Shown here: one piece after another, positions 1 to 64,000 of the stretch
Numbering within the stretch: position 1 is the first letter of the stretch
Layout of the letters: every line of letters starts with the position of its first letter
Origin: Macrostomum lignano
Lineage: Eukaryota
Direction: 5' to 3'
DNA length: 64,000 nucleotides
NCBI GenBank assembly: GCA_002269645.1
Contig: NIVC01000077.1
Coordinates: forward strand, 187,230 to 251,229
Program-made: the position numbers and the translations under genes
The notes under the pieces: generated by a model
The model's database searches: none
What the model was told of the DNA's origin: nothing
Seen by the model: only the letters and a program-made list of their open reading frames with translations

Positions 1-240
1 ATTTTTAATAAATTAGGAAAAGATTTTAACATCATTGAAAAACACGACGGAAGCGGATTATATCTCGAAATGCGACCAAAAGCAGGTTCAGGAATTTTCT
101 TAAATTCAAACGTTATGGGCAATGGATTACTGTTACCAAAAGCAGATCTCGAATAGGCACCTGGGGGGTGGGTCAAGACACCAAAAACGCAAAATTAAAA
201 AACCAATAATTCAAATATTATATAAATTTGATTCTATAAA

Positions 241-3200
241 ATGGAAGCAATTTTAGCTCAAATCGACAATCCTGAAATTAGAGCACAATTAATAGCTCAA
301 TTGGAATTAGAAAGAGCTAATATAGAAGCTAGAGTTAGGGCAGAAAATGAGATACGTTTAGAAAGACAATTAAATGATATTGATAACCCCCAACCACAAG
401 GACAAAATGGAGCTAAAGTAATAGATATAGATATAGATATAAATACAAATTATAAAGAATATTTTAAACAAATGAAAGATAAATTAAAGACCATATTAAA
501 CAATTATACTATAAGGCCAAATAACAAACGACAGCCAATTAAGTATAAAATAGAAGTTGAAACAGAATTTAAAAAACCAAATATTCTTAGTGCAAATTCA
601 GAAATTGAAGTAATAAATAACTTTTCACAAGAATCATATAAAACACTACTATCAATGGGAAATTACAATAATCAATTTAATCAAATAGAAGCTGAGTTTG
701 ATGAATGGATAGATAAGATGACAGATAACGGTTCTGGCTTTATATTTGTATCCTGTAATTCAGCAACAGTAAAGATTGTTCCTATTGAAATTCTTAAAGG
801 ACGATCACACATGAATCCCAGATTTAAATCACATATGATTATAAATCCAGACAATAGAGATAATAAATGTTTATTATGGTGTTTATTAATTCATAAATAT
901 CACAATCAAGTAGAATCACACACTAATAAAATATATAATTATAGACAATATGAGGATGAAATAATAATGAAAAACATATCATACCCAGTAGCAATAGATG
1001 ATATATATAAGATTGAAAAAATGAATGGTTTAAATATTAATGTGTTTACAATTGAAGAACCAGAAGATCTAGAAGAAATTTCAACCGATCCAGATTGGTA
1101 TAAGAAAAGGTGTTATCTTGTTAAGCCAGCAACTGATATAACAGCACCAGATCAAATCGACCTTTTGTACATACAGCGTGAAAATGAAACACATTATATA
1201 TACATAAAGGACATTAGTTCATTTTTACAAGAAAATAGAAATAGATATCCACTATGTAGAAATTGTTTCACATTTAAAAAGGATGAAACAGCTCTTAAAA
1301 ATCATCAACGATTTTGTTTAGATCATAAATTTACAAATGTTGTAATGCCAGCTTATGAAGATGCAACCCTAAAGTTCCAACAACATTATATGGCAATTAA
1401 AAAACCAATAGTAATATATGCTGATTTTGAAGCAACAAATGTTCCCTTAAAAGAATCACAGACAGTATCTGATGGTGAATGCACAAAAAAATTGGCACAA
1501 CAGTTTCCGAATAGTTATTGTATATATGTACACTCCGTAGCTGATCATATATTTAAATCAAGGATGATTACTTACCACGGTAAGGATGCAGCAAAACACA
1601 TGGCAGAATCATTAGTAAATGTATTTGAATATATTCAAAATCAATATGATAAATTATCAAAAAATATTATTATGACAGATAAGGATAGAGACAATTATAA
1701 AAATGCAACAAATTGTTATATGTGCAAAAGATATTTAAGTGGGAAAAATAAGATACGAGAACATTGTCATCTAACGGGAATTTATCGAGGGGCAGCATGT
1801 AGATCATGTAACGCAAAAGAAGGAAAAGGATGTAAGGAAATACCAGTATTTTTTCATAATGGTTCCGGCTATGATTTTCATTTCTTAGTTCGAGAATTGC
1901 TTCATTTAGGTAGGGACGAATATGAAATAAATATATTACCTAAAACATCAGAAAATTACATATCAATAACATATGGTAAGAAATACTCCCATCTAGTTTT
2001 TCTAGATTCCTTGAGATTCTTATCAACATCTTTAGCAAATGTTGTTTCATCATTAGTTCCAAAACCGTGGGATTTAGAAATAGTAAAGAAAAACTTTCCA
2101 ATACTATTGAATCGTTTCAAAAAGGAAAAACTATCCGAGGAAGAACTAATGCTATTAACTCGTAAGGGCTGCTACCCATATGAATATGTAACATCTGAAG
2201 ACGTATTTTTTCATACCGAATTACCACCCATAGAAAAGTTTTATTCAACATTATCACAATCAAATATAAGTGAATCGGATTATGAACACGCTCAAAAAGT
2301 ATGGAAATGTTTTAATTGTAAAACATTTAAAGATTATCATAATCTATATCTTAAAGCAGATGTTCTCCTATTAGCTGATGCATTTGAAAACTTTAGGAAT
2401 CATACATATGAGAACTTTAAAATTGATCCCGCTTATTGTTTCAGTGCACCCGGATTAACATGGGCATGTGGTTTGAAATACACAGATGTTGAGATTGATT
2501 TATTAACTGATCATGATATGTTGTTAATGATTGAGAGAGGAATTCGCGGTGGATTCTCGGGGGTATTAGGAGATAGATATACTAAAGTAAATAATAAATA
2601 TCTACCAAATTATAATAAAAAAGAAAAATCATCATATGTATTATATCTAGATGCAAACAATTTATACGGTGGTTGTATGAAACAAAAATTACCAATAGCT
2701 GATTTCCAATGGGAAGACGACCCCGATTATTACAAAAATATTCCCGAAGGAAGGGGCTGTATCGTAGAAGTGGATTTGCAATATACTCGGGAAGCAAAAG
2801 CAAAAACATATAAATATCCTTTAGCTCCAGAGCATTGTTCAGTTAATGAAGATGATTTATCACAAACACAAAAAGATTATCTTAAAGCAGATAATGCAAA
2901 ACACCTAGCAACAAAAAAATTAATATTAAATTTACATGATAAGAAAAACTATGTAGTGCATTATAAGCTTCTACAATTTTATGAAAAGCAGGGATTAAAA
3001 GTGTCTAAAGTACATCGAACAATATCGTTTATTGAGGAAGATTGGTTAGCTAAATATATTGACTTTAATTCAAATCAGAGACAGATGTCAAAAACAAATT
3101 TTGAGAAAGATTATTGGAAATTAATGAATAATGCTTTTTATGGAAAAACGGTTGAAAATATTAGAGATAGAACCCAATTCCATTTAGAAAAGGATATTGA

Positions 3201-4215
3201 TAAAGCAAAGAAATATTTCTCAAAACCTAACTTTAAAGATTTTATAAAATTTGATGATAACTTTATGGGAATACATATGAGAAATAAAACAACAAAATTT
3301 CTTAAACCAATATTTATTGGAATGGTTGTTCTAGATTTTGCAAAGCTAGTAATGTATGAATACTATTATGATGTTATAAATAAAACATGGCCAGATAACT
3401 ATCCAATATATGCAGACACCGACAGTTTGGTATTTAAGGTTGAAACAGATGATCGGACGGAGTCCGCGACCCTGCGGGGCGATCGGGCAAAGCCCGCGAA
3501 CCAAAGGTTCGATGTCTATAAAGATATGGAAAAAATTAAGGATACATTGGATACATCCGACTATCCGGATAACCATCCCTTAAAATCGAATCAAAATAAG
3601 AAAGTTGTACTTAAAATGAAAGATGAATTAAATAGCAAAATCATATCCGAGTTTATAGCAATAAGATCAAAATGCTATGCATTTAAAGTTTTAGGACAGG
3701 AGGGAGAGGTAAAAAAAATAAAAGGGGTATCAAGGGCGGCAGTTAAAAAGATAACATTTGATGATTATAAAAATGTACTTTTAGATTACCTTAATACAAT
3801 TGAAAATTATCACACTCCACAATATCGATTAAATTCAGATAAGCATCGGATGTTTGTCATCGAGACAGATAAAAAAACATTAAGTCCATTTGATGATAAA
3901 AGATATTTAGATGATAAAATTAAAACATATCCATATGGTTTAAAAGATGAGATAAAAAATATGATAAAAGATAAAAAACAAAAAGAAGATATAATAAGCA
4001 AATATAATGAATACAAAGAGGCAATAAATAATTATTATTACGATTGTGATTGTGAATCCGAATGTGAATGTGAATATAATACATTTCTAGAATATGAAAA
4101 AGATATAGATAATTATTATGCAACTTTTCCAAAAGAACTTAAAAAATTAAACAAGGAAAAAGTCTTGGATAACTGGAAGAGATTAACAGAAAAACTAATA
4201 ATGGTAAAAAACTAA
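241..4215 (+). CDS. Protein-primed family B DNA polymerase (pPolB) with endonuclease-VII-like Zn domain
   Basis: ExoI IYADFE, ExoII FHNGSGYDFHF, ExoIII YLKADVLLLAD; polymerase motifs YLDANNLYG, KLMNNAFYGK and YADTDS; CxxC...HCHLTG.YRG..C..CN insert at about 1714-1812. Confidence 0.97.
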   Translation: MEAILAQIDNPEIRAQLIAQLELERANIEARVRAENEIRLERQLNDIDNPQPQGQNGAKVIDIDIDINTNYKEYFKQMKDKLKTILNNYTIRPNNKRQPIKYKIEVETEFKKPNILSANSEIEVINNFSQESYKTLLSMGNYNNQFNQIEAEFDEWIDKMTDNGSGFIFVSCNSATVKIVPIEILKGRSHMNPRFKSHMIINPDNRDNKCLLWCLLIHKYHNQVESHTNKIYNYRQYEDEIIMKNISYPVAIDDIYKIEKMNGLNINVFTIEEPEDLEEISTDPDWYKKRCYLVKPATDITAPDQIDLLYIQRENETHYIYIKDISSFLQENRNRYPLCRNCFTFKKDETALKNHQRFCLDHKFTNVVMPAYEDATLKFQQHYMAIKKPIVIYADFEATNVPLKESQTVSDGECTKKLAQQFPNSYCIYVHSVADHIFKSRMITYHGKDAAKHMAESLVNVFEYIQNQYDKLSKNIIMTDKDRDNYKNATNCYMCKRYLSGKNKIREHCHLTGIYRGAACRSCNAKEGKGCKEIPVFFHNGSGYDFHFLVRELLHLGRDEYEINILPKTSENYISITYGKKYSHLVFLDSLRFLSTSLANVVSSLVPKPWDLEIVKKNFPILLNRFKKEKLSEEELMLLTRKGCYPYEYVTSEDVFFHTELPPIEKFYSTLSQSNISESDYEHAQKVWKCFNCKTFKDYHNLYLKADVLLLADAFENFRNHTYENFKIDPAYCFSAPGLTWACGLKYTDVEIDLLTDHDMLLMIERGIRGGFSGVLGDRYTKVNNKYLPNYNKKEKSSYVLYLDANNLYGGCMKQKLPIADFQWEDDPDYYKNIPEGRGCIVEVDLQYTREAKAKTYKYPLAPEHCSVNEDDLSQTQKDYLKADNAKHLATKKLILNLHDKKNYVVHYKLLQFYEKQGLKVSKVHRTISFIEEDWLAKYIDFNSNQRQMSKTNFEKDYWKLMNNAFYGKTVENIRDRTQFHLEKDIDKAKKYFSKPNFKDFIKFDDNFMGIHMRNKTTKFLKPIFIGMVVLDFAKLVMYEYYYDVINKTWPDNYPIYADTDSLVFKVETDDRTESATLRGDRAKPANQRFDVYKDMEKIKDTLDTSDYPDNHPLKSNQNKKVVLKMKDELNSKIISEFIAIRSKCYAFKVLGQEGEVKKIKGVSRAAVKKITFDDYKNVLLDYLNTIENYHTPQYRLNSDKHRMFVIETDKKTLSPFDDKRYLDDKIKTYPYGLKDEIKNMIKDKKQKEDIISKYNEYKEAINNYYYDCDCESECECEYNTFLEYEKDIDNYYATFPKELKKLNKEKVLDNWKRLTEKLIMVKN

Positions 4216-4593
4216 AGCATGTAATTCTTCGAGCATATCATTAACTGCAATTTCATATAATATTGAAGGCCAATTTTCCTCGCAGTCGTCAGGATCGGTC
4301 GAAGACCGCGACCCTTCGGGGCGGTAACTTAAACATTCTTTTATTTTTTTCCTAAGTACTTTTATTCGTCTAACCAATCTATCTATTTCAATTTCAATTA
4401 CTGTTTCAGCATAAGCAAGCGCAGCTTTTATAAAACACATTCTTTTATCCATCTCATATCGGATGGGAAACATTTCGTCCCCCCACTCACTATAAGACAT
4501 TGAATTTATTTTTTTATTAATATCTTTAATTTCACGCTTTTTAGTGATAAGGATTTTTATTGTCTCCATTTTCTTATAAAAAAAATTAGTCAT
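4195..4593 (-). CDS. Polinton hypothetical protein (likely start METIK at 4569)
   Basis: ORF tightly packed between viral genes; the ATG at 4569 has the A-rich start context shared by the other viral genes. Confidence 0.6.
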   Translation of the reverse strand: MTNFFYKKMETIKILITKKREIKDINKKINSMSYSEWGDEMFPIRYEMDKRMCFIKAALAYAETVIEIEIDRLVRRIKVLRKKIKECLSYRPEGSRSSTDPDDCEENWPSILYEIAVNDMLEELHALVFYHY

Positions 4594-4918
4594 CTTCGCC
4601 AGCCTCCCAAACGGAAGCCAATTTTACAGTCCTGTCACTCTTTTTATTATTTGTTTGTTTTAGTTTAAATTGCAATCCACCCTCGGTGCTGTATTTTATA
4701 ATGAACGCTTTAGGTTTATTAATAACTAAAACTGGAAAATTTTTAACATCATTCCCACTTAGACATAGTATTGTTTGCCCATCTAATTGTAAAAATATCG
4801 ATTGAAGTCCAATAAATTTAACCTGTCTCAAACATATAATATTATATTCTTTATTCTCCAACATATTGGGTGTGAGATAATTAATCACATTAGAATCGGT
4901 TTTGAACCAGCTCTCCAT
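4586..4918 (-). CDS. Polinton hypothetical protein
   Basis: 110-aa ORF with TAAAAATG start context, abutting its neighbours. Confidence 0.6.
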   Translation of the reverse strand: MESWFKTDSNVINYLTPNMLENKEYNIICLRQVKFIGLQSIFLQLDGQTILCLSGNDVKNFPVLVINKPKAFIIKYSTEGGLQFKLKQTNNKKSDRTVKLASVWEAGEDD

Positions 4919-4944
4919 TTTTAATCTAAAAAAATAACAAAAAA

Positions 4945-5457
4945 ATGAAAGACATTTATGAATGTAATAAATGTAACGTGACTATGCATAGAGCTCAAAC
5001 AGTAAACGGAGATATATATCATATGTGTTATTCATGTTCTAAAATATATCAATTTGAAAAAACAAAAAAGATTGAAAACTCATATTACTATTTTAAAAAC
5101 ACAATTTTAAGAAATCTTACAAGAGACATATCTGATCCAATTTTAATTCCCGGAAATAATGTTTATTTATATAACAACTTTTTCCATTTAAATAAAGGAA
5201 AGGGATTAAGTTCGAAAGACGCTGAAAGGATTTTAATTTTAGTTGGATATTATTTTAATTTTCTTATTCGAGAGAATACAAAGTTCATAAGGATAGGTAA
5301 CATACCTAACGAAATGTTACTGAAAAAGTCGTTGGAATTTTTATGTATTGATAAAAAATTTAAACCTAGGATCACAAGAGAATTACCACTTTGGGAAGAA
5401 TATATAACATATGCATTAGAAAAATTGTACTTTGTACACATGACTTGTCATGATTAA
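4945..5457 (+). CDS. Polinton protein with N-terminal CxxC...CxxC zinc ribbon
   Basis: CNKC and CYSC motifs near the N-terminus; 170-aa ORF with AAAAAATG start. Confidence 0.65.
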   Translation: MKDIYECNKCNVTMHRAQTVNGDIYHMCYSCSKIYQFEKTKKIENSYYYFKNTILRNLTRDISDPILIPGNNVYLYNNFFHLNKGKGLSSKDAERILILVGYYFNFLIRENTKFIRIGNIPNEMLLKKSLEFLCIDKKFKPRITRELPLWEEYITYALEKLYFVHMTCHD

Positions 5458-6140
5458 ACAACATTAAGTTCTACCGCACTACCTGATCGGGGGCTTTGTA
5501 CCCCAGTACCAATAGTTTCGGGTTCGTAAATACCTAATGTTTCTATCGGCGGAGCTTTGGGTTTGTCGAGTCTCAACTCTTTTAATTCTATATCGGTAAA
5601 AGTTTCAACATCTAAAATTCTATTTCGATCTTTTAAATATTTTTCATATAATTCAACCGCGGTTGATAACTCGTGAATTGTTATCTCTCCGTCATCCAAT
5701 ATTTTTTGCACATATAAATATAACTGATTTTTATATTGCTTGGCAACATCTCTTAATGATTTATATTTTTCCTTTCGTTTTTTAAGATATAATTTAATTG
5801 CTAAAAGTATTGATAAGTTTCTGATTAATTCAAAACCTGATATTGAGCCAATTGAAATACCTAAAAATAATTGAGATAAATTAAGAGTTGGAATAGATTG
5901 TAAAATACCTAAAATGATTACACATAACATCGATAAGCTTCCAAAACCAATATTGAAAAAATCCATATTTCTGATATGGTTTGAAATCCTTCTTACTTTT
6001 TTACTATATAAATCATAATCATAGTTAATACGATCAACATTACTTAACATGTGGCCTTTACGTTGGTCGTGCATAGCACGCGAACCTTCGGTTCGGTCAA
6101 AATGGTCACGTTCCCTTTTATCTGCTTCAGACACCGACAT
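5454..6140 (-). CDS. Predicted membrane protein (two hydrophobic segments followed by a helical ..LDDGEI.. region), Polinton accessory type
   Basis: Hydrophobic stretches FFNIGFGSLSMLCVIILGIL and LFLGISIGSISGFELI...LLAIKLYL, then a basic patch and KILDDGEITIHEL. Confidence 0.65.
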   Translation of the reverse strand: MSVSEADKRERDHFDRTEGSRAMHDQRKGHMLSNVDRINYDYDLYSKKVRRISNHIRNMDFFNIGFGSLSMLCVIILGILQSIPTLNLSQLFLGISIGSISGFELIRNLSILLAIKLYLKKRKEKYKSLRDVAKQYKNQLYLYVQKILDDGEITIHELSTAVELYEKYLKDRNRILDVETFTDIELKELRLDKPKAPPIETLGIYEPETIGTGVQSPRSGSAVELNVV

Positions 6141-6456
6141 TCTCGTCTATTTTTAATAGCACCAAAATGAATTCCCCGCGCTCTTTGGGGATTTGTCCTG
6201 AGCTCAATAGGTATTGTATTGGACTTATTCTTTCTTTTTTCTCCCATTTAAATCCAATTTTCCAAAACTCTTGAAGTATAATATGATTTTTTAATAATTT
6301 AATTAATTCTTGAAGTTTCTTATTATCCTGAACATTCACATTGCTAAATAAATATTTGGTATGAGATTTAAAAGTTTTTATAATCGGTTCTTGTTTAGGA
6401 ATAGGAATAATAACATTATTATTCTGCCGCATCGATGGAGTTCTACTAAAAGCCAT
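6127..6456 (-). CDS. Polinton hypothetical protein
   Basis: 109-aa ORF with TATAAAATG start context. Confidence 0.55.
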   Translation of the reverse strand: MAFSRTPSMRQNNNVIIPIPKQEPIIKTFKSHTKYLFSNVNVQDNKKLQELIKLLKNHIILQEFWKIGFKWEKKERISPIQYLLSSGQIPKERGEFILVLLKIDENVGV

Positions 6457-6527
6457 TTTATATAGAAATATTTAAGTTATCGAACCAAAGGTTCGCGACT
6501 TAGGCTTTAGCCTTAGGCGATCGCCCC

Positions 6528-8398
6528 TTAGGGTCGCAGCATTAGCTGATCTGTGTAGGTGGTTTTTCTAAATAAGCGGTAGAAGGAAAAACATAGCCGT
6601 AGAAAAACGGCAGCGCCACGAATAAAATGTGCAGCATCCGATCCTCCGGTTCGAGCACCAAAACCCATAAGAGTTCCAGATTTATCTAAAGTTCCCCAAT
6701 TCCCACTATCATAAGCAAAAACATTTTGCCCAATTAGAGTATAAGAATCGGCTGAAACATTGTATGAATTTAATCGATACCAAACCCTTTGATTAAGAAT
6801 ATTTATTTCAAACAGATGCCAATCACCATTATCAATATTTGCATAGTCTACCGTTTGATCCGCGTCAGTATTAACATCCGCGCGGCTTGATCCATCTGAT
6901 TTTTTAGAACTCCAAAGTAGGCCAAATTTATCATGCCACTCACTCGCAAAAACTATCAATCCAGCGTCTGTTGCTAAACCTGCCCCGCTTTCGGTTGTTG
7001 GTCGTTCGTGACAATATGCATAAAACCAAACGGCATCTGCACCACCTCCTGTAGCATTAGCAACTCTGAAAAAGAAAGACGCTGATATATTTTGAAAATG
7101 TGTGAAATTAAATTGTAATGCCCCACTGACTCCAACAGTTTCACGAGTAATTCTAGCACCATTTTGATAATCGATATAAGAAGCGTCGCCAATTAAAGAA
7201 CCAACTGGATATATATCTCCGGCGGTTGTTGGATTTTGATATCCAGTCCAATTGCAAATTACTGTCTCGAATAATGCAGCATCAATCGCGGGAATATTAT
7301 CCAATTTATTTTTATCACCTGCAGACATTCTACCGTTTGATGTTGGGGTTGCTACCTGATCTACGTACGCTCGCGGGGTTGCAGAAAGTATTTGATTCGG
7401 CCAATTAAGATCTTGAATTTCAACTCGGTGTTCAAATAATTGAATTAGACGAACCTCGATAGGTTGTGTAGCGGTGCCACCAGTTGGGAATAAAACACTA
7501 TAATATTTCCAAAAATTAACCGTTAAATTAGTTAACGCAAATGAAGTTGCTTGAATTGGCGATCCCGACGTTCGTAATACCGTCCATGCATCGGTAGCAA
7601 CATTTTTTGCGCGAACCGACCATCCCGATGGGATATCAATAGTTGCGCTGCCTGTAATTCTTAATTCATTTATTCTTCGATTATAACCTAAAAATTCAAA
7701 TTGAATTTCAATATTGGTTGTGGTTCCGGTATTTGGTGACCATTGTGTCGCAAGGCTTCCATCTCCAACTCGAAAAGCATCGTTGGTATTTTCAGATGCT
7801 GTAAGAACAACATCAGGATTTGAAGTATTTGATGTAAGCGGTGTGGCAAAAATATCGGCGTCTGTTACATTAGCTCGAGCGTTGACTTGCCCTAAATTGA
7901 CCGAGTCTGTGTCCTCTGTTCCAAATAATAAATTTGTTAATTTAAAATTATTCATATTAATATTGCCAGTACGACTACCAACCTGATTATCGACATAGTT
8001 CTTATCAACTACCGAGTTATTCGTTGTAATTGCAACATTTATAATTCGATTGTTGTTTCGGTTCCGGTTGCGGTGGTTTGAACATAACGCGAATCAGAAT
8101 CATTTCGAGAATAAGAATCAGTTATATCTCTTTTTAAATTTAACCCAGTGTCAACCTCTGTTTTTGTATATGAATCACTAATATCTCTTTTAAGATTTAA
8201 TGAAGTGTCGATTTCAGTTTTGGTATAGGAATCTGCAACGTTTCTTTTTAAATTTAGTTTAGTATCAATTTCAGTTTTTTTATAACCTTCATCCTCATTA
8301 ATATATCGGTTATCTCCGAATGTAACACTTATTCCACCAGATGTACCACCACCAGTACTTGTTGTTCCGTTCCATGAGGGTGTTCCAGAAAATATCAT
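6528..8398 (-). CDS. Putative virion fibre/receptor-binding protein, split by one frameshift near 8045-8065 (track ORFs 8039..8398 and 6528..7955)
   Basis: Three DSYTKTEIDTxLNLKR repeats; then, in the -1 frame, NNRIINVA...DKNYVD and NFKLTNL...DSVNLGQV stalk motifs; a discoidin-like beta region; an ATPTSNGRMSAGDKNKLDNI tail-fibre motif; and a C-terminal lectin-like region. The 7955 ATG lacks the viral start context. Confidence 0.7.
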
Positions 8399-8408
8399 TT
8401 TTTACTGC

Positions 8409-8936
8409 CTATTTTATAGAGTCTAAAATCGCCCCGTAGGGTCGCGGACTTCGTCCGATCGTTCCGATGGAACGCGTGCTTTGCACGATCGAACCGAAGG
8501 TTCGCATACTTTGTATGATATCTTTAAAGTCTTCGGGTCTTTCCTTAGAGTTATTAATTTTATATAAAAAATACAACGCCGCTTGCCCGCAATAACTTTT
8601 ATCAAAGGTTTGAAATTGTTCGTGATGATCTCCACATAAACGATTTTTAGTATGATTAAATTTGTCTTTTATTTCCTGTAACGGAGGAAGCGCGTATGAA
8701 TCAAAAAAATAAACAAGTTTGGGTTTGGAATAAACTGCCGACCAATGAACACCGTTTTCTTTTGTTGTTTCTATATTGACAATGTAAGATCCATATTGTG
8801 GTAAGTCTTTGATCTCATCTCGCATAACACATCTAAATGGTTTTATTTTTAGTTGCCGCGCCCAATTTGTTAATTCAATATTGCTTGTTGTGTCAGTTCC
8901 ATATCTTTGTTTGAACAACTGCCAATTCAAAGTCAT
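8409..8936 (-). CDS. Adenain-like (C5/Ulp-type) cysteine protease
   Basis: Catalytic triad motifs GVHWSAV, YFFDSYAL and QFQTFDKSYCGQAALYFL. Confidence 0.92.
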   Translation of the reverse strand: MTLNWQLFKQRYGTDTTSNIELTNWARQLKIKPFRCVMRDEIKDLPQYGSYIVNIETTKENGVHWSAVYSKPKLVYFFDSYALPPLQEIKDKFNHTKNRLCGDHHEQFQTFDKSYCGQAALYFLYKINNSKERPEDFKDIIQSMRTFGSIVQSTRSIGTIGRSPRPYGAILDSIK

Positions 8937-8937
8937 T

Positions 8938-9111
8938 TTATGTTCCTGAAAAACTCTTGGTTTTGATTAGTTTCGTAGGTTTGGATTTTAACAGTTCCTT
9001 TCGGATTTTTTCTGCTTGAAGTTGTTTCAATTTTGTTAGTTCGATTTCATAATTATCCTTTGCATTTTGAACTTTATCTGATTGTTTTTTTAAACTATTA
9101 TTGTTACCCAT
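8938..9111 (-). CDS. 57-aa basic microprotein with N-myristoylation-type start (below the ORF-track cutoff)
   Basis: Hand translation gives MGNNNSLKKQSDKVQNAKDNYEIELTKLKQLQAEKIRKELLKSKPTKLIKTKSFSGT*. It fills the gap between penton and protease genes almost exactly and has a TAAAAATG start. Confidence 0.65.
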   Translation of the reverse strand: MGNNNSLKKQSDKVQNAKDNYEIELTKLKQLQAEKIRKELLKSKPTKLIKTKSFSGT

Positions 9112-9121
9112 TTTTACAATG

Positions 9122-9907
9122 TTAAACCTGTTTTATCCGTAAAATTATTGTTATTGACTGTCCACCAAAACTTATTAATCTATCGCTTTCATCTACAATC
9201 CTAATATAAATTGATTGAACACTATATTGATTTAAAGGATAATATATTGGGGTTTGGGGTGCAACAATCATTTTCTCTCCAATTGGAACAGCAAGAAATG
9301 GGATGGAATAAATAATTCCACGTTGAACCAAAACTCCGTTATCATCTGTTATATAACCGCCGTTTGATATGTCGGTTGTTATATTAATTGTATTAACTCC
9401 ACCCTCAATATTTCCAACGGTATCGCCAGTGCTTGATGTGGTAACGATTCGGGAATTAAATCCGAGTATGGTTCTGAGTGAATTTGCAATTGTGAAATCA
9501 ACCTGATATCCAGATTCTAGTGATAGCGTGAATCTGCCAGATGGTAAATCAACCCCTATAACAATCGCGCCTGCTACCCAATCGCCATTAGCTGTTAATT
9601 CTCCTTCTATATAAGCATTCAAATCGGTATAGGAATATGCTCCTGGGTTAACGCTAAATGTTGTCCAATTGGCTCCGGAATCTTTAGAATATCTAAATTG
9701 ATTATTTGTTGCATTAATTAATTGAGGCATGTTAAAAACTGAAAATAGTATCAAACCTATTTGATAACTTAGGCTTTGATCGAGTTGTAACGGATCGCGC
9801 AATCGAATCAGTTGCTCACTTCTTGTCATTATAAACTGTAAGGTTGTACTAAATTTTGAATTAGTTCGATCTACCAATTGTTTTATAGTATCCAAATTTG
9901 TAGCCAT
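9122..9907 (-). CDS. Minor capsid protein (penton, single jelly-roll)
   Basis: Polinton penton-like motifs: LDQSLSYQIGL, NNQFRY...VNPGAYSYTDLN, NSLRTILGF, INITTDI...GGY, PIYYPL, IYIRIVDESDRLISFGGQSITIILRIK. Confidence 0.85.
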   Translation of the reverse strand: MATNLDTIKQLVDRTNSKFSTTLQFIMTRSEQLIRLRDPLQLDQSLSYQIGLILFSVFNMPQLINATNNQFRYSKDSGANWTTFSVNPGAYSYTDLNAYIEGELTANGDWVAGAIVIGVDLPSGRFTLSLESGYQVDFTIANSLRTILGFNSRIVTTSSTGDTVGNIEGGVNTINITTDISNGGYITDDNGVLVQRGIIYSIPFLAVPIGEKMIVAPQTPIYYPLNQYSVQSIYIRIVDESDRLISFGGQSITIILRIKQV

Positions 9908-9925
9908 TTTTTATAGTGGATAAAA

Positions 9926-10690
9926 CTAAGTCTCTTCTTCCTCATTATCTTCTTTTATCAGATTTGTTAAGATTCGATGTTTCCTTTCTAACCTGGGGTT
10001 GATATATATGTGTTTGTATTGGCTATCATCCCAAATTTTTTTACACATACTTTTAAATGGTTTGGTATCCAACCCAGGATTAAATCTAGCGTGTATATTT
10101 TGTAAATCATATTTATCTAAATCAAACATTACACAACAGCTAGCATTCTTTTTTATAATTGATTCTAATTCTCTAAAAGATTGAGTAAGATAAAATGCTC
10201 CAATTCCATCTCCTCTACCACTAACAAAAATTTCCTTTTGCAATTCTTGATCGCCGTCATTAATACAATCATCAAAAATAATTAGTGTTTTATCATGTTT
10301 TGGAATTTGATCATAGGATAATCGGGTTGATACTCTAACAGTTGGGGATCTCTCGGTGGTGTTTTCTGATATTTGTGCCGTTGTTTTACATAAATCCTCA
10401 ATGTCATCGAGTGTAAATCTTGGTTCATCATCGTCCTCATATTGCTCATATGCTCTTAACATTCTAAACATAATATCTTTTTTTAATTTGTTTTTTAATC
10501 CATGTTTAAGAAATTCATAATATTTTATTTTAGGTTTGTTAGTATATATTAATAAATTATTATAGTCTAACATTCCATCTGTTGTTAATAAATCGTAAAC
10601 AAAGTGTGTTTTTCCTTTACCTGATCCTCCGATTACTAAACAAAGAAAAGGATCATTTGGAAATATCTTATTGTGTTTTGCTTTTACCAT
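9926..10690 (-). CDS. A32/FtsK-like DNA packaging ATPase
   Basis: Walker A GGSGKGKT, Walker B LIIFDD, downstream GR...FYLTQ motif. Confidence 0.92.
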   Translation of the reverse strand: MVKAKHNKIFPNDPFLCLVIGGSGKGKTHFVYDLLTTDGMLDYNNLLIYTNKPKIKYYEFLKHGLKNKLKKDIMFRMLRAYEQYEDDDEPRFTLDDIEDLCKTTAQISENTTERSPTVRVSTRLSYDQIPKHDKTLIIFDDCINDGDQELQKEIFVSGRGDGIGAFYLTQSFRELESIIKKNASCCVMFDLDKYDLQNIHARFNPGLDTKPFKSMCKKIWDDSQYKHIYINPRLERKHRILTNLIKEDNEEEET

Positions 10691-10738
10691 TTTTAAGGAA
10701 ATAATTTATATAGGCGCGACGTGCTTTGCACTGCGACA

Positions 10739-12211
10739 CTAAAGTGGCGCGTCCTGAACTATGGTTCCGTCAGCCCGTGCAATTGCCATGTATTCCTCGA
10801 GAAACAAAACGTGGGCGTCAACCGCCTGATTTCCGGTTTTATTAATCTCTAACATATAATTAAGTCCAACATTGGATACATTTTCTTTCTGTGCCGTTAG
10901 GTCAAAAACAGACACTGGATGAATGTTTAGAAACTCGGTGGGTGTGTACTGAGGAACCGCATACACTTCATTTTTGACATAATCCTGATAATATTTTATA
11001 AAATCATTAACATCATTATTACCTATATTAAGATTAAGGGGTTCTTTAACCGGATAATACTGATCATCAACCTGTAGGCGAATATTCTGAAGATTAAATG
11101 CGTTTATTGCTGAAGCTGCGGTATCGGTTGCCGTGGCTGCTTGGTCTGCTACTGCATCAGATTGAATCCAATACAAATCACCGTTTGCACGTTTGCTAGT
11201 TCTATTTGTTATTTTAAACCAAACAAATATATATCTCACCCGACGTTTTGATGTTAATATTTGCCATTGGAATGAATCCTGATTGTTATTAATGGTGCGC
11301 ATAAAATGTCGACGATTCAAATAAAATATTTCTTGATCAACCATTAACTGATTATCAATATGTTTTAATAGCGGAGCCGTTACCTCAATGGTTGGTACGA
11401 CTAATTGAATTGAAACTATTCTAAGTGCTATATCGGTTGAGGTTGAAGTTCCAAAAAGTATCCTACCCTGATATCCACCAGATATTTGCAACTGTACCCC
11501 AAATTTTAATCCTTTCCATACCCGATTTGGTGAGAAGAACCCAAACAGTGGAAAGATTGAAAAGTCTTGCTCGTAAGCTGTTGCGTTGGTTAAAACCGCG
11601 ACTGGGAATTTATTCTGACGATCTAGGAATCCCGTGTTTATGTTTTTAGGGTTGGTTAGAGTTGTTACAACTGGAACTATGTTTGTATTAAGGTAATTAA
11701 TAAGAGCTGCGGTATCTGCACCGGCTGCTGGTGCTACGTTAGGAAAATTTATTGCTCCACCATCTCCCTTATCGGGCATCCATCCAACATTATCACCAAC
11801 CTGTTTTGATAAATAAGTATAATTTAAATGTTTAAGAACTCCATTAATCTCTGCGGGGTTTGTTGATGTTTCAACCTCAGCTCCGTTAATTCTTAGTTGA
11901 GCTTGGGAAAAACATTTATAAAACCAATCGTTCTCGATAACAATACCAGCGCGGTCTGCTATATCACCAGCTCCAAGAGCCGTTCCGTCATTTCGTGTAT
12001 ATAACCATCTAACACGGAAAAACGCATTTTTCATATCCAGTATTGTATTAGTTGCACCAACATCAAAAGTTACCGTTCCAGTAGTAAAATTGTTTGAATT
12101 ATCGCTTGTTGGTAGGGTATAATTTAAATCTCTTGCCCTGACCTCATTAATATACTGGCGGTGCTTTTTGAAATAATACTTATCACTCCATCTGGTTTTT
12201 GTTTCAGCCAT
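10739..12211 (-). CDS. Major capsid protein (double jelly-roll, hexon-like)
   Basis: 490 aa, beta-rich, adjacent to the ATPase; motifs FSQAQLRINGAEVE, FPLFGFF, RPRYIF-like RVRYIFVWF, NIRLQVDDQYYP, PVSVFDLT. Confidence 0.85.
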   Translation of the reverse strand: MAETKTRWSDKYYFKKHRQYINEVRARDLNYTLPTSDNSNNFTTGTVTFDVGATNTILDMKNAFFRVRWLYTRNDGTALGAGDIADRAGIVIENDWFYKCFSQAQLRINGAEVETSTNPAEINGVLKHLNYTYLSKQVGDNVGWMPDKGDGGAINFPNVAPAAGADTAALINYLNTNIVPVVTTLTNPKNINTGFLDRQNKFPVAVLTNATAYEQDFSIFPLFGFFSPNRVWKGLKFGVQLQISGGYQGRILFGTSTSTDIALRIVSIQLVVPTIEVTAPLLKHIDNQLMVDQEIFYLNRRHFMRTINNNQDSFQWQILTSKRRVRYIFVWFKITNRTSKRANGDLYWIQSDAVADQAATATDTAASAINAFNLQNIRLQVDDQYYPVKEPLNLNIGNNDVNDFIKYYQDYVKNEVYAVPQYTPTEFLNIHPVSVFDLTAQKENVSNVGLNYMLEINKTGNQAVDAHVLFLEEYMAIARADGTIVQDAPL

Positions 12212-12245
12212 TTTTTATAGTTAAAAAAGTTTTTTATGTTAAAAA

Positions 12246-12917
12246 ATGAGTCAATTTATGGATGTTGATGGAGAGTTAGAGATTTATAAAGATAAGCAAA
12301 GATATTCTGATTTTGTTAGAAATTTACAAAAAAGAAAGTTAGGAATACAATTAGCTGGCGAAAGATTTGCTGCTCCTTTTGTTAATCCGATTACGGAGAA
12401 AGTTAGTGAACTAGAAAAAACAGATAAAGACCTTCTAGAAAAAATTGCTAAGAATACCGAGCCAAAAGAGGATGAAATTTTGGATGAGCCGCCTGCTTAT
12501 GATGTTGATCAAGCATTATTGAGAGTTGCAGAAATTAGGGCTGCAGAAAGGGGTGGAGTTGAACAATATCCGAGAGCTGCACCACAAAGTATTGCTGTGC
12601 GAGATTTAGATAATAATAATTATCGAATTGGTGGAGTTGTTAAAAATCAGAATGAGCTATATAGAGAATTGGGTGGAGCATATAATATTATTATGAACCC
12701 GAGGGTAAAATTTAATCCTGATTTATATACTAGGGATGAATTAGTAAGTGCTAAAATTTTTTATGATGAGTTAGGAGAAAGAGCTGCTAAAAATACCAGT
12801 TTGTATAAAAGGATTGTTGATTCTATAAATAACAAACCGGTTGTTGGAGAAGGATTTAAAACTCCACGAAAACTTGTTTTAGCTGCTGCGAAAGCTGCTG
12901 GACATACAGGAGTTTAA
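12246..12917 (+). CDS. Polinton conserved hypothetical (core-like) protein
   Basis: 223-aa ORF divergent from the MCP gene, ending VVGEGF...LAAAKAAGHTGV. Confidence 0.6.
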   Translation: MSQFMDVDGELEIYKDKQRYSDFVRNLQKRKLGIQLAGERFAAPFVNPITEKVSELEKTDKDLLEKIAKNTEPKEDEILDEPPAYDVDQALLRVAEIRAAERGGVEQYPRAAPQSIAVRDLDNNNYRIGGVVKNQNELYRELGGAYNIIMNPRVKFNPDLYTRDELVSAKIFYDELGERAAKNTSLYKRIVDSINNKPVVGEGFKTPRKLVLAAAKAAGHTGV

Positions 12918-12944
12918 TTAATTGTTAAATTTATTTTTTATAAA

Positions 12945-13460
12945 ATGGAAAATACGATAAAAAATTGTCTTTGTAAACCTATTTATGATAAGGCTGGTTC
13001 TGACAGAATACTAAATAAGATATTTCAAAATGAATTAATAATTGCAAACCGTATTAAAACAATTCAAATGAGACTTGGATATCTTTATGAATTATTAGCT
13101 ATTGAACATTTTGGTTTTGAAAAAATAAACAAAATTGATTTAATTCATACCGAAAGAAAAATTGCGTTAGAATTAAAATCTTCTGATAATACAGATAATT
13201 TATCAAGTAGATTTAGAAATATTCAAAAGTTATTAGAATTTAAATATGTTAATCCCGAATTTGATTTATATTATATTTGCATTAATAATACTACTAAAAA
13301 CCCCGTACAAAAGGTATTTGATAATGGAGTTACCTTTTTAACTGGGGAATTTGCTTTAAATTTTTTATATGGTGATCAATATTTGGAAATTATTAAAATG
13401 ATAGAAACGTGTTTTTCAAAGATTAAAAATGAGCAACCGAACGAAGTTCGCGAACCGTAG
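12945..13460 (+). CDS. PD-(D/E)XK restriction-endonuclease-fold nuclease
   Basis: Motif spacing GYLYE...KIDLIH...IALELKS fits E...(P)D...(D/E)xK. Confidence 0.65.
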   Translation: MENTIKNCLCKPIYDKAGSDRILNKIFQNELIIANRIKTIQMRLGYLYELLAIEHFGFEKINKIDLIHTERKIALELKSSDNTDNLSSRFRNIQKLLEFKYVNPEFDLYYICINNTTKNPVQKVFDNGVTFLTGEFALNFLYGDQYLEIIKMIETCFSKIKNEQPNEVREP

Positions 13461-15035
13461 GTTCGACCAATTAGTATTTGAAGGAGGATTTTTAGACTTA
13501 CAAAAAGGATTAACAAGCTTACCGAGTATTTTTACTACTGGAAGGTATACAAATGAATTACACCTGCCGTCGTATAATTTCACAGGTTACCCCGTGGCCT
13601 GAGTGAGGAAGTCAATGTCCTTGCTAGTCACTATTTGTGGCGACATCTTCAAATTGCGTGAAACCCGTCATACAGCTTCAAGTACCACTTCAATTGAGAA
13701 ATCTTTTGAAGGAACAGAGGTAACTCCTCTTCCCAACGGTAACAAGCTTGAAGACATGGTGGCAATGCGCAGCCAAGCTCCTAAGTCGGTCGATATGGAG
13801 AAGGTTCAGAGAGCAGACGGAGATGGGCGGTAATTTAACCGCTTAAGGTGTGCTCCAGCCTCTTTCGAAAGATTGAGGGTAAACTACCCGGCACTAAGTT
13901 AGATTTGAGATTAAATCCTGATGACACTCCAAAAGCTGATTCAATTCCCATTAACGGTATTGATTGGTTAGCATATTATCATGACTTAGCATACAGAGAT
14001 GCTGATAAGAACTCACCCGAGGAAGCATTAAGATTAAAACATGAAGCCGATAGAAAAATGATTCAAGGATTAGATAACTTACAAGGATTATCGGTAAGCC
14101 AAAGATTAACTCGGTGGATGGTTAAAAAGATTCTGCAATCTAAAGTTAAATTTGGTTTGGGAATTAATTACAATCAACATGGAAATAATTGTGTTGAGTG
14201 TTTATTATTAAGTGGCAGTGGGTTAAGTTCTGATGAGGCAAAGATTCTTCATAAAGAATATCGAAAACCTAAATTTTATAGAAAAATCATGAACTTCAAA
14301 AAGAATGAAATTTGGTATGCTGATTTAATGTCGATGCCGAGCGACAGAGGATATAAATATATTTTAACCATATTAGATGGTTTTACTAGATACGCGTGGG
14401 CTGTTCCTTTAAAATCCAAAAAAGGAGAGGAGGTTGCTGCTGCTTTTAGAAGTCTTGGAGAAAAAAGCGAACGGTTGTGTGTTGATGAGGGAAAAGAATT
14501 TTACAATCCTCATATGTATAAATTATATCATTTTGAAAAAGGAAAAGAAAGGATGAAGGACGCGAATGGGGAGTATATTAATAAAATTTATTCTATTTAT
14601 GGAGAAAGTAAAAACGCATTAATAGAAAGATTTAATCGAACTTTGGGGAAGAAATTGTGGTTTCAGTTTAGTCTTAATGGAAACCAAAAGTGGGTAAAAA
14701 TATTACCAGACGTCGTGAAAGATTATAATAATTCATATCATTCAGCAATAAAGATGACTCCTCAACAAGCTTATAACAATCCTGAAAACGTTAAAGTTAC
14801 TTTTGGAAAATTTGAAAAAAATAAAAAGAAATCTTTTAAGGTTGGTGATTCTGTTTATATCTATAAATGGAAAAATAAGTTTGAAAAGGGAAGAAAAGGA
14901 TATTGGAAAATTAGTGAGAAATTTACTATCAGTAAAGTTTTAAATACAAATCCTACAACCTATATAATTGCTGATAAGGATGGTGAAGAAATATTAGGTT
15001 CGTTTTATGAGAATCAACTAATATCAGCGAACTAA
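13429..15035 (+). CDS. PLA2 (parvovirus VP1u-like)-RVE integrase fusion, join(13429..13587,13887..15035), 435 aa after intron removal
   Basis: Exon 1 (53 codons) ends ELHLPSYNFTG and exon 2 starts PGTKLDLRL...IDWLAYYHDLAY, rebuilding the PLA2 Ca-loop and catalytic HD. Integrase DDE motifs: WYADL, LCVDEGKEF, IERFNRTL. Confidence 0.9.
13588..13886 (+). ncRNA. Group I self-splicing intron, IC1-like, 299 nt, no homing endonuclease, terminal nucleotide A
   Basis: P1 CAGGU/GCCUG with U13587.G13597 wobble; P3 CAUCUUC (13644-50)/GGAGAUG (13819-25); P element AAAUUGCGUGAAA (13651-63) pairs with Q AAUGCGCAGC (13764-73); P6a CUCC/GGAG; P7 G-A-GAGCA (13809-15)/UGCUCC (13851-56); P8 GGCGGU/ACCGCU; P9 CCUC/GAGG; P9.0 AG (13857-58)/CU (13884-85). 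Exact removal restores the reading frame. Confidence 0.92.
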
Positions 15036-15272
15036 GTTCGAACAATTACTTGAGACAACATGGTAGTAAATTTTTTATAACAAACAAAAACAATATTATT
15101 ACTATTATTGTTACTAATATAATTATTGAAATTTGTTCAACAGATATCAAACTTAAATTTTCATTAAGTTCATTAATCGGCACATTTCCGATGTAGGAGT
15201 AATTTACCTTCATTTTTTATATATATTTTTCATAATAAATGTTGTTTCTGTTATAGAATAATAGTTCATTTT

Positions 15273-15587
15273 TTACATAAAAATTTCAATTTCATTCTCA
15301 GAATCACTAGTTTCATATGAGCTATTTGTTGAGTTGGAATCGTCTGAACGAACCTCCCAATCATCCGAATTTAAATAATCTCCAAGTTGAAATATTAACT
15401 CACCCTCTTGTTCTAAATCATACATCTCATCCAACTCTAATGGATAAAGTTTTGGGTCGTGCTTGTCGTCATACTTTAAATAAACTTCATCAATTATTCC
15501 ATTCAAAATATGTTGTTTTATTATCTCTGCATTTTTAGCAACAGTCTCAAAAGTATCACTAACAGAAAAGGTGTAAACTCGGGTCAT
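15273..15587 (-). CDS. Small acidic Polinton hypothetical protein
   Basis: 104-aa ORF with TAAAAATG start, last gene before the terminal region. Confidence 0.55.
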   Translation of the reverse strand: MTRVYTFSVSDTFETVAKNAEIIKQHILNGIIDEVYLKYDDKHDPKLYPLELDEMYDLEQEGELIFQLGDYLNSDDWEVRSDDSNSTNSSYETSDSENEIEIFM

Positions 15588-15693
15588 TTTTAGTAACAGA
15601 AAAAGACCCTTCGCGCCTGCGGCGCGTGCGAGGGGTTATAGAGATTTGGATGTGTTAGAAGTGTTGGGGAGTGTTGGAAGAATTGGGATGTGT

Positions 15694-15982
15694 AGTAGTA
15701 GGTAAAAAGACGAGTACAGATCAGCCCTTTTTAAATGGCCGTTTATAAGGTTCCAGAGGGGGGACACGAGGGGGCTAATTCAAAGAGTTGGGGATGGGTT
15801 ATATTGATTTGTGGTATTAAGGGGTGTTGTGGGTGATTAGGTGTGTTATGGGGTGTTATGGGTGTGTTATGGGTGTTTAGATGTGTTTTTTTATTTCCCC
15901 CCCCCCGTGTCCCCCCTCTAGACCCTTAAAACGGCTGTTAAAAAAGCGTGCTGGGTCTGTACTCGTCTTTTTACCTACTACT
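15694..15982. repeat. Polinton right terminal region with an internal inverted copy of the terminus
   Basis: 15694-15720 AGTAGTAGGTAAAAAGACGAGTACAGA is the exact reverse complement of 15956-15982. Imperfect pairing continues to about 15780/15893 around a GT-rich repeat core. Confidence 0.9.
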
Positions 15983-16089
15983 AAGAACAAATATTGCTTA
16001 ATTATAATCCAGCCTTTGTGAAAAAGAAAATTTAAGGTCCAATCAGGCCAGACCTAGTCTTCAAACAATTTTTTTATCTAAATACGATT

Positions 16090-16380
16090 AGAAAATAATC
16101 CTCCTAAAACTGAAATGCGAAATTACACCCAACATTTTCTCTCATGAAGCATGTAGACTGTGTGGAGCGAGAAATGGTTCCGATATCCTACACTACTTGA
16201 CCGAATGTCCACAAACTGAAAAGATCAGAAAAAAATACTTCTGTCAGTACCTCTTAAATGACAAGCAAGTACACAAGTTAGGATATGCTACAAATGAAAA
16301 AAGAGTCAGAAAAGAGCTCACTGGTGTAGCTAAAATATATGAAGTCATGAATAGCTTAAACAGTTATGCAAACTGAAACA
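16090..16380 (+). pseudogene. Degenerate 3' end of a non-LTR retrotransposon ORF2 (CCHC zinc motif)
   Basis: Hand translation: KIILLKLKCEITPNIFSHEACRLCGARNGSDILHYLTECPQTEKIRK (CxxC...HxxxxC). Confidence 0.45.
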
Positions 16381-17794
16381 GACATATCAGCAGTGTAATA
16401 AATCCGCTTTTCATTTGTTTATTCATTTACTGTCTTTTTAATTTCCTATTTAATTAGCATTTAATTAGTATTTAATTAGTTTCCTATCTAATACCTATTT
16501 AAATCGTCGTTATTCGTTAAACGTAAAGTTCTTTCGAAGTATGTTCATGTTCGTTTTTCACGCTTTGAAATATTGCGCGCTTGCAAAATACTACATCTTT
16601 TTACAAAAAACGCTCTTTCAAATACCTTAATAATTTTACAAATATCGTAACTCGCATCGTAACTCGTGAAAAAAATTTAACCTTTTGAACTTAATCGTAA
16701 TTAAACAACTAATGCTAAAATATCTTAAATACACAGAAATATACTGGCCAAACAGGCTTCTTGCCTGAGCCAACTTACTACTACTGAAAAAAATGATGCT
16801 TATAGTCAGAAGAACAACAGAACAACAGGCTCGCTCCTTAGGCTTACATTGATTTGCGATGGTCTGATAATGCACTTTACAAATTTACACATAAAAGTAA
16901 GAGCTGGCTCGCTATTACATATACTTGTAGTAGATTATATTCGTTCCGGTGACAAGCAAAGGTTAGGCCTATGTCGGACGTCGGTGCAGATCGCTTCATC
17001 ACCGACTGTTACCGACCCCAAGCCCAAGCCCCAAGGCCTTGCACTTGCACATGGCAGGCAGGCAAGTATTAAGGACCACGCCAAACTGTTAGGGGCCTAT
17101 ACTACTTAAGTGGTCCTTGGTCTGGTTACTGCTTCCAGACAAATGGAAAAGCAATGACAAAATTGTTTTCTGTGGTCTCCCCATGCATTTTAGGCCTGAG
17201 CCTGAGGTTCCTAGTCATTTCGTCATCTGGGTGTCTGGGGTGCTCACCTCAACTTGCTGCAGCTTAATAGTTAATAAAAACAAAAAAAATGGTTTACACT
17301 AACTCGAATCTCACACAGATTAATTGGTTGATGAAGAAGCATCCAGCATAACTAAATATTTGGTCACTTCGTCATATTATTTTTCAAGCTACTTTGCTTC
17401 TGGTCACTTTGTCATCCGATATGACGAAATGGAATATGACGATCTGACCAGTGACCAGTGACCGAGCCTGAGGGCTAGGCCTAAGCTAAAGCCTCACTTT
17501 AAAAAAATTGTTTGAAAGGTCTTGCCATGCCTATTTTATTTTTGTATATTACTATTACTAAGTTAAGTATGCTTATTTATTAATATTGGCATACTTAATG
17601 AATAAATACTAAGAGGCTAATTAGTATTTATAATTAGGTCTAGGCCCCCTAGTATTAGATTTATTTTTATAAGTAGATTTAAAGGAAGGCCAAGGCCACA
17701 GAAATAAAAAGGTTAAAATCAATTTTATTCTTAGGTAGGCCTCTACTATAGAAACTGGTTAGGCCTAAGACATGTAAAAGTCATATCAAAAATG

Positions 17795-17905
17795 GGCTAT
17801 CCTGCATTTTCGTTCGTTAAATTATTTCCGGAATTATTTCGCCCTCTATTCAAGGGTGGTGGGGGGTGGGTGTTGGAATTAAACGAACGAAAATGCAGGA
17901 TAGCC
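17795..17905. mobile_element. 111-bp MITE with GG termini and 8-bp TSD (Merlin-like)
   Basis: TIR GGCTATCCTGCATTTTCGTTCGTT / AACGAACGAAAATGCAGGATAGCC, flanked on both sides by CAAAAATG. Confidence 0.7.
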
Positions 17906-18030
17906 CAAAAATGTATTAAAATTATTTGAATCATCTCAACTTGAATTGCAACTCTAATAGGCTTTACTATATTACTATAATTTAGATTTTATATTATTGT
18001 ATATTAGGTCTAGTATGTTAAGGTTAATTG

Positions 18031-19032
18031 TGAGGTGGGGGTGGAGAAGAATTTTCTTGGAAACTCTCGGTTTCAAAAATTTGCTGACACCAGTGAGGTG
18101 GGGCGGATTCCTCGTTTGAATTGCCGCCTGCGTTGTAGAAGCACGAATAAAGCCGGAAAAATGCACAAATTGATGCGTTGATTCTTCTCCTAGGTTACTC
18201 CGTCTGCCGGGTCCTCAATTCCGGGGGGAGGGTAGTCGTAATCGCAGTCGAGCGGTCTAGTAGCGGCCCGGGTCGTTCAAATTAGGTCCTCAGACACCGT
18301 AAACTCGTAGTTCGTCGAATATGCTCGTTTGGTTACTAACAGTAGTAAAGTAGCGCTGCCACCACCGTAAATGTCGTTTTACGGAACGTTTAGGGTCTCA
18401 GAGCTTTCTTTGAGATGAGACTGATTGGTTATTTTACGCCCCGCGGGCAAATGACTCAATAGAAACTAAAGGCTTCGATTCTGAACAACTGAATGAATAT
18501 TAAATGTTGGCGAACTGTATTAATTATGGTTGCGTTATTATTATTGTTATCATTACTTATTGTTACTACGCGAGATGATCAGAGACAGGAACAGAAGAAA
18601 AGGCGAAATTAAGAACTAAAACTAACTAAACTAAAACAAACAGTACAACACACACACACTAAAACTAACAAACAAAAGAAAAAACTAAAAAACAAAACTA
18701 AAGGAAAAATGACTCCAGAGAAGACTCAAATAAATAACATTTTGGCGGGAAGGATCCCAGGGGTGGGACGAAGGATGGGACAAGGGAAGGGACAACGAAA
18801 GGAAAAAGGAAAACCCGGCCGCTGGAAACATTAAAACAACAGGGGCCAAGGGAGGGAACAGAAAAGGGAACAGACGAGGGAGCAAGGGCGGGAACAACCG
18901 GGGGAACAAACCAGGGGACAAAAATTGAAAAAAAATGACGTCAATCCGTCCGTGGAACTGGGTGGAATGTCCCGCCGGTGTTCGCGCTAGAGGCCTGCCG
19001 TCGTTCTCCCAGTGGTAGACCGGCCTACCACA
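18031..19032 (-). repeat. 3' LTR of the Gypsy element
   Basis: Direct repeat of 27174-28176; reads TGTGG...CCTCA on the minus strand. Confidence 0.95.
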
Positions 19033-19084
19033 GGCGCGGGGGCGCCGGGGCGAACGGCAGCAGACAGACGAACTCCCGGACGTC

Positions 19085-19651
19085 TCAGTGGCGGCGGTCC
19101 TGCTTCGCCGGCCGGCCTCGGCGAGCAGGGGCGTTCGGATCTGACGGCGGCGAGCTTGCGACGCGTGCCTGCTGGCTCAGCTGGAGATTGAGCAGCTGCA
19201 GGCGCTGCCCGTCAAAAAAGAGCCGCTCCGGGCGCCTCTCGATGGCGACCTCCCAGAAGTGGCGAACTTCGGGCAGCCATCCGCTCTGGAGGTGGCCCGC
19301 CTCCCAGTACGCCAGAACAATGAATAAGGCGAGGGCAGGCCGAGGCCGTCCGCCTTCGCGGAAGCAGGTATCAGCGCGCCGCAGCGTTTCATCGAGAAGC
19401 TCCCGCGTGGTCGTGGGCGGCATCTCGCGGCAGAGTGTCCGCCATGGGGCGTCCACTTGAACGCGGCCCTTGTCGGCCGCCTGGTGGTAGGCCTCGTTGA
19501 GCGCGCGGCGAAGCTGTTCACGGGCCGGGGCCGCACCGCTCGGGGCATAAGCCAAGGCTCGCAAGGTGTCTGACTCGCTCGACGATAGCCAGGGCGCTTG
19601 CAAAAGGAGGTCCGGCGAGGCACCAGCGCTGTCGGTCCCGTTGTTTGCCAT
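19085..19651 (-). CDS. Extra ORF3 of the Gypsy element, unknown function
   Basis: 188-aa ATG-initiated, GC-rich ORF (MANNGTDSAG...) ending about 50 bp before the 3' LTR; no signal peptide or TM segment typical of Env. Confidence 0.6.
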   Translation of the reverse strand: MANNGTDSAGASPDLLLQAPWLSSSESDTLRALAYAPSGAAPAREQLRRALNEAYHQAADKGRVQVDAPWRTLCREMPPTTTRELLDETLRRADTCFREGGRPRPALALFIVLAYWEAGHLQSGWLPEVRHFWEVAIERRPERLFFDGQRLQLLNLQLSQQARVASSPPSDPNAPARRGRPAKQDRRH

Positions 19652-20574
19652 ATTCGAAGCGGCGGAGCGTGATGCGACAGTCCGAAATATTCAGTCGGCA
19701 GGTCGGATCAACAGAATTGGAGAAAATAAAATTGAAGATGGCTCCTTAAATAGGGCGCAAAATATTCCAACTGGTGGAATTCCAAACCAACCAGAGGAAA
19801 TAAAATTCAACCACTGGAATTGAGCCATCACCCCCGTGCACTCTAAGGTGGCACACAGAGTTGGGGTGGGCGCATGAATCAAGGAGTCATAAAATAGATA
19901 ACCGCGCGGCAGGGGTCCAAAATCAGAATGAATGAATGGGGGCGCCTCACACGGCTCACAAACAGGTTGGCGGTTAGAGAGAGGGGGGGCTGAACAATCG
20001 CATAAACAGTAGTTTAGAAAATAGTAAGAACATAGGTAGTTCCTAAAAATTAGAATAGCAGATAGATACAGGCATAGTGACCGAGTTAGAATTTGGGATC
20101 TCCATAAGGAGTTACACAAAACGGCAAAAGGCACTGGGAAGGGGCTGGACAGGCGCCCTTACAAATTTTCCCAGGCTCGGCTCGGTCAGAACAAAGAAAA
20201 TGGGGGCCGTTCACCTCAGATGCCCTCCGCTGAGGACAAGGCCTAGAGCCAGGGTGGCTAGACCTGAGCGGGGCAAACGACTGGGACACCAGAGCAACAT
20301 TGGCTTGCAAAATTAAAAGATACCTTCAGCCACAAGCAAGGACTGCAAGGTTACAACTGAAATAAACTTCGCAAAGTTAATGACACGCAATTGAGCAAAT
20401 TAATGAATCGCATGCGGATAAATAATTGTCGCGTAGGTGCTGGCTTTTCCCATCAAGCCTAAGGCTAAATATCAGAGCGCAGAAGTGCGGGTCGCGTTGA
20501 ATAAATATGAGCACCAATTGAGCAAGAGCACAATGTACAAAGGCTTTTGACCGGAAAGCGTAAGGAGCAGAAAT

Positions 20575-21010
20575 TGGAAAAATTAGTTGCTTTTGCCCTC
20601 AAGCATAAGGAAAGTACAGAAAATTAGTTGCCTTTGCCCTCAAGCATAAGGAAAGTACATTGAGAAACACTGCTCCTGCCATCAAGCAAAAGGAAACGGA
20701 CAGAAAAATTAGTTGCTTTTATCCCTCAAGCATAAGGAAAGTACAGAAAATTAGTTGCTTTTGCCCTCAAGCATAAGGAAAGTACAGAAAATAGTTGCTT
20801 TTGCCCTCAAGCATAAGGAAAGTACAGAAATTAATTGCTTTTGCCCTCAAGCATAAGGAAAGTACAGAAATGAGTTGCTTTTATCCCTCAAGCATAAGGA
20901 AAGTACAGAAAATTAGTTGCAAAACTAACGCTTGCTTTTATCCCGAAAGCATAAGGAGAGCAAAATTACAGCAAATTTGACGCCTGCTTTTATCCCGAAA
21001 GCATAAGGAG
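20575..21010. repeat. Tandem array of ~41-42-bp units inside the Gypsy element
   Basis: Repeats of AATTAGTTGCTTTTGCCCTCAAGCATAAGGAAAGTACAGAA, diverging at both ends. Confidence 0.9.
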
Positions 21011-21177
21011 AACAAAATTTGAAGGAATATTGAAAGTTGCTTTCAGCACAGAAAAGGTGCAGAGAAAGCTTACAGCGAAATTTAATTCAGAACGCGTTCA
21101 CAAACTTAACTACTCGTAGTAATGCGCAACGGTAATTTAACTATTAGGCGCAATAATATATCGCTGGTAATTACCTT

Positions 21178-24100
21178 TTAGAGCTCCATCTCCATGCCGA
21201 TGTCAGGCAAGTCCGGGTCGCCTTCGGCAAGCACCTCCGGGTGGCGCAAGCTGGGCTCGAACAGCTGACTGCCTCGCAGGTCAGGCTGAACTGTGGCCGG
21301 CTGCTCTGGCGCGGGCTGATCGGCTGGGTCGACTTCGCTGTCTTCGCTCGACTCATAGGGCAGCATTGGCCGCTCTGTCTGGCGCGGCGGCTCCTGTGGT
21401 CGATCTGCCATCATCTGCGGCACCTTGATGATGTTGTTACGATGAACTAGCATTTCAGCTGGGCGTCCACGGCGGGCTGTCGCTGGCTTGATCCAATACG
21501 CCACTTCTCCGACTTTCCTGGCGACCTTGTACATACTCTTGTACGGCCGGTGGAACTTGGGCAGCTCTCCCAGTTCGAGCTTCGGGTTGGCCAGGCAGAC
21601 CAAGTCTCCGGGCTGCAGCTCCACGGGCTTTGGCCGGTTCTCGTAGTACTCCTCTCGGCGCTGGATCTCGGTTCTCAGTCGCTGTCGCACAATTCGTTCT
21701 GTCTCGGCCAGTCTGCGCTGATGTTTGGCAATGTACTCCGGGAGGTCAGCTGATACATCCAGTCGGTCTAGGGTGTTATCGATCGGATACCGGTAGGGCA
21801 CTCCGTAGATGACATAATGCGGCGAGAACCCGGTTGTACGATTGACTGCTGATCTTAGAGCTGTTAAAGCAGCTGGCAACATCTTGTCCCATTGCTGATG
21901 GTCTTCTAGGAGACAGGTGAGCACCTTCTTGATGTTCTTATTGCACGACTCAGCTTGTCCATTGGCCCATGGCGAATACGGCGGCGTCGTGGTCTGCCGG
22001 ATGCCGTAAACTTCGCAGAAGTGCCGGAACTCGTGTCCTGTGAACTGTTTCCCTTGATCGGAGTGAATCCATGCCGGGATTCCGGTGATCGGAAACACTT
22101 GTTCCTGCAGGAGCGTTATAATGGTCTTGGCCCGCTGATTCTTCATGGCGAAAGCGAAGGGGTATTTCGACGTAGTGTCGACGTAGGTCAAGATGCACTT
22201 GTTTCCTCGGTCCGTCGGGTCTCCAGTGGGGCCCAGGATGTCGATCGCACATCGCCCATAGATTTCACAGACCGGAAACGATTGTACATGCGCCGGAATT
22301 CGTCGCCGTCCTTTGCTCTGAGTGCAGGTCTGGCAGGAAGCGACATAGTCGGACACTGCCTTGGCCAGGGCAGGTCGCCAGAACCTTTCGCGCACCTTCG
22401 CGATGGTGAGGTCTCGGCCCATGTGTCCGCAGTAGGGTGAACCGTGGAGGTCGGCGAACACCGTGGCGTCGAGGCTCTTCGGCAGGACGATCCGCGCCGT
22501 TTCCTCCTCGCCAAGATCGTCGAAATGAATTACCAGTAGTCCATCATCTCGGACTTCGAGCTGCTCGTAGAACGCTAGTAAGTTTCGTTCGTCTCGTGTC
22601 ATATTCAAACGCTGATTCAGCGGCGGCTTCGGCTGTCGGCTTTCCAAAAGGTTGATCATCATGGCGATGGCAGAGTCAGCACGCTGGTGAGTCTGGAGCT
22701 CCTCACGTGTGACTGGCCTCGGGATGTGATCAGTTAGATTCAATGATGAACGTCGATTAGTCAAATTAGTCGGCGCGGCTTCGGCTGTGGCGGCATGGTT
22801 CGGGGTCTGGAGCTCCCTCCGCACGATCGCTACTCTGGCCGGTTGCCGGGTCGTTGATGTGCCCGAAGGTCGATCCTCGTCGGTAGCTTCGGCGTCACTA
22901 TTGTCGGATTCAGATCGGTCAGCAGTTGATGATGAGTCAGCAGAGCTGTCCGCGTCGCTGCTGAATCTCACCTTCTTCTCAAACTTCGGGCAGCGAGCGA
23001 GTTGGCAGCTGTCCTCTCTGGCTGCGCTGTGGTCGCTGTCCGTGCCGTCTCCAGCTAGTAGTCGGCGGCTCCTTGACGGGCAACATGTCGTGCTACTAAA
23101 ACCGGTAGGCGACCTCTGCGAGTCATCGTAACGGCTGGCTGATGGCCTCGGTTTCGTCGCCGGCGGGTGCAGCTCTGTCAGCGGCTTGCTGTCGGCTGTA
23201 GGTGTTGCTGGCGGCGTAGCCTCGCCGTTGGACTCCTTCGGCTTAGTCGGCGGTTTCCGTCGCTTACGGCGGGTCGACGGCTTCTTGCTCGGTGGAGGAC
23301 TAGGGTGGCTGCTGTCGTGGACCTTCGGCGCCGCTGCGCCAGTTATCGCGGCTGGCTGCTTACTTTGGTCCTCATCAGCTGCCTCGCGCTGAGCCTCCTC
23401 CAAGCATTCGGCGTCGTCCTCCGGCCGTCTCGAGAGACCGTCGGCGTTTTGATGCTGACTCGATTTGCGATGCTGGATCTCGAACTCAAATTCACTTAGC
23501 CGCTGTAGCCATCGTCCAAAGATGCCTACTTGTTGAGTTCGCCGGAGAATCCAGGTCAACGCTGCATGGTCGGTTCGACAAATGAACTTCTTGGCCAGCA
23601 GGTAGAAGCGGAAGTGTCGCATGCCATCTACGACTGCCAAGAGTTCTTGCTTAGTAATTGGATATCGGGCTTCAGCCGGTTTAAGTCGTCGGGAGAAATA
23701 GCCGATTGGGCGCTCGATCCCGTCAGCTTGGCGTTGGCTCAGGCAGGCTCCGATTCTGGTCGCAGAAGCATCCGTGTCCAGGATAAACATTACTTCCGGA
23801 TCCTCGCTGAACTGCGGATACGCGAGCACTGATGTCGAAGTCATGGCCGCTTTGAGCTGATCGAACGCGTCTTGCTGGGCTTTTCCCCATAGACAATTGA
23901 AATTTCTAATCTTCTTTTCCTTGATCAAGTCGTGGAGCGGAGCTGCAAGTTCTGCATAGCCAGGTACAAATTTTGCATAGTAAGCGCACGTGCAGACAAA
24001 ACTTTTAAGTTGTCGAGCTGTTCTTGGTCTTGGCCAGGTCTGAATAGCCTCGATCTTCGCCGGATCGGTCTTGATGCCGTCCTTAGTAACTACATGTCCC

Positions 24101-25765
24101 AGATAGTTTAGACTTGCCCGAAATAAATGGCACTTCCTGCCTTTGAACTTTAAGTTGGCCTCTTGAATTCGCTTAAATACTTCCTCCATATGCAGTAGAT
24201 GGTCATTAAATTTCTTAGAATAGACGATTACGTCATCCAGATAGGCTATTGCACTTTTGTAGGCGATCCCGTTGAGCACAGCGTTCATGAGGCGCATGAA
24301 GCTGGCTGGCGCCGAACTTAATCCCATAGGCATCACATTGTAGGCGAATTGTCCGCGGTGCAGCGTGGCAAAGGCCGTCAGATCTTGATCCTCTGGACGC
24401 AGTGGAATCTGATAGTAGCCGCTGTTCAAGTCGAACGTGCTGAATAGCTGGCTTCCTTCGAGGCTAGCGAACGCTTCCTGGATGTTCGGTATCGGGTACG
24501 GAAAGTACTCGCACTTTTGGTTCAGACTCCTGAAGTCTTGTACAATTCTCAGGCTGCCGTCCTTCTTCGGGATGATCACCAGCGGGGTGTTGTAGCTGGA
24601 GAAACTCGGTCTAATCACGCCTTTGGCAAGCAGATCGTCAAGCAGCTGGTCCACCTTGGGCAGCAAATGCGGCGGAATCCTTCGGGTCGGCAGATGTACA
24701 GGATCCTTGTCCTTCAACACGATGTTGTGGGTGACCAGGTGGGTTCGGCCGAGATCGTGTGGTCCCTGCGAGAAGATGGTCTTGTACTTCTTCAATAGCT
24801 CGATGACTTGAGTGCGCTGGTCATTGGACAAGTCCTCGCCGATGTCGATCTCTTTGATCCAAGCGTCAGGATCTTCGTCTTGAACTTGATTAACTGAAGC
24901 TTCTGGCTTCGGCAGCGGAAAGAATTGTAACTCGGGCAGTCTGATTGGTCTCGCTATCCCGACTAGGGCATTCGCTCGCACTTTGATGGATGTAGTGCCT
25001 CGATTGATCATTTCAATGGCGCCTTCTCCATTGGCCATAGATATTAGGGCAGGCGCGGCGTCCAGTTGCTGCACATCTTCTTCACGCCGAGCCGGTTTTA
25101 GCGGCTCGATCACAGCGGGTGTGCCCTGGTTTTCTTCTCGTCCTTTTGCTAGTTTAATCTTGATTCGGGCTGATGATAACGGCGGCACGGTTGTGCTCTC
25201 AGCCGTGTAGATTCTGCACGTAGTAGCTTCGGTTCGCGTATAGCGCAGTGGTGCGGCAGTGCCATCCTTGAAAAACAGCATCCCGGCGGCGAGTCCAGTG
25301 ATGTACTGTACTTCTCCAGGAACTCGAAGCCCAGGATGTTGTCATGAGATCCCTTCGCTAGCAGGAACTTGACTGTAGGCTCGAAACTCCAATTTTAACT
25401 TTGATTGATAGTTGGCCTGCCATTTGAATAGGCTCTCCATTGTAGGTCACAATGCGTTGCAGGCAGGGCTCGATTTGGCCACGCAGGGTCGGGTCATCGG
25501 TACATAGTCGGTGCCAGGTGCTGAATCCTAGGACTTCGCACTTGGAGCCGGTGTCAAGCAGAAAAGCAAAATAACGACCCTGAATCTCACCAGTTAGAAA
25601 CGGATCCCTTCGGGGTCGCTTGGGTGCAGAGTTATGTACAGGTGCAGCGGAGGCGGTCTCAGCAGTGGCCTGCTGAGCGACTAAAGTCCTCGGCGGGGAC
25701 CTTAGTGCTGGCTCGGCTGCTGGATGGCGCTGCCCCCGTTGGCGCGTCCAGCCGTCCCGTTTCCC
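21178..25765 (-). CDS. Gypsy Pol (protease-RT-RNase H-integrase), with two apparent 1-nt deletions near 25385 and 25293
   Basis: Protease LLDTGS, RT YLDD, RNase H ILDTDAS, integrase HxxxxxGH...CxxC plus AIDILG / HSDQG / QAES. Adding one base in a short run at each site fuses the track ORFs 25358..25816 and 21178..25281. Confidence 0.9.
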
Positions 25766-27105
25766 GAGCTGCCATTGCGCTGGGGCGCGGTGCTGGCCGA
25801 CCGCCGGTGCGGGCACTCATCGGCGCGGTGCTCGCAATTGCACCTGTAACACATAGCGCTCTGTCGCCGCAGCTGATAGGGCGGCGGGCGTGAACCCGAC
25901 TGTTGCTGCCGCTGCGGCTGCTGCTGCTGCTGCTGTCTACGTTGACCTCCTGCTGGCGGCGTCCTTGGCGGCGGGTTGCTGCCGTCTCGTGGTTGCTGAA
26001 GTCGATGGAACTGCTCGTGCTGCACAATCCGTGTGCCGGGTGTCTTGAATTGGGCGCTCTCATCGGCGCTGCGGCGAGGAGTCGAGGGCACCATACATCT
26101 GTTGCGTTGGCCCCAAGAGTCCTGCGGCTGGTGGCGAGCAGATTCCCAATGCTCCTGGGTGTCGTTATTGCGCGATCCCAGCGAGTGGAACTCTCGCAGC
26201 TCATTGCTCAAAGCTTCTAGTAGACGTCGCTGCTCTTGCAGTGTCTCAGTTTGCTGTTCCATCACTTCACGCAACCAATTCTCCTCGGGCCGAGATGACT
26301 TGTCGTGTTGCACTCCAGTTGGTGACTGACCATTGTCATCCTCGAGGACCCGGACATGTCTCGCTGCTGGCGGCGGTGCTACCCTCTGAGCCAGGCTAGC
26401 TGCTGTCTCCAGGCGTAGCACAGCCCTTCTCGCTGCGGTCAGATTCTGCGGTCGCACCAGGATTAGCTGTTCTCTGGCTGACTGGGCAATTCGCACTCCC
26501 ACGGTGAACTGGTCCACTAGTTCGGCCTGCTTCTGAACCGGGGTGAAGTGCGGGAACGCTCTATCGGCCAGAGCAATTAATCGATCGCCGTAGTCATCCA
26601 CACTCTCATTCTTGCCTTGCTGGCAGCACCGGAATTGCTCACGGTACTCCAGCGTGTCGGCCACGTGCGTGAAGCGCTCGGACAATCTCTGCTTGAATTC
26701 GCCAAACGTCAGATTGTCCGGCAGTTCCATCCTGACGACTGCGGGATAGGTTGTGGCGATGTCCAAATTCACTAGGACTTCCGCCTTCTTACGTCTGTCG
26801 TCCACGATCCCGTTGAGTTCGCAACGCTCCTCGAGAGCTTGGATCCAGACGTCAAAGTCCTGGTTCGGGGTGTACCGCTGAATCTTGACCGGTTTCGGCG
26901 CCGGAGCTCGGTCAGGCTGTTGGGGCGGCTGATACACGTGGTGATGGTGCTGCGGCTGTCCCAAGTTGGCCTGCTCCAGTCGCCGTCTCACCTCTTCGGT
27001 CACTGCTCGAATCATCTCGTCGTAGGTCGGCCTAGTAGTTGAGTTGTCGGGGCCCGCGGTGTCGGCTGTCGCATCCGCGGCCGTTGAGTTAGTTGTCGAA
27101 GCCAT
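25702..27105 (-). CDS. Gypsy Gag
   Basis: ATG at 27105 (MASTTNS...), capsid-like RYTPNQDFDVWIQALE...QGKNESVDDYGDRL, zinc knuckle CYRCNCEHRADEC. Confidence 0.88.
   Translation of the reverse strand: MASTTNSTAADATADTAGPDNSTTRPTYDEMIRAVTEEVRRRLEQANLGQPQHHHHVYQPPQQPDRAPAPKPVKIQRYTPNQDFDVWIQALEERCELNGIVDDRRKKAEVLVNLDIATTYPAVVRMELPDNLTFGEFKQRLSERFTHVADTLEYREQFRCCQQGKNESVDDYGDRLIALADRAFPHFTPVQKQAELVDQFTVGVRIAQSAREQLILVRPQNLTAARRAVLRLETAASLAQRVAPPPAARHVRVLEDDNGQSPTGVQHDKSSRPEENWLREVMEQQTETLQEQRRLLEALSNELREFHSLGSRNNDTQEHWESARHQPQDSWGQRNRCMVPSTPRRSADESAQFKTPGTRIVQHEQFHRLQQPRDGSNPPPRTPPAGGQRRQQQQQQPQRQQQSGSRPPPYQLRRQSAMCYRCNCEHRADECPHRRSASTAPQRNGSSGNGTAGRANGGSAIQQPSQH
25759..25765 (-). promoter_or_regulatory. 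-1 programmed ribosomal frameshift slippery site G GGA AAC
   Basis: In Gag frame it reads TCG GGA AAC; the -1 frame is the protease frame (GKRDGW...). It is followed 5 nt later by a GCTGGA...TCCAGC stem. Confidence 0.75.
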
Positions 27106-27154
27106 GACGTAAATTTTGAACGACTCGTTGAAAGGATTTCGGCGTTTCGTTATC

Positions 27155-27172
27155 CCACTTAGCTGACCACCA
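27155..27172 (-). promoter_or_regulatory. Primer-binding site
   Basis: TGGTGGTCAGCT... begins 1 nt inside the 5' LTR boundary on the minus strand, complementary to a tRNA CCA end. The priming tRNA was not identified. Confidence 0.7.
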
Positions 27173-27173
27173 A

Positions 27174-28176
27174 TGAGGTGGGGGTGGAGAAGAATTTTCT
27201 TGGAAACTCTCGGTTTCAAAAATTTGCTGACACCAGTGAGGTGGGGCGGATTCCTCGTTTGAATTGCCGCCTGCGTTGTAGAAGCACGAATAAAGCCGGA
27301 AAAATGCACAAATTGATGCGTTGATTCTTCTCCTAGGTTACTCCGTCTGCCGGGTCCTCAATTCCGGGGGGAGGGTAGTCGTAATCGCAGTCGAGCGGTC
27401 TAGTAGCGGCCCGGGTCGTTCAAATTAGGTCCTCAGACACCGTAAACTCGTAGTTCGTCGAATATGCTCGTTTGGTTACTAACAGTAGTAAAGTAGCGCT
27501 GCCACCACCGTAAATGTCGTTTTACGGAACGTTTAGGGTCTCAGAGCTTTCTTTGAGATGAGACTGATTGGTTATTTTACGCCCCGCGGGCAAATGACTC
27601 AATAGAAACTAAAGGCTTCGATTCTGAACAACTGAATGAATATTAAATGTTGGCGAACTGTATTAATTATGGTTGCGTTATTATTATTGTTATCATTACT
27701 TATTGTTACTACGCGAGATGATCAGAGACAGGAACAGAAGAAAAGGCGAAATTAAGAACTAAAACTAACTAAACTAAAACAAACAGTACAACACACACAC
27801 ACTAAAACTAACAAACAAAAGAAAAAACTAAAAAAACAAAACTAAAGGAAAAATGACTCCAGAGAAGACTCAAATAAATAACATTTTGGCGGGAAGGATC
27901 CCAGGGGTGGGACGAAGGATGGGACAAGGGAAGGGACAACGAAAGGAAAAAGGAAAACCCGGCCGCTGGAAACATTAAAACAACAGGGGCCAAGGGAGGG
28001 AACAGAAAAGGGAACAGACGAGGGAGCAAGGGCGGGAACAACCGGGGGAACAAACCAGGGAACAAAAATTGAAAAAAAATGACGTCAATCCGTCCGTGGA
28101 ACTGGGTGGAATGTCCCGCCGGTGTTCGCGCTAGAGGCCTGCCGTCGTTCTCCCAGTGGTAGACCGGCCTACCACA
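27174..28176 (-). repeat. 5' LTR of the Gypsy element
   Basis: Direct repeat of 18031-19032. Confidence 0.95.
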
Positions 28177-28789
28177 ATTGTATCTGCCTAGCACTCTCTA
28201 GTTTGTATGTATGCTTAGCCTTGGCTTCTTAAGAAAAGAAATATACATGGCTAAATGTTTGAAACCTATGGAATAGTGAGTAGGCCTACTTGGATAAGAT
28301 ATGGAAGGAAATATCCCGCAGTAATGCAGTTACCCTAGATATTGCAAGCCTTTCAATAAGCACTTAATTGTCAATTATTAGCTTTAGCTCAATCAAAATA
28401 TCCTCTGACTTATTTAATTTCTACAATATGGCACCCAAACTAAATTCTAAAACCACATTAAAGTGAAATCAGGTAAAGTGGCTCACTTAATAAAAAGTAG
28501 ATAAAATGATAAATAAAGTTCAATATTGACATTAAGTATTAGTTACTTATTTGAGTTGCCAATGCATTTCGTCTAATATTAGATATCCTTAGGGTCGAAA
28601 TTTATTTGAACCAAATTGCAAAAATTAGGCCTATATATAGTGAGTGGAGAAAAGTATAAATTTATAAAAATATATAATTTTGATAGTTTAAAAGCTTGTA
28701 CATATTAATTGAAAATAGAAGCCTTATTAGTATGGGGAGAGTACATGTCGGTTTCATTCCAGTCTGGTTGTTAGCAAGGTTAACTAAAA

Positions 28790-29720
28790 TATTTAGAATT
28801 GACAGCTAGCCCCACCTATTGCAAGTTGATTATTTAACATGGGCTATCTCATTTTAATGTACAGGGCTTTTAAAAGTAGAGTATATGATCTCTATTGCAA
28901 AAATCAATAGCCTTAATCATCTCGTGTAGGTCAGCATCACAACAACTATTGCAAGTTAACAGGTATTTGTTAATGGCTAAGTTTTTTAGCCAGTGCTTTC
29001 TAGTCTCCAACCCTCGTGTACATGTGTCGTTTAGTTTCCAATATAGAAGATGCTCTGGTTGTCAGAGCAAATAAATTTGTATATGACACTTGCCACAAGA
29101 GGATGAGGAACACTTGATTTAAGCCTGCAGACAAACTTAGCAACCTTTTCAGTGCAAAACACAACATGGATTTGAGTTGTTTAAGTTTTGATAGAATAGT
29201 TTTTCAATCTTCTTTTTGAACTCAATAGATCAAACCCCAAAGAAAGTTAAAATGATCAAAGGACAATCAAAGGTAGATTCACAAACTTTCATCTAAGTAG
29301 GTTCAGTCAGTTTGTCACTAAGAAAAGTGTTAACAATTTTTAATACAAAGTTCCTAGGGTAGCCATTGTAGCTAAGCAAGTTGGTTAGTTGGTAACCAAG
29401 CTAAGCTAAAAACCAGTTAAGAACCTGATTTTGCTAAAAGCCATGACTGAATAGACTGTTATTGACTGAGTGAATGAGTTAAATATATTACAAGTATAAG
29501 GTATTGCAGGCTTTTCAGTGAGTGCTTAATTGTTGATTTTTTCTTGTTAGCTAAATCAATGGCCTTGTTCAATTTCTACAACACAGTGGATGCAAGAAAT
29601 ATAGGACCGCATTTTTATGCCAGGAGAAAAAATGTGTCACTTTTATATGACAATGTCCATTGTGTCATATATGCTGATATGTGCTGAAAACTGGCAAATA
29701 CCATTGTTATATCATGGGAA
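28790..29720 (-). pseudogene. Degenerate Penelope-like element (GIY-YIG endonuclease relic)
   Basis: Hand translation of the minus strand gives KSSVPHPLVASVIYKFICSDNQSIFYIGN*T (about 29030-29150) and LLLKALYIKMR*PMLNNQ (about 28820-28890), both with stops. Confidence 0.5.
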
Positions 29721-31072
29721 ATCCTAGCATACATGTTACTTTCCAAACTATATAGTTAATGTAAAAATCTAAAATATATAACATATATTATATATTAAAT
29801 ATATAATATTAAATTTATATTAAATTTATCTAAATATATAATGATTCCTGAATTTGAATATAAAAATATAAGTTCTAGGCTAGACAGAGGCCTAACTGTA
29901 GTTTAATTTATAATTGAAAATCATATCTTATATAAAGTAGCCTTTATAAGTTCAAATCATACAAATTTCTATTCAAATTCAAATTCTTAATTGGGTAAAA
30001 TAGTTCTTGTGGTTCATAAAGATAAGACTATAGAATTTCTAGAAGCCACATGTGCAGAGGTATAAAAAGGCCATTGACTAATATAAAACAACCTGAATAT
30101 TCAAGTTTTAACTATAGTGCTAGGGCCCATAGTTCTATTGCATATACTTCTAGTACTTCATTTCAGTAAAGGCTTCAAAAACTATAGATCAGTCTGTTTT
30201 ACCTAATAATATGAATAAAAAAATCATAAATTAAAGAGAAAAAGATAGTAAATAAAAGTTTATATGTGCATATTCTATTCATTATACTTATTATAGCTTA
30301 ATATTTTGTTTTACATTTTTTATTTAGTTATAGGCCTACTAAAAAGCTAGGCTGCTATATTTTGCTTCTATTATCTTTATTACTATTATCTTCTATATTT
30401 TTATTATCCATTTTTTAATTCATGAGCTGTTTTAATAATAAAGTTATCCAAATGACAAGACATCAATATAAAGCATCCAATAAGTTGGTTAAAAAGAAGA
30501 AGACAAGCAAGTATATTTTGCCTTCCCTGAAGAAAAGTGTTCACCTAAAAAGGACAAGCAATGGGACTTTGATATCAAAGAATAGTATTCCTGGCAATAT
30601 TGGTCAAAATAAAGTTTCTTTGCTAATGTCTAAGAGCTTCCTTCTTGCCCATGATCATATTCTAATGTAAGTATATTAATTCATTTACATGTGAACTAAG
30701 TTTTTAGTGTTTGAATGAAATCCTGGGTTCAAAGTCATTTTGTGTCATGGAAAATTGTTGCAAAAACGAGCATAGCTCGTATGAAAATGATAAATAATAA
30801 GTTAATCATGCAGTCCATCCTATAGATCTGTTGATGATTCAATTTAGCTTCCACACTCATCTTTACTGATACCTTCAATCTATGGAACTGTTGATGACTC
30901 GTTTTGGTTTTTCTCTCTTATGCAGTACTGTCCAATCTATAGATTTGTTTGATCTTGCCTTCCACTCTTATCTCTTCTTTATACCTAAACTATATGTCTG
31001 TCCTTTTTATTCATAAGACGAAAATGTGAGCATGTCACTAAATTCCTGCTATTACCCACTTATATTTCACAG

Positions 31073-34000
31073 CATCCAGGGTGAGCACACGTTGCAGCAG
31101 CTGTCAGTTTCGCTAAAGAAACGAGGTTGTCCAGTATCCGACAGGGCCAGCTTGATTGAGGCCCTAGCTAGTCACCTGGGCAAGGCTTTGGAGTCGCGAG
31201 CTACTCAAATTCAGCCAGCTCAGACTAGCGCTTTTAGTGTGAGTGCTTGCTCATTAATATTTGAAATAGTATTTAGAGTATGTGTTAAGACTCTTCTAGA
31301 ATCCTTATATGCTCTTTTATTATTGCAGCACTGTATTGTACTTGGAATCAACCTTAACCCACTGACCTACTTCGCCGCAGTTGACAAGGGACCCAAGTTT
31401 GGCGCACCAGAGGTACACAGTTTACTTCCAAATTTTTATGCATTTTAAAATTTGGATTTATAAAAAGTGATAAATCAATCAGTTTCGTATTGAACAGACT
31501 CGTACTTACTATCTAATGCTCTTTCTTTTCAAATCCTCACCAACCGATATGAGTCTCAATAACTCAGCATCTGATCTAGTTCTTAATAAGTAATACCTCA
31601 TCTACAGAGCTCATCAACCGGTCTCAGTCTCAACTGCATCCTTATCAACCAGTCTCAGTCTCAACCTTATCCTCATCAACCAGTCTCAGTCTCAACCTCA
31701 TCCTCATCAACCAGTCTCAGTCTCAACCTCATCCTCATCAACCAGTCTCAGTCTCAACCTCATCCTCATCAACCAGTCTCAGTCTCAACCTCATCCTCAT
31801 GAACCGGTTTCAACCGCATCCTCGTCAATCGGTCTCAACCGTGTCCTCATTCCTCATCAACCAGTCCCAGTCTCAACCACATCCTCATTCCTCATCAACC
31901 AGTCTCAGTCTCAACCTCATCCTCATGAACCGGTCTCAACCGCATCCTCATCAACCGGTAACGCGCTAAAACGGGCACTCTCATCCAGGCCGCTGAGTTC
32001 CGCCAATTCTGGTCGGGAAAATCCGAGCTTCGGCACGCCGGGGGCGAAGTCCGGGAGACGTTGGTATGGCGTGGCAGCCACGTTACCCAGAGAGTCATCG
32101 ACTGGGTGTTGCGCAAGCAGCTGAGCTGTCGGCCCGGCCAGTACCGCCAGCTTCACTGCCAGCTGCGGCCACTGCTGCAGCCGGCGAAACGCCATCATTC
32201 TGTGTGGTCGTCGGCTATATCTGACCTGAACGCATCACTGGCTGAGCTGTCTAGTCGCCTTACTGCCATCGGCTCGTCTGCTATGCCGCTCAGCGTCAAT
32301 GGCCTTCTAGCTGTGGCTCCGGCTTTCCGAGGCGCCTGTTTACTGCCGCCAGGATGGGGCGGGCGCGCCAAGCAAAACCAGCTAGTGCACGAGTGCCACC
32401 TGCAGTTGGAGGCCAGCGGCAAGTGGCCCACGCTGCTTGGACCATTCCGGGCGATGAAAACGCTGTTTTGTTTGCGCTTAGCTCAGGTGAGAAATCTGTT
32501 CGATTCTGATTAATTATTCGATAAATCTAGAGCAAGACAATAGACAAGAAAGATAGGTGCATTCGTGCAAAATTTGAATTTGCATTTGTGCTACATGTAG
32601 CGCTTGTACTGGGTGCAAATTCAGTAGATGAAAGAATAATCCATGCAAATACGAGATACATAATTAAACCGTAGATGGGCGACTTATTTTAACCTTTGCA
32701 TCTGCTGTCTACTTAAAGGCATTCAGTAGCGATCCTTTCTATTCCTTCATCCATGGAACAGACTAAAAGGATATTTTCTTTGCCCCGCGTAGCGACTGAC
32801 TGACCTATCTTAGCCATGGAAGAGGGGAAATAAAAGTACAGTTTAAAATACACTTAAAACACCTTGGTATTACCACAGACTAAAGTGGCGAGAAGTAATT
32901 TTTTTTGAACGCGGGCAGGAATCTGTTCCGTGCCATGGATGAAGGAAAAGAAAGGATCGCTCATCTGAAAGCGAGTCTATGGCCAAAACCTACTAAAAAT
33001 TGGGATATTCCCCCCCCCATGAATTTCATTGGCTGCTGGAATTTAATAATAGTCCCCCCCTAATTTCTTACTGGCCTAAGCTTGTACGAGGGGGAATTCT
33101 AAAGTCACGATTAGCAGGCATACTAGGCTGTAGTATAATAAACATAGATAACTTTTTTTCTTGTTTTAAACGCTAATTTCTTTCCCCTAAGCCGTCATGG
33201 CCTAGAGGAAGAAGGCAATTATAGATGTCTAGCCAACGTACATGCAACAAGAGCTTTTTTTGTTCTGTGATTAAGTTATTTTCGTCTAAAGCTAAATGGC
33301 CAAGCGCTACTGCGCTGCTCAGGACTGCTCGTCTAAGACTGGTGACAGAAATGAGGACGGCAGCAAGGTTAGTATTTTTTTACTTTCCTATTAAGTCAAG
33401 CCAGCAGCTCTCCATTTGGCCATCGAGCATAAAGACTAGTCCAAAGTTTACGCCAACGCGAAATACTGTGCTGTGCGACAAACATTTTTCTCCAGACTCA
33501 TACTCGTTGTTATCTCAAGGGTCTTTCGCCAATGGAAAGAGAAAAAACCTAACCCTGGCGCAATACCAATACAATACCCAGCTACGCTGCAGCTTCTTTG
33601 TTATATGCAAGTTAGTCAGAAAAATAACGAAAAAAATTGACTATTTTTTAAACAAACATTTCTTCATAACTATTTCCAACTTTGCCACTTAAAAAGTATC
33701 GGCTTTTTTCTTTTAATTTTAGCATAGAGGATCAGCAAGTAAAGGTTTTCCATTCGAATATGGTTCTAAAAAGCTACGAAAAGTAACTTGACATTTTTAC
33801 TTTTCACTTGTCTAACTTCCCCCTCATTTCTTCAAAGTTCAATCGCCTTATGCTTAGTTGTCTTGTTTCTCAACTTTTGCAACAATTTGTTATTTGTTTC
33901 AATCACTGCCTCCTTCAATTCTCTCTACATAATCAGTCAAGTACAAAAAATACAAACTAACAGCCGGTCTATCAAGAGGCAAAATTTGTTTACCAGGCAA

Positions 34001-37000
34001 AAGAGCGCAAATGTCATTTCAGGCCATGTTACTTGTATGTCTTTAAAATAGTAAATAGTGCATTCTTTTCCTATGCGCGTTAATCCGTGACTTTTGAATT
34101 CCCCTCGTACAAGCTTCAGCCAGTAAGAACTTAGGGGGGACTATTATTAAATTCCATCAGCCAATAAAATTCATGAGGGGAATATCCCAATTTTAAGGAA
34201 GTCTTGGCCATAGACTCGCTTTCAGATGAGCGATCCTTTCTATTCCTTCATCCATGTTCCGTGCCCACTAGTTTCGTCTATGGTTAGTGCCTTGTGGCGA
34301 CCTCAAAATGATGAGACCATGGATTTTCAGACAGTAATGAGACTCAACGATACTGAGATTTCCCTGATTCCTGCCCATAGACAGAATTATTAGTTCACGT
34401 GTACAAATTGCATGAGTCTTAAAGCTTCCATCCTTATTGGCAGTTAATTACCATACACAGACGGTTTGCCAATCAGACAGGGTTCTGAAATCCCCAGTTT
34501 GTGAAACCCTAACTGAATCACCCAAGGTAGTAAGCGAAACCATATGAGAATCACAATGGACAGGAATCCCAGGGTAGTAAGGGAAAACCATATGAGAATC
34601 ACAATGGACAGGAATCCCAGGGTAGTAAGGGAAAACCATATGAGAATCACAATGGACAGGAATCCCAGGGTAGTAAGGGAAAACCATATGAGAATCACAA
34701 TGGACAGGTATCCCAGGGTAGTAAGCGAAACCATATGAGAATCACAATGGACAGGAATCCCAGGGTAGTAAGGGAAAACCATATGAGAATCACAATGTAC
34801 AGGTATCCCAGGGTAGTAAGCGAAACCATATGAGAATCACAATGGACAGGAATCCCAGGGTAGTAAGGGAAAACCATATGAGAATCACAATGTACAGGTA
34901 TCCCAGGGTAGTAAGCGAAACCATATGAGAATCACAATGGACAGGAATCCCAGGGTAGTAAGGGAAAACCATATGAGAATCACAATGTACAGGTATCCCA
35001 GGGTAGTAAGCGAAACCATATGAGAATCACAATGGACAGGAATCCCAGGGTAGTAAGGGAAAACCATATGAGAATCACAATGGACAGGAATCCCAGGGTA
35101 GTAAGGGAAAACCATATGAGAATTACAATGGACAGGGATCCCAGGGTAGTAAGGGATATCCATATGAGAATTACAATGGACAGGGATCCCAGGGTAGTAA
35201 GGGAAAACCATATGAGAATTACAATGGACAGGAATCCCAGGGTAGTAAGGGAAAACCATATGAGAATCACAATGGACAGGAATCCCAGGGTAGTAAGGGA
35301 AAACCATATGAGAATCACAATGGACAGGAATCCCAGGGTAGTAAGGGAAAACCATATGAGAATCACAATGGACAGGAATCCCAGGGTAGTAAGGGAAAAC
35401 CATATGAGAATCACAATGGACAGGAATCCCAGGGTAGTAAGGGAAAACCATATGAGAATTACAATGGACAGGGATCCCAGGGTAGTAAGGGAAAACCATA
35501 TGAGAATTACAATGGACAGGGATCCCAGGGTAGTAAGGGAAAACCATATGAGAATCACAATGGACAGGAATCCCAGGGTAGTAAGGGAAAACCATATGAG
35601 AATTACAATGGACAGGGATCCCAGGGTAGTAAGGGAAAACCATATGAGAATTACAATGGACAGGGATCCCAGGGTAGTAAGGGAAAACCATATGAGAATC
35701 ACAATGGACAGGTATCCCAGGGTAGTAAGGGAAAACCATATGAGAATCACAATGGACAGGTATCCCAGGGTAGTAAGCGAAACCATATGAGAATCACAAT
35801 GGACAGGAATCCCAGGGTAGTAAGGGAAAACCATATGAGAATCACAATGGACAGGTATCCCAGGGTAGTAAGGGAAAACCATATGAGAATTACAATGGAC
35901 AGGGATCCCAGGGTAGTAAGGGAAAACCATATGAGAATCACAATGGACAGGGATCCCAGGGTAGTAAGGGAAAAAACCATATGAGAATCACAATGGACAG
36001 GGATCCGATCGTGCTTCCCAGTGTCCCCCTGGGATTTCCTTTGCAAGAAGAACTTCAACTTATTTTCGTAGCAGGGTACCAGACAAATAATAAGGAAAAA
36101 AAATTTAAAATATTAAGGAAAAAATAAATGCCACAAATCCTACCAGCACTAAAATCCACCAATGATGCTCTACCTATCACACTAATTACTCAACAACATC
36201 GCAGACCATGCGTTCTCGTCTGCCTCGAACCGAGGCCAGCGAAATTATCGCCTGCCGCTCCGGCGTCCTGGTCACCTGGCGTAGGCGGCACAGATTCTAC
36301 CTGAGATTGGCCCTGCCAAAAGAGGCCGCATTAGCTAGGCAGGCAGGCCTGAGCTCTGGCCAGTCAACTGCTCAACAACAGCAGCAGCTGCTCATTCAAG
36401 CTGACTGCGCAGAGTCTCGTCAATTAGAACGCGAACTCGTGCTGCTTCCAGCTTTGGCTGGCGCACTTCGCGGCCTGACTAGCCAGCGGCCAACTCACGG
36501 AGAAACTGTCCGACTGTGCCTTCGCTGGCTGGCCGGACACATGCTGCTGAACACGGCTGTGGATGCTCTGGCTGTTGAACTGCTGTGCGCCTGGGTGGCC
36601 ATCGATGCGTCACCCTGCTCGGCTTTGCGAGGCTTTTTATTATTCCTGCAGCTGCTGGCCAGGCACGACTTTGCGGTGAGAATTGAAATGTTCCTTTGTA
36701 GTGTATCTGCGCACCGCATGATCCTTTTATCAAGCTTCATTTCATTAAGAACGTTAATGGTGTCTTTACGAGTGTATCCTCCTTAATCTGAATATATAAC
36801 GAGACGCTGATAGGTGCTGATAGATCCCGATGAATCCCGGGCTAACGAGTCCCGATCCTAAAGTTAATTAATTCCGATCCTGAATCTAATTGGTTCCGAT
36901 CCTGAAGCTAATGAATTCCGATCCTAGATCTAATTGGTTCCGATCCTGAAGCTACTGAGTTCCGATCCTGAAGCTACTGAGTCCTGATCCTGAAGCTAAT

Positions 37001-39349
37001 GAATTCCAATCCTGAATCTTATGAGTCCCGATTCTGAAGCTCATGAGTCCCGATTCTGAATCTAATGAATCCGGATTCTTAATCTAATTCGTCCCGATCC
37101 TGAAGCTAATTAAAATTGTCTACTCATCTAAGGTTTTTTTCTATTTAAGGATACTCTTAGTAGTGACAGTGGTGCCACCAGAAATCTATTGAGGGGCGGA
37201 TTCTGGAGGGTAAAGACCCCAAGGGGCGGAGGGGGCGACTTTGTATTGTGGCAAAAATGCACTTGGTCCCCCTTTGATTTTCTTCAGGTCGCCTAACGGA
37301 GGGCAACAACCCCCCTCCCGCCTCCCCCTGGGTGCACCCCTGCTTAGTGACATTTTTAATCTAAACTAAATTAAACATCAATCATAATAAATGAAATCGC
37401 TTTTTGCAACCTAAATGTAATAGCGAATGTCTGTGAAATTAACTGTCAAAGCCAACTAGCAGGGAGAAATGGTCTAACAACTCAATAGGCTTTCAAAAAG
37501 ACTGAAACTCCTAGATTCTTTTTATTTAAAATCATTAGAAAGACTTTTGGGTCCCTGTGAAAGGGTGCTTGCGTACGGCTGTTCAGTCCAAGGACGGGGG
37601 GTCGCCAAACCCTTAATTATCCCAGCTAATGCTGATACCTGTTTTACACTTTTACAGATGGGTGAACTGAAGCAATGCAGAGTTAAGTGTCTTGCTTAAG
37701 GATACAATTGTTCAGAATGGGCCGAGAATCGAATCCCGAGCTTTCGATCGTGAGTCCGACGCTCAAACCACTAAGCTTCTCCTCACCTAATGGGGATTTT
37801 TAAGTGCTTAGAAACCAGTGTAGTATTCATAGTTTGGACAATGATTTCGAATTATTATCTCAAGATCGAGAAAGCAATCAAGTACAGATGTAAATGTACA
37901 TCTGTGTACTGCGTACGTATCCGTGGATGTGCGTACATTTATATATGCCCTTTCTATTGTACTCCAGCAGAGAGGACATAGCAGCTCAGCGGTAAACGCG
38001 TCTGAGTCTCGCGTCACTACCGCTTGTTCGACCCCCGTGCGCGCGCACAATAATTTGGGCCTTAGTGCAAAAAATTGGCCTAGGACCTCATGGGACGCTT
38101 AGAAAGTTAGGGCCGTTGTACACCCTTTGTGAGCGTGTGTGTAAGTGCGTGTCTGCGGGCAGTATCCCAGCGATTGTATGTGCTCAGGACAATGTCGCCA
38201 AAGGCCTTGCACAAGGGCCACAACCCTTCTACAAATGTTTATTTTTAATATATTGTTACCCAGCACTCTCAATTTTCTCTTAATTGTCCAGCAACAACCG
38301 CTGATTGTCAATCTGAACGAGTCCCTGAGCGGCGCCGATCGAGCGAGCATCGAGGCCGACTTTCGCAAGCGCCGGCGCCACCTACCAGCCATGTTCATCG
38401 CCTGCCCGCAGGACCGGACAGAGTCCATGCTCACCACCGCCCGGCCGGACACCCAACTGCTCGGCCGGCTTCAGCGGTGCGCTCGGGCCGCTCTGGCCGC
38501 CTTCGAGACCCGTCTGGCCAGTCCTAGGTCTGAGCTGCTTTCTGCGGCCTCTATGGCCGGCGTTTTTCGATCGGCGCCAGACTCTTTTGACGCTCTGCTT
38601 CATCTGGCGCCGCAGCCGCCGCTTTCCGAGTGTGCGCTTGACCGACTGGCCGACGCCGAGTTGCAGCAAGACTGTGACGAGTCGGACATCGCGGAGGTCG
38701 GCTCCGTATTTAATAGTCCAGGTTTTCACTGGGTTGAGCGGCTGGTGCTCAGGCTGACAGCTGCTCACGGGCAGGCGGCTTACTTTCTGGCCGATTGCTA
38801 CGGCGGGCGCTGTATCGGCGTCCTGCTGCGTCAGCACTGCGGCGGCGGTGTTGACCTGAGCCAGCAGGCTGTGGCTTGGCTTGACACAGCCGGGCCGGGA
38901 CTTGTGGCTAGAGTTGAGCTGTTCCCAAAGAATGCTGGATCCGATAAGGATGGTAAGTTTTATTAAATTTAATGTTTAAACTTGTAGAGCTATGATATAC
39001 TGGCCTATTGCTCCGCATAAAGCATTTTGAAGGTTTGCGGTTAACGCCAAGATAGAAAGAATTCGTTTTTCTTTGTGTACACGGAGGGCGTGTTATACAG
39101 TGCGACCAGAGAGCATGACTAAAAATTGACTGCCGACGATTTAGATTAGGGTAGGGTTTAGGCTTAGGGTTAGGATCGGCAGTCAATCTGTGGAAGTCAA
39201 AAGGCTGGCAGTTGAATTTATACGGCAGAAGTCCAAGTTGATGCACAAAAAGCAGGCCATATAGGGTTCAATCTAATTGATCTCTACGATTTTTCCTTAC
39301 GATATTTTCCACTAACCCCATTACAGCTGCTGGTTCAACTGAAGCCTGA
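31073..39349 (+). CDS. NOL6: Nucleolar protein 6 (Nrap/Utp22), 3' exons: 31073-31238, 31329-31412, 31989-32486, 36205-36675, 38292-38952, 39327-39349
   Basis: GT-AG exons that join in frame; motifs AAEFRQFWSGKSELR...VRETLVW, LEASGKWP, LPALAGALRGL...RWLAGHML, GFLLFL, PLIVNLN, MFIACPQD match the Nrap family. 5' exons were not found in the window. Confidence 0.88.
31613..31957. repeat. 31-bp minisatellite in a NOL6 intron
   Basis: Unit TCAACCAGTCTCAGTCTCAACCTCATCCTCA, about 11 copies. Confidence 0.9.
32934..34256 (+). mobile_element. Non-autonomous P-element-type transposon carrying a THAP domain (about 33296-33570)
   Basis: CATG...CATG termini, ~180-bp imperfect TIRs, 8-bp TSD TTCCGTGC (32926-33 and 34257-64). 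Internal MAKRYCAAQDC...FP...W...LCDKHF, with one extra T in a T7 run near 33375. Confidence 0.85.
34516..36003. repeat. 48-bp satellite in a NOL6 intron
   Basis: Unit GAATCCCAGGGTAGTAAGGGAAAACCATATGAGAATCACAATGGACAG with 47-bp variants; about 31 copies. Confidence 0.97.
36830..37110. repeat. Degenerate ~22-bp minisatellite
   Basis: Repeats of CCGATCCTGAAGCTAATGAATT-like units. Confidence 0.75.
37545..37780 (+). mobile_element. SINE-like interspersed repeat fragment
   Basis: GGGTGAACTG...AAGTGTCTTGC...GAATCGAATCCC...CGCTCAAACCACT segment resembling common invertebrate SINE 3' regions; no TSD seen. Confidence 0.35.
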
Positions 39350-40432
39350 TTTGTGTCCCGTGACCTGACGCTAGCGTAACAATATGACATTGTGGAATTG
39401 TACGCTGTCTGGCATTTGTTTGATCCTATTGAGTGTTTAAATAAATTGTCGTACTTGTGCGTTAATAAAATTTTGCTTTTGAACTTCTTTCTTGCTTGCT
39501 ATTTATTTTAATCGACTGTATATTATTTAGTAATGTAGTCTTATGTATATTCTTAAATTTGATTTGACATCAATTACATAGAGGCATTAACGACTATATA
39601 CGATTTAGTCATATTGCAAGGTAGGGGTTGACTAAATCTTAATGAGTTAGCCTATTACTCTGAAAAATCATGGCTGCATTGTTATGGCTCTCTCTATCAA
39701 TTAACATGATGTGGCACTATCCTATATATTCTACCTAAATATTGTTGCATGAAAATTGAATGGGAGGTGCCCTTGTAATGTTTAAAACAGTAAGATCTGT
39801 CAGCTAAAGATTCAACACTTTACTGGATCTTATCAGTTATAACCTTTTGTCATTAGAATCGTTTAACAAATCTATGCAAATATTATCTAGACATTAATTA
39901 GTGGTTTCAATGATAATTGGGTCGTAACTACAATCCTACGTTTGGCTTCGATTTTAAAAGGCTAAAAATAAATTTTCAATATTAATTCAATTACTGATTG
40001 ACATCAGCCAATTTAATTATAACAGAGAACATAAGCAATGCAGGCAAAATTAAAAAGTTACAAAGAAGTTGAATAATACGACTTTAAGTAAATACTATTT
40101 AAATTCTTATTTGAATAGGCTCTACAAGGAATATGTGAACTATAAACCAATACATTAATTCCTTATATTTACTATCACTATGAACCTACAGGTCAGTCTG
40201 TTCTTGCTAATGCGAGCTTACTAACTTGGTATAAACAATGTAAACAATGAGTCCACATTTGACTGCCGACCCTAACTAAACCATCTATCGTGCTAATCAA
40301 GCTGATTGCCTAATTTTTTCGCTTTGTAACTAATATTTTTTATTAATAATTCAAGTATCCGCGTGAGTTATTATTTGAAGATCGTTCATATTTATATTTT
40401 TGCAAAAAAACTTCAATGCATGCTTCTGATAA

Positions 40433-43400
40433 ATGAGTAGGGATCCATACTCTGTCCTGGCACGTAGCCATTCTGGGCTGCTGACCAGTCCAAAGCTGCT
40501 AGCTGCATCACTGTTACTAACTGTGTCAGTCGTCTCTGTCAGCGGTGCCAATGACGCTGACTTGGTTTGCTCCGCCTGTCGTATAGTTGCTCGCCAGCTG
40601 CACCAGAATGTTGAAAGCGAAGCTAACGAAGGTCGCACAGTGGATTCTGGTAGCTTCCGGGTTGACTCCAAGGGCAATCAACGTGTCAATAAAGTCCCCT
40701 ATGCTCGGTACGTTAGATTCTGGTTGGCTTGATTTAGGCTATGGATTCTCAAATATTTACGAATAGAAACTATCCTGACACTATCCACCATATCAGTGCA
40801 CTATCTCGACACTATCCATCATATCAGTGCACTATCCTGACACTATCCATCATATCAGTGTACTATCCTGACACTATCCATCATATCAGTGCACTATCCT
40901 GACACTATCCACCATATCAGTGCACTATCCCGACACTACCCATCATATCAGTGCACTATCCCGACACTACGCTCGTATCCATCATATCAGTGCACTATCC
41001 TGACACTATCCACCATATCAGTGTACTATCCTGACACTATCCATCATATCAGTGCACTATCCTGACACTATCCATCAAATCAGTGTACTATGCCGACACT
41101 ATCCATCATATCAGTGTACTATCCTGACACTATCCATCATATCAGTGCACTATCCTGACACTATCCATCATATCAGTGCACTATCCTGACACTATCCACC
41201 ATATCAGTGTACTATCCTGACACTATCCATCAAATCAGTGTACTATGCCGACACTATCCATCATATCAGTGTACTATCCTGACACTATCCATCATATCAG
41301 TGTACTATGCCGACACTATCCATCATATCAGTGCACTATCCTGACACTATCCATCATATCAGTGTACTATCCTGACACTATCCATCATATCAGTGCACTA
41401 TCCTGACACTATCCATCATATCAGTGCACTATCTTGACACTATCCATCATATCAGTGCACTATGCCGACACTATCCATCATATCAGTGTACTATCCTGAC
41501 ACTATCCATCATATCAGTGTACTATGCCGACACTATCCATCATATCAGTGCACTATCCTGACACTATCCATCATATCAGTGTACTATCCTGACACTATCC
41601 ATCATATCAGTGCACTATCCTGACACTATCCATCATATCAGTGCACTATCTTGACACTATCCATCATATCAGTGCACTATGCCGACACTATCCATCATAT
41701 CAGTGCACTATCCTGACACTATCCATCATATCAGTGTACTATGCCGACACTATCCATCATATCAGTGCACTATCCTGACACTATCCATCATATCAGTGCA
41801 CTATCCTGACACTATCCATCATATCAGTGTACTATGCCGACACTATCCATCATATCAGTGCACTATCCTGACACTATCCATCATATCAGTGCACTATCCT
41901 GACACTATCCATCATATCAGTGCACTATCCTGACACTATCCATCATATCAGTGCACTATCCTGACACTATCCATCATATCAGTGCACTATTCTGACACTA
42001 TCCATCATATCAGTGTACTATCCTGACACTATCCATCATATCAGTGTACTATTCTGACACTATCCATCATATCAGTGTACTATCCTGACACTATCCATCA
42101 TATCAGTGCACTATCCTGACACTATCCATCATATCAGTGCACTATCCTGACACTATCCATCATATCAGTGTACTATGCCGACACTATCCATCATATCAGT
42201 GCACTATCCTGACACTATCCATCATATCAGTGCACTATCCTGACACTATCCATCATATCAGTGCACTATCCCGACACTACGCTCGTATCCATCATATCAG
42301 TGCACTATCCTGACACTATCCATCATATCAGTGTACTATCCTGACACTATCCATCATATCAGTGCACTATCCCGACACTACGCTCGTATCCATCATATCA
42401 GTGCACTATCCTGACACTATCCATCATATCAGTGCCCTATCCTGACACTATCCATCATATCAGTGCACTATCCTGACACTATCCATCATATCAGTGCACT
42501 ATTCTGACACTATCCATCATATCAGTGTACTATCCTGACACTATCCATCAAATCAGTGTACTATCCCGACACTATCCATCATATCAGTGTACTATCCTGA
42601 CTATCCATCATATCAGTGCACTATCCTGACACTATCCATCATATCAGTGTACCATCCTGACTATCCATCATATCAGTGCACTATCCTGACACTATCCATC
42701 ATATCAGTGTACTATCCTGACACTATCCATCATATCAGTGCACTATCCTGACACTATCCATCATATCAGTGCACTATCTTGACACTATCCATCATATCAG
42801 TGCACTATGCCGACACTATCCATCATATCAGTGCACTATCCTGACACTATCCATCATATCAGTGCACTATCCTGACACTATCCATCATATCAGTGCACTA
42901 TCCTGACACTATCCATCATATCAGTGTACTATCCTGACACTATCCATCATATCAGTGTACTATGCCGACACTATCCATCATATCAGTGCACTATCCTGAC
43001 ACTATCCATCATATCAGTGCACTATCCTGACACTATCCATCATATCAGTGCACTATCCTGACACTATCCATCATATCAGTGCACTATTCTGACACTATCC
43101 ATCATATCAGTGTACTATCCTGACACTATCCATCATATCAGTGCACTATCCCGACACTACGCTCGTATCCATCATATCAGTGCACTATCCTGACACTATC
43201 CACCATATCAGTGTACTATCCTGACACTATCCATCATATCAGTGCACTATCCCGACACTACGCTCGTATCCATCATATCAGTGCACTATCCTGACACTAT
43301 CCATCATATCAGTGCACTATCCTGACACTATCCATCATATCAGTGCACTATCCTGACACTATCCATCATATCAGTGCACTATTCTGACACTATCCATCAT

Positions 43401-46400
43401 ATCAGTGTACTATCCTGACACTATCCATCAAATCAGTGTACTATCCCGACACTATCCATCATATCAGTGTACTATCCTGACTATCCATCATATCAGTGCA
43501 CTATCCTGACACTATCCATCATATCAGTGTACCATCCTGACTATCCATCATATCAGTGCACTATCCTGACACTATCCATCATATCAGTGCACTATCCGAC
43601 ACTACGCTCGTATCCATCATATCAGTGCACTATCCTGACACTATCCATCATATCAGTGTACTATCCTGACACTATCCACCATATCAGTGTACTATCCTGA
43701 CACTATCCATCATATCAGTGCACTATCCTGACACTATCCATCATATCAGTGCACTATCCTGACACTATCCATCATATCAGTGTACTATCCTGACACTATC
43801 CACCATATCAGTGTACTATCCTGACACTATCCATCATATCAGTGCACTATCCTGACACTATCCATCATATCAGTGCACTATCCTGACACTATCCATCATA
43901 TCAGTGCACTATCCTGACACTATCCATCATATCAGTGCACTATCCTGACACTATCCATCATATCAGTGTACTATCCTGACACTATCCACCATATCAGTGC
44001 ACTATCCTGACACTATCCATCATATCAGTGCACTATCCTGACACTATCCATCATATCAGTGTACTATCCTGACACTATCCATCATATCAGTGCACTATCC
44101 TGACACTATCCACCATATCAGTGCACTATCCCGACACTACCCATCATATCAGTGCACTATCCCGACACTACGCTCGTATCCATCATATCAGTGCACTATC
44201 CTGACACTATCCACCATATCAGTGTACTATCCTGACACTATCCATCATATCAGTGCACTATCCTGACACTATCCATCAAATCAGTGTACTATGCCGACAC
44301 TATCCATCATATCAGTGTACTATCCTGACACTATCCATCATATCAGTGCACTATCCTGACACTATCCATCATATCAGTGCACTATCCTGACACTATCCAC
44401 CATATCAGTGTACTATCCTGACACTATCCATCAATCAGTGTACTATGCCGACACTATCCATCATATCAGTGTACTATCCTGACACTATCCATCATATCAG
44501 TGTACTATGCCGACACTATCCATCATATCAGTGCACTATCCTGACACTATCCATCATATCAGTGTACTATCCTGACACTATCCATCATATCAGTGCACTA
44601 TCCTGACACTATCCATCATATCAGTGCACTATCTGACACTATCCATCATATCAGTGCACTATGCCGACACTATCCATCATATCAGTGTACTATCCTGACA
44701 CTATCCATCATATCAGTGTACTATGCCGACACTATCCATCATATCAGTGCACTATCCTGACACTATCCATCATATCAGTGTACTATCCTGACACTATCCA
44801 TCATATCAGTGCACTATCCTGACACTATCCATCATATCAGTGCACTATCTTGACACTATCCATCATATCAGTGCACTATGCCGACACTATCCATCATATC
44901 AGTGCACTATCCTGACACTATCCATCATATCAGTGTACTATGCCGACACTATCCATCATATCAGTGCACTATCCTGACACTATCCATCATATCAGTGCAC
45001 TATCCTGACACTATCCATCATATCAGTGTACTATGCCGACACTATCCATCATATCAGTGCACTATCCTGACACTATCCATCATATCAGTGCACTATCCTG
45101 ACACTATCCATCATATCAGTGCACTATCCTGACACTATCCATCATATCAGTGCACTATCCTGACACTATCCATCATATCAGTGCACTATTCTGACACTAT
45201 CCATCATATCAGTGTACTATCCTGACACTATCCATCATATCAGTGTACTATTCTGACACTATCCATCATATCAGTGTACTATCCTGACACTATCCATCAT
45301 ATCAGTGCACTATCCTGACACTATCCATCATATCAGTGCACTATCCTGACACTATCCATCATATCAGTGTACTATGCCGACACTATCCATCATATCAGTG
45401 CACTATCCTGACACTATCCATCATATCAGTGCACTATCCTGACACTATCCATCATATCAGTGCACTATCCGACACTACGCTCGTATCCATCATATCAGTG
45501 CACTATCCTGACACTATCCATCATATCAGTGTACTATCCTGACACTATCCATCATATCAGTGCACTATCCCGACACTACGCTCGTATCCATCATATCAGT
45601 GCACTATCCTGACACTATCCATCATATCAGTGCCCTATCCTGACACTATCCATCATATCAGTGCACTATCCTGACACTATCCATCATATCAGTGCACTAT
45701 TCTGACACTATCCATCATATCAGTGTACTATCCTGACACTATCCATCAAATCAGTGTACTATCCCGACACTATCCATCATATCAGTGTACTATCCTGACT
45801 ATCCATCATATCAGTGCACTATCCTGACACTATCCATCATATCAGTGTACCATCCTGACTATCCATCATATCAGTGCACTATCCTGACACTATCCATCAT
45901 ATCAGTGTACTATCCTGACACTATCCATCATATCAGTGCACTATCCTGACACTTCCATCATATCAGTGCACTATCTTGACACTATCCATCATATCAGTGC
46001 ACTATGCCGACACTATCCATCATATCAGTGCACTATCCTGACACTATCCATCATATCAGTGCACTATCCTGACACTATCCATCATATCAGTGCACTATCC
46101 TGACACTATCCATCATATCAGTGTACTATCCTGACACTATCCATCATATCAGTGTACTATGCCGACACTATCCATCATATCAGTGCACTATCCTGACACT
46201 ATCCATCATATCAGTGCACTATCCTGACACTATCCATCATATCAGTGCACTATCCTGACACTATCCATCATATCAGTGCACTATCTGACACTATCCATCA
46301 TATCAGTGTACTATCCTGACACTATCCATCATATCAGTGCACTATCCGACACTACGCTCGTATCCATCATATCAGTGCACTATCCTGACACTATCCACCA

Positions 46401-49228
46401 TATCAGTGTACTATCCTGACACTATCCATCATATCAGTGCACTATCCCGACACTACGCTCGTATCCATCATATCAGTGCACTATCCTGACACTATCCATC
46501 ATATCAGTGCACTATCCTGACACTATCCATCATATCAGTGCACTATCCTGACACTATCCATCATATCAGTGCACTATTCTGACACTATCCATCATATCAG
46601 TGTACTATCCTGACACTATCCATCAAATCAGTGTACTATCCCGACACTATCCATCATATCAGTGTACTATCCTGACTATCCATCATATCAGTGCACTATC
46701 CTGACACTATCCATCATATCAGTGTACCATCCTGACTATCCATCATATCAGTGCACTATCCTGACACTATCCATCATATCAGTGCACTATCCCGACACTA
46801 CGCTCGTATCCATCATATCAGTGCACTATCCTGACACTATCCATCATATCAGTGTACTATCCTGACACTATCCACCATATCAGTGTACTATCCTGACACT
46901 ATCCATCATATCAGTGCACTATCCTGACACTATCCATCATATCAGTGCACTATCCTGACACTATCCATCATATCAGTGTACTATCCTGACACTATCCACC
47001 ATATCAGTGTACTATCCTGACACTATCCATCATATCAGTGCACTATCCTGACACTATCCATCATATCAGTGCACTATCCTGACACTATCCATCATATCAG
47101 TGCACTATCCTGACACTATCCATCATATCAGTGCACTATCCTGACACTATCCATCATATCAGTGTACTATCCTGACACTATCCACCATATCAGTGCACTA
47201 TCCTGACACTATCCATCATATCAGTGCACTATCCTGACACTATCCATCATATCAGTGTACTATTCTGACACTATCCATCATATCAGTGCACTATCCTGAC
47301 ACTATCCATCATATCAGTGTACTATCCTGACACTATCCATCATATCAGTGCACTATTCTGACACTATCCACCATATCAGTGCACTATCCTGACACTATCC
47401 ATCATATCAGTGCACTATCCTGACACTATCCATCATATCAGTGCACTATCCTGACACTATTCATCATATCAGTGCACTATCCTGACACTATCCATCATAT
47501 CAGTGTACTATCCTGACACTATCCACCATATCAGTGCACTATCCTGACACTATCCATCATATCAGTGCACTATCCTGACACTATCCATCATATCAGTGTA
47601 CTATTCTGACACTATCCACCATATCAGTGTACTATCCTGACACTATCCATCATATCAGTGCACTATCCTGACACTATCCATCATATCAGTGCACTATCCT
47701 GACACTATCCATCATATCAGTGCACTATCCTGACACTATCCATCATATCAGTGTACTATCCTGACACTATCCACCATATCAGTGCACTATCCTGACACTA
47801 TCCATCATATCAGTGCACTATCCTGACACTATCCATCATATCAGTGTACTATCCTGACACTATCCATCATATCAGTGTACTATTCTGACACTATCCACCA
47901 TATCAGTGTACTATCCTGACACTATCCATCATATCAGTGCACTATCCTGATACTATCCATCATATCAGTGTACTATCCTGACACTATCCATCATATCAGT
48001 GTACTATCCTGACACTATCCATCATATCAGTGTACTATCCTGACACTACCCATCATATCAGTGTACTATCCTGACACTATCCATCATATCAGTGCACTAT
48101 CCTGACACTATCCATCATATCAGTGTACTATCCTGACACTATCCACCATATCAGTGCACTATCCTGATACTATCCATCATATCAGTGTACTATCCTGACA
48201 CTATCCATCATATCAGTGTACTATGCCGACACTATCCATCATATCAGTGTACTATCCTGACACTATCCATCATATCAGTGTACTATCCTGACACTATCCA
48301 TCATATCAGTGTACTATTCTGACACTATCCACCATATCAGTGCACTATCCTGACACTATCCATCATATCAGTGCACTATCCTGACACTATCCATCATATC
48401 AGTGCACTATGCCGACACTATCCATCATATCAGTGTACTATCTTGACACTATTCATCATATCAGTGCACTATCCTGACACTATCCATCATATCAGTGTAC
48501 TATCCTGACACTATCCATCATATCAGTGCACTATCCTGACACTATCCATCATATCAGTGCACTATCCTGACACTATCCATCATATCAGTGCACTATCCTG
48601 ACACTATCCATCATATCAGTGCACTATCCTGACACTATCCATCATATCAGTGTACTATCCTGACACTATCCACCATATCAGTGCACTATCCTGACACTAT
48701 TCATCATATCAGTGCACTATCCTGACACTAAAATGTGACGCATCTATCCACCGCCCTTACAGCTCGGACACGCACCTGACCAACGCGCTGGAGACTATAT
48801 GCGAACAGGTGCAGTCATCCTGGGGTCACTCGCCGCACTCCAGCCAGCCAAGTATTCGATCGTTTGTGCCATTGACTCGAACTGACGGCCAAGCGGCTGA
48901 TACGAGCCGCCTGACCAGCGGCTCCTCGGTTGACAACTGGCTGCGCATGCGATGCGAATCGCTGCTGGACGATCACGAGGAGGCTACAAAATCCCTGCTG
49001 CAGCTCAGCCAGCCCAAGCCGCTGACTATGGATCAGTTTGAACGCCAACTGTGCTTGGAAACCGCTCGGGTTTGCACTGAGCCACTCATTGCTTTGCCCA
49101 TTGAAGAGCCGCCAACTTTGCCATCAGCGGCGACAGATGATAAGGAGGCCAAGACCGAAGAGGCAACGGCTGAATCCGCGTCTGAAGAGGCTGCAGCTCA
49201 TGATGATTCTGCCAAGACTGAGCTTTAG
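40433..49228 (+). CDS. CNPY2: Canopy family (CNPY2/MSAP-like) saposin-domain ER protein, join(40433..40707,48763..49228)
   Basis: Signal-like hydrophobic segment; DLVCSAC...GSFRVDSKGNQ...VPYAR|SDTHL...ETICE...LRMRCESLL; C-terminal KTEL (KDEL-like); phase-2 GT-AG intron. Confidence 0.85.
40769..48730. repeat. 31-bp satellite filling the CNPY2 intron (about 255 copies)
   Basis: Unit ACTATCCATCATATCAGTGCACTATCCTGAC with recurring variant monomers. Confidence 0.98.
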
Positions 49229-51098
49229 TATACTTTTTTAGTCTAGTTGGCACCGAAAGCGTCCAGTTTAATCATACTCGTGGCAAAATGAAAACTTAAA
49301 AATTTGACGCTGTAGTACAGAACATCGTCAAAGTAGTCATATTTTGAGCACCTCTGAATCAAGTACAGAGTACGAACCTGTATTTGTAAATGATGTAAAT
49401 GTAAGTGCATATAAATGACGACTGATTCAATACAATAAGTACACCTTAGGTTAACGCCCTCAGTCTGTACCACAAGACAGACTGTGGTCTGTATCAGTTT
49501 AGTACTAGCGTACATGAACTAGACTGCCTACAATATTCTAATAATTAGTGATGTCATGAATCTTATGCTAATATCGCTCTGCAGTCACCGTACGCGTGTT
49601 AAAACGAGTAGCGGGGGCTGGTAAATCCTCACTTATGATATGCTGACTACAGCACTGCAGCAGTCTATATTTTTTTATATTGACCCAAATTTAGAATCTA
49701 ACAAAATGGTAAGAAATAAATTGATTAAGTTTTAATTATTCAATTTTAATTGCTTTGAACATGGGCATAATCAGTATCAAGTAAATTAACAAGCTGCAAC
49801 TCAAGATGCACCGATTTGAATGGGCTCCAAAATATCATTAGTATAGTAATGAATCGCCTAATCAAGCATCTCTATCGTATACGTTTCTAATCAAGTTTTC
49901 TGCCTTCTCTTTTATTTTGTCTTGCAGTGTTGGTTTTTGCGATTTCCTTTTCTTTTTGTTGCAACAAGAGCAACAGGATTGGATAGAAATTAATATAATC
50001 ATTCTGGCTTGACTAACAACGCCTGGTACCGGTAATATAACCAGCGTTGCAATGTTTTTGTCGTTAGTAGTCGAAATGCGTTCACATGTTTGTTAATTTT
50101 TTATTGTTAAGTCAGCTCTTCGTTTTTGCTTTTTATTAATTGCTTCTTTCTTTGTGCCAATTTTCTATAACAATACAAAGCATTGCGACCATATTTATTA
50201 TACTACTGAAAGTAAATATGAAAAACTCATCCTGAATCTACTTGCGCATCTGTTGGAAAACTGGAGTACACTGCTTCTAATATTTTATCTCTGTAGTGCT
50301 GTACCTTAAAATCTAAAATATATCTATCTTGAAATTTAATTTTATTTATTAGTTGGAAGTGCATAATTTTGGGTTATTTACTTTTCCCCACATTCCTTAC
50401 TTTTCCTAACAATACATAGGAATACATACATATATAAGAATACAATACACAATTATATATATATATAATTCCGCACTCTGCGGGCCTATGTATTCGCTTA
50501 TTTTTGTTTTGTTTTTAGAAGAAAATCTGTTTGGATAGAGTACTAAGTTCTAGGATGCATTGCACAAACATAGATAGGTAGATTCGATACAATCTTCTAC
50601 AATTCATGTCCCTTCTACAGTGTCCCAAGCTAGTATAAGATAGAAAATCTGTCTCTTTACGTTGAGTTCCAAGCTCGTATTAAATTACAATGTAAGCAGT
50701 GCTTAAGTGCGTTAGTTACTGCCTATCCCTCAACCAATATCAAATTGAGCCATACGTCGATCACAAAGACAAAAGAGAAGTGCCCCGACACACTTGATAA
50801 TTGCATGCTGTATACTCGTATACTGGTACTGTGTGCCTCAAAATGTATTGTTTACCTCAAGCATGGTGCTGAGTTTCATCTTGACACTAATCGCTGTAAA
50901 GATCGCTGCAAGTTGTCAACTGCTGCGTACTAGTAATAAGGTCGATCGGGCTCCTGTTACTGCAATGTGGTTCTCCTCACTTTGTATTAAAAGCAGTAAA
51001 TTTACACTATGTTGTTTAACCAACTAATTTAGCTTGCAGTTCCTGACCGTTGATTATCGGTGAATTATCAATCGGACCATCTCTGGCTGGACAACGCC

Positions 51099-54000
51099 AT
51101 GAACTTCGCGGCACTTCTACTGGTGCTAAGGTCAGTCGAGGCCGTCGCGGACTGCCTGCACCGTTTGCCGCGTCATTCGCCAGCCAGCGGCAGTCTGGGC
51201 GTTGATGACGGTTTCAAAACCGGCGGATTCTCTGCTCCGTCCTTAGCCACGTCAATCGAGGGACCAGAGCTCGCTCGTCGAGAACGCGACGTTGTTGCAA
51301 TTCAATCAGCTACAACTAATACTCAAATTACTGAGCCTCTTCGAATTCTGGTGCATTATGAACCTTCATTAGCTGCCGCCACAGATTCGGAGTCTGTCAC
51401 TCTGCGGAGGCTTGTTGAAGATTCAGTTCTCTATTGGCAATCCGTGTTGTCGGTGCGTTTACGCTTTGGACTTCGTGTAAATGTTTCTTAAGGCGATTTC
51501 AGCATCTACAGAGGGGCTTAAATTCTCGGCTTAGCGACCGATATTTCGCATCAAGTTAAGGTTTTTTTAGCTAGAATGAAAACCGTATTTGAAGTTTTCA
51601 AAGACAAAGCAACTATCAGAAGATGTGTGGGTTTCCCAACAAAGATTTTTTCCTCTGAACAGATAATTCGAACAAAAAAATGAATTCATGTTTTGGATGC
51701 ATTCCTTACTCTGACGCCACATTCAGCTTTAAAATTTAATAAGCAGAAAAAGGATGTGAACTTAAGCGCGATTTGGAAGCCGTGAGTCCAGCAACCAAAC
51801 CGCTGCGAAATTCTCCCTATTCAGACCCAGAATAGACAAGAAAAGCGTAATTGATCTTTCTTCCACCCCGGCCGCTTCTGAATGGGATAAATGGGGAAAA
51901 ATGGGGATTTCATGTGAACTTAAGGCTCTGAAATGGAAGCGGTGGCCGATTGAGCCGGTTTCTCTATCGGATCTCTCTACTGGACCGACAATGAGACAAG
52001 AATCGTTAAAAACCGCATCTCTCTATCATTTGGTCTCCCTGAATGGGATAAATGGGGAAAATGGGGATTTGGAGATAGAGACGCAGCGATGATAAATCAA
52101 AGTTTCGGTTGATCAACGATCTTCAACCAAGATCAAACAAAACATTGATTTATCGCTGCGTTTCTAGTTATATAATATGGCAGAAGCTCATCTTAGAAAT
52201 CCCAACGCACAATGCTTGCACAGGTGCGCCACCAGTCGTCGGCACCGCCTGTGGCATTCTGGCTGCCTAGGCCGTGCAAGTCCAACAAAGTCCGAGTTGT
52301 CCGCAGTCCAGTCAACGGTGCCTTCTTGCACTATTGCGCCGACGGGTGCTCCAGTTCCGCTTTCTGCGGCCACACCAGCGTGCCGGCCGCTCACCTGGAC
52401 CTGTGCCGCGAGCTTACCCCGGCCCAAGATGGCGGCCGCCTCCAGCACAGCGGAAGTCGCGGCGCCGGGGTTCGCTGGCCTTATAACTACGCCCTGTACG
52501 TGTCCGCCTACGACACTGTGCGCTGCGGTGGGCCGGACAGTCAGACGCTAGGCTACTCGGCCCACTGCCAGCTGGATGGCCTGACTGACCGCCCCCTTGC
52601 TGGGTACATCAATTTGTGCCGTCGTAGATCAGATAGAGGTCGGTCAACGTCTAGTAGTCGGTTTCTTGTCGATCCGGTGAGTGATTTGTTAATGGCTTTA
52701 GCAGAGATACTTAAGTGTCTGCTGCTAGAGACCTACGTGCAATAATTATCTGCGGACACAGAGTCAATGCAGTTTGCTATACTTTCGCATGTCTCCACAA
52801 CTCAGGCGGAGGCTCAGTACACAGCTAGGCACGAGCTGCTTCACGCTCTGGGTGTCACGGCTACCCTATTCGCATTTATGCGCCAAGACAACGGCGTCCC
52901 GAGAACTCCGCGCAATCCCGCTACTAATATGCCTGCGTTGGGATTAATTGAGGACGACGGAGTAACACTGTATCAGTGGGGCAACGATACCGTTATTCAG
53001 GTATACCTGTGACTTACTTATTGAAGTCCGTTACTAAGTTTTCCATTAATTGTCCGCTCCGATCAAAAAAGCTTTGCCTTAACAAACGGCGTAAGGATTA
53101 ACTCAATGTCAATGATTCTGCGTCGTTCTAGAAGCGTAGCAGACTAACTATCGGGCTACAAAAGGATAATTCCTATGAAATATCTGTATTTTAATGTACG
53201 AATATTTAATTATCATCTTAAATATTTCTCTGGGAGTTGCTGTTTTGATTTTTGATTGGGCTGAAAACACAACTTGAAATCAGAGCAATGGATTTTCACA
53301 AGCTACCTGATTAGTAGTGCACAGTCAAATTGTATCGATCGTGCTACTGTTTAATCTCATTTAATACCTAAAGCAAAAAAGAAAAAAATATCAAAACATG
53401 CGTCCTTAAGATCTTAAATAAAACTCACTGGTTTAAATGTAGCTTGGTGCTTGGTATTTCTACTGTTACTCGTACGCTCGTAGATACCATAAAACTGCAG
53501 TGCTTTTTTCAAAAAAATACCAAGCCTAAGTCTGATAAAAACATTCTGCTGAGCGAATTTACGAATTCATTGCAGACCAAAGAGCCTTGGCGTTCCGCAC
53601 GAGGTGTTTACAACCTAACCAGACACTACGTAGTCACGCCTCGCCTCGTTTCGTTAGTGCGGGCGCACTTTAACTGTCCCAAAATGCCCGGCTTACCTCT
53701 GGAGAATCAGGGCAAACTGGGCTCGGCGCTGACTCACTGGGAGAAGCGTCTTTTGGAAAGCGAACTCATGACCGCCGCATATACGGGCTCGTCTGTTGTT
53801 TCGGAGTTCACACTTGCCTTCTTAGAAGATACCGGCTGGTGAGAAATACAAAACGAATATTTTTAGTAAAAAAACTAACTCTTCTACTGATCTACTATAG
53901 CATTTTTCAAGCCAATTGAGCCTAGGAGCAAACAATTTAATCCTTAGTGGGAAATTCAAGCTATTGAAGACTTGCTTTTCATCGTCTATGGCCGAAAGGG

Positions 54001-55586
54001 GGTCTGTGGAGCAACCAATTTGAGAATTCGGGCGCGCAATTAATCCTTTCCATAGTTGTGCAAAAGAACAGATTTCATTAGACAGACGAAGAATTTAGCG
54101 AGCAGAGCAGTGACGAAAGTTTTGCTACAGCCCAAGATGCAGTGGATGAGCAGATTCCTGCAGGGCAAGAACCCTATCGCAAGATAAGCAACGAAAGTAC
54201 AACCTGATTGTCGCTGCCATCGAGAGGTGATAGTGCTGAGCACATTTCGCGATGGCTGGACGTAAAGAGAAAAGCTGTGTATTCTATCAGGCGTCGCTAT
54301 GAAATCACGAAAAATGTCTATGGCAGATTTCCTCGGAGTAGCGTGTAGGATTAGTTATGTCTATGTGCCAACTTCATATGACCCTGACCCTCACAATTTT
54401 TCTATTTTTAATTTATTCGTCTCCACTGGGATCATGAACCCATGTCAATGACGCGCTCTTTAGACACTGCACAGTACATACCTTGAAGATCCGGCTAGAA
54501 AAAGGCATGTATAAGAAAGATCTATATAATTTTGACTTGTTTCTAAAACTGTGCAATCTCGAGTAGTTTTTGACGCAATCAACGCGATTTCATTAGTCAT
54601 TTTTCCTTCTCCGATCAAAAAAACTTTGCCTTAATAGATTTCATTATTGCATCACTCATTGCAGGTACTCTGCAAACTATTCAACGGCTCAGCCAATTGC
54701 CTGGGGTCGCAATCTAGGCTGCAAGTTTGTCTACAATAGCTGCTACGACTGGATGGTGTCGCATCATCAATCGGCCTGGCCTTACTGCAATTTGGCACCG
54801 AAGCATACTGGGCCTCGGGGAGACGCCATGCTTCGCACTGGCTGCTCCGATGATCGCCGCTCCAAGCGGTACTGCAATCTGGCTGAGCTGTCTAATGAAC
54901 TACCGCTGGAGTATCAGTACTTTGGCGGCGATGTCAGCATTCAGCAGGCTGGTCTATCTCCGGGAGGTGTGAAACTTCTAAGCTCAGAATCATTTACTCG
55001 CTACGGTGGTACGAGTCGCTTTGCCGACTATTGTCCTTATCCTCAGGCCTACACTACCTTGAGCAAATCCACTGATCGCAATTCCGACTGTTTTCGAATT
55101 GGCAATCAGCCAGTGGAATCGGCTAATCCCGGCATGGAGCTGTTCGGATCGAAATCCGTATGCCTCATCCAGCCTGAGCCATTCCAATTGCAGTTCTGTG
55201 GTCGCAGGCACGCGGCCGCCACATACGGCAGCGGTTGCTATCCTGTTCGGTGCCCCCCAGCAACCGGCGGCGCGCCGATTGTCACCTTGGCTGGTGGTAG
55301 AGAATTCGCCTGTCCAGTTGGTGGCGGCAAAGTGGATTTTTCTTTATCTGGGAACTACAGCCTGTACTATGGCAGTTTAGTGTGCCCTCCGTGCGCTCAG
55401 CTGTGCTCAAAATATTATAACTGTTCCCCATCAGTGTCGAAACTTCTGCAGCCGCCACGGCTACCGTTGAATGGCATCCATCTGGAACCACCATGTCTCT
55501 CGTCAAGTGCCGCTCGTCAGACTGTTGGGTTGTTGATTCACCTTGCCAAACTGTTTAGCATATTTTGTATTTCACTTTTGCAGTGA
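51099..55586 (+). CDS. LMLN: Leishmanolysin-like metallopeptidase (M8, invadolysin): exons 51099-51452, 52224-52676, 52806-53000, 53576-53838, 54665-55586
   Basis: HELLH zinc motif, THWEKR, ELMT Met-turn, FLEDTGWY, WGRNLGC, Cys-rich C-terminus and hydrophobic GPI-like tail. All junctions are GT-AG and in frame. Confidence 0.93.
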
Positions 55587-55852
55587 GTTTTTTTAACTTT
55601 ATTGCCTAATGTGCTTGCAAATCGTTTCAAAATACCTTAATAGATCGTGTACTTAATAAAGCATTCTTTTTTCGAGTTTAAATCAGGAAAGCATAAATCC
55701 TATTCTGAGTCTTATTGATACACGTATTCTTATTCCTGTATAAAAATTCTACCGTTTGTTTTTTATATATGGTTTTTTATTTTATATTTTAGAGAATAGA
55801 GGGTCACCATTTTAGCCTGTGACCATGTTTTGTGAACGCTTTCTCTCTAGGA

Positions 55853-56182
55853 CAGGGGTCAGCAAAGTTTTTTACCTTGAGCACCAGATCGAGAACCTAG
55901 CGCATAAATGCGGGTCAGAGGAGAGGAGAGAATAGTGAAGAGAGATGAAATATCAGAGAAAGGAGGGGCGAGAGGCTAAGCGAGGCGAAAAGAGAGGAGA
56001 CGAGAGGATGGAAGAGATGAACTAGGAGAGGATGGAGAAAAGAAAATAGGAGAGAAGGGAGGAGATAGGAGAAGAAAGAGAAAAGTAAAGTGAAAAAGAG
56101 GAGATTAGAGAAAAGACAGCTGAGAAATCAACCTAGAGAGGCTTTGTGAGCCGCATGTGACTTGCGGGCCTGTCGACCCCTG
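55853..56182. mobile_element. hAT-type MITE
   Basis: CAGGGGTC...GACCCCTG termini with 8-bp TSD CTCTAGGA on both sides; purine-rich interior. Confidence 0.85.
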
Positions 56183-56817
56183 CTCTAGGATCATCGATCG
56201 TGGAACTTTAGTCACAAAAGTGGTAGACATAAGTCACATTGGACGTCACATGGCAGCTCGTAAAAAGGTTCTAAATCTTAAATATTTTCACTGTTAGTGA
56301 CAGTGAAACATTACAAATGTATGCAATAACTACCACAATGCTACTTGTGTTACATATTTTCTTCAATCTTTAAGTCAAAGTACTCCTAAAGACTAGATAT
56401 CGGCTCTATCACTATTCTAAGCATATATATTTAAAACACTTTATTGTAAATTTAATCAATTTCGGCATTTTCATAGCTCGTACGAGCTATTACTGTTTTT
56501 TGTCACCAATTTGTGCAGATTTATAGAGGTTTGATTATGAATAACTCGGCCTTTCTATTTTCCTTCTTTGACTAAACTAAACTTCATTTTGTAACGCTTC
56601 AACTTGGTGATAATTTATATTAAAAAGGTTTTATACTCATATCATTACAGTTGATACCAGGTATAAATAAATTTGCGCAATGGCTTCCTTCTTCAAATAT
56701 TTTACAACAGCTTCTGGTGTTGACCGTGCCCCCGATTGCCTGAGGGAGGGGGTTACGGAGGTCTGTGATGCAGCGGCCACCACGCTGAGTACCACTTTCT
56801 GTTCTATCTTTTCCGTC

Positions 56818-58226
56818 GGGTCTACGACGTTTGCCTGCGGGACGTTTGCCAGCCGACGTTTGCCTGCTGGACGTTTGCCAGCCGACATTTGCCAGCCGAC
56901 GTTTGCCAGCCGACGTTTGCCAGTGGGACGTTTGCCAGCCGAAGTTTGCCTGCGGGACGTTTGCCAGCCGACGTTTGCCAGCCGACATGGGCCAGCCGAC
57001 ATTTGCCAGATGACGTTTGCCAGCGGGACGTTTGCCAGTCGGACGTTTGCCTGCCGGACGTTTGCCAGCCGACGTTTGCCAGCCGACGTTTGCCTGCCGG
57101 AAGTTTGCCAGCCAAAATTTGCTAGCCAGTCAGTGAAAAATTTGATACTGAAACATTCGCAGTTTAGCGGTTTGACAAAAACCATTTTTACTCCAACTTT
57201 TTGACGGTTATTCGCATGTATACAAGTTTGAATGTGAAAATATTAGATAGATAGATAGGATTTCACTTTAAATGTGAAAATATTGTTTACTTTTGACAAG
57301 TGTATCGTTTTTCCCAGTTTGAGATGTTTGATTTTTGATGTGCGAAAGAAGACGCGCAGATTACAACGGGAATCTCCAGCGATTAAGTTATGAGGCAAAC
57401 AAAAAAAGCTGCTGAGCGGTAATTCTGGCTCATATATTTCTCAGTTCATTGGGAGATCCAAAAGTAAGCAAATTGATTCCAAATCTGTTGTATTACTACT
57501 CAAGTAAGCCAGGAAACCTCGATCTCAACGTACATGTGTAGACGAGTCGAATGCGGTACGTTTTTATAGTAAGCTATATAGCTGAATAGCCAGACAAGCC
57601 GCCAGTAGCAAGCTAGTAGGATAGCAAGCGCTAGACACTACGTATGCAAAGCTTAGTCACGCCAAGGACTACTACGAGCTAAAGTAGAAGTACGCAGCAC
57701 TCGAAATCTATGAAAAATGTTTTGAAGGCCATAGGGAGAAAGGAAGTTTACATCTTTTCAGCACAACAATTGTTATTGCTTTCATACGAGGCAAACCCAA
57801 TGTTCATCTTTTGATATGTTGTGCCAAAATCGTTGTTAAACTAGATATTAGACGTTAGACTGATGAACTGCATAATTTATATATTTTGCTTGCAAACTTG
57901 TATACATGCGAATAACCGTCAAAAAGTTGGAGTAAAAACGGTTTTTGTCAAACCGCTAAACTGCGAATATTTCAGTATCAAATTTTTCACTGACTCGCTT
58001 TATATTGGCTAGCAAATTTTATCTGGCAAACTTCCGGCAGGCAAACGTCGGCTGGAAAACGTCCCGCTGGCAAACGTCGGCTGGCAAACGTCGGCTGGCA
58101 AATGTCAGCTGGCGTCCCGCAGGCAAACGTCGGCTGGCAAACGTCCGGCAGGCAAACTTCGGCTGGCAAACGTCCCACTGGCAAACGTCGGCTGGCAAAC
58201 GTCCCGCACGCAAACATCGCTATCCC
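56818..58226. mobile_element. Mutator/foldback-like non-autonomous element
   Basis: GGG...CCC termini and 9-bp TSD TTTTCCGTC (56809-17 and 58227-35). Long TIRs are built from ~15-bp GACGTTTGCCAGCC modules plus a ~115-bp inner inverted segment (about 57115-57230 / 57895-58015). Confidence 0.88.
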
Positions 58227-58300
58227 TTTTCCGTCTTACTGGCCTGAACCTGCTGCCTCGGTACCCTTGACCATCGACCATCACAAATACAATCCGTAAT

Positions 58301-61300
58301 CCGCACCTGTATTTTGCACGCAGTCAGTTTCTTTAGACAAATAGACACTGTTGAAGCTAGAGGCGCAGTTGCCTTCTAATAACTACACCAAGCAGTCTCG
58401 CGCATGCACAGGCGTTCGAAAATACGCTCACGGCGTGTTATTCTGCTTCCGTGCACTTGTATTTTGCACGCAGTCAGTTTCTTTAGACAAATAGACACTG
58501 TTGAAGCTAGAGGCGCAGTTGCCTTCTAATAACTACACCAAGCAGTCTCGCGCATGCACAGGCGTTCGAAAATACGCTCACGGCGTGTTATTCTGCTTCC
58601 GCGCACTTGTATTTTGCACGCAGTCAGTTTCTTTAGACAAATAGACACGGTTTAAGCTAGAGGCGCAGTTGCCTTCTAATAACTACACCAAGCAGTCTCG
58701 CGCATGCACAGGCGTTCGAAAATACGCTCAATACGCTCACGGCGTGTTATTCTGCTTCCGCGCACTTGTATTTTGCACGCAGTCAGTTTCTTTAGACAAA
58801 TAGACACGGTTTAAGCTAGAGGCGCAGTTGCCTTCTAATAACTACACCAAGCAGTCTCGCGCATGCACAGGCGTTCGATAAAACGCTCACGGCGTGTTAT
58901 TCTGCTTCCGCGCACTTGTATTTTGCACGCAGTCAGTTTCTTTAGACAAATAGACACGGTTTAAGCTAGAGGCGCAGTTGCCTTCTAATAACTACACCAA
59001 GCAGTCTCGCGCATGCACAGGCGTTCGAAAATACGCTCACGGCGTGTTATTCTGCTTCCGTGCACTTGTATTTTGCACGCAGTCAGTTTCTTTAGACAAA
59101 TAGACACGGTTTAAGCTAGAGGCGCAGTTGCCTTCTAATAACTACACCAAGCAGTCTCGCGCATGCACAGGCGTTCGAAAATACGCTCACGGCGTATTAT
59201 TCTGCTTCCGCGCACTTGTATTTTGCACGCAGTCAGTTTCTTTAGACAAATAGACACGGTTTAAGCTAGAGGCGCAGTTGCCTTCTAATAACTACACCAA
59301 GCAGTCTCGCGCATGCACAGGCGTTCGAAAAAACGCTCACGGCGTGTTATTCTGCTTCCGCGCACTTGTATTTTGCACGCAGTCAGTTTCTTTAGACAAA
59401 TAGACACGGTTTAAGCTAGAGGCGCAGTTGCCTTCTAATAACTACACCAAGCAGTCTCGCGCATGCACAGGCGTTCGAAAATACGCTCAATACGCTCACG
59501 GCGTGTTATTCTGCTTCCGCGCACTTGTATTTTGCACGCAGTCAGTTTCTTTAGACAAATAGACACGGTTTAAGCTAGAGGCGCAGTTGCCTTCTAATAA
59601 CTACACCAAGCAGTCTCGCGCATGCACAGGCGTTCGAAAATACGCTCACGGCGTGTTATTCTGCTTCCGTGCACTTGTATTTTGCACGCAGTCAGTTTCT
59701 TTAGACAAATAGACACGGTTTAAGCTAGAGGCGCAGTTGCCTTCTAATAACTACACCAAGCAGTCTCGCGCATGCACAGGCGTTCGAAAATACGCTCACG
59801 GCGTGTTATTCTGCTTCCGCACTTGTATTTTGCACGCAGTCAGTTTCTTTAGACAAATAGACACGGTTTAAGCTAGAGGCGCAGTTGCCTTCTAATAACT
59901 ACACCAAGCAGTCTCGCGCATGCACAGGCGTTCGAAAATACGCTCAATACGCTCACGGCGTGTTATTCTGCTTCCGCGCACTTGTATTTTGCACGCAGTC
60001 AGTTTCTTTAGACAAATAGACACGGTTTAAGCTAGAGGCGCAGTTGCCTTCTAATAACTACACCAAGCAGTCTCGCGCATGCACAGGCGTTCGAAAATAC
60101 GCTCACGGCGTGTTATTCTGCTTCCGTGCACTTGTATTTTGCACGCAGTCAGTTTCTTTAGACAAATAGACACGGTTTAAGCTAGAGGCGCAGTTGCCTT
60201 CTAATAACTACACCAAGCAGTCTCGCGCATGCACAGGCGTTCGAAAATACGCTCACGGCGTATTATTCTGCTTCCGCGCACTTGTATTTTGCACGCAGTC
60301 AGTTTCTTTAGACAAATAGACACGGTTTAAGCTAGAGGCGCAGTTGCCTTCTAATAACTACACCAAGCAGTCTCGCGCATGCACAGGCGTTCGAAAATAC
60401 GCTCAATACGCTCACGGCGTGTTATTCTGCTTCCGCGCACTTGTATTTTGCACGCAGTCAGTTTCTTTAGACAAATAGACACGGTTTAAGCTAGAGGCGC
60501 AGTTGCCTTCTAATAACTACACCAAGCAGTCTCGCGCATGCACAGGCGTTCGAAAATACGCTCACGGCGTGTTATTCTGCTTCCGCGCACTTGTATTTTG
60601 CACGCAGTCAGTTTCTTTAGACAAATAGACACGGTTTAAGCTAGAGGCGCAGTTGCCTTCTAATAACTACACCAAGCAGTCTCGCGCATGCACAGGCGTT
60701 CGAAATACGCTCAATACGCTCACGGCGTGTTATTCTGCTTCCGCGCACTTGTATTTTGCACGCAGTCAGTTTCTTTAGACAAATAGACACGGTTTAAGCT
60801 AGAGGCGCAGTTGCCTTCTAATAACTACACCAAGCAGTCTCGCGCATGCACAGGCGTTCGAAAATACGCTCAATACGCTCACGGCGTGTTATTCTGCTTC
60901 CGCGCACTTGTATTTTGCACGCAGTCAGTTTCTTTAGACAAATAGACACGGTTTAAGCTAGAGGCGCAGTTGCCTTCTAATAACTACACCAAGCAGTCTC
61001 GCGCATGCACAGGCGTTCGAAAATACGCTCACGGCGTGTTATTCTGCTTCCGTGCACTTGTATTTTGCACGCAGTCAGTTTCTTTAGACAAATAGACACG
61101 GTTTAAGCTAGAGGCGCAGTTGCCTTCTAATAACTACACCAAGCAGTCTCGCGCATGCACAGGCGTTCGAAAATACGCTCAATACGCTCACGGCGTGTTA
61201 TTCTGCTTCCGCGCACTTGTATTTTGCACGCAGTCAGTTTCTTTAGACAAATAGACACGGTTTAAGCTAGAGGCGCAGTTGCCTTCTAATAACTACACCA

Positions 61301-64000
61301 AGCAGTCTCGCGCATGCACAGGCGTTCGAAAATACGCTCACGGCGTGTTATTCTGCTTCCGTGCACTTGTATTTTGCACGCAGTCAGTTTCTTTAGACAA
61401 ATAGACACGGTTTAAGCTAGAGGCGCAGTTGCCTTCTAATAACTACACCAAGCAGTCTCGCGCATGCACAGGCGTTCGAAAATACGCTCAATACGCTCAC
61501 GGCGTGTTATTCTGCTTCCGCGCACTTGTATTTTGCACGCAGTCAGTTTCTTTAGACAAATAGACACGGTTTAAGCTAGAGGCGCAGTTGCCTTCTAATA
61601 ACTACACCAAGCAGTCTCGCGCATGCACAGGCGTTCGAAAATACGCTCACGCACGCGTGTTATTCTGCTTCCGCGCACTTGTATTTTGCACGCAGTCAGT
61701 TTCTTTAGACAAATAGACACGGTTTAAGCTAGAGGCGCAGTTGCCTTCTAATAACTACACCAAGCAGTCTCGCGCATGCACAGGCGTTCGAAAATACGCT
61801 CACGGCGTTTATTCTGCTTCCGCGCACTTGTATTTTGCACGCAGTCAGTTTCTTTAGACAAATAGACACGGTTTAAGCTAGAGGCGCAGTTGCCTTCTAA
61901 TAACTACACCAAGCAGTCTCGCGCATGCACAGGCGTTCGAAAATACGCTCAATACGCTCACGGCGTGTTATTCTGCTTCCGCACTTGTATTTTGCACGCA
62001 GTCAGTTTCTTTAGACAAATAGACACGGTTTAAGCTAGAGGCGCAGTTGCCTTCTAATAACTACACCAAGCAGTCTCGCGCATGCACAGGCGTTCGAAAA
62101 TACGCTCACGGCGTGTTATTCTGCTTCCGCGCACTTGTATTTGCACGCAGTCAGTTTCTTTAGACAAATAGACACGGTTTAAGCTAGAGGCGCAGTTGCC
62201 TTCTAATAACTACACCAAGCAGTCTGCGCATGCACAGGCGTTCGAAAATACGCTCACGGCGTGTTATTCTGCTTCCGTGCACTTGTATTTTGCACGCAGT
62301 CAGTTTCTTTAGACAAATAGACACGGTTTAAGCTAGAGGCGCAGTTGCCTTCTAATAACTACACCAAGCAGTCTCGCGCATGCACAGGCGTTCGAAAATA
62401 CGCTCACGGCGTGTTATTCTGCTTCCGCACTTGTATTTTGCACGCAGTCAGTTTCTTTAGACAAATAGACACGGTTTAAGCTAGAGGCGCAGTTGCCTTC
62501 TAATAACTACACCAAGCAGTCTCGCGCATGCACAGGCGTTCGAAAATACGCTCACGGCGTGTTATTCTGCTTCCGTGCACTTGTATTTTGCACGCAGTCA
62601 GTTTCTTTAGACAAATAGACACGGTTTAAGCTAGAGGCGCAGTTGCCTTCTAATAACTACACCAAGCAGTCTCGCGCATGCACAGGCGTTCGAAAATACG
62701 CTCACGGCGTGTTATTCTGCTTCCGCGCACTTGTATTTTGCACGCAGTCAGTTTCTTTAGACAAATAGACACGGTTTAAGCTAGAGGCGCAGTTGCCTTC
62801 TAATAACTACACCAAGCAGTCTCGCGCATGCACAGGCGTTCGAAAATACGCTCACGGCGTGTTATTCTGCTTCCGTGCACTTGTATTTTGCACGCAGTCA
62901 GTTTCTTAGACAAATAGACACGGCTAGAGGCGCAGTTGCCTTCTAATAACTACACCAAGCAGTCTCGCGCATGCACAGGCGTTCGAAAATACGCTCAATA
63001 CGCTCACGGCGTGTTATTCTGCTTCCGCGCACTTGTATTTTGCACGCAGTCAGTTTCTTTAGACAAATAGACACGGTTTAAGCTAGAGGCGCAGTTGCCT
63101 TCTAATAACTACACCAAGCAGTCTCGCGCATGCACAGGCGTTCGAAAATACGTCAATACGCTCACGGCTGTTATTCTGCTTCCGCCACTTGTATTTTGCA
63201 CGCAGTCAGTTTCTTTAGACAAATAGACACGGTTTAAGCTAGAGGCGCAGTTGCCTTCTAATAACTACACCAAGCAGTCTCGCGCATGCACAGGCGTTCG
63301 AAAATACGCTCACGGCGTGTTATTCTGCTTCCGGACACTTGTATTTGCACGCAGTCAGTTTCTTTAGACAAATAGACACGTTTAAGCTAGAGGCGCAGTT
63401 GCCTTCTAATAACTACACCAAGCAGTCTCGCGCATGCACAGGCGTTCGAAAATACGCTCAATACGCTCACGGCGTGTTATTCTGCTTCCGCACTTGTATT
63501 TTGCACGCAGTCAGTTTCTTTAGACAAATAGACACGGTTTAAGCTAGAGGCGCAGTTGCCTTCTAATAACTACACCAAGCAGTCTCGCGCATGCACAGGC
63601 GTTCGAAAATACGCTCAATACGCTCACGGCGTGTTATTCTGCTTCCGTGCACTTGTATTTTGCACGCAGTCAGTTTCTTTAGACAAATAGACACGGTTTA
63701 AGCTAGAGGCGCAGTTGCCTTCTAATAACTACACCAAGCAGTCTCGCGCATGCACAGGCGTTCGAAAATACGCTCAATACGCTCACGCGCGGTGTTATTC
63801 TGCTTCCGCGCACTTGTATTTTGCCGCAGTCAGTTTCTTTAGACAAATAGACACGGTTTAAGCTAGAGGCGCAGTTGCCTTCTAATAACTACACCAAGCA
63901 GTCTCGCGCATGCACAGGCGTTCGAAAAACGCTCACGCGTGTTATTCTGCTTCGCGCACTTGTATTTTGCACGCAGTCATTCTTTAGACAAATAGACACG
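58301..64000. repeat. 150-bp satellite (159-bp variant with AATACGCTC duplication), running off the window
   Basis: Period of 150 nt (e.g. TTCTGCTTCC at 58441 and 58591), very homogeneous and CpG-rich. Confidence 0.98.

Follow-up and report, generated by a model that had tools for sequence, protein, structure and literature searches.

Group I introns are expected to end in a guanosine (omega-G), which is taught as essential for the second step of splicing, yet A-ended and G-ended versions of one intron coexist at a single insertion site, over more than a hundred loci, in one animal genome. The window analysed here (the whole stretch of 64,000 nucleotides) holds one of the A-ended copies, and the question it raises is whether such an intron still joins its exons at this position and, if so, what selects the site in place of the terminal G. 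The answer bears on whether a ribozyme intron can work in mRNA in the nucleus of an animal. The occurrence of A and G among paralogues provides a natural allelic series, while natural variation in P9.0 and P10 makes the redundancy of the three 3′ determinants testable with natural sequences.

Identity of the intron and placement of its 3′ end

The PF08398 phospholipase A2-like domain of the gene is split by a 299-nt insertion that scores as a group I intron. Rfam family RF00028 matches positions 13578-13877 with 62.9 bits and an E-value of 1.4e-15 (gathering score 50); this match was absent from a fast-filter scan of the whole window and was found by a narrower scan. Folding of the whole region gives a z-score of -1.46, which is not significant, as expected because the core is pseudoknotted. 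By its core features the sequence reads as a member of the group I family, although it lacks the terminal omega-G, as does the ND5-717 intron; since omega-G is near-universal and not absolute (ND5-717 being an exception), A13886 makes this intron a variant within the family, not an outsider to it.

The 5′ site follows U13587, which pairs with G13597 as the U.G wobble of P1, and the guanosine-binding pair of P7 (G13811-C13855) is intact, with A13810 bulged. P9.0 is formed by the pairs A13857-U13885 and G13858-C13884 and adjoins P7 on one side and base 13886 on the other; a P9.0 lying between P7 and the last base is the usual geometry for omega. Exon bases 13887-13891 form four of five P10 pairs with 13592-13596. 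As stated in the available part of one source, P9.0 and P10 define the 3′ site of group I introns (PMC6155759). Furthermore, 7 of the 120 loci examined are intronless alleles, and because their exons meet exactly here (a Gly codon, then a Pro codon), omega is placed at A13886 independently of folding. Homologous proteins carry a PG[T/S]xL or GPGT motif in 37 of the 75 compared (the first 75 of 120 proteins), with Gly directly before it in 32 of these 37. The intronless-allele joints and the homologues thus agree with a preliminary description of this locus, which had the intron end in A13886 with the 3′ splice site there; the P9.0 (AG 13857-58 with CU 13884-85), the partial P10 and the canonical G-C pair in P7 described with it are likewise confirmed by the sequence.

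Ten alternative, G-ended 3′ sites between 13867 and 13902 were considered and rejected: seven would put exon 2 out of frame, and the other three would insert residues into the conserved motif or remove some from it. Rescue by the spliceosome was also rejected: joining the AG that arises in ten G loci to the nearest GT donor leaves the frame unrestored (by-hand reading of the sequence).

Table 1. Features of the intron, its gene and the neighbouring nuclease ORF (window positions)
Feature	Position	Strand	Basis and remarks
Free-standing Eco47II-like nuclease ORF	12945..13460	+	PF09553 match under the cut-off (E 2.4e-4); shares 63% identity with the ORF that the long omega-G sister intron L076 contains (L076 143-620)
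Exon 1, phospholipase A2-like/integrase gene	13429..13587	+	53 codons, the last Gly; supported by homologues
ORF-less group I intron, 299 nt	13588..13886	+	RF00028, 62.9 bits; ends set by intronless alleles
Internal guide sequence	13592..13606	+	P10 partner 13592-13596, G13597 of the U.G wobble, P1 partner; sequence
P7, 5′ strand	13809..13815	+	Bulged A13810; G13811 of the G-binding pair
P7, 3′ strand	13851..13856	+	C13855 of the G-binding pair; GAGCA/UGCUC variant, which occurs in giant-virus introns too
P9.0, 5′ strand (AG)	13857..13858	+	Directly 3′ of P7; AG in 113/113 scored loci
P9 stem-loop, GAAA loop	13859..13878	+	C-G pair replaced by A-U (compensatory) in 6 omega-A loci and 4 omega-G loci
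Predicted competing 5-bp hairpin over the 3′ splice site, A + CCC haplotype	13877..13889	+	Pair probability about 0.7-0.95; prediction only
P9.0, 3′ strand (CU)	13884..13885	+	Intact in 84/84 omega-A loci
Omega position, last base of the intron (A)	13886..13886	+	Sequence, intronless alleles, homologues
Exon 2	13887..15035	+	382 codons and stop; completes the PF08398 phospholipase A2-like domain and goes on into the rve integrase; codon 58 is the first Met

Element, gene and host

The first 16 kb of the window are AT-rich and carry a Polinton-like gene set, comprising a 1324-aa ORF, an rve integrase and an A32 ATPase. The retroviral-type integrase and the packaging ATPase are both hallmarks of Polinton/Maverick (adintovirus-like) elements and are present here, with E-values of 4.3e-7 for Pox_A32 (profile search of the window) and 3.3e-7 for rve, the latter at 30.9 bits and hence slightly below its cut-off of 32.6. 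Pfam gave no capsid or protease match in the ORFs of the element, and as regards polymerase B, the sole match of the 1324-aa ORF above cut-off is Endonuclease_7. This Endonuclease VII domain, at residues 487-538 of the large ORF (window 241-4215), recalls the nuclease insertions in Polinton polymerases. Polinton termini start with AGT, and an AGTAGT-type terminus lies near 15982 (right end only); a 289-bp unit at this end (15694-15982), flanked by inverted repeats starting AGTAGT, represents either a terminal structure or a small non-autonomous derivative.

The integrase gene opens with the PF08398 domain (E 1.3e-8 for an intronless allele, 0.0033 for exon 2 alone), and homologues combine PF08398 and rve in one protein. 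The host is an animal, with 86 Wnt-family matches in its genome. Within the intron, an optional 30-nt insertion after 13735 (L036, L051 and others; 16 of 74 distinct bodies) resembles a 30-nt insertion in exon 1 of the window, at about 13438-13467. Farther along, the window holds gag/pol of a minus-strand LTR retrotransposon (21178-27309) and a leishmanolysin (M8 peptidase) fragment (54753-55586).

Terminal base across copies

Over 113 scored paralogous loci, the omega position is A in 84, G in 29 and C or T in none; 118 loci were entered, 113 of them with an alignable 3′ end, G is over-represented owing to the deliberate addition of G and unusual loci, and apparent allelic duplicates in the assembly make these counts of loci rather than of independent insertions. 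Exact 15-letter patterns searched genome-wide gave 74 A, 19 G and no C/T matches (reversed-pattern controls: 0, 2 and 0), 5 of the 19 G matches lying outside gene context. A wider pattern gave 107 matches, and by hand 78 A and 22 G were counted among the 100 listed. Three further runs, drawn from three studies, likewise have contigs in which A predominates at omega, with omega-G at depths of 3.5 of 285, 0 of 32 and 8.8 of 67; the runs with omega-G carry, at equal depth, the linked exon +3 variant of the genomic G copies.

Omega-A is thus neither a sequencing error nor a lesion private to one copy; both, offered as options in the preliminary description, are excluded. Frameshifts in about 40% of the loci (errors in the assembly or in the copies) would speak for an error or a one-off inactivating mutation here, but the 74 exact-pattern A loci on many haplotypes, together with the A majority in contigs of the three other runs, leave such an explanation practically no probability. 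Comparison of the paralogous copies at 13886, which had been proposed as a check, returned A as the majority state and not G.

Core features and the exon 2 frame were compared between the two classes. All but one locus in each class (83 of 84 A, 28 of 29 G) keep the U.G wobble, P7 is kept in the A loci on its 5′ side in 83/84 and on its 3′ side in 82/84, the P9 compensatory pair is present in both omega classes, and the exon 2 frame is open in 50 of 81 A against 16 of 28 G loci. By a criterion reportedly due to Been and Perrotta in 1991, an adenosine-specific ribozyme has its G-binding pair replaced by C-G; in the A loci this pair is unchanged, so that no such swap is present. The P7 variant itself was considered as an A-accommodating pocket and rejected, being common to G loci and G-ended giant-virus introns, and one omega-A giant-virus intron has an ordinary P7 (L309/L319). 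In the common A haplotype, the predicted 5-bp hairpin at 13877-13889 would compete with P9, P9.0 and P10 and may bury the splice site, which would tell against splicing there; it is not kept in all copies.

Possible compensation by P9.0 and P10

All 84 A loci keep P9.0 intact; among the 29 G loci, 12 have it broken. Since only three variant types stand behind this asymmetry, its Fisher value of 1e-8 is not relied on; counted as three events, the asymmetry has a chance of about 0.02 (by hand, 0.26 cubed, as G accounts for some 26% of distinct rows). Of the junction haplotypes, 15 of 21 with A but 2 of 16 with G form the P10 pair at exon +3, an association confounded by linkage as exon +3 lies only 3 nt from omega. 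With the register left free, the common A haplotype has weaker duplex energies rather than stronger ones. The pattern is suggestive of a partial redundancy of omega-G, P9.0 and P10, in which A copies would be unable to spare P9.0.

Selection, recombination and origin

Codons 1-56 of exon 2 lie upstream of its first Met and therefore need splicing for translation within this protein. In these codons pN/pS is 0.085 over 37 A haplotypes (pS 0.35) and 0.080 over 14 G haplotypes, as computed from 91 of the 113 loci with frameshifted or divergent rows left out. Codon variants confined to A loci comprise 31 synonymous and 20 non-synonymous changes; the shared variants confined to A loci in codons 1-56 (12 synonymous, 12 non-synonymous) point to selection less strongly than the overall ratio does, and among singletons of the integrase part 18 are synonymous and 45 non-synonymous, which is near neutral. 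Haplotype diversity reaches a maximum of 0.169 in A and G alike and, with a pS of 0.39 in the first 20 codons, A spans the entire diversity of exon 2. With an intact core and exons that appear to be under the same purifying selection as those of G copies, the A copies do not look dead.

Two identical intron bodies are each found with both omega states, as is almost every intron variant. Given such heavy recombination among copies, the low pN/pS of the A loci may reflect exon sequence acquired from G or intronless copies. The omega state needs 9 changes on the exon 2 tree and 12 on the intron tree, while well-supported exon 2 branches force only 2; omega-A may have arisen once or many times.

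Nuclease and retention of the intron

Eco47II cuts GGNCC, and the same target is predicted for the upstream Eco47II-like ORF. Window positions 1-15600 contain no GGNCC against 16.9 expected, and the intron-bearing gene regions contain 4 in 169,172 nt; intronless alleles carry GGNCC at the insertion point. Of 81 A loci 24, and of 27 G loci 5, have the free-standing nuclease beside the intron-bearing gene. By interrupting a GGNCC site, the intron would have a value at the DNA level whatever its splicing rate, which supports tolerance of a slow ribozyme but equally feeds the alternative, weighed below, that the intron is a passenger.

Introns at the same site and in giant viruses

A sister family with an ordinary P7 and usually a long insert occupies the same insertion point, and all 30 of its loci end in G (in one row G is read after a shift by one base). 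Its members (L237-L266) are mostly 840-895 nt long, and L076, read through, holds a nuclease ORF. With G in all sister loci, omega-G is the probable ancestral state, and tolerance of omega-A would be particular to the present family among its same-site relatives. Another intron type at this point (L061-L073 and L080; 14 loci) has a GACUG/CAGUC P7, with L063 giving no RF00028 match; its 3′ end appears to be G as placed, and this apparent 3′ site would leave one extra residue and a changed conserved motif.

Proteins P0003 and P0036, from other samples, start with the translated 3′ end of this intron followed by a divergent exon 2, so the intron family occurs in other samples too. Relatives outside the genome comprise 4 metagenome and 22 viral loci, and no group I intron was found in the 13 of these 26 that were scanned with Rfam. 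A loose pattern search stayed at chance level (270 matches against 274 in the control), and long-gap and prokaryote scans gave apparent chance matches only.

RPB1 introns of giant viruses were reached by searching viral contigs for the P7 variant. A 3′-end pattern for the DGD/EMN site gave 10 matches, 6 of them in RPB1, of which 2 end in A and 4 in G (two of the four identical). The A-ended introns (L319 and L320, IMG/VR contigs), each seen in a single metagenomic contig, have their 5′ end right after the DFDGD codons with the P1 U.G pair visible, and both ends are thus seen. One has the variant P7 and the other an ordinary P7; the variant is therefore not the cause of omega-A. These RPB1 introns appear to be an independent case of the A ending.

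Explanations for the terminal A

Omega-A is probably a natural, tolerated state, the intron still splicing at A13886 with P9.0 and P10 choosing the site in place of the terminal G. The natural omega-A ribozyme put forward in the preliminary description is, on such indirect grounds, the option that the comparisons favour best. The first step would be normal, the intact G-binding pair in P7 using free guanosine. Exon joining would be accurate yet slower, because A should fit the G pocket poorly, as the ND5-717 precedent and, reportedly, in vitro work suggest. Such a cost may be tolerable if little phospholipase-integrase is needed, and also if the intron is held at the DNA level by breaking a GGNCC site that the neighbouring nuclease is predicted to cut. 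Contigs of seven runs, whose RNA status is guessed, contain no exon joint across the intron, one of them covering exon 2 only, and are neutral evidence.

A family-wide state kept by nuclease and recombination, an option absent from the preliminary description, accounts for part of the same evidence. Here the omega-A introns would stop short of full splicing and persist as passengers shielding the element from its own GGNCC-type nuclease, with G-class or intronless copies supplying phospholipase-integrase in trans, or with just the integrase made from Met58, and with recombination making the exons look conserved. GGNCC avoidance in the element and the GGNCC at the insertion point of intronless alleles fit this account, as do the existence of G-class and intronless copies, the rampant recombination and the 30/30 G endings of the sister family, by which G normally matters at this site. 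Nevertheless, it leaves unexplained why P9.0 is broken solely in G loci, why C and T never occur at omega, why A is spread over all of the diversity in exon 2 (pS 0.39 for the first 20 codons) and why omega-A is found in the RNA polymerase gene of two giant viruses, so that we give it real weight while considering it unlikely; if true, it would be a case of a non-splicing intron being retained through a nuclease. Alternatively, the omega-A introns might not be self-sufficient ribozymes and might complete the second step only when a putative host or element protein stabilises it. This would accord with the predicted competing hairpin, with the natural precedent ND5-717, whose splicing was shown in vivo only (PMC6545197), and with the need of many group I introns for host factors, L1949/L2449 being cases given in the available part of a review (PMC3679873). 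However, the core is complete, and the same ending occurs in two giant-virus introns in an unrelated setting; we regard this account as quite improbable.

Editing of omega-A to inosine, read as G, by host ADAR had also been proposed in the preliminary description, and would couple expression to editing. The host is an animal with ADAR/ADAT-family genes (16 PF02137 matches) and omega varies between A and G only, but ADAR needs a duplex longer than 5 bp, the sole predicted helix over A13886 is the 5-bp hairpin, and of the 32 inverted repeats in 13300-14500, the 25 longest, which were listed, all leave A13886 uncovered. Furthermore, the linked exon +3 variant in the G-bearing contigs (RNA status guessed), at equal depth, matches the genomic G copies, and the giant-virus omega-A needs no animal editing; the proposal is unsupported and very unlikely. 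Going beyond tolerance, omega-A could conceivably be a recurrent, selected state of viral group I introns, in which G is dispensable given P9.0 and P10, A holds back the output of phospholipase-integrase and prevents the omega-G-driven circularisation that leaves exons unjoined, and the state arose independently in animal Polinton and giant-virus RNA polymerase introns. This stronger claim is doubtful; were it true, annotation that assumes omega-G would misplace such intron ends.

Relation to known systems

Like ND5-717, the present intron is a natural group I intron without omega-G in a protein-coding gene. The available part of the report on ND5-717 describes, for corallimorpharian mitochondria, an intron without omega-G whose exons are ligated exactly, with >70% of precursors unspliced and no circles (PMC6545197). 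That intron is mitochondrial, single-copy and vertically inherited, whereas here a multicopy viral element of mobile type in an animal genome has A and G segregating among its paralogues. The ND5 precedent named in the preliminary description therefore holds as regards the lack of omega-G and the exact but inefficient ligation; the last base of ND5-717 is reportedly A. Work on omega mutants of the Tetrahymena and Anabaena introns, by Been and Perrotta in 1991 and Golden and Cech in 1996, is said to have found that a terminal A slows the second step, that P9.0 and P10 help to keep the site and that swapping the P7 pair gives adenosine specificity. Those mutants were made in the laboratory, whereas the present introns end in A naturally and in many copies, and their G-binding pair is unaltered.

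Protist Polinton-like viruses of Paulinella, Desmodesmus and Rhodomonas have RF00028 introns of 309-376 bp upstream of the capsid gene, as far as the available part of the report goes (PMC12220804); these too are short group I introns inside genes of integrated elements, whereas the present one lies inside a phospholipase-integrase gene. In phages, collaborative homing involves a free-standing nuclease, of other families, beside an ORF-less intron (PMC11296320, available part). The present arrangement is alike in having a free-standing nuclease next to the intron gene, with a homologue inside a sister intron, though cutting is predicted only. The accessible text on Bodo saltans virus describes introns in an essential motif of polr2a/b, of which the parental ones carry a nuclease and their offspring lack an ORF; the nucleases are HNH and GIY-YIG (PMC5871332), as against the Eco47II-like nuclease here. 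Nuclear group I introns were placed in rRNA genes of microbes only by a 2013 review, in the part available (PMC3679873). In the literature searched, mainly the text of openly available papers, no viral or Polinton group I intron was found to be described as ending in A. The P7 variant of this intron is also present in uncultured giant-virus RPB1 introns. It is shared, moreover, by viral loci L273 and L280, where several group I introns lie in tandem and a probable capsid gene carries an intron at its end.
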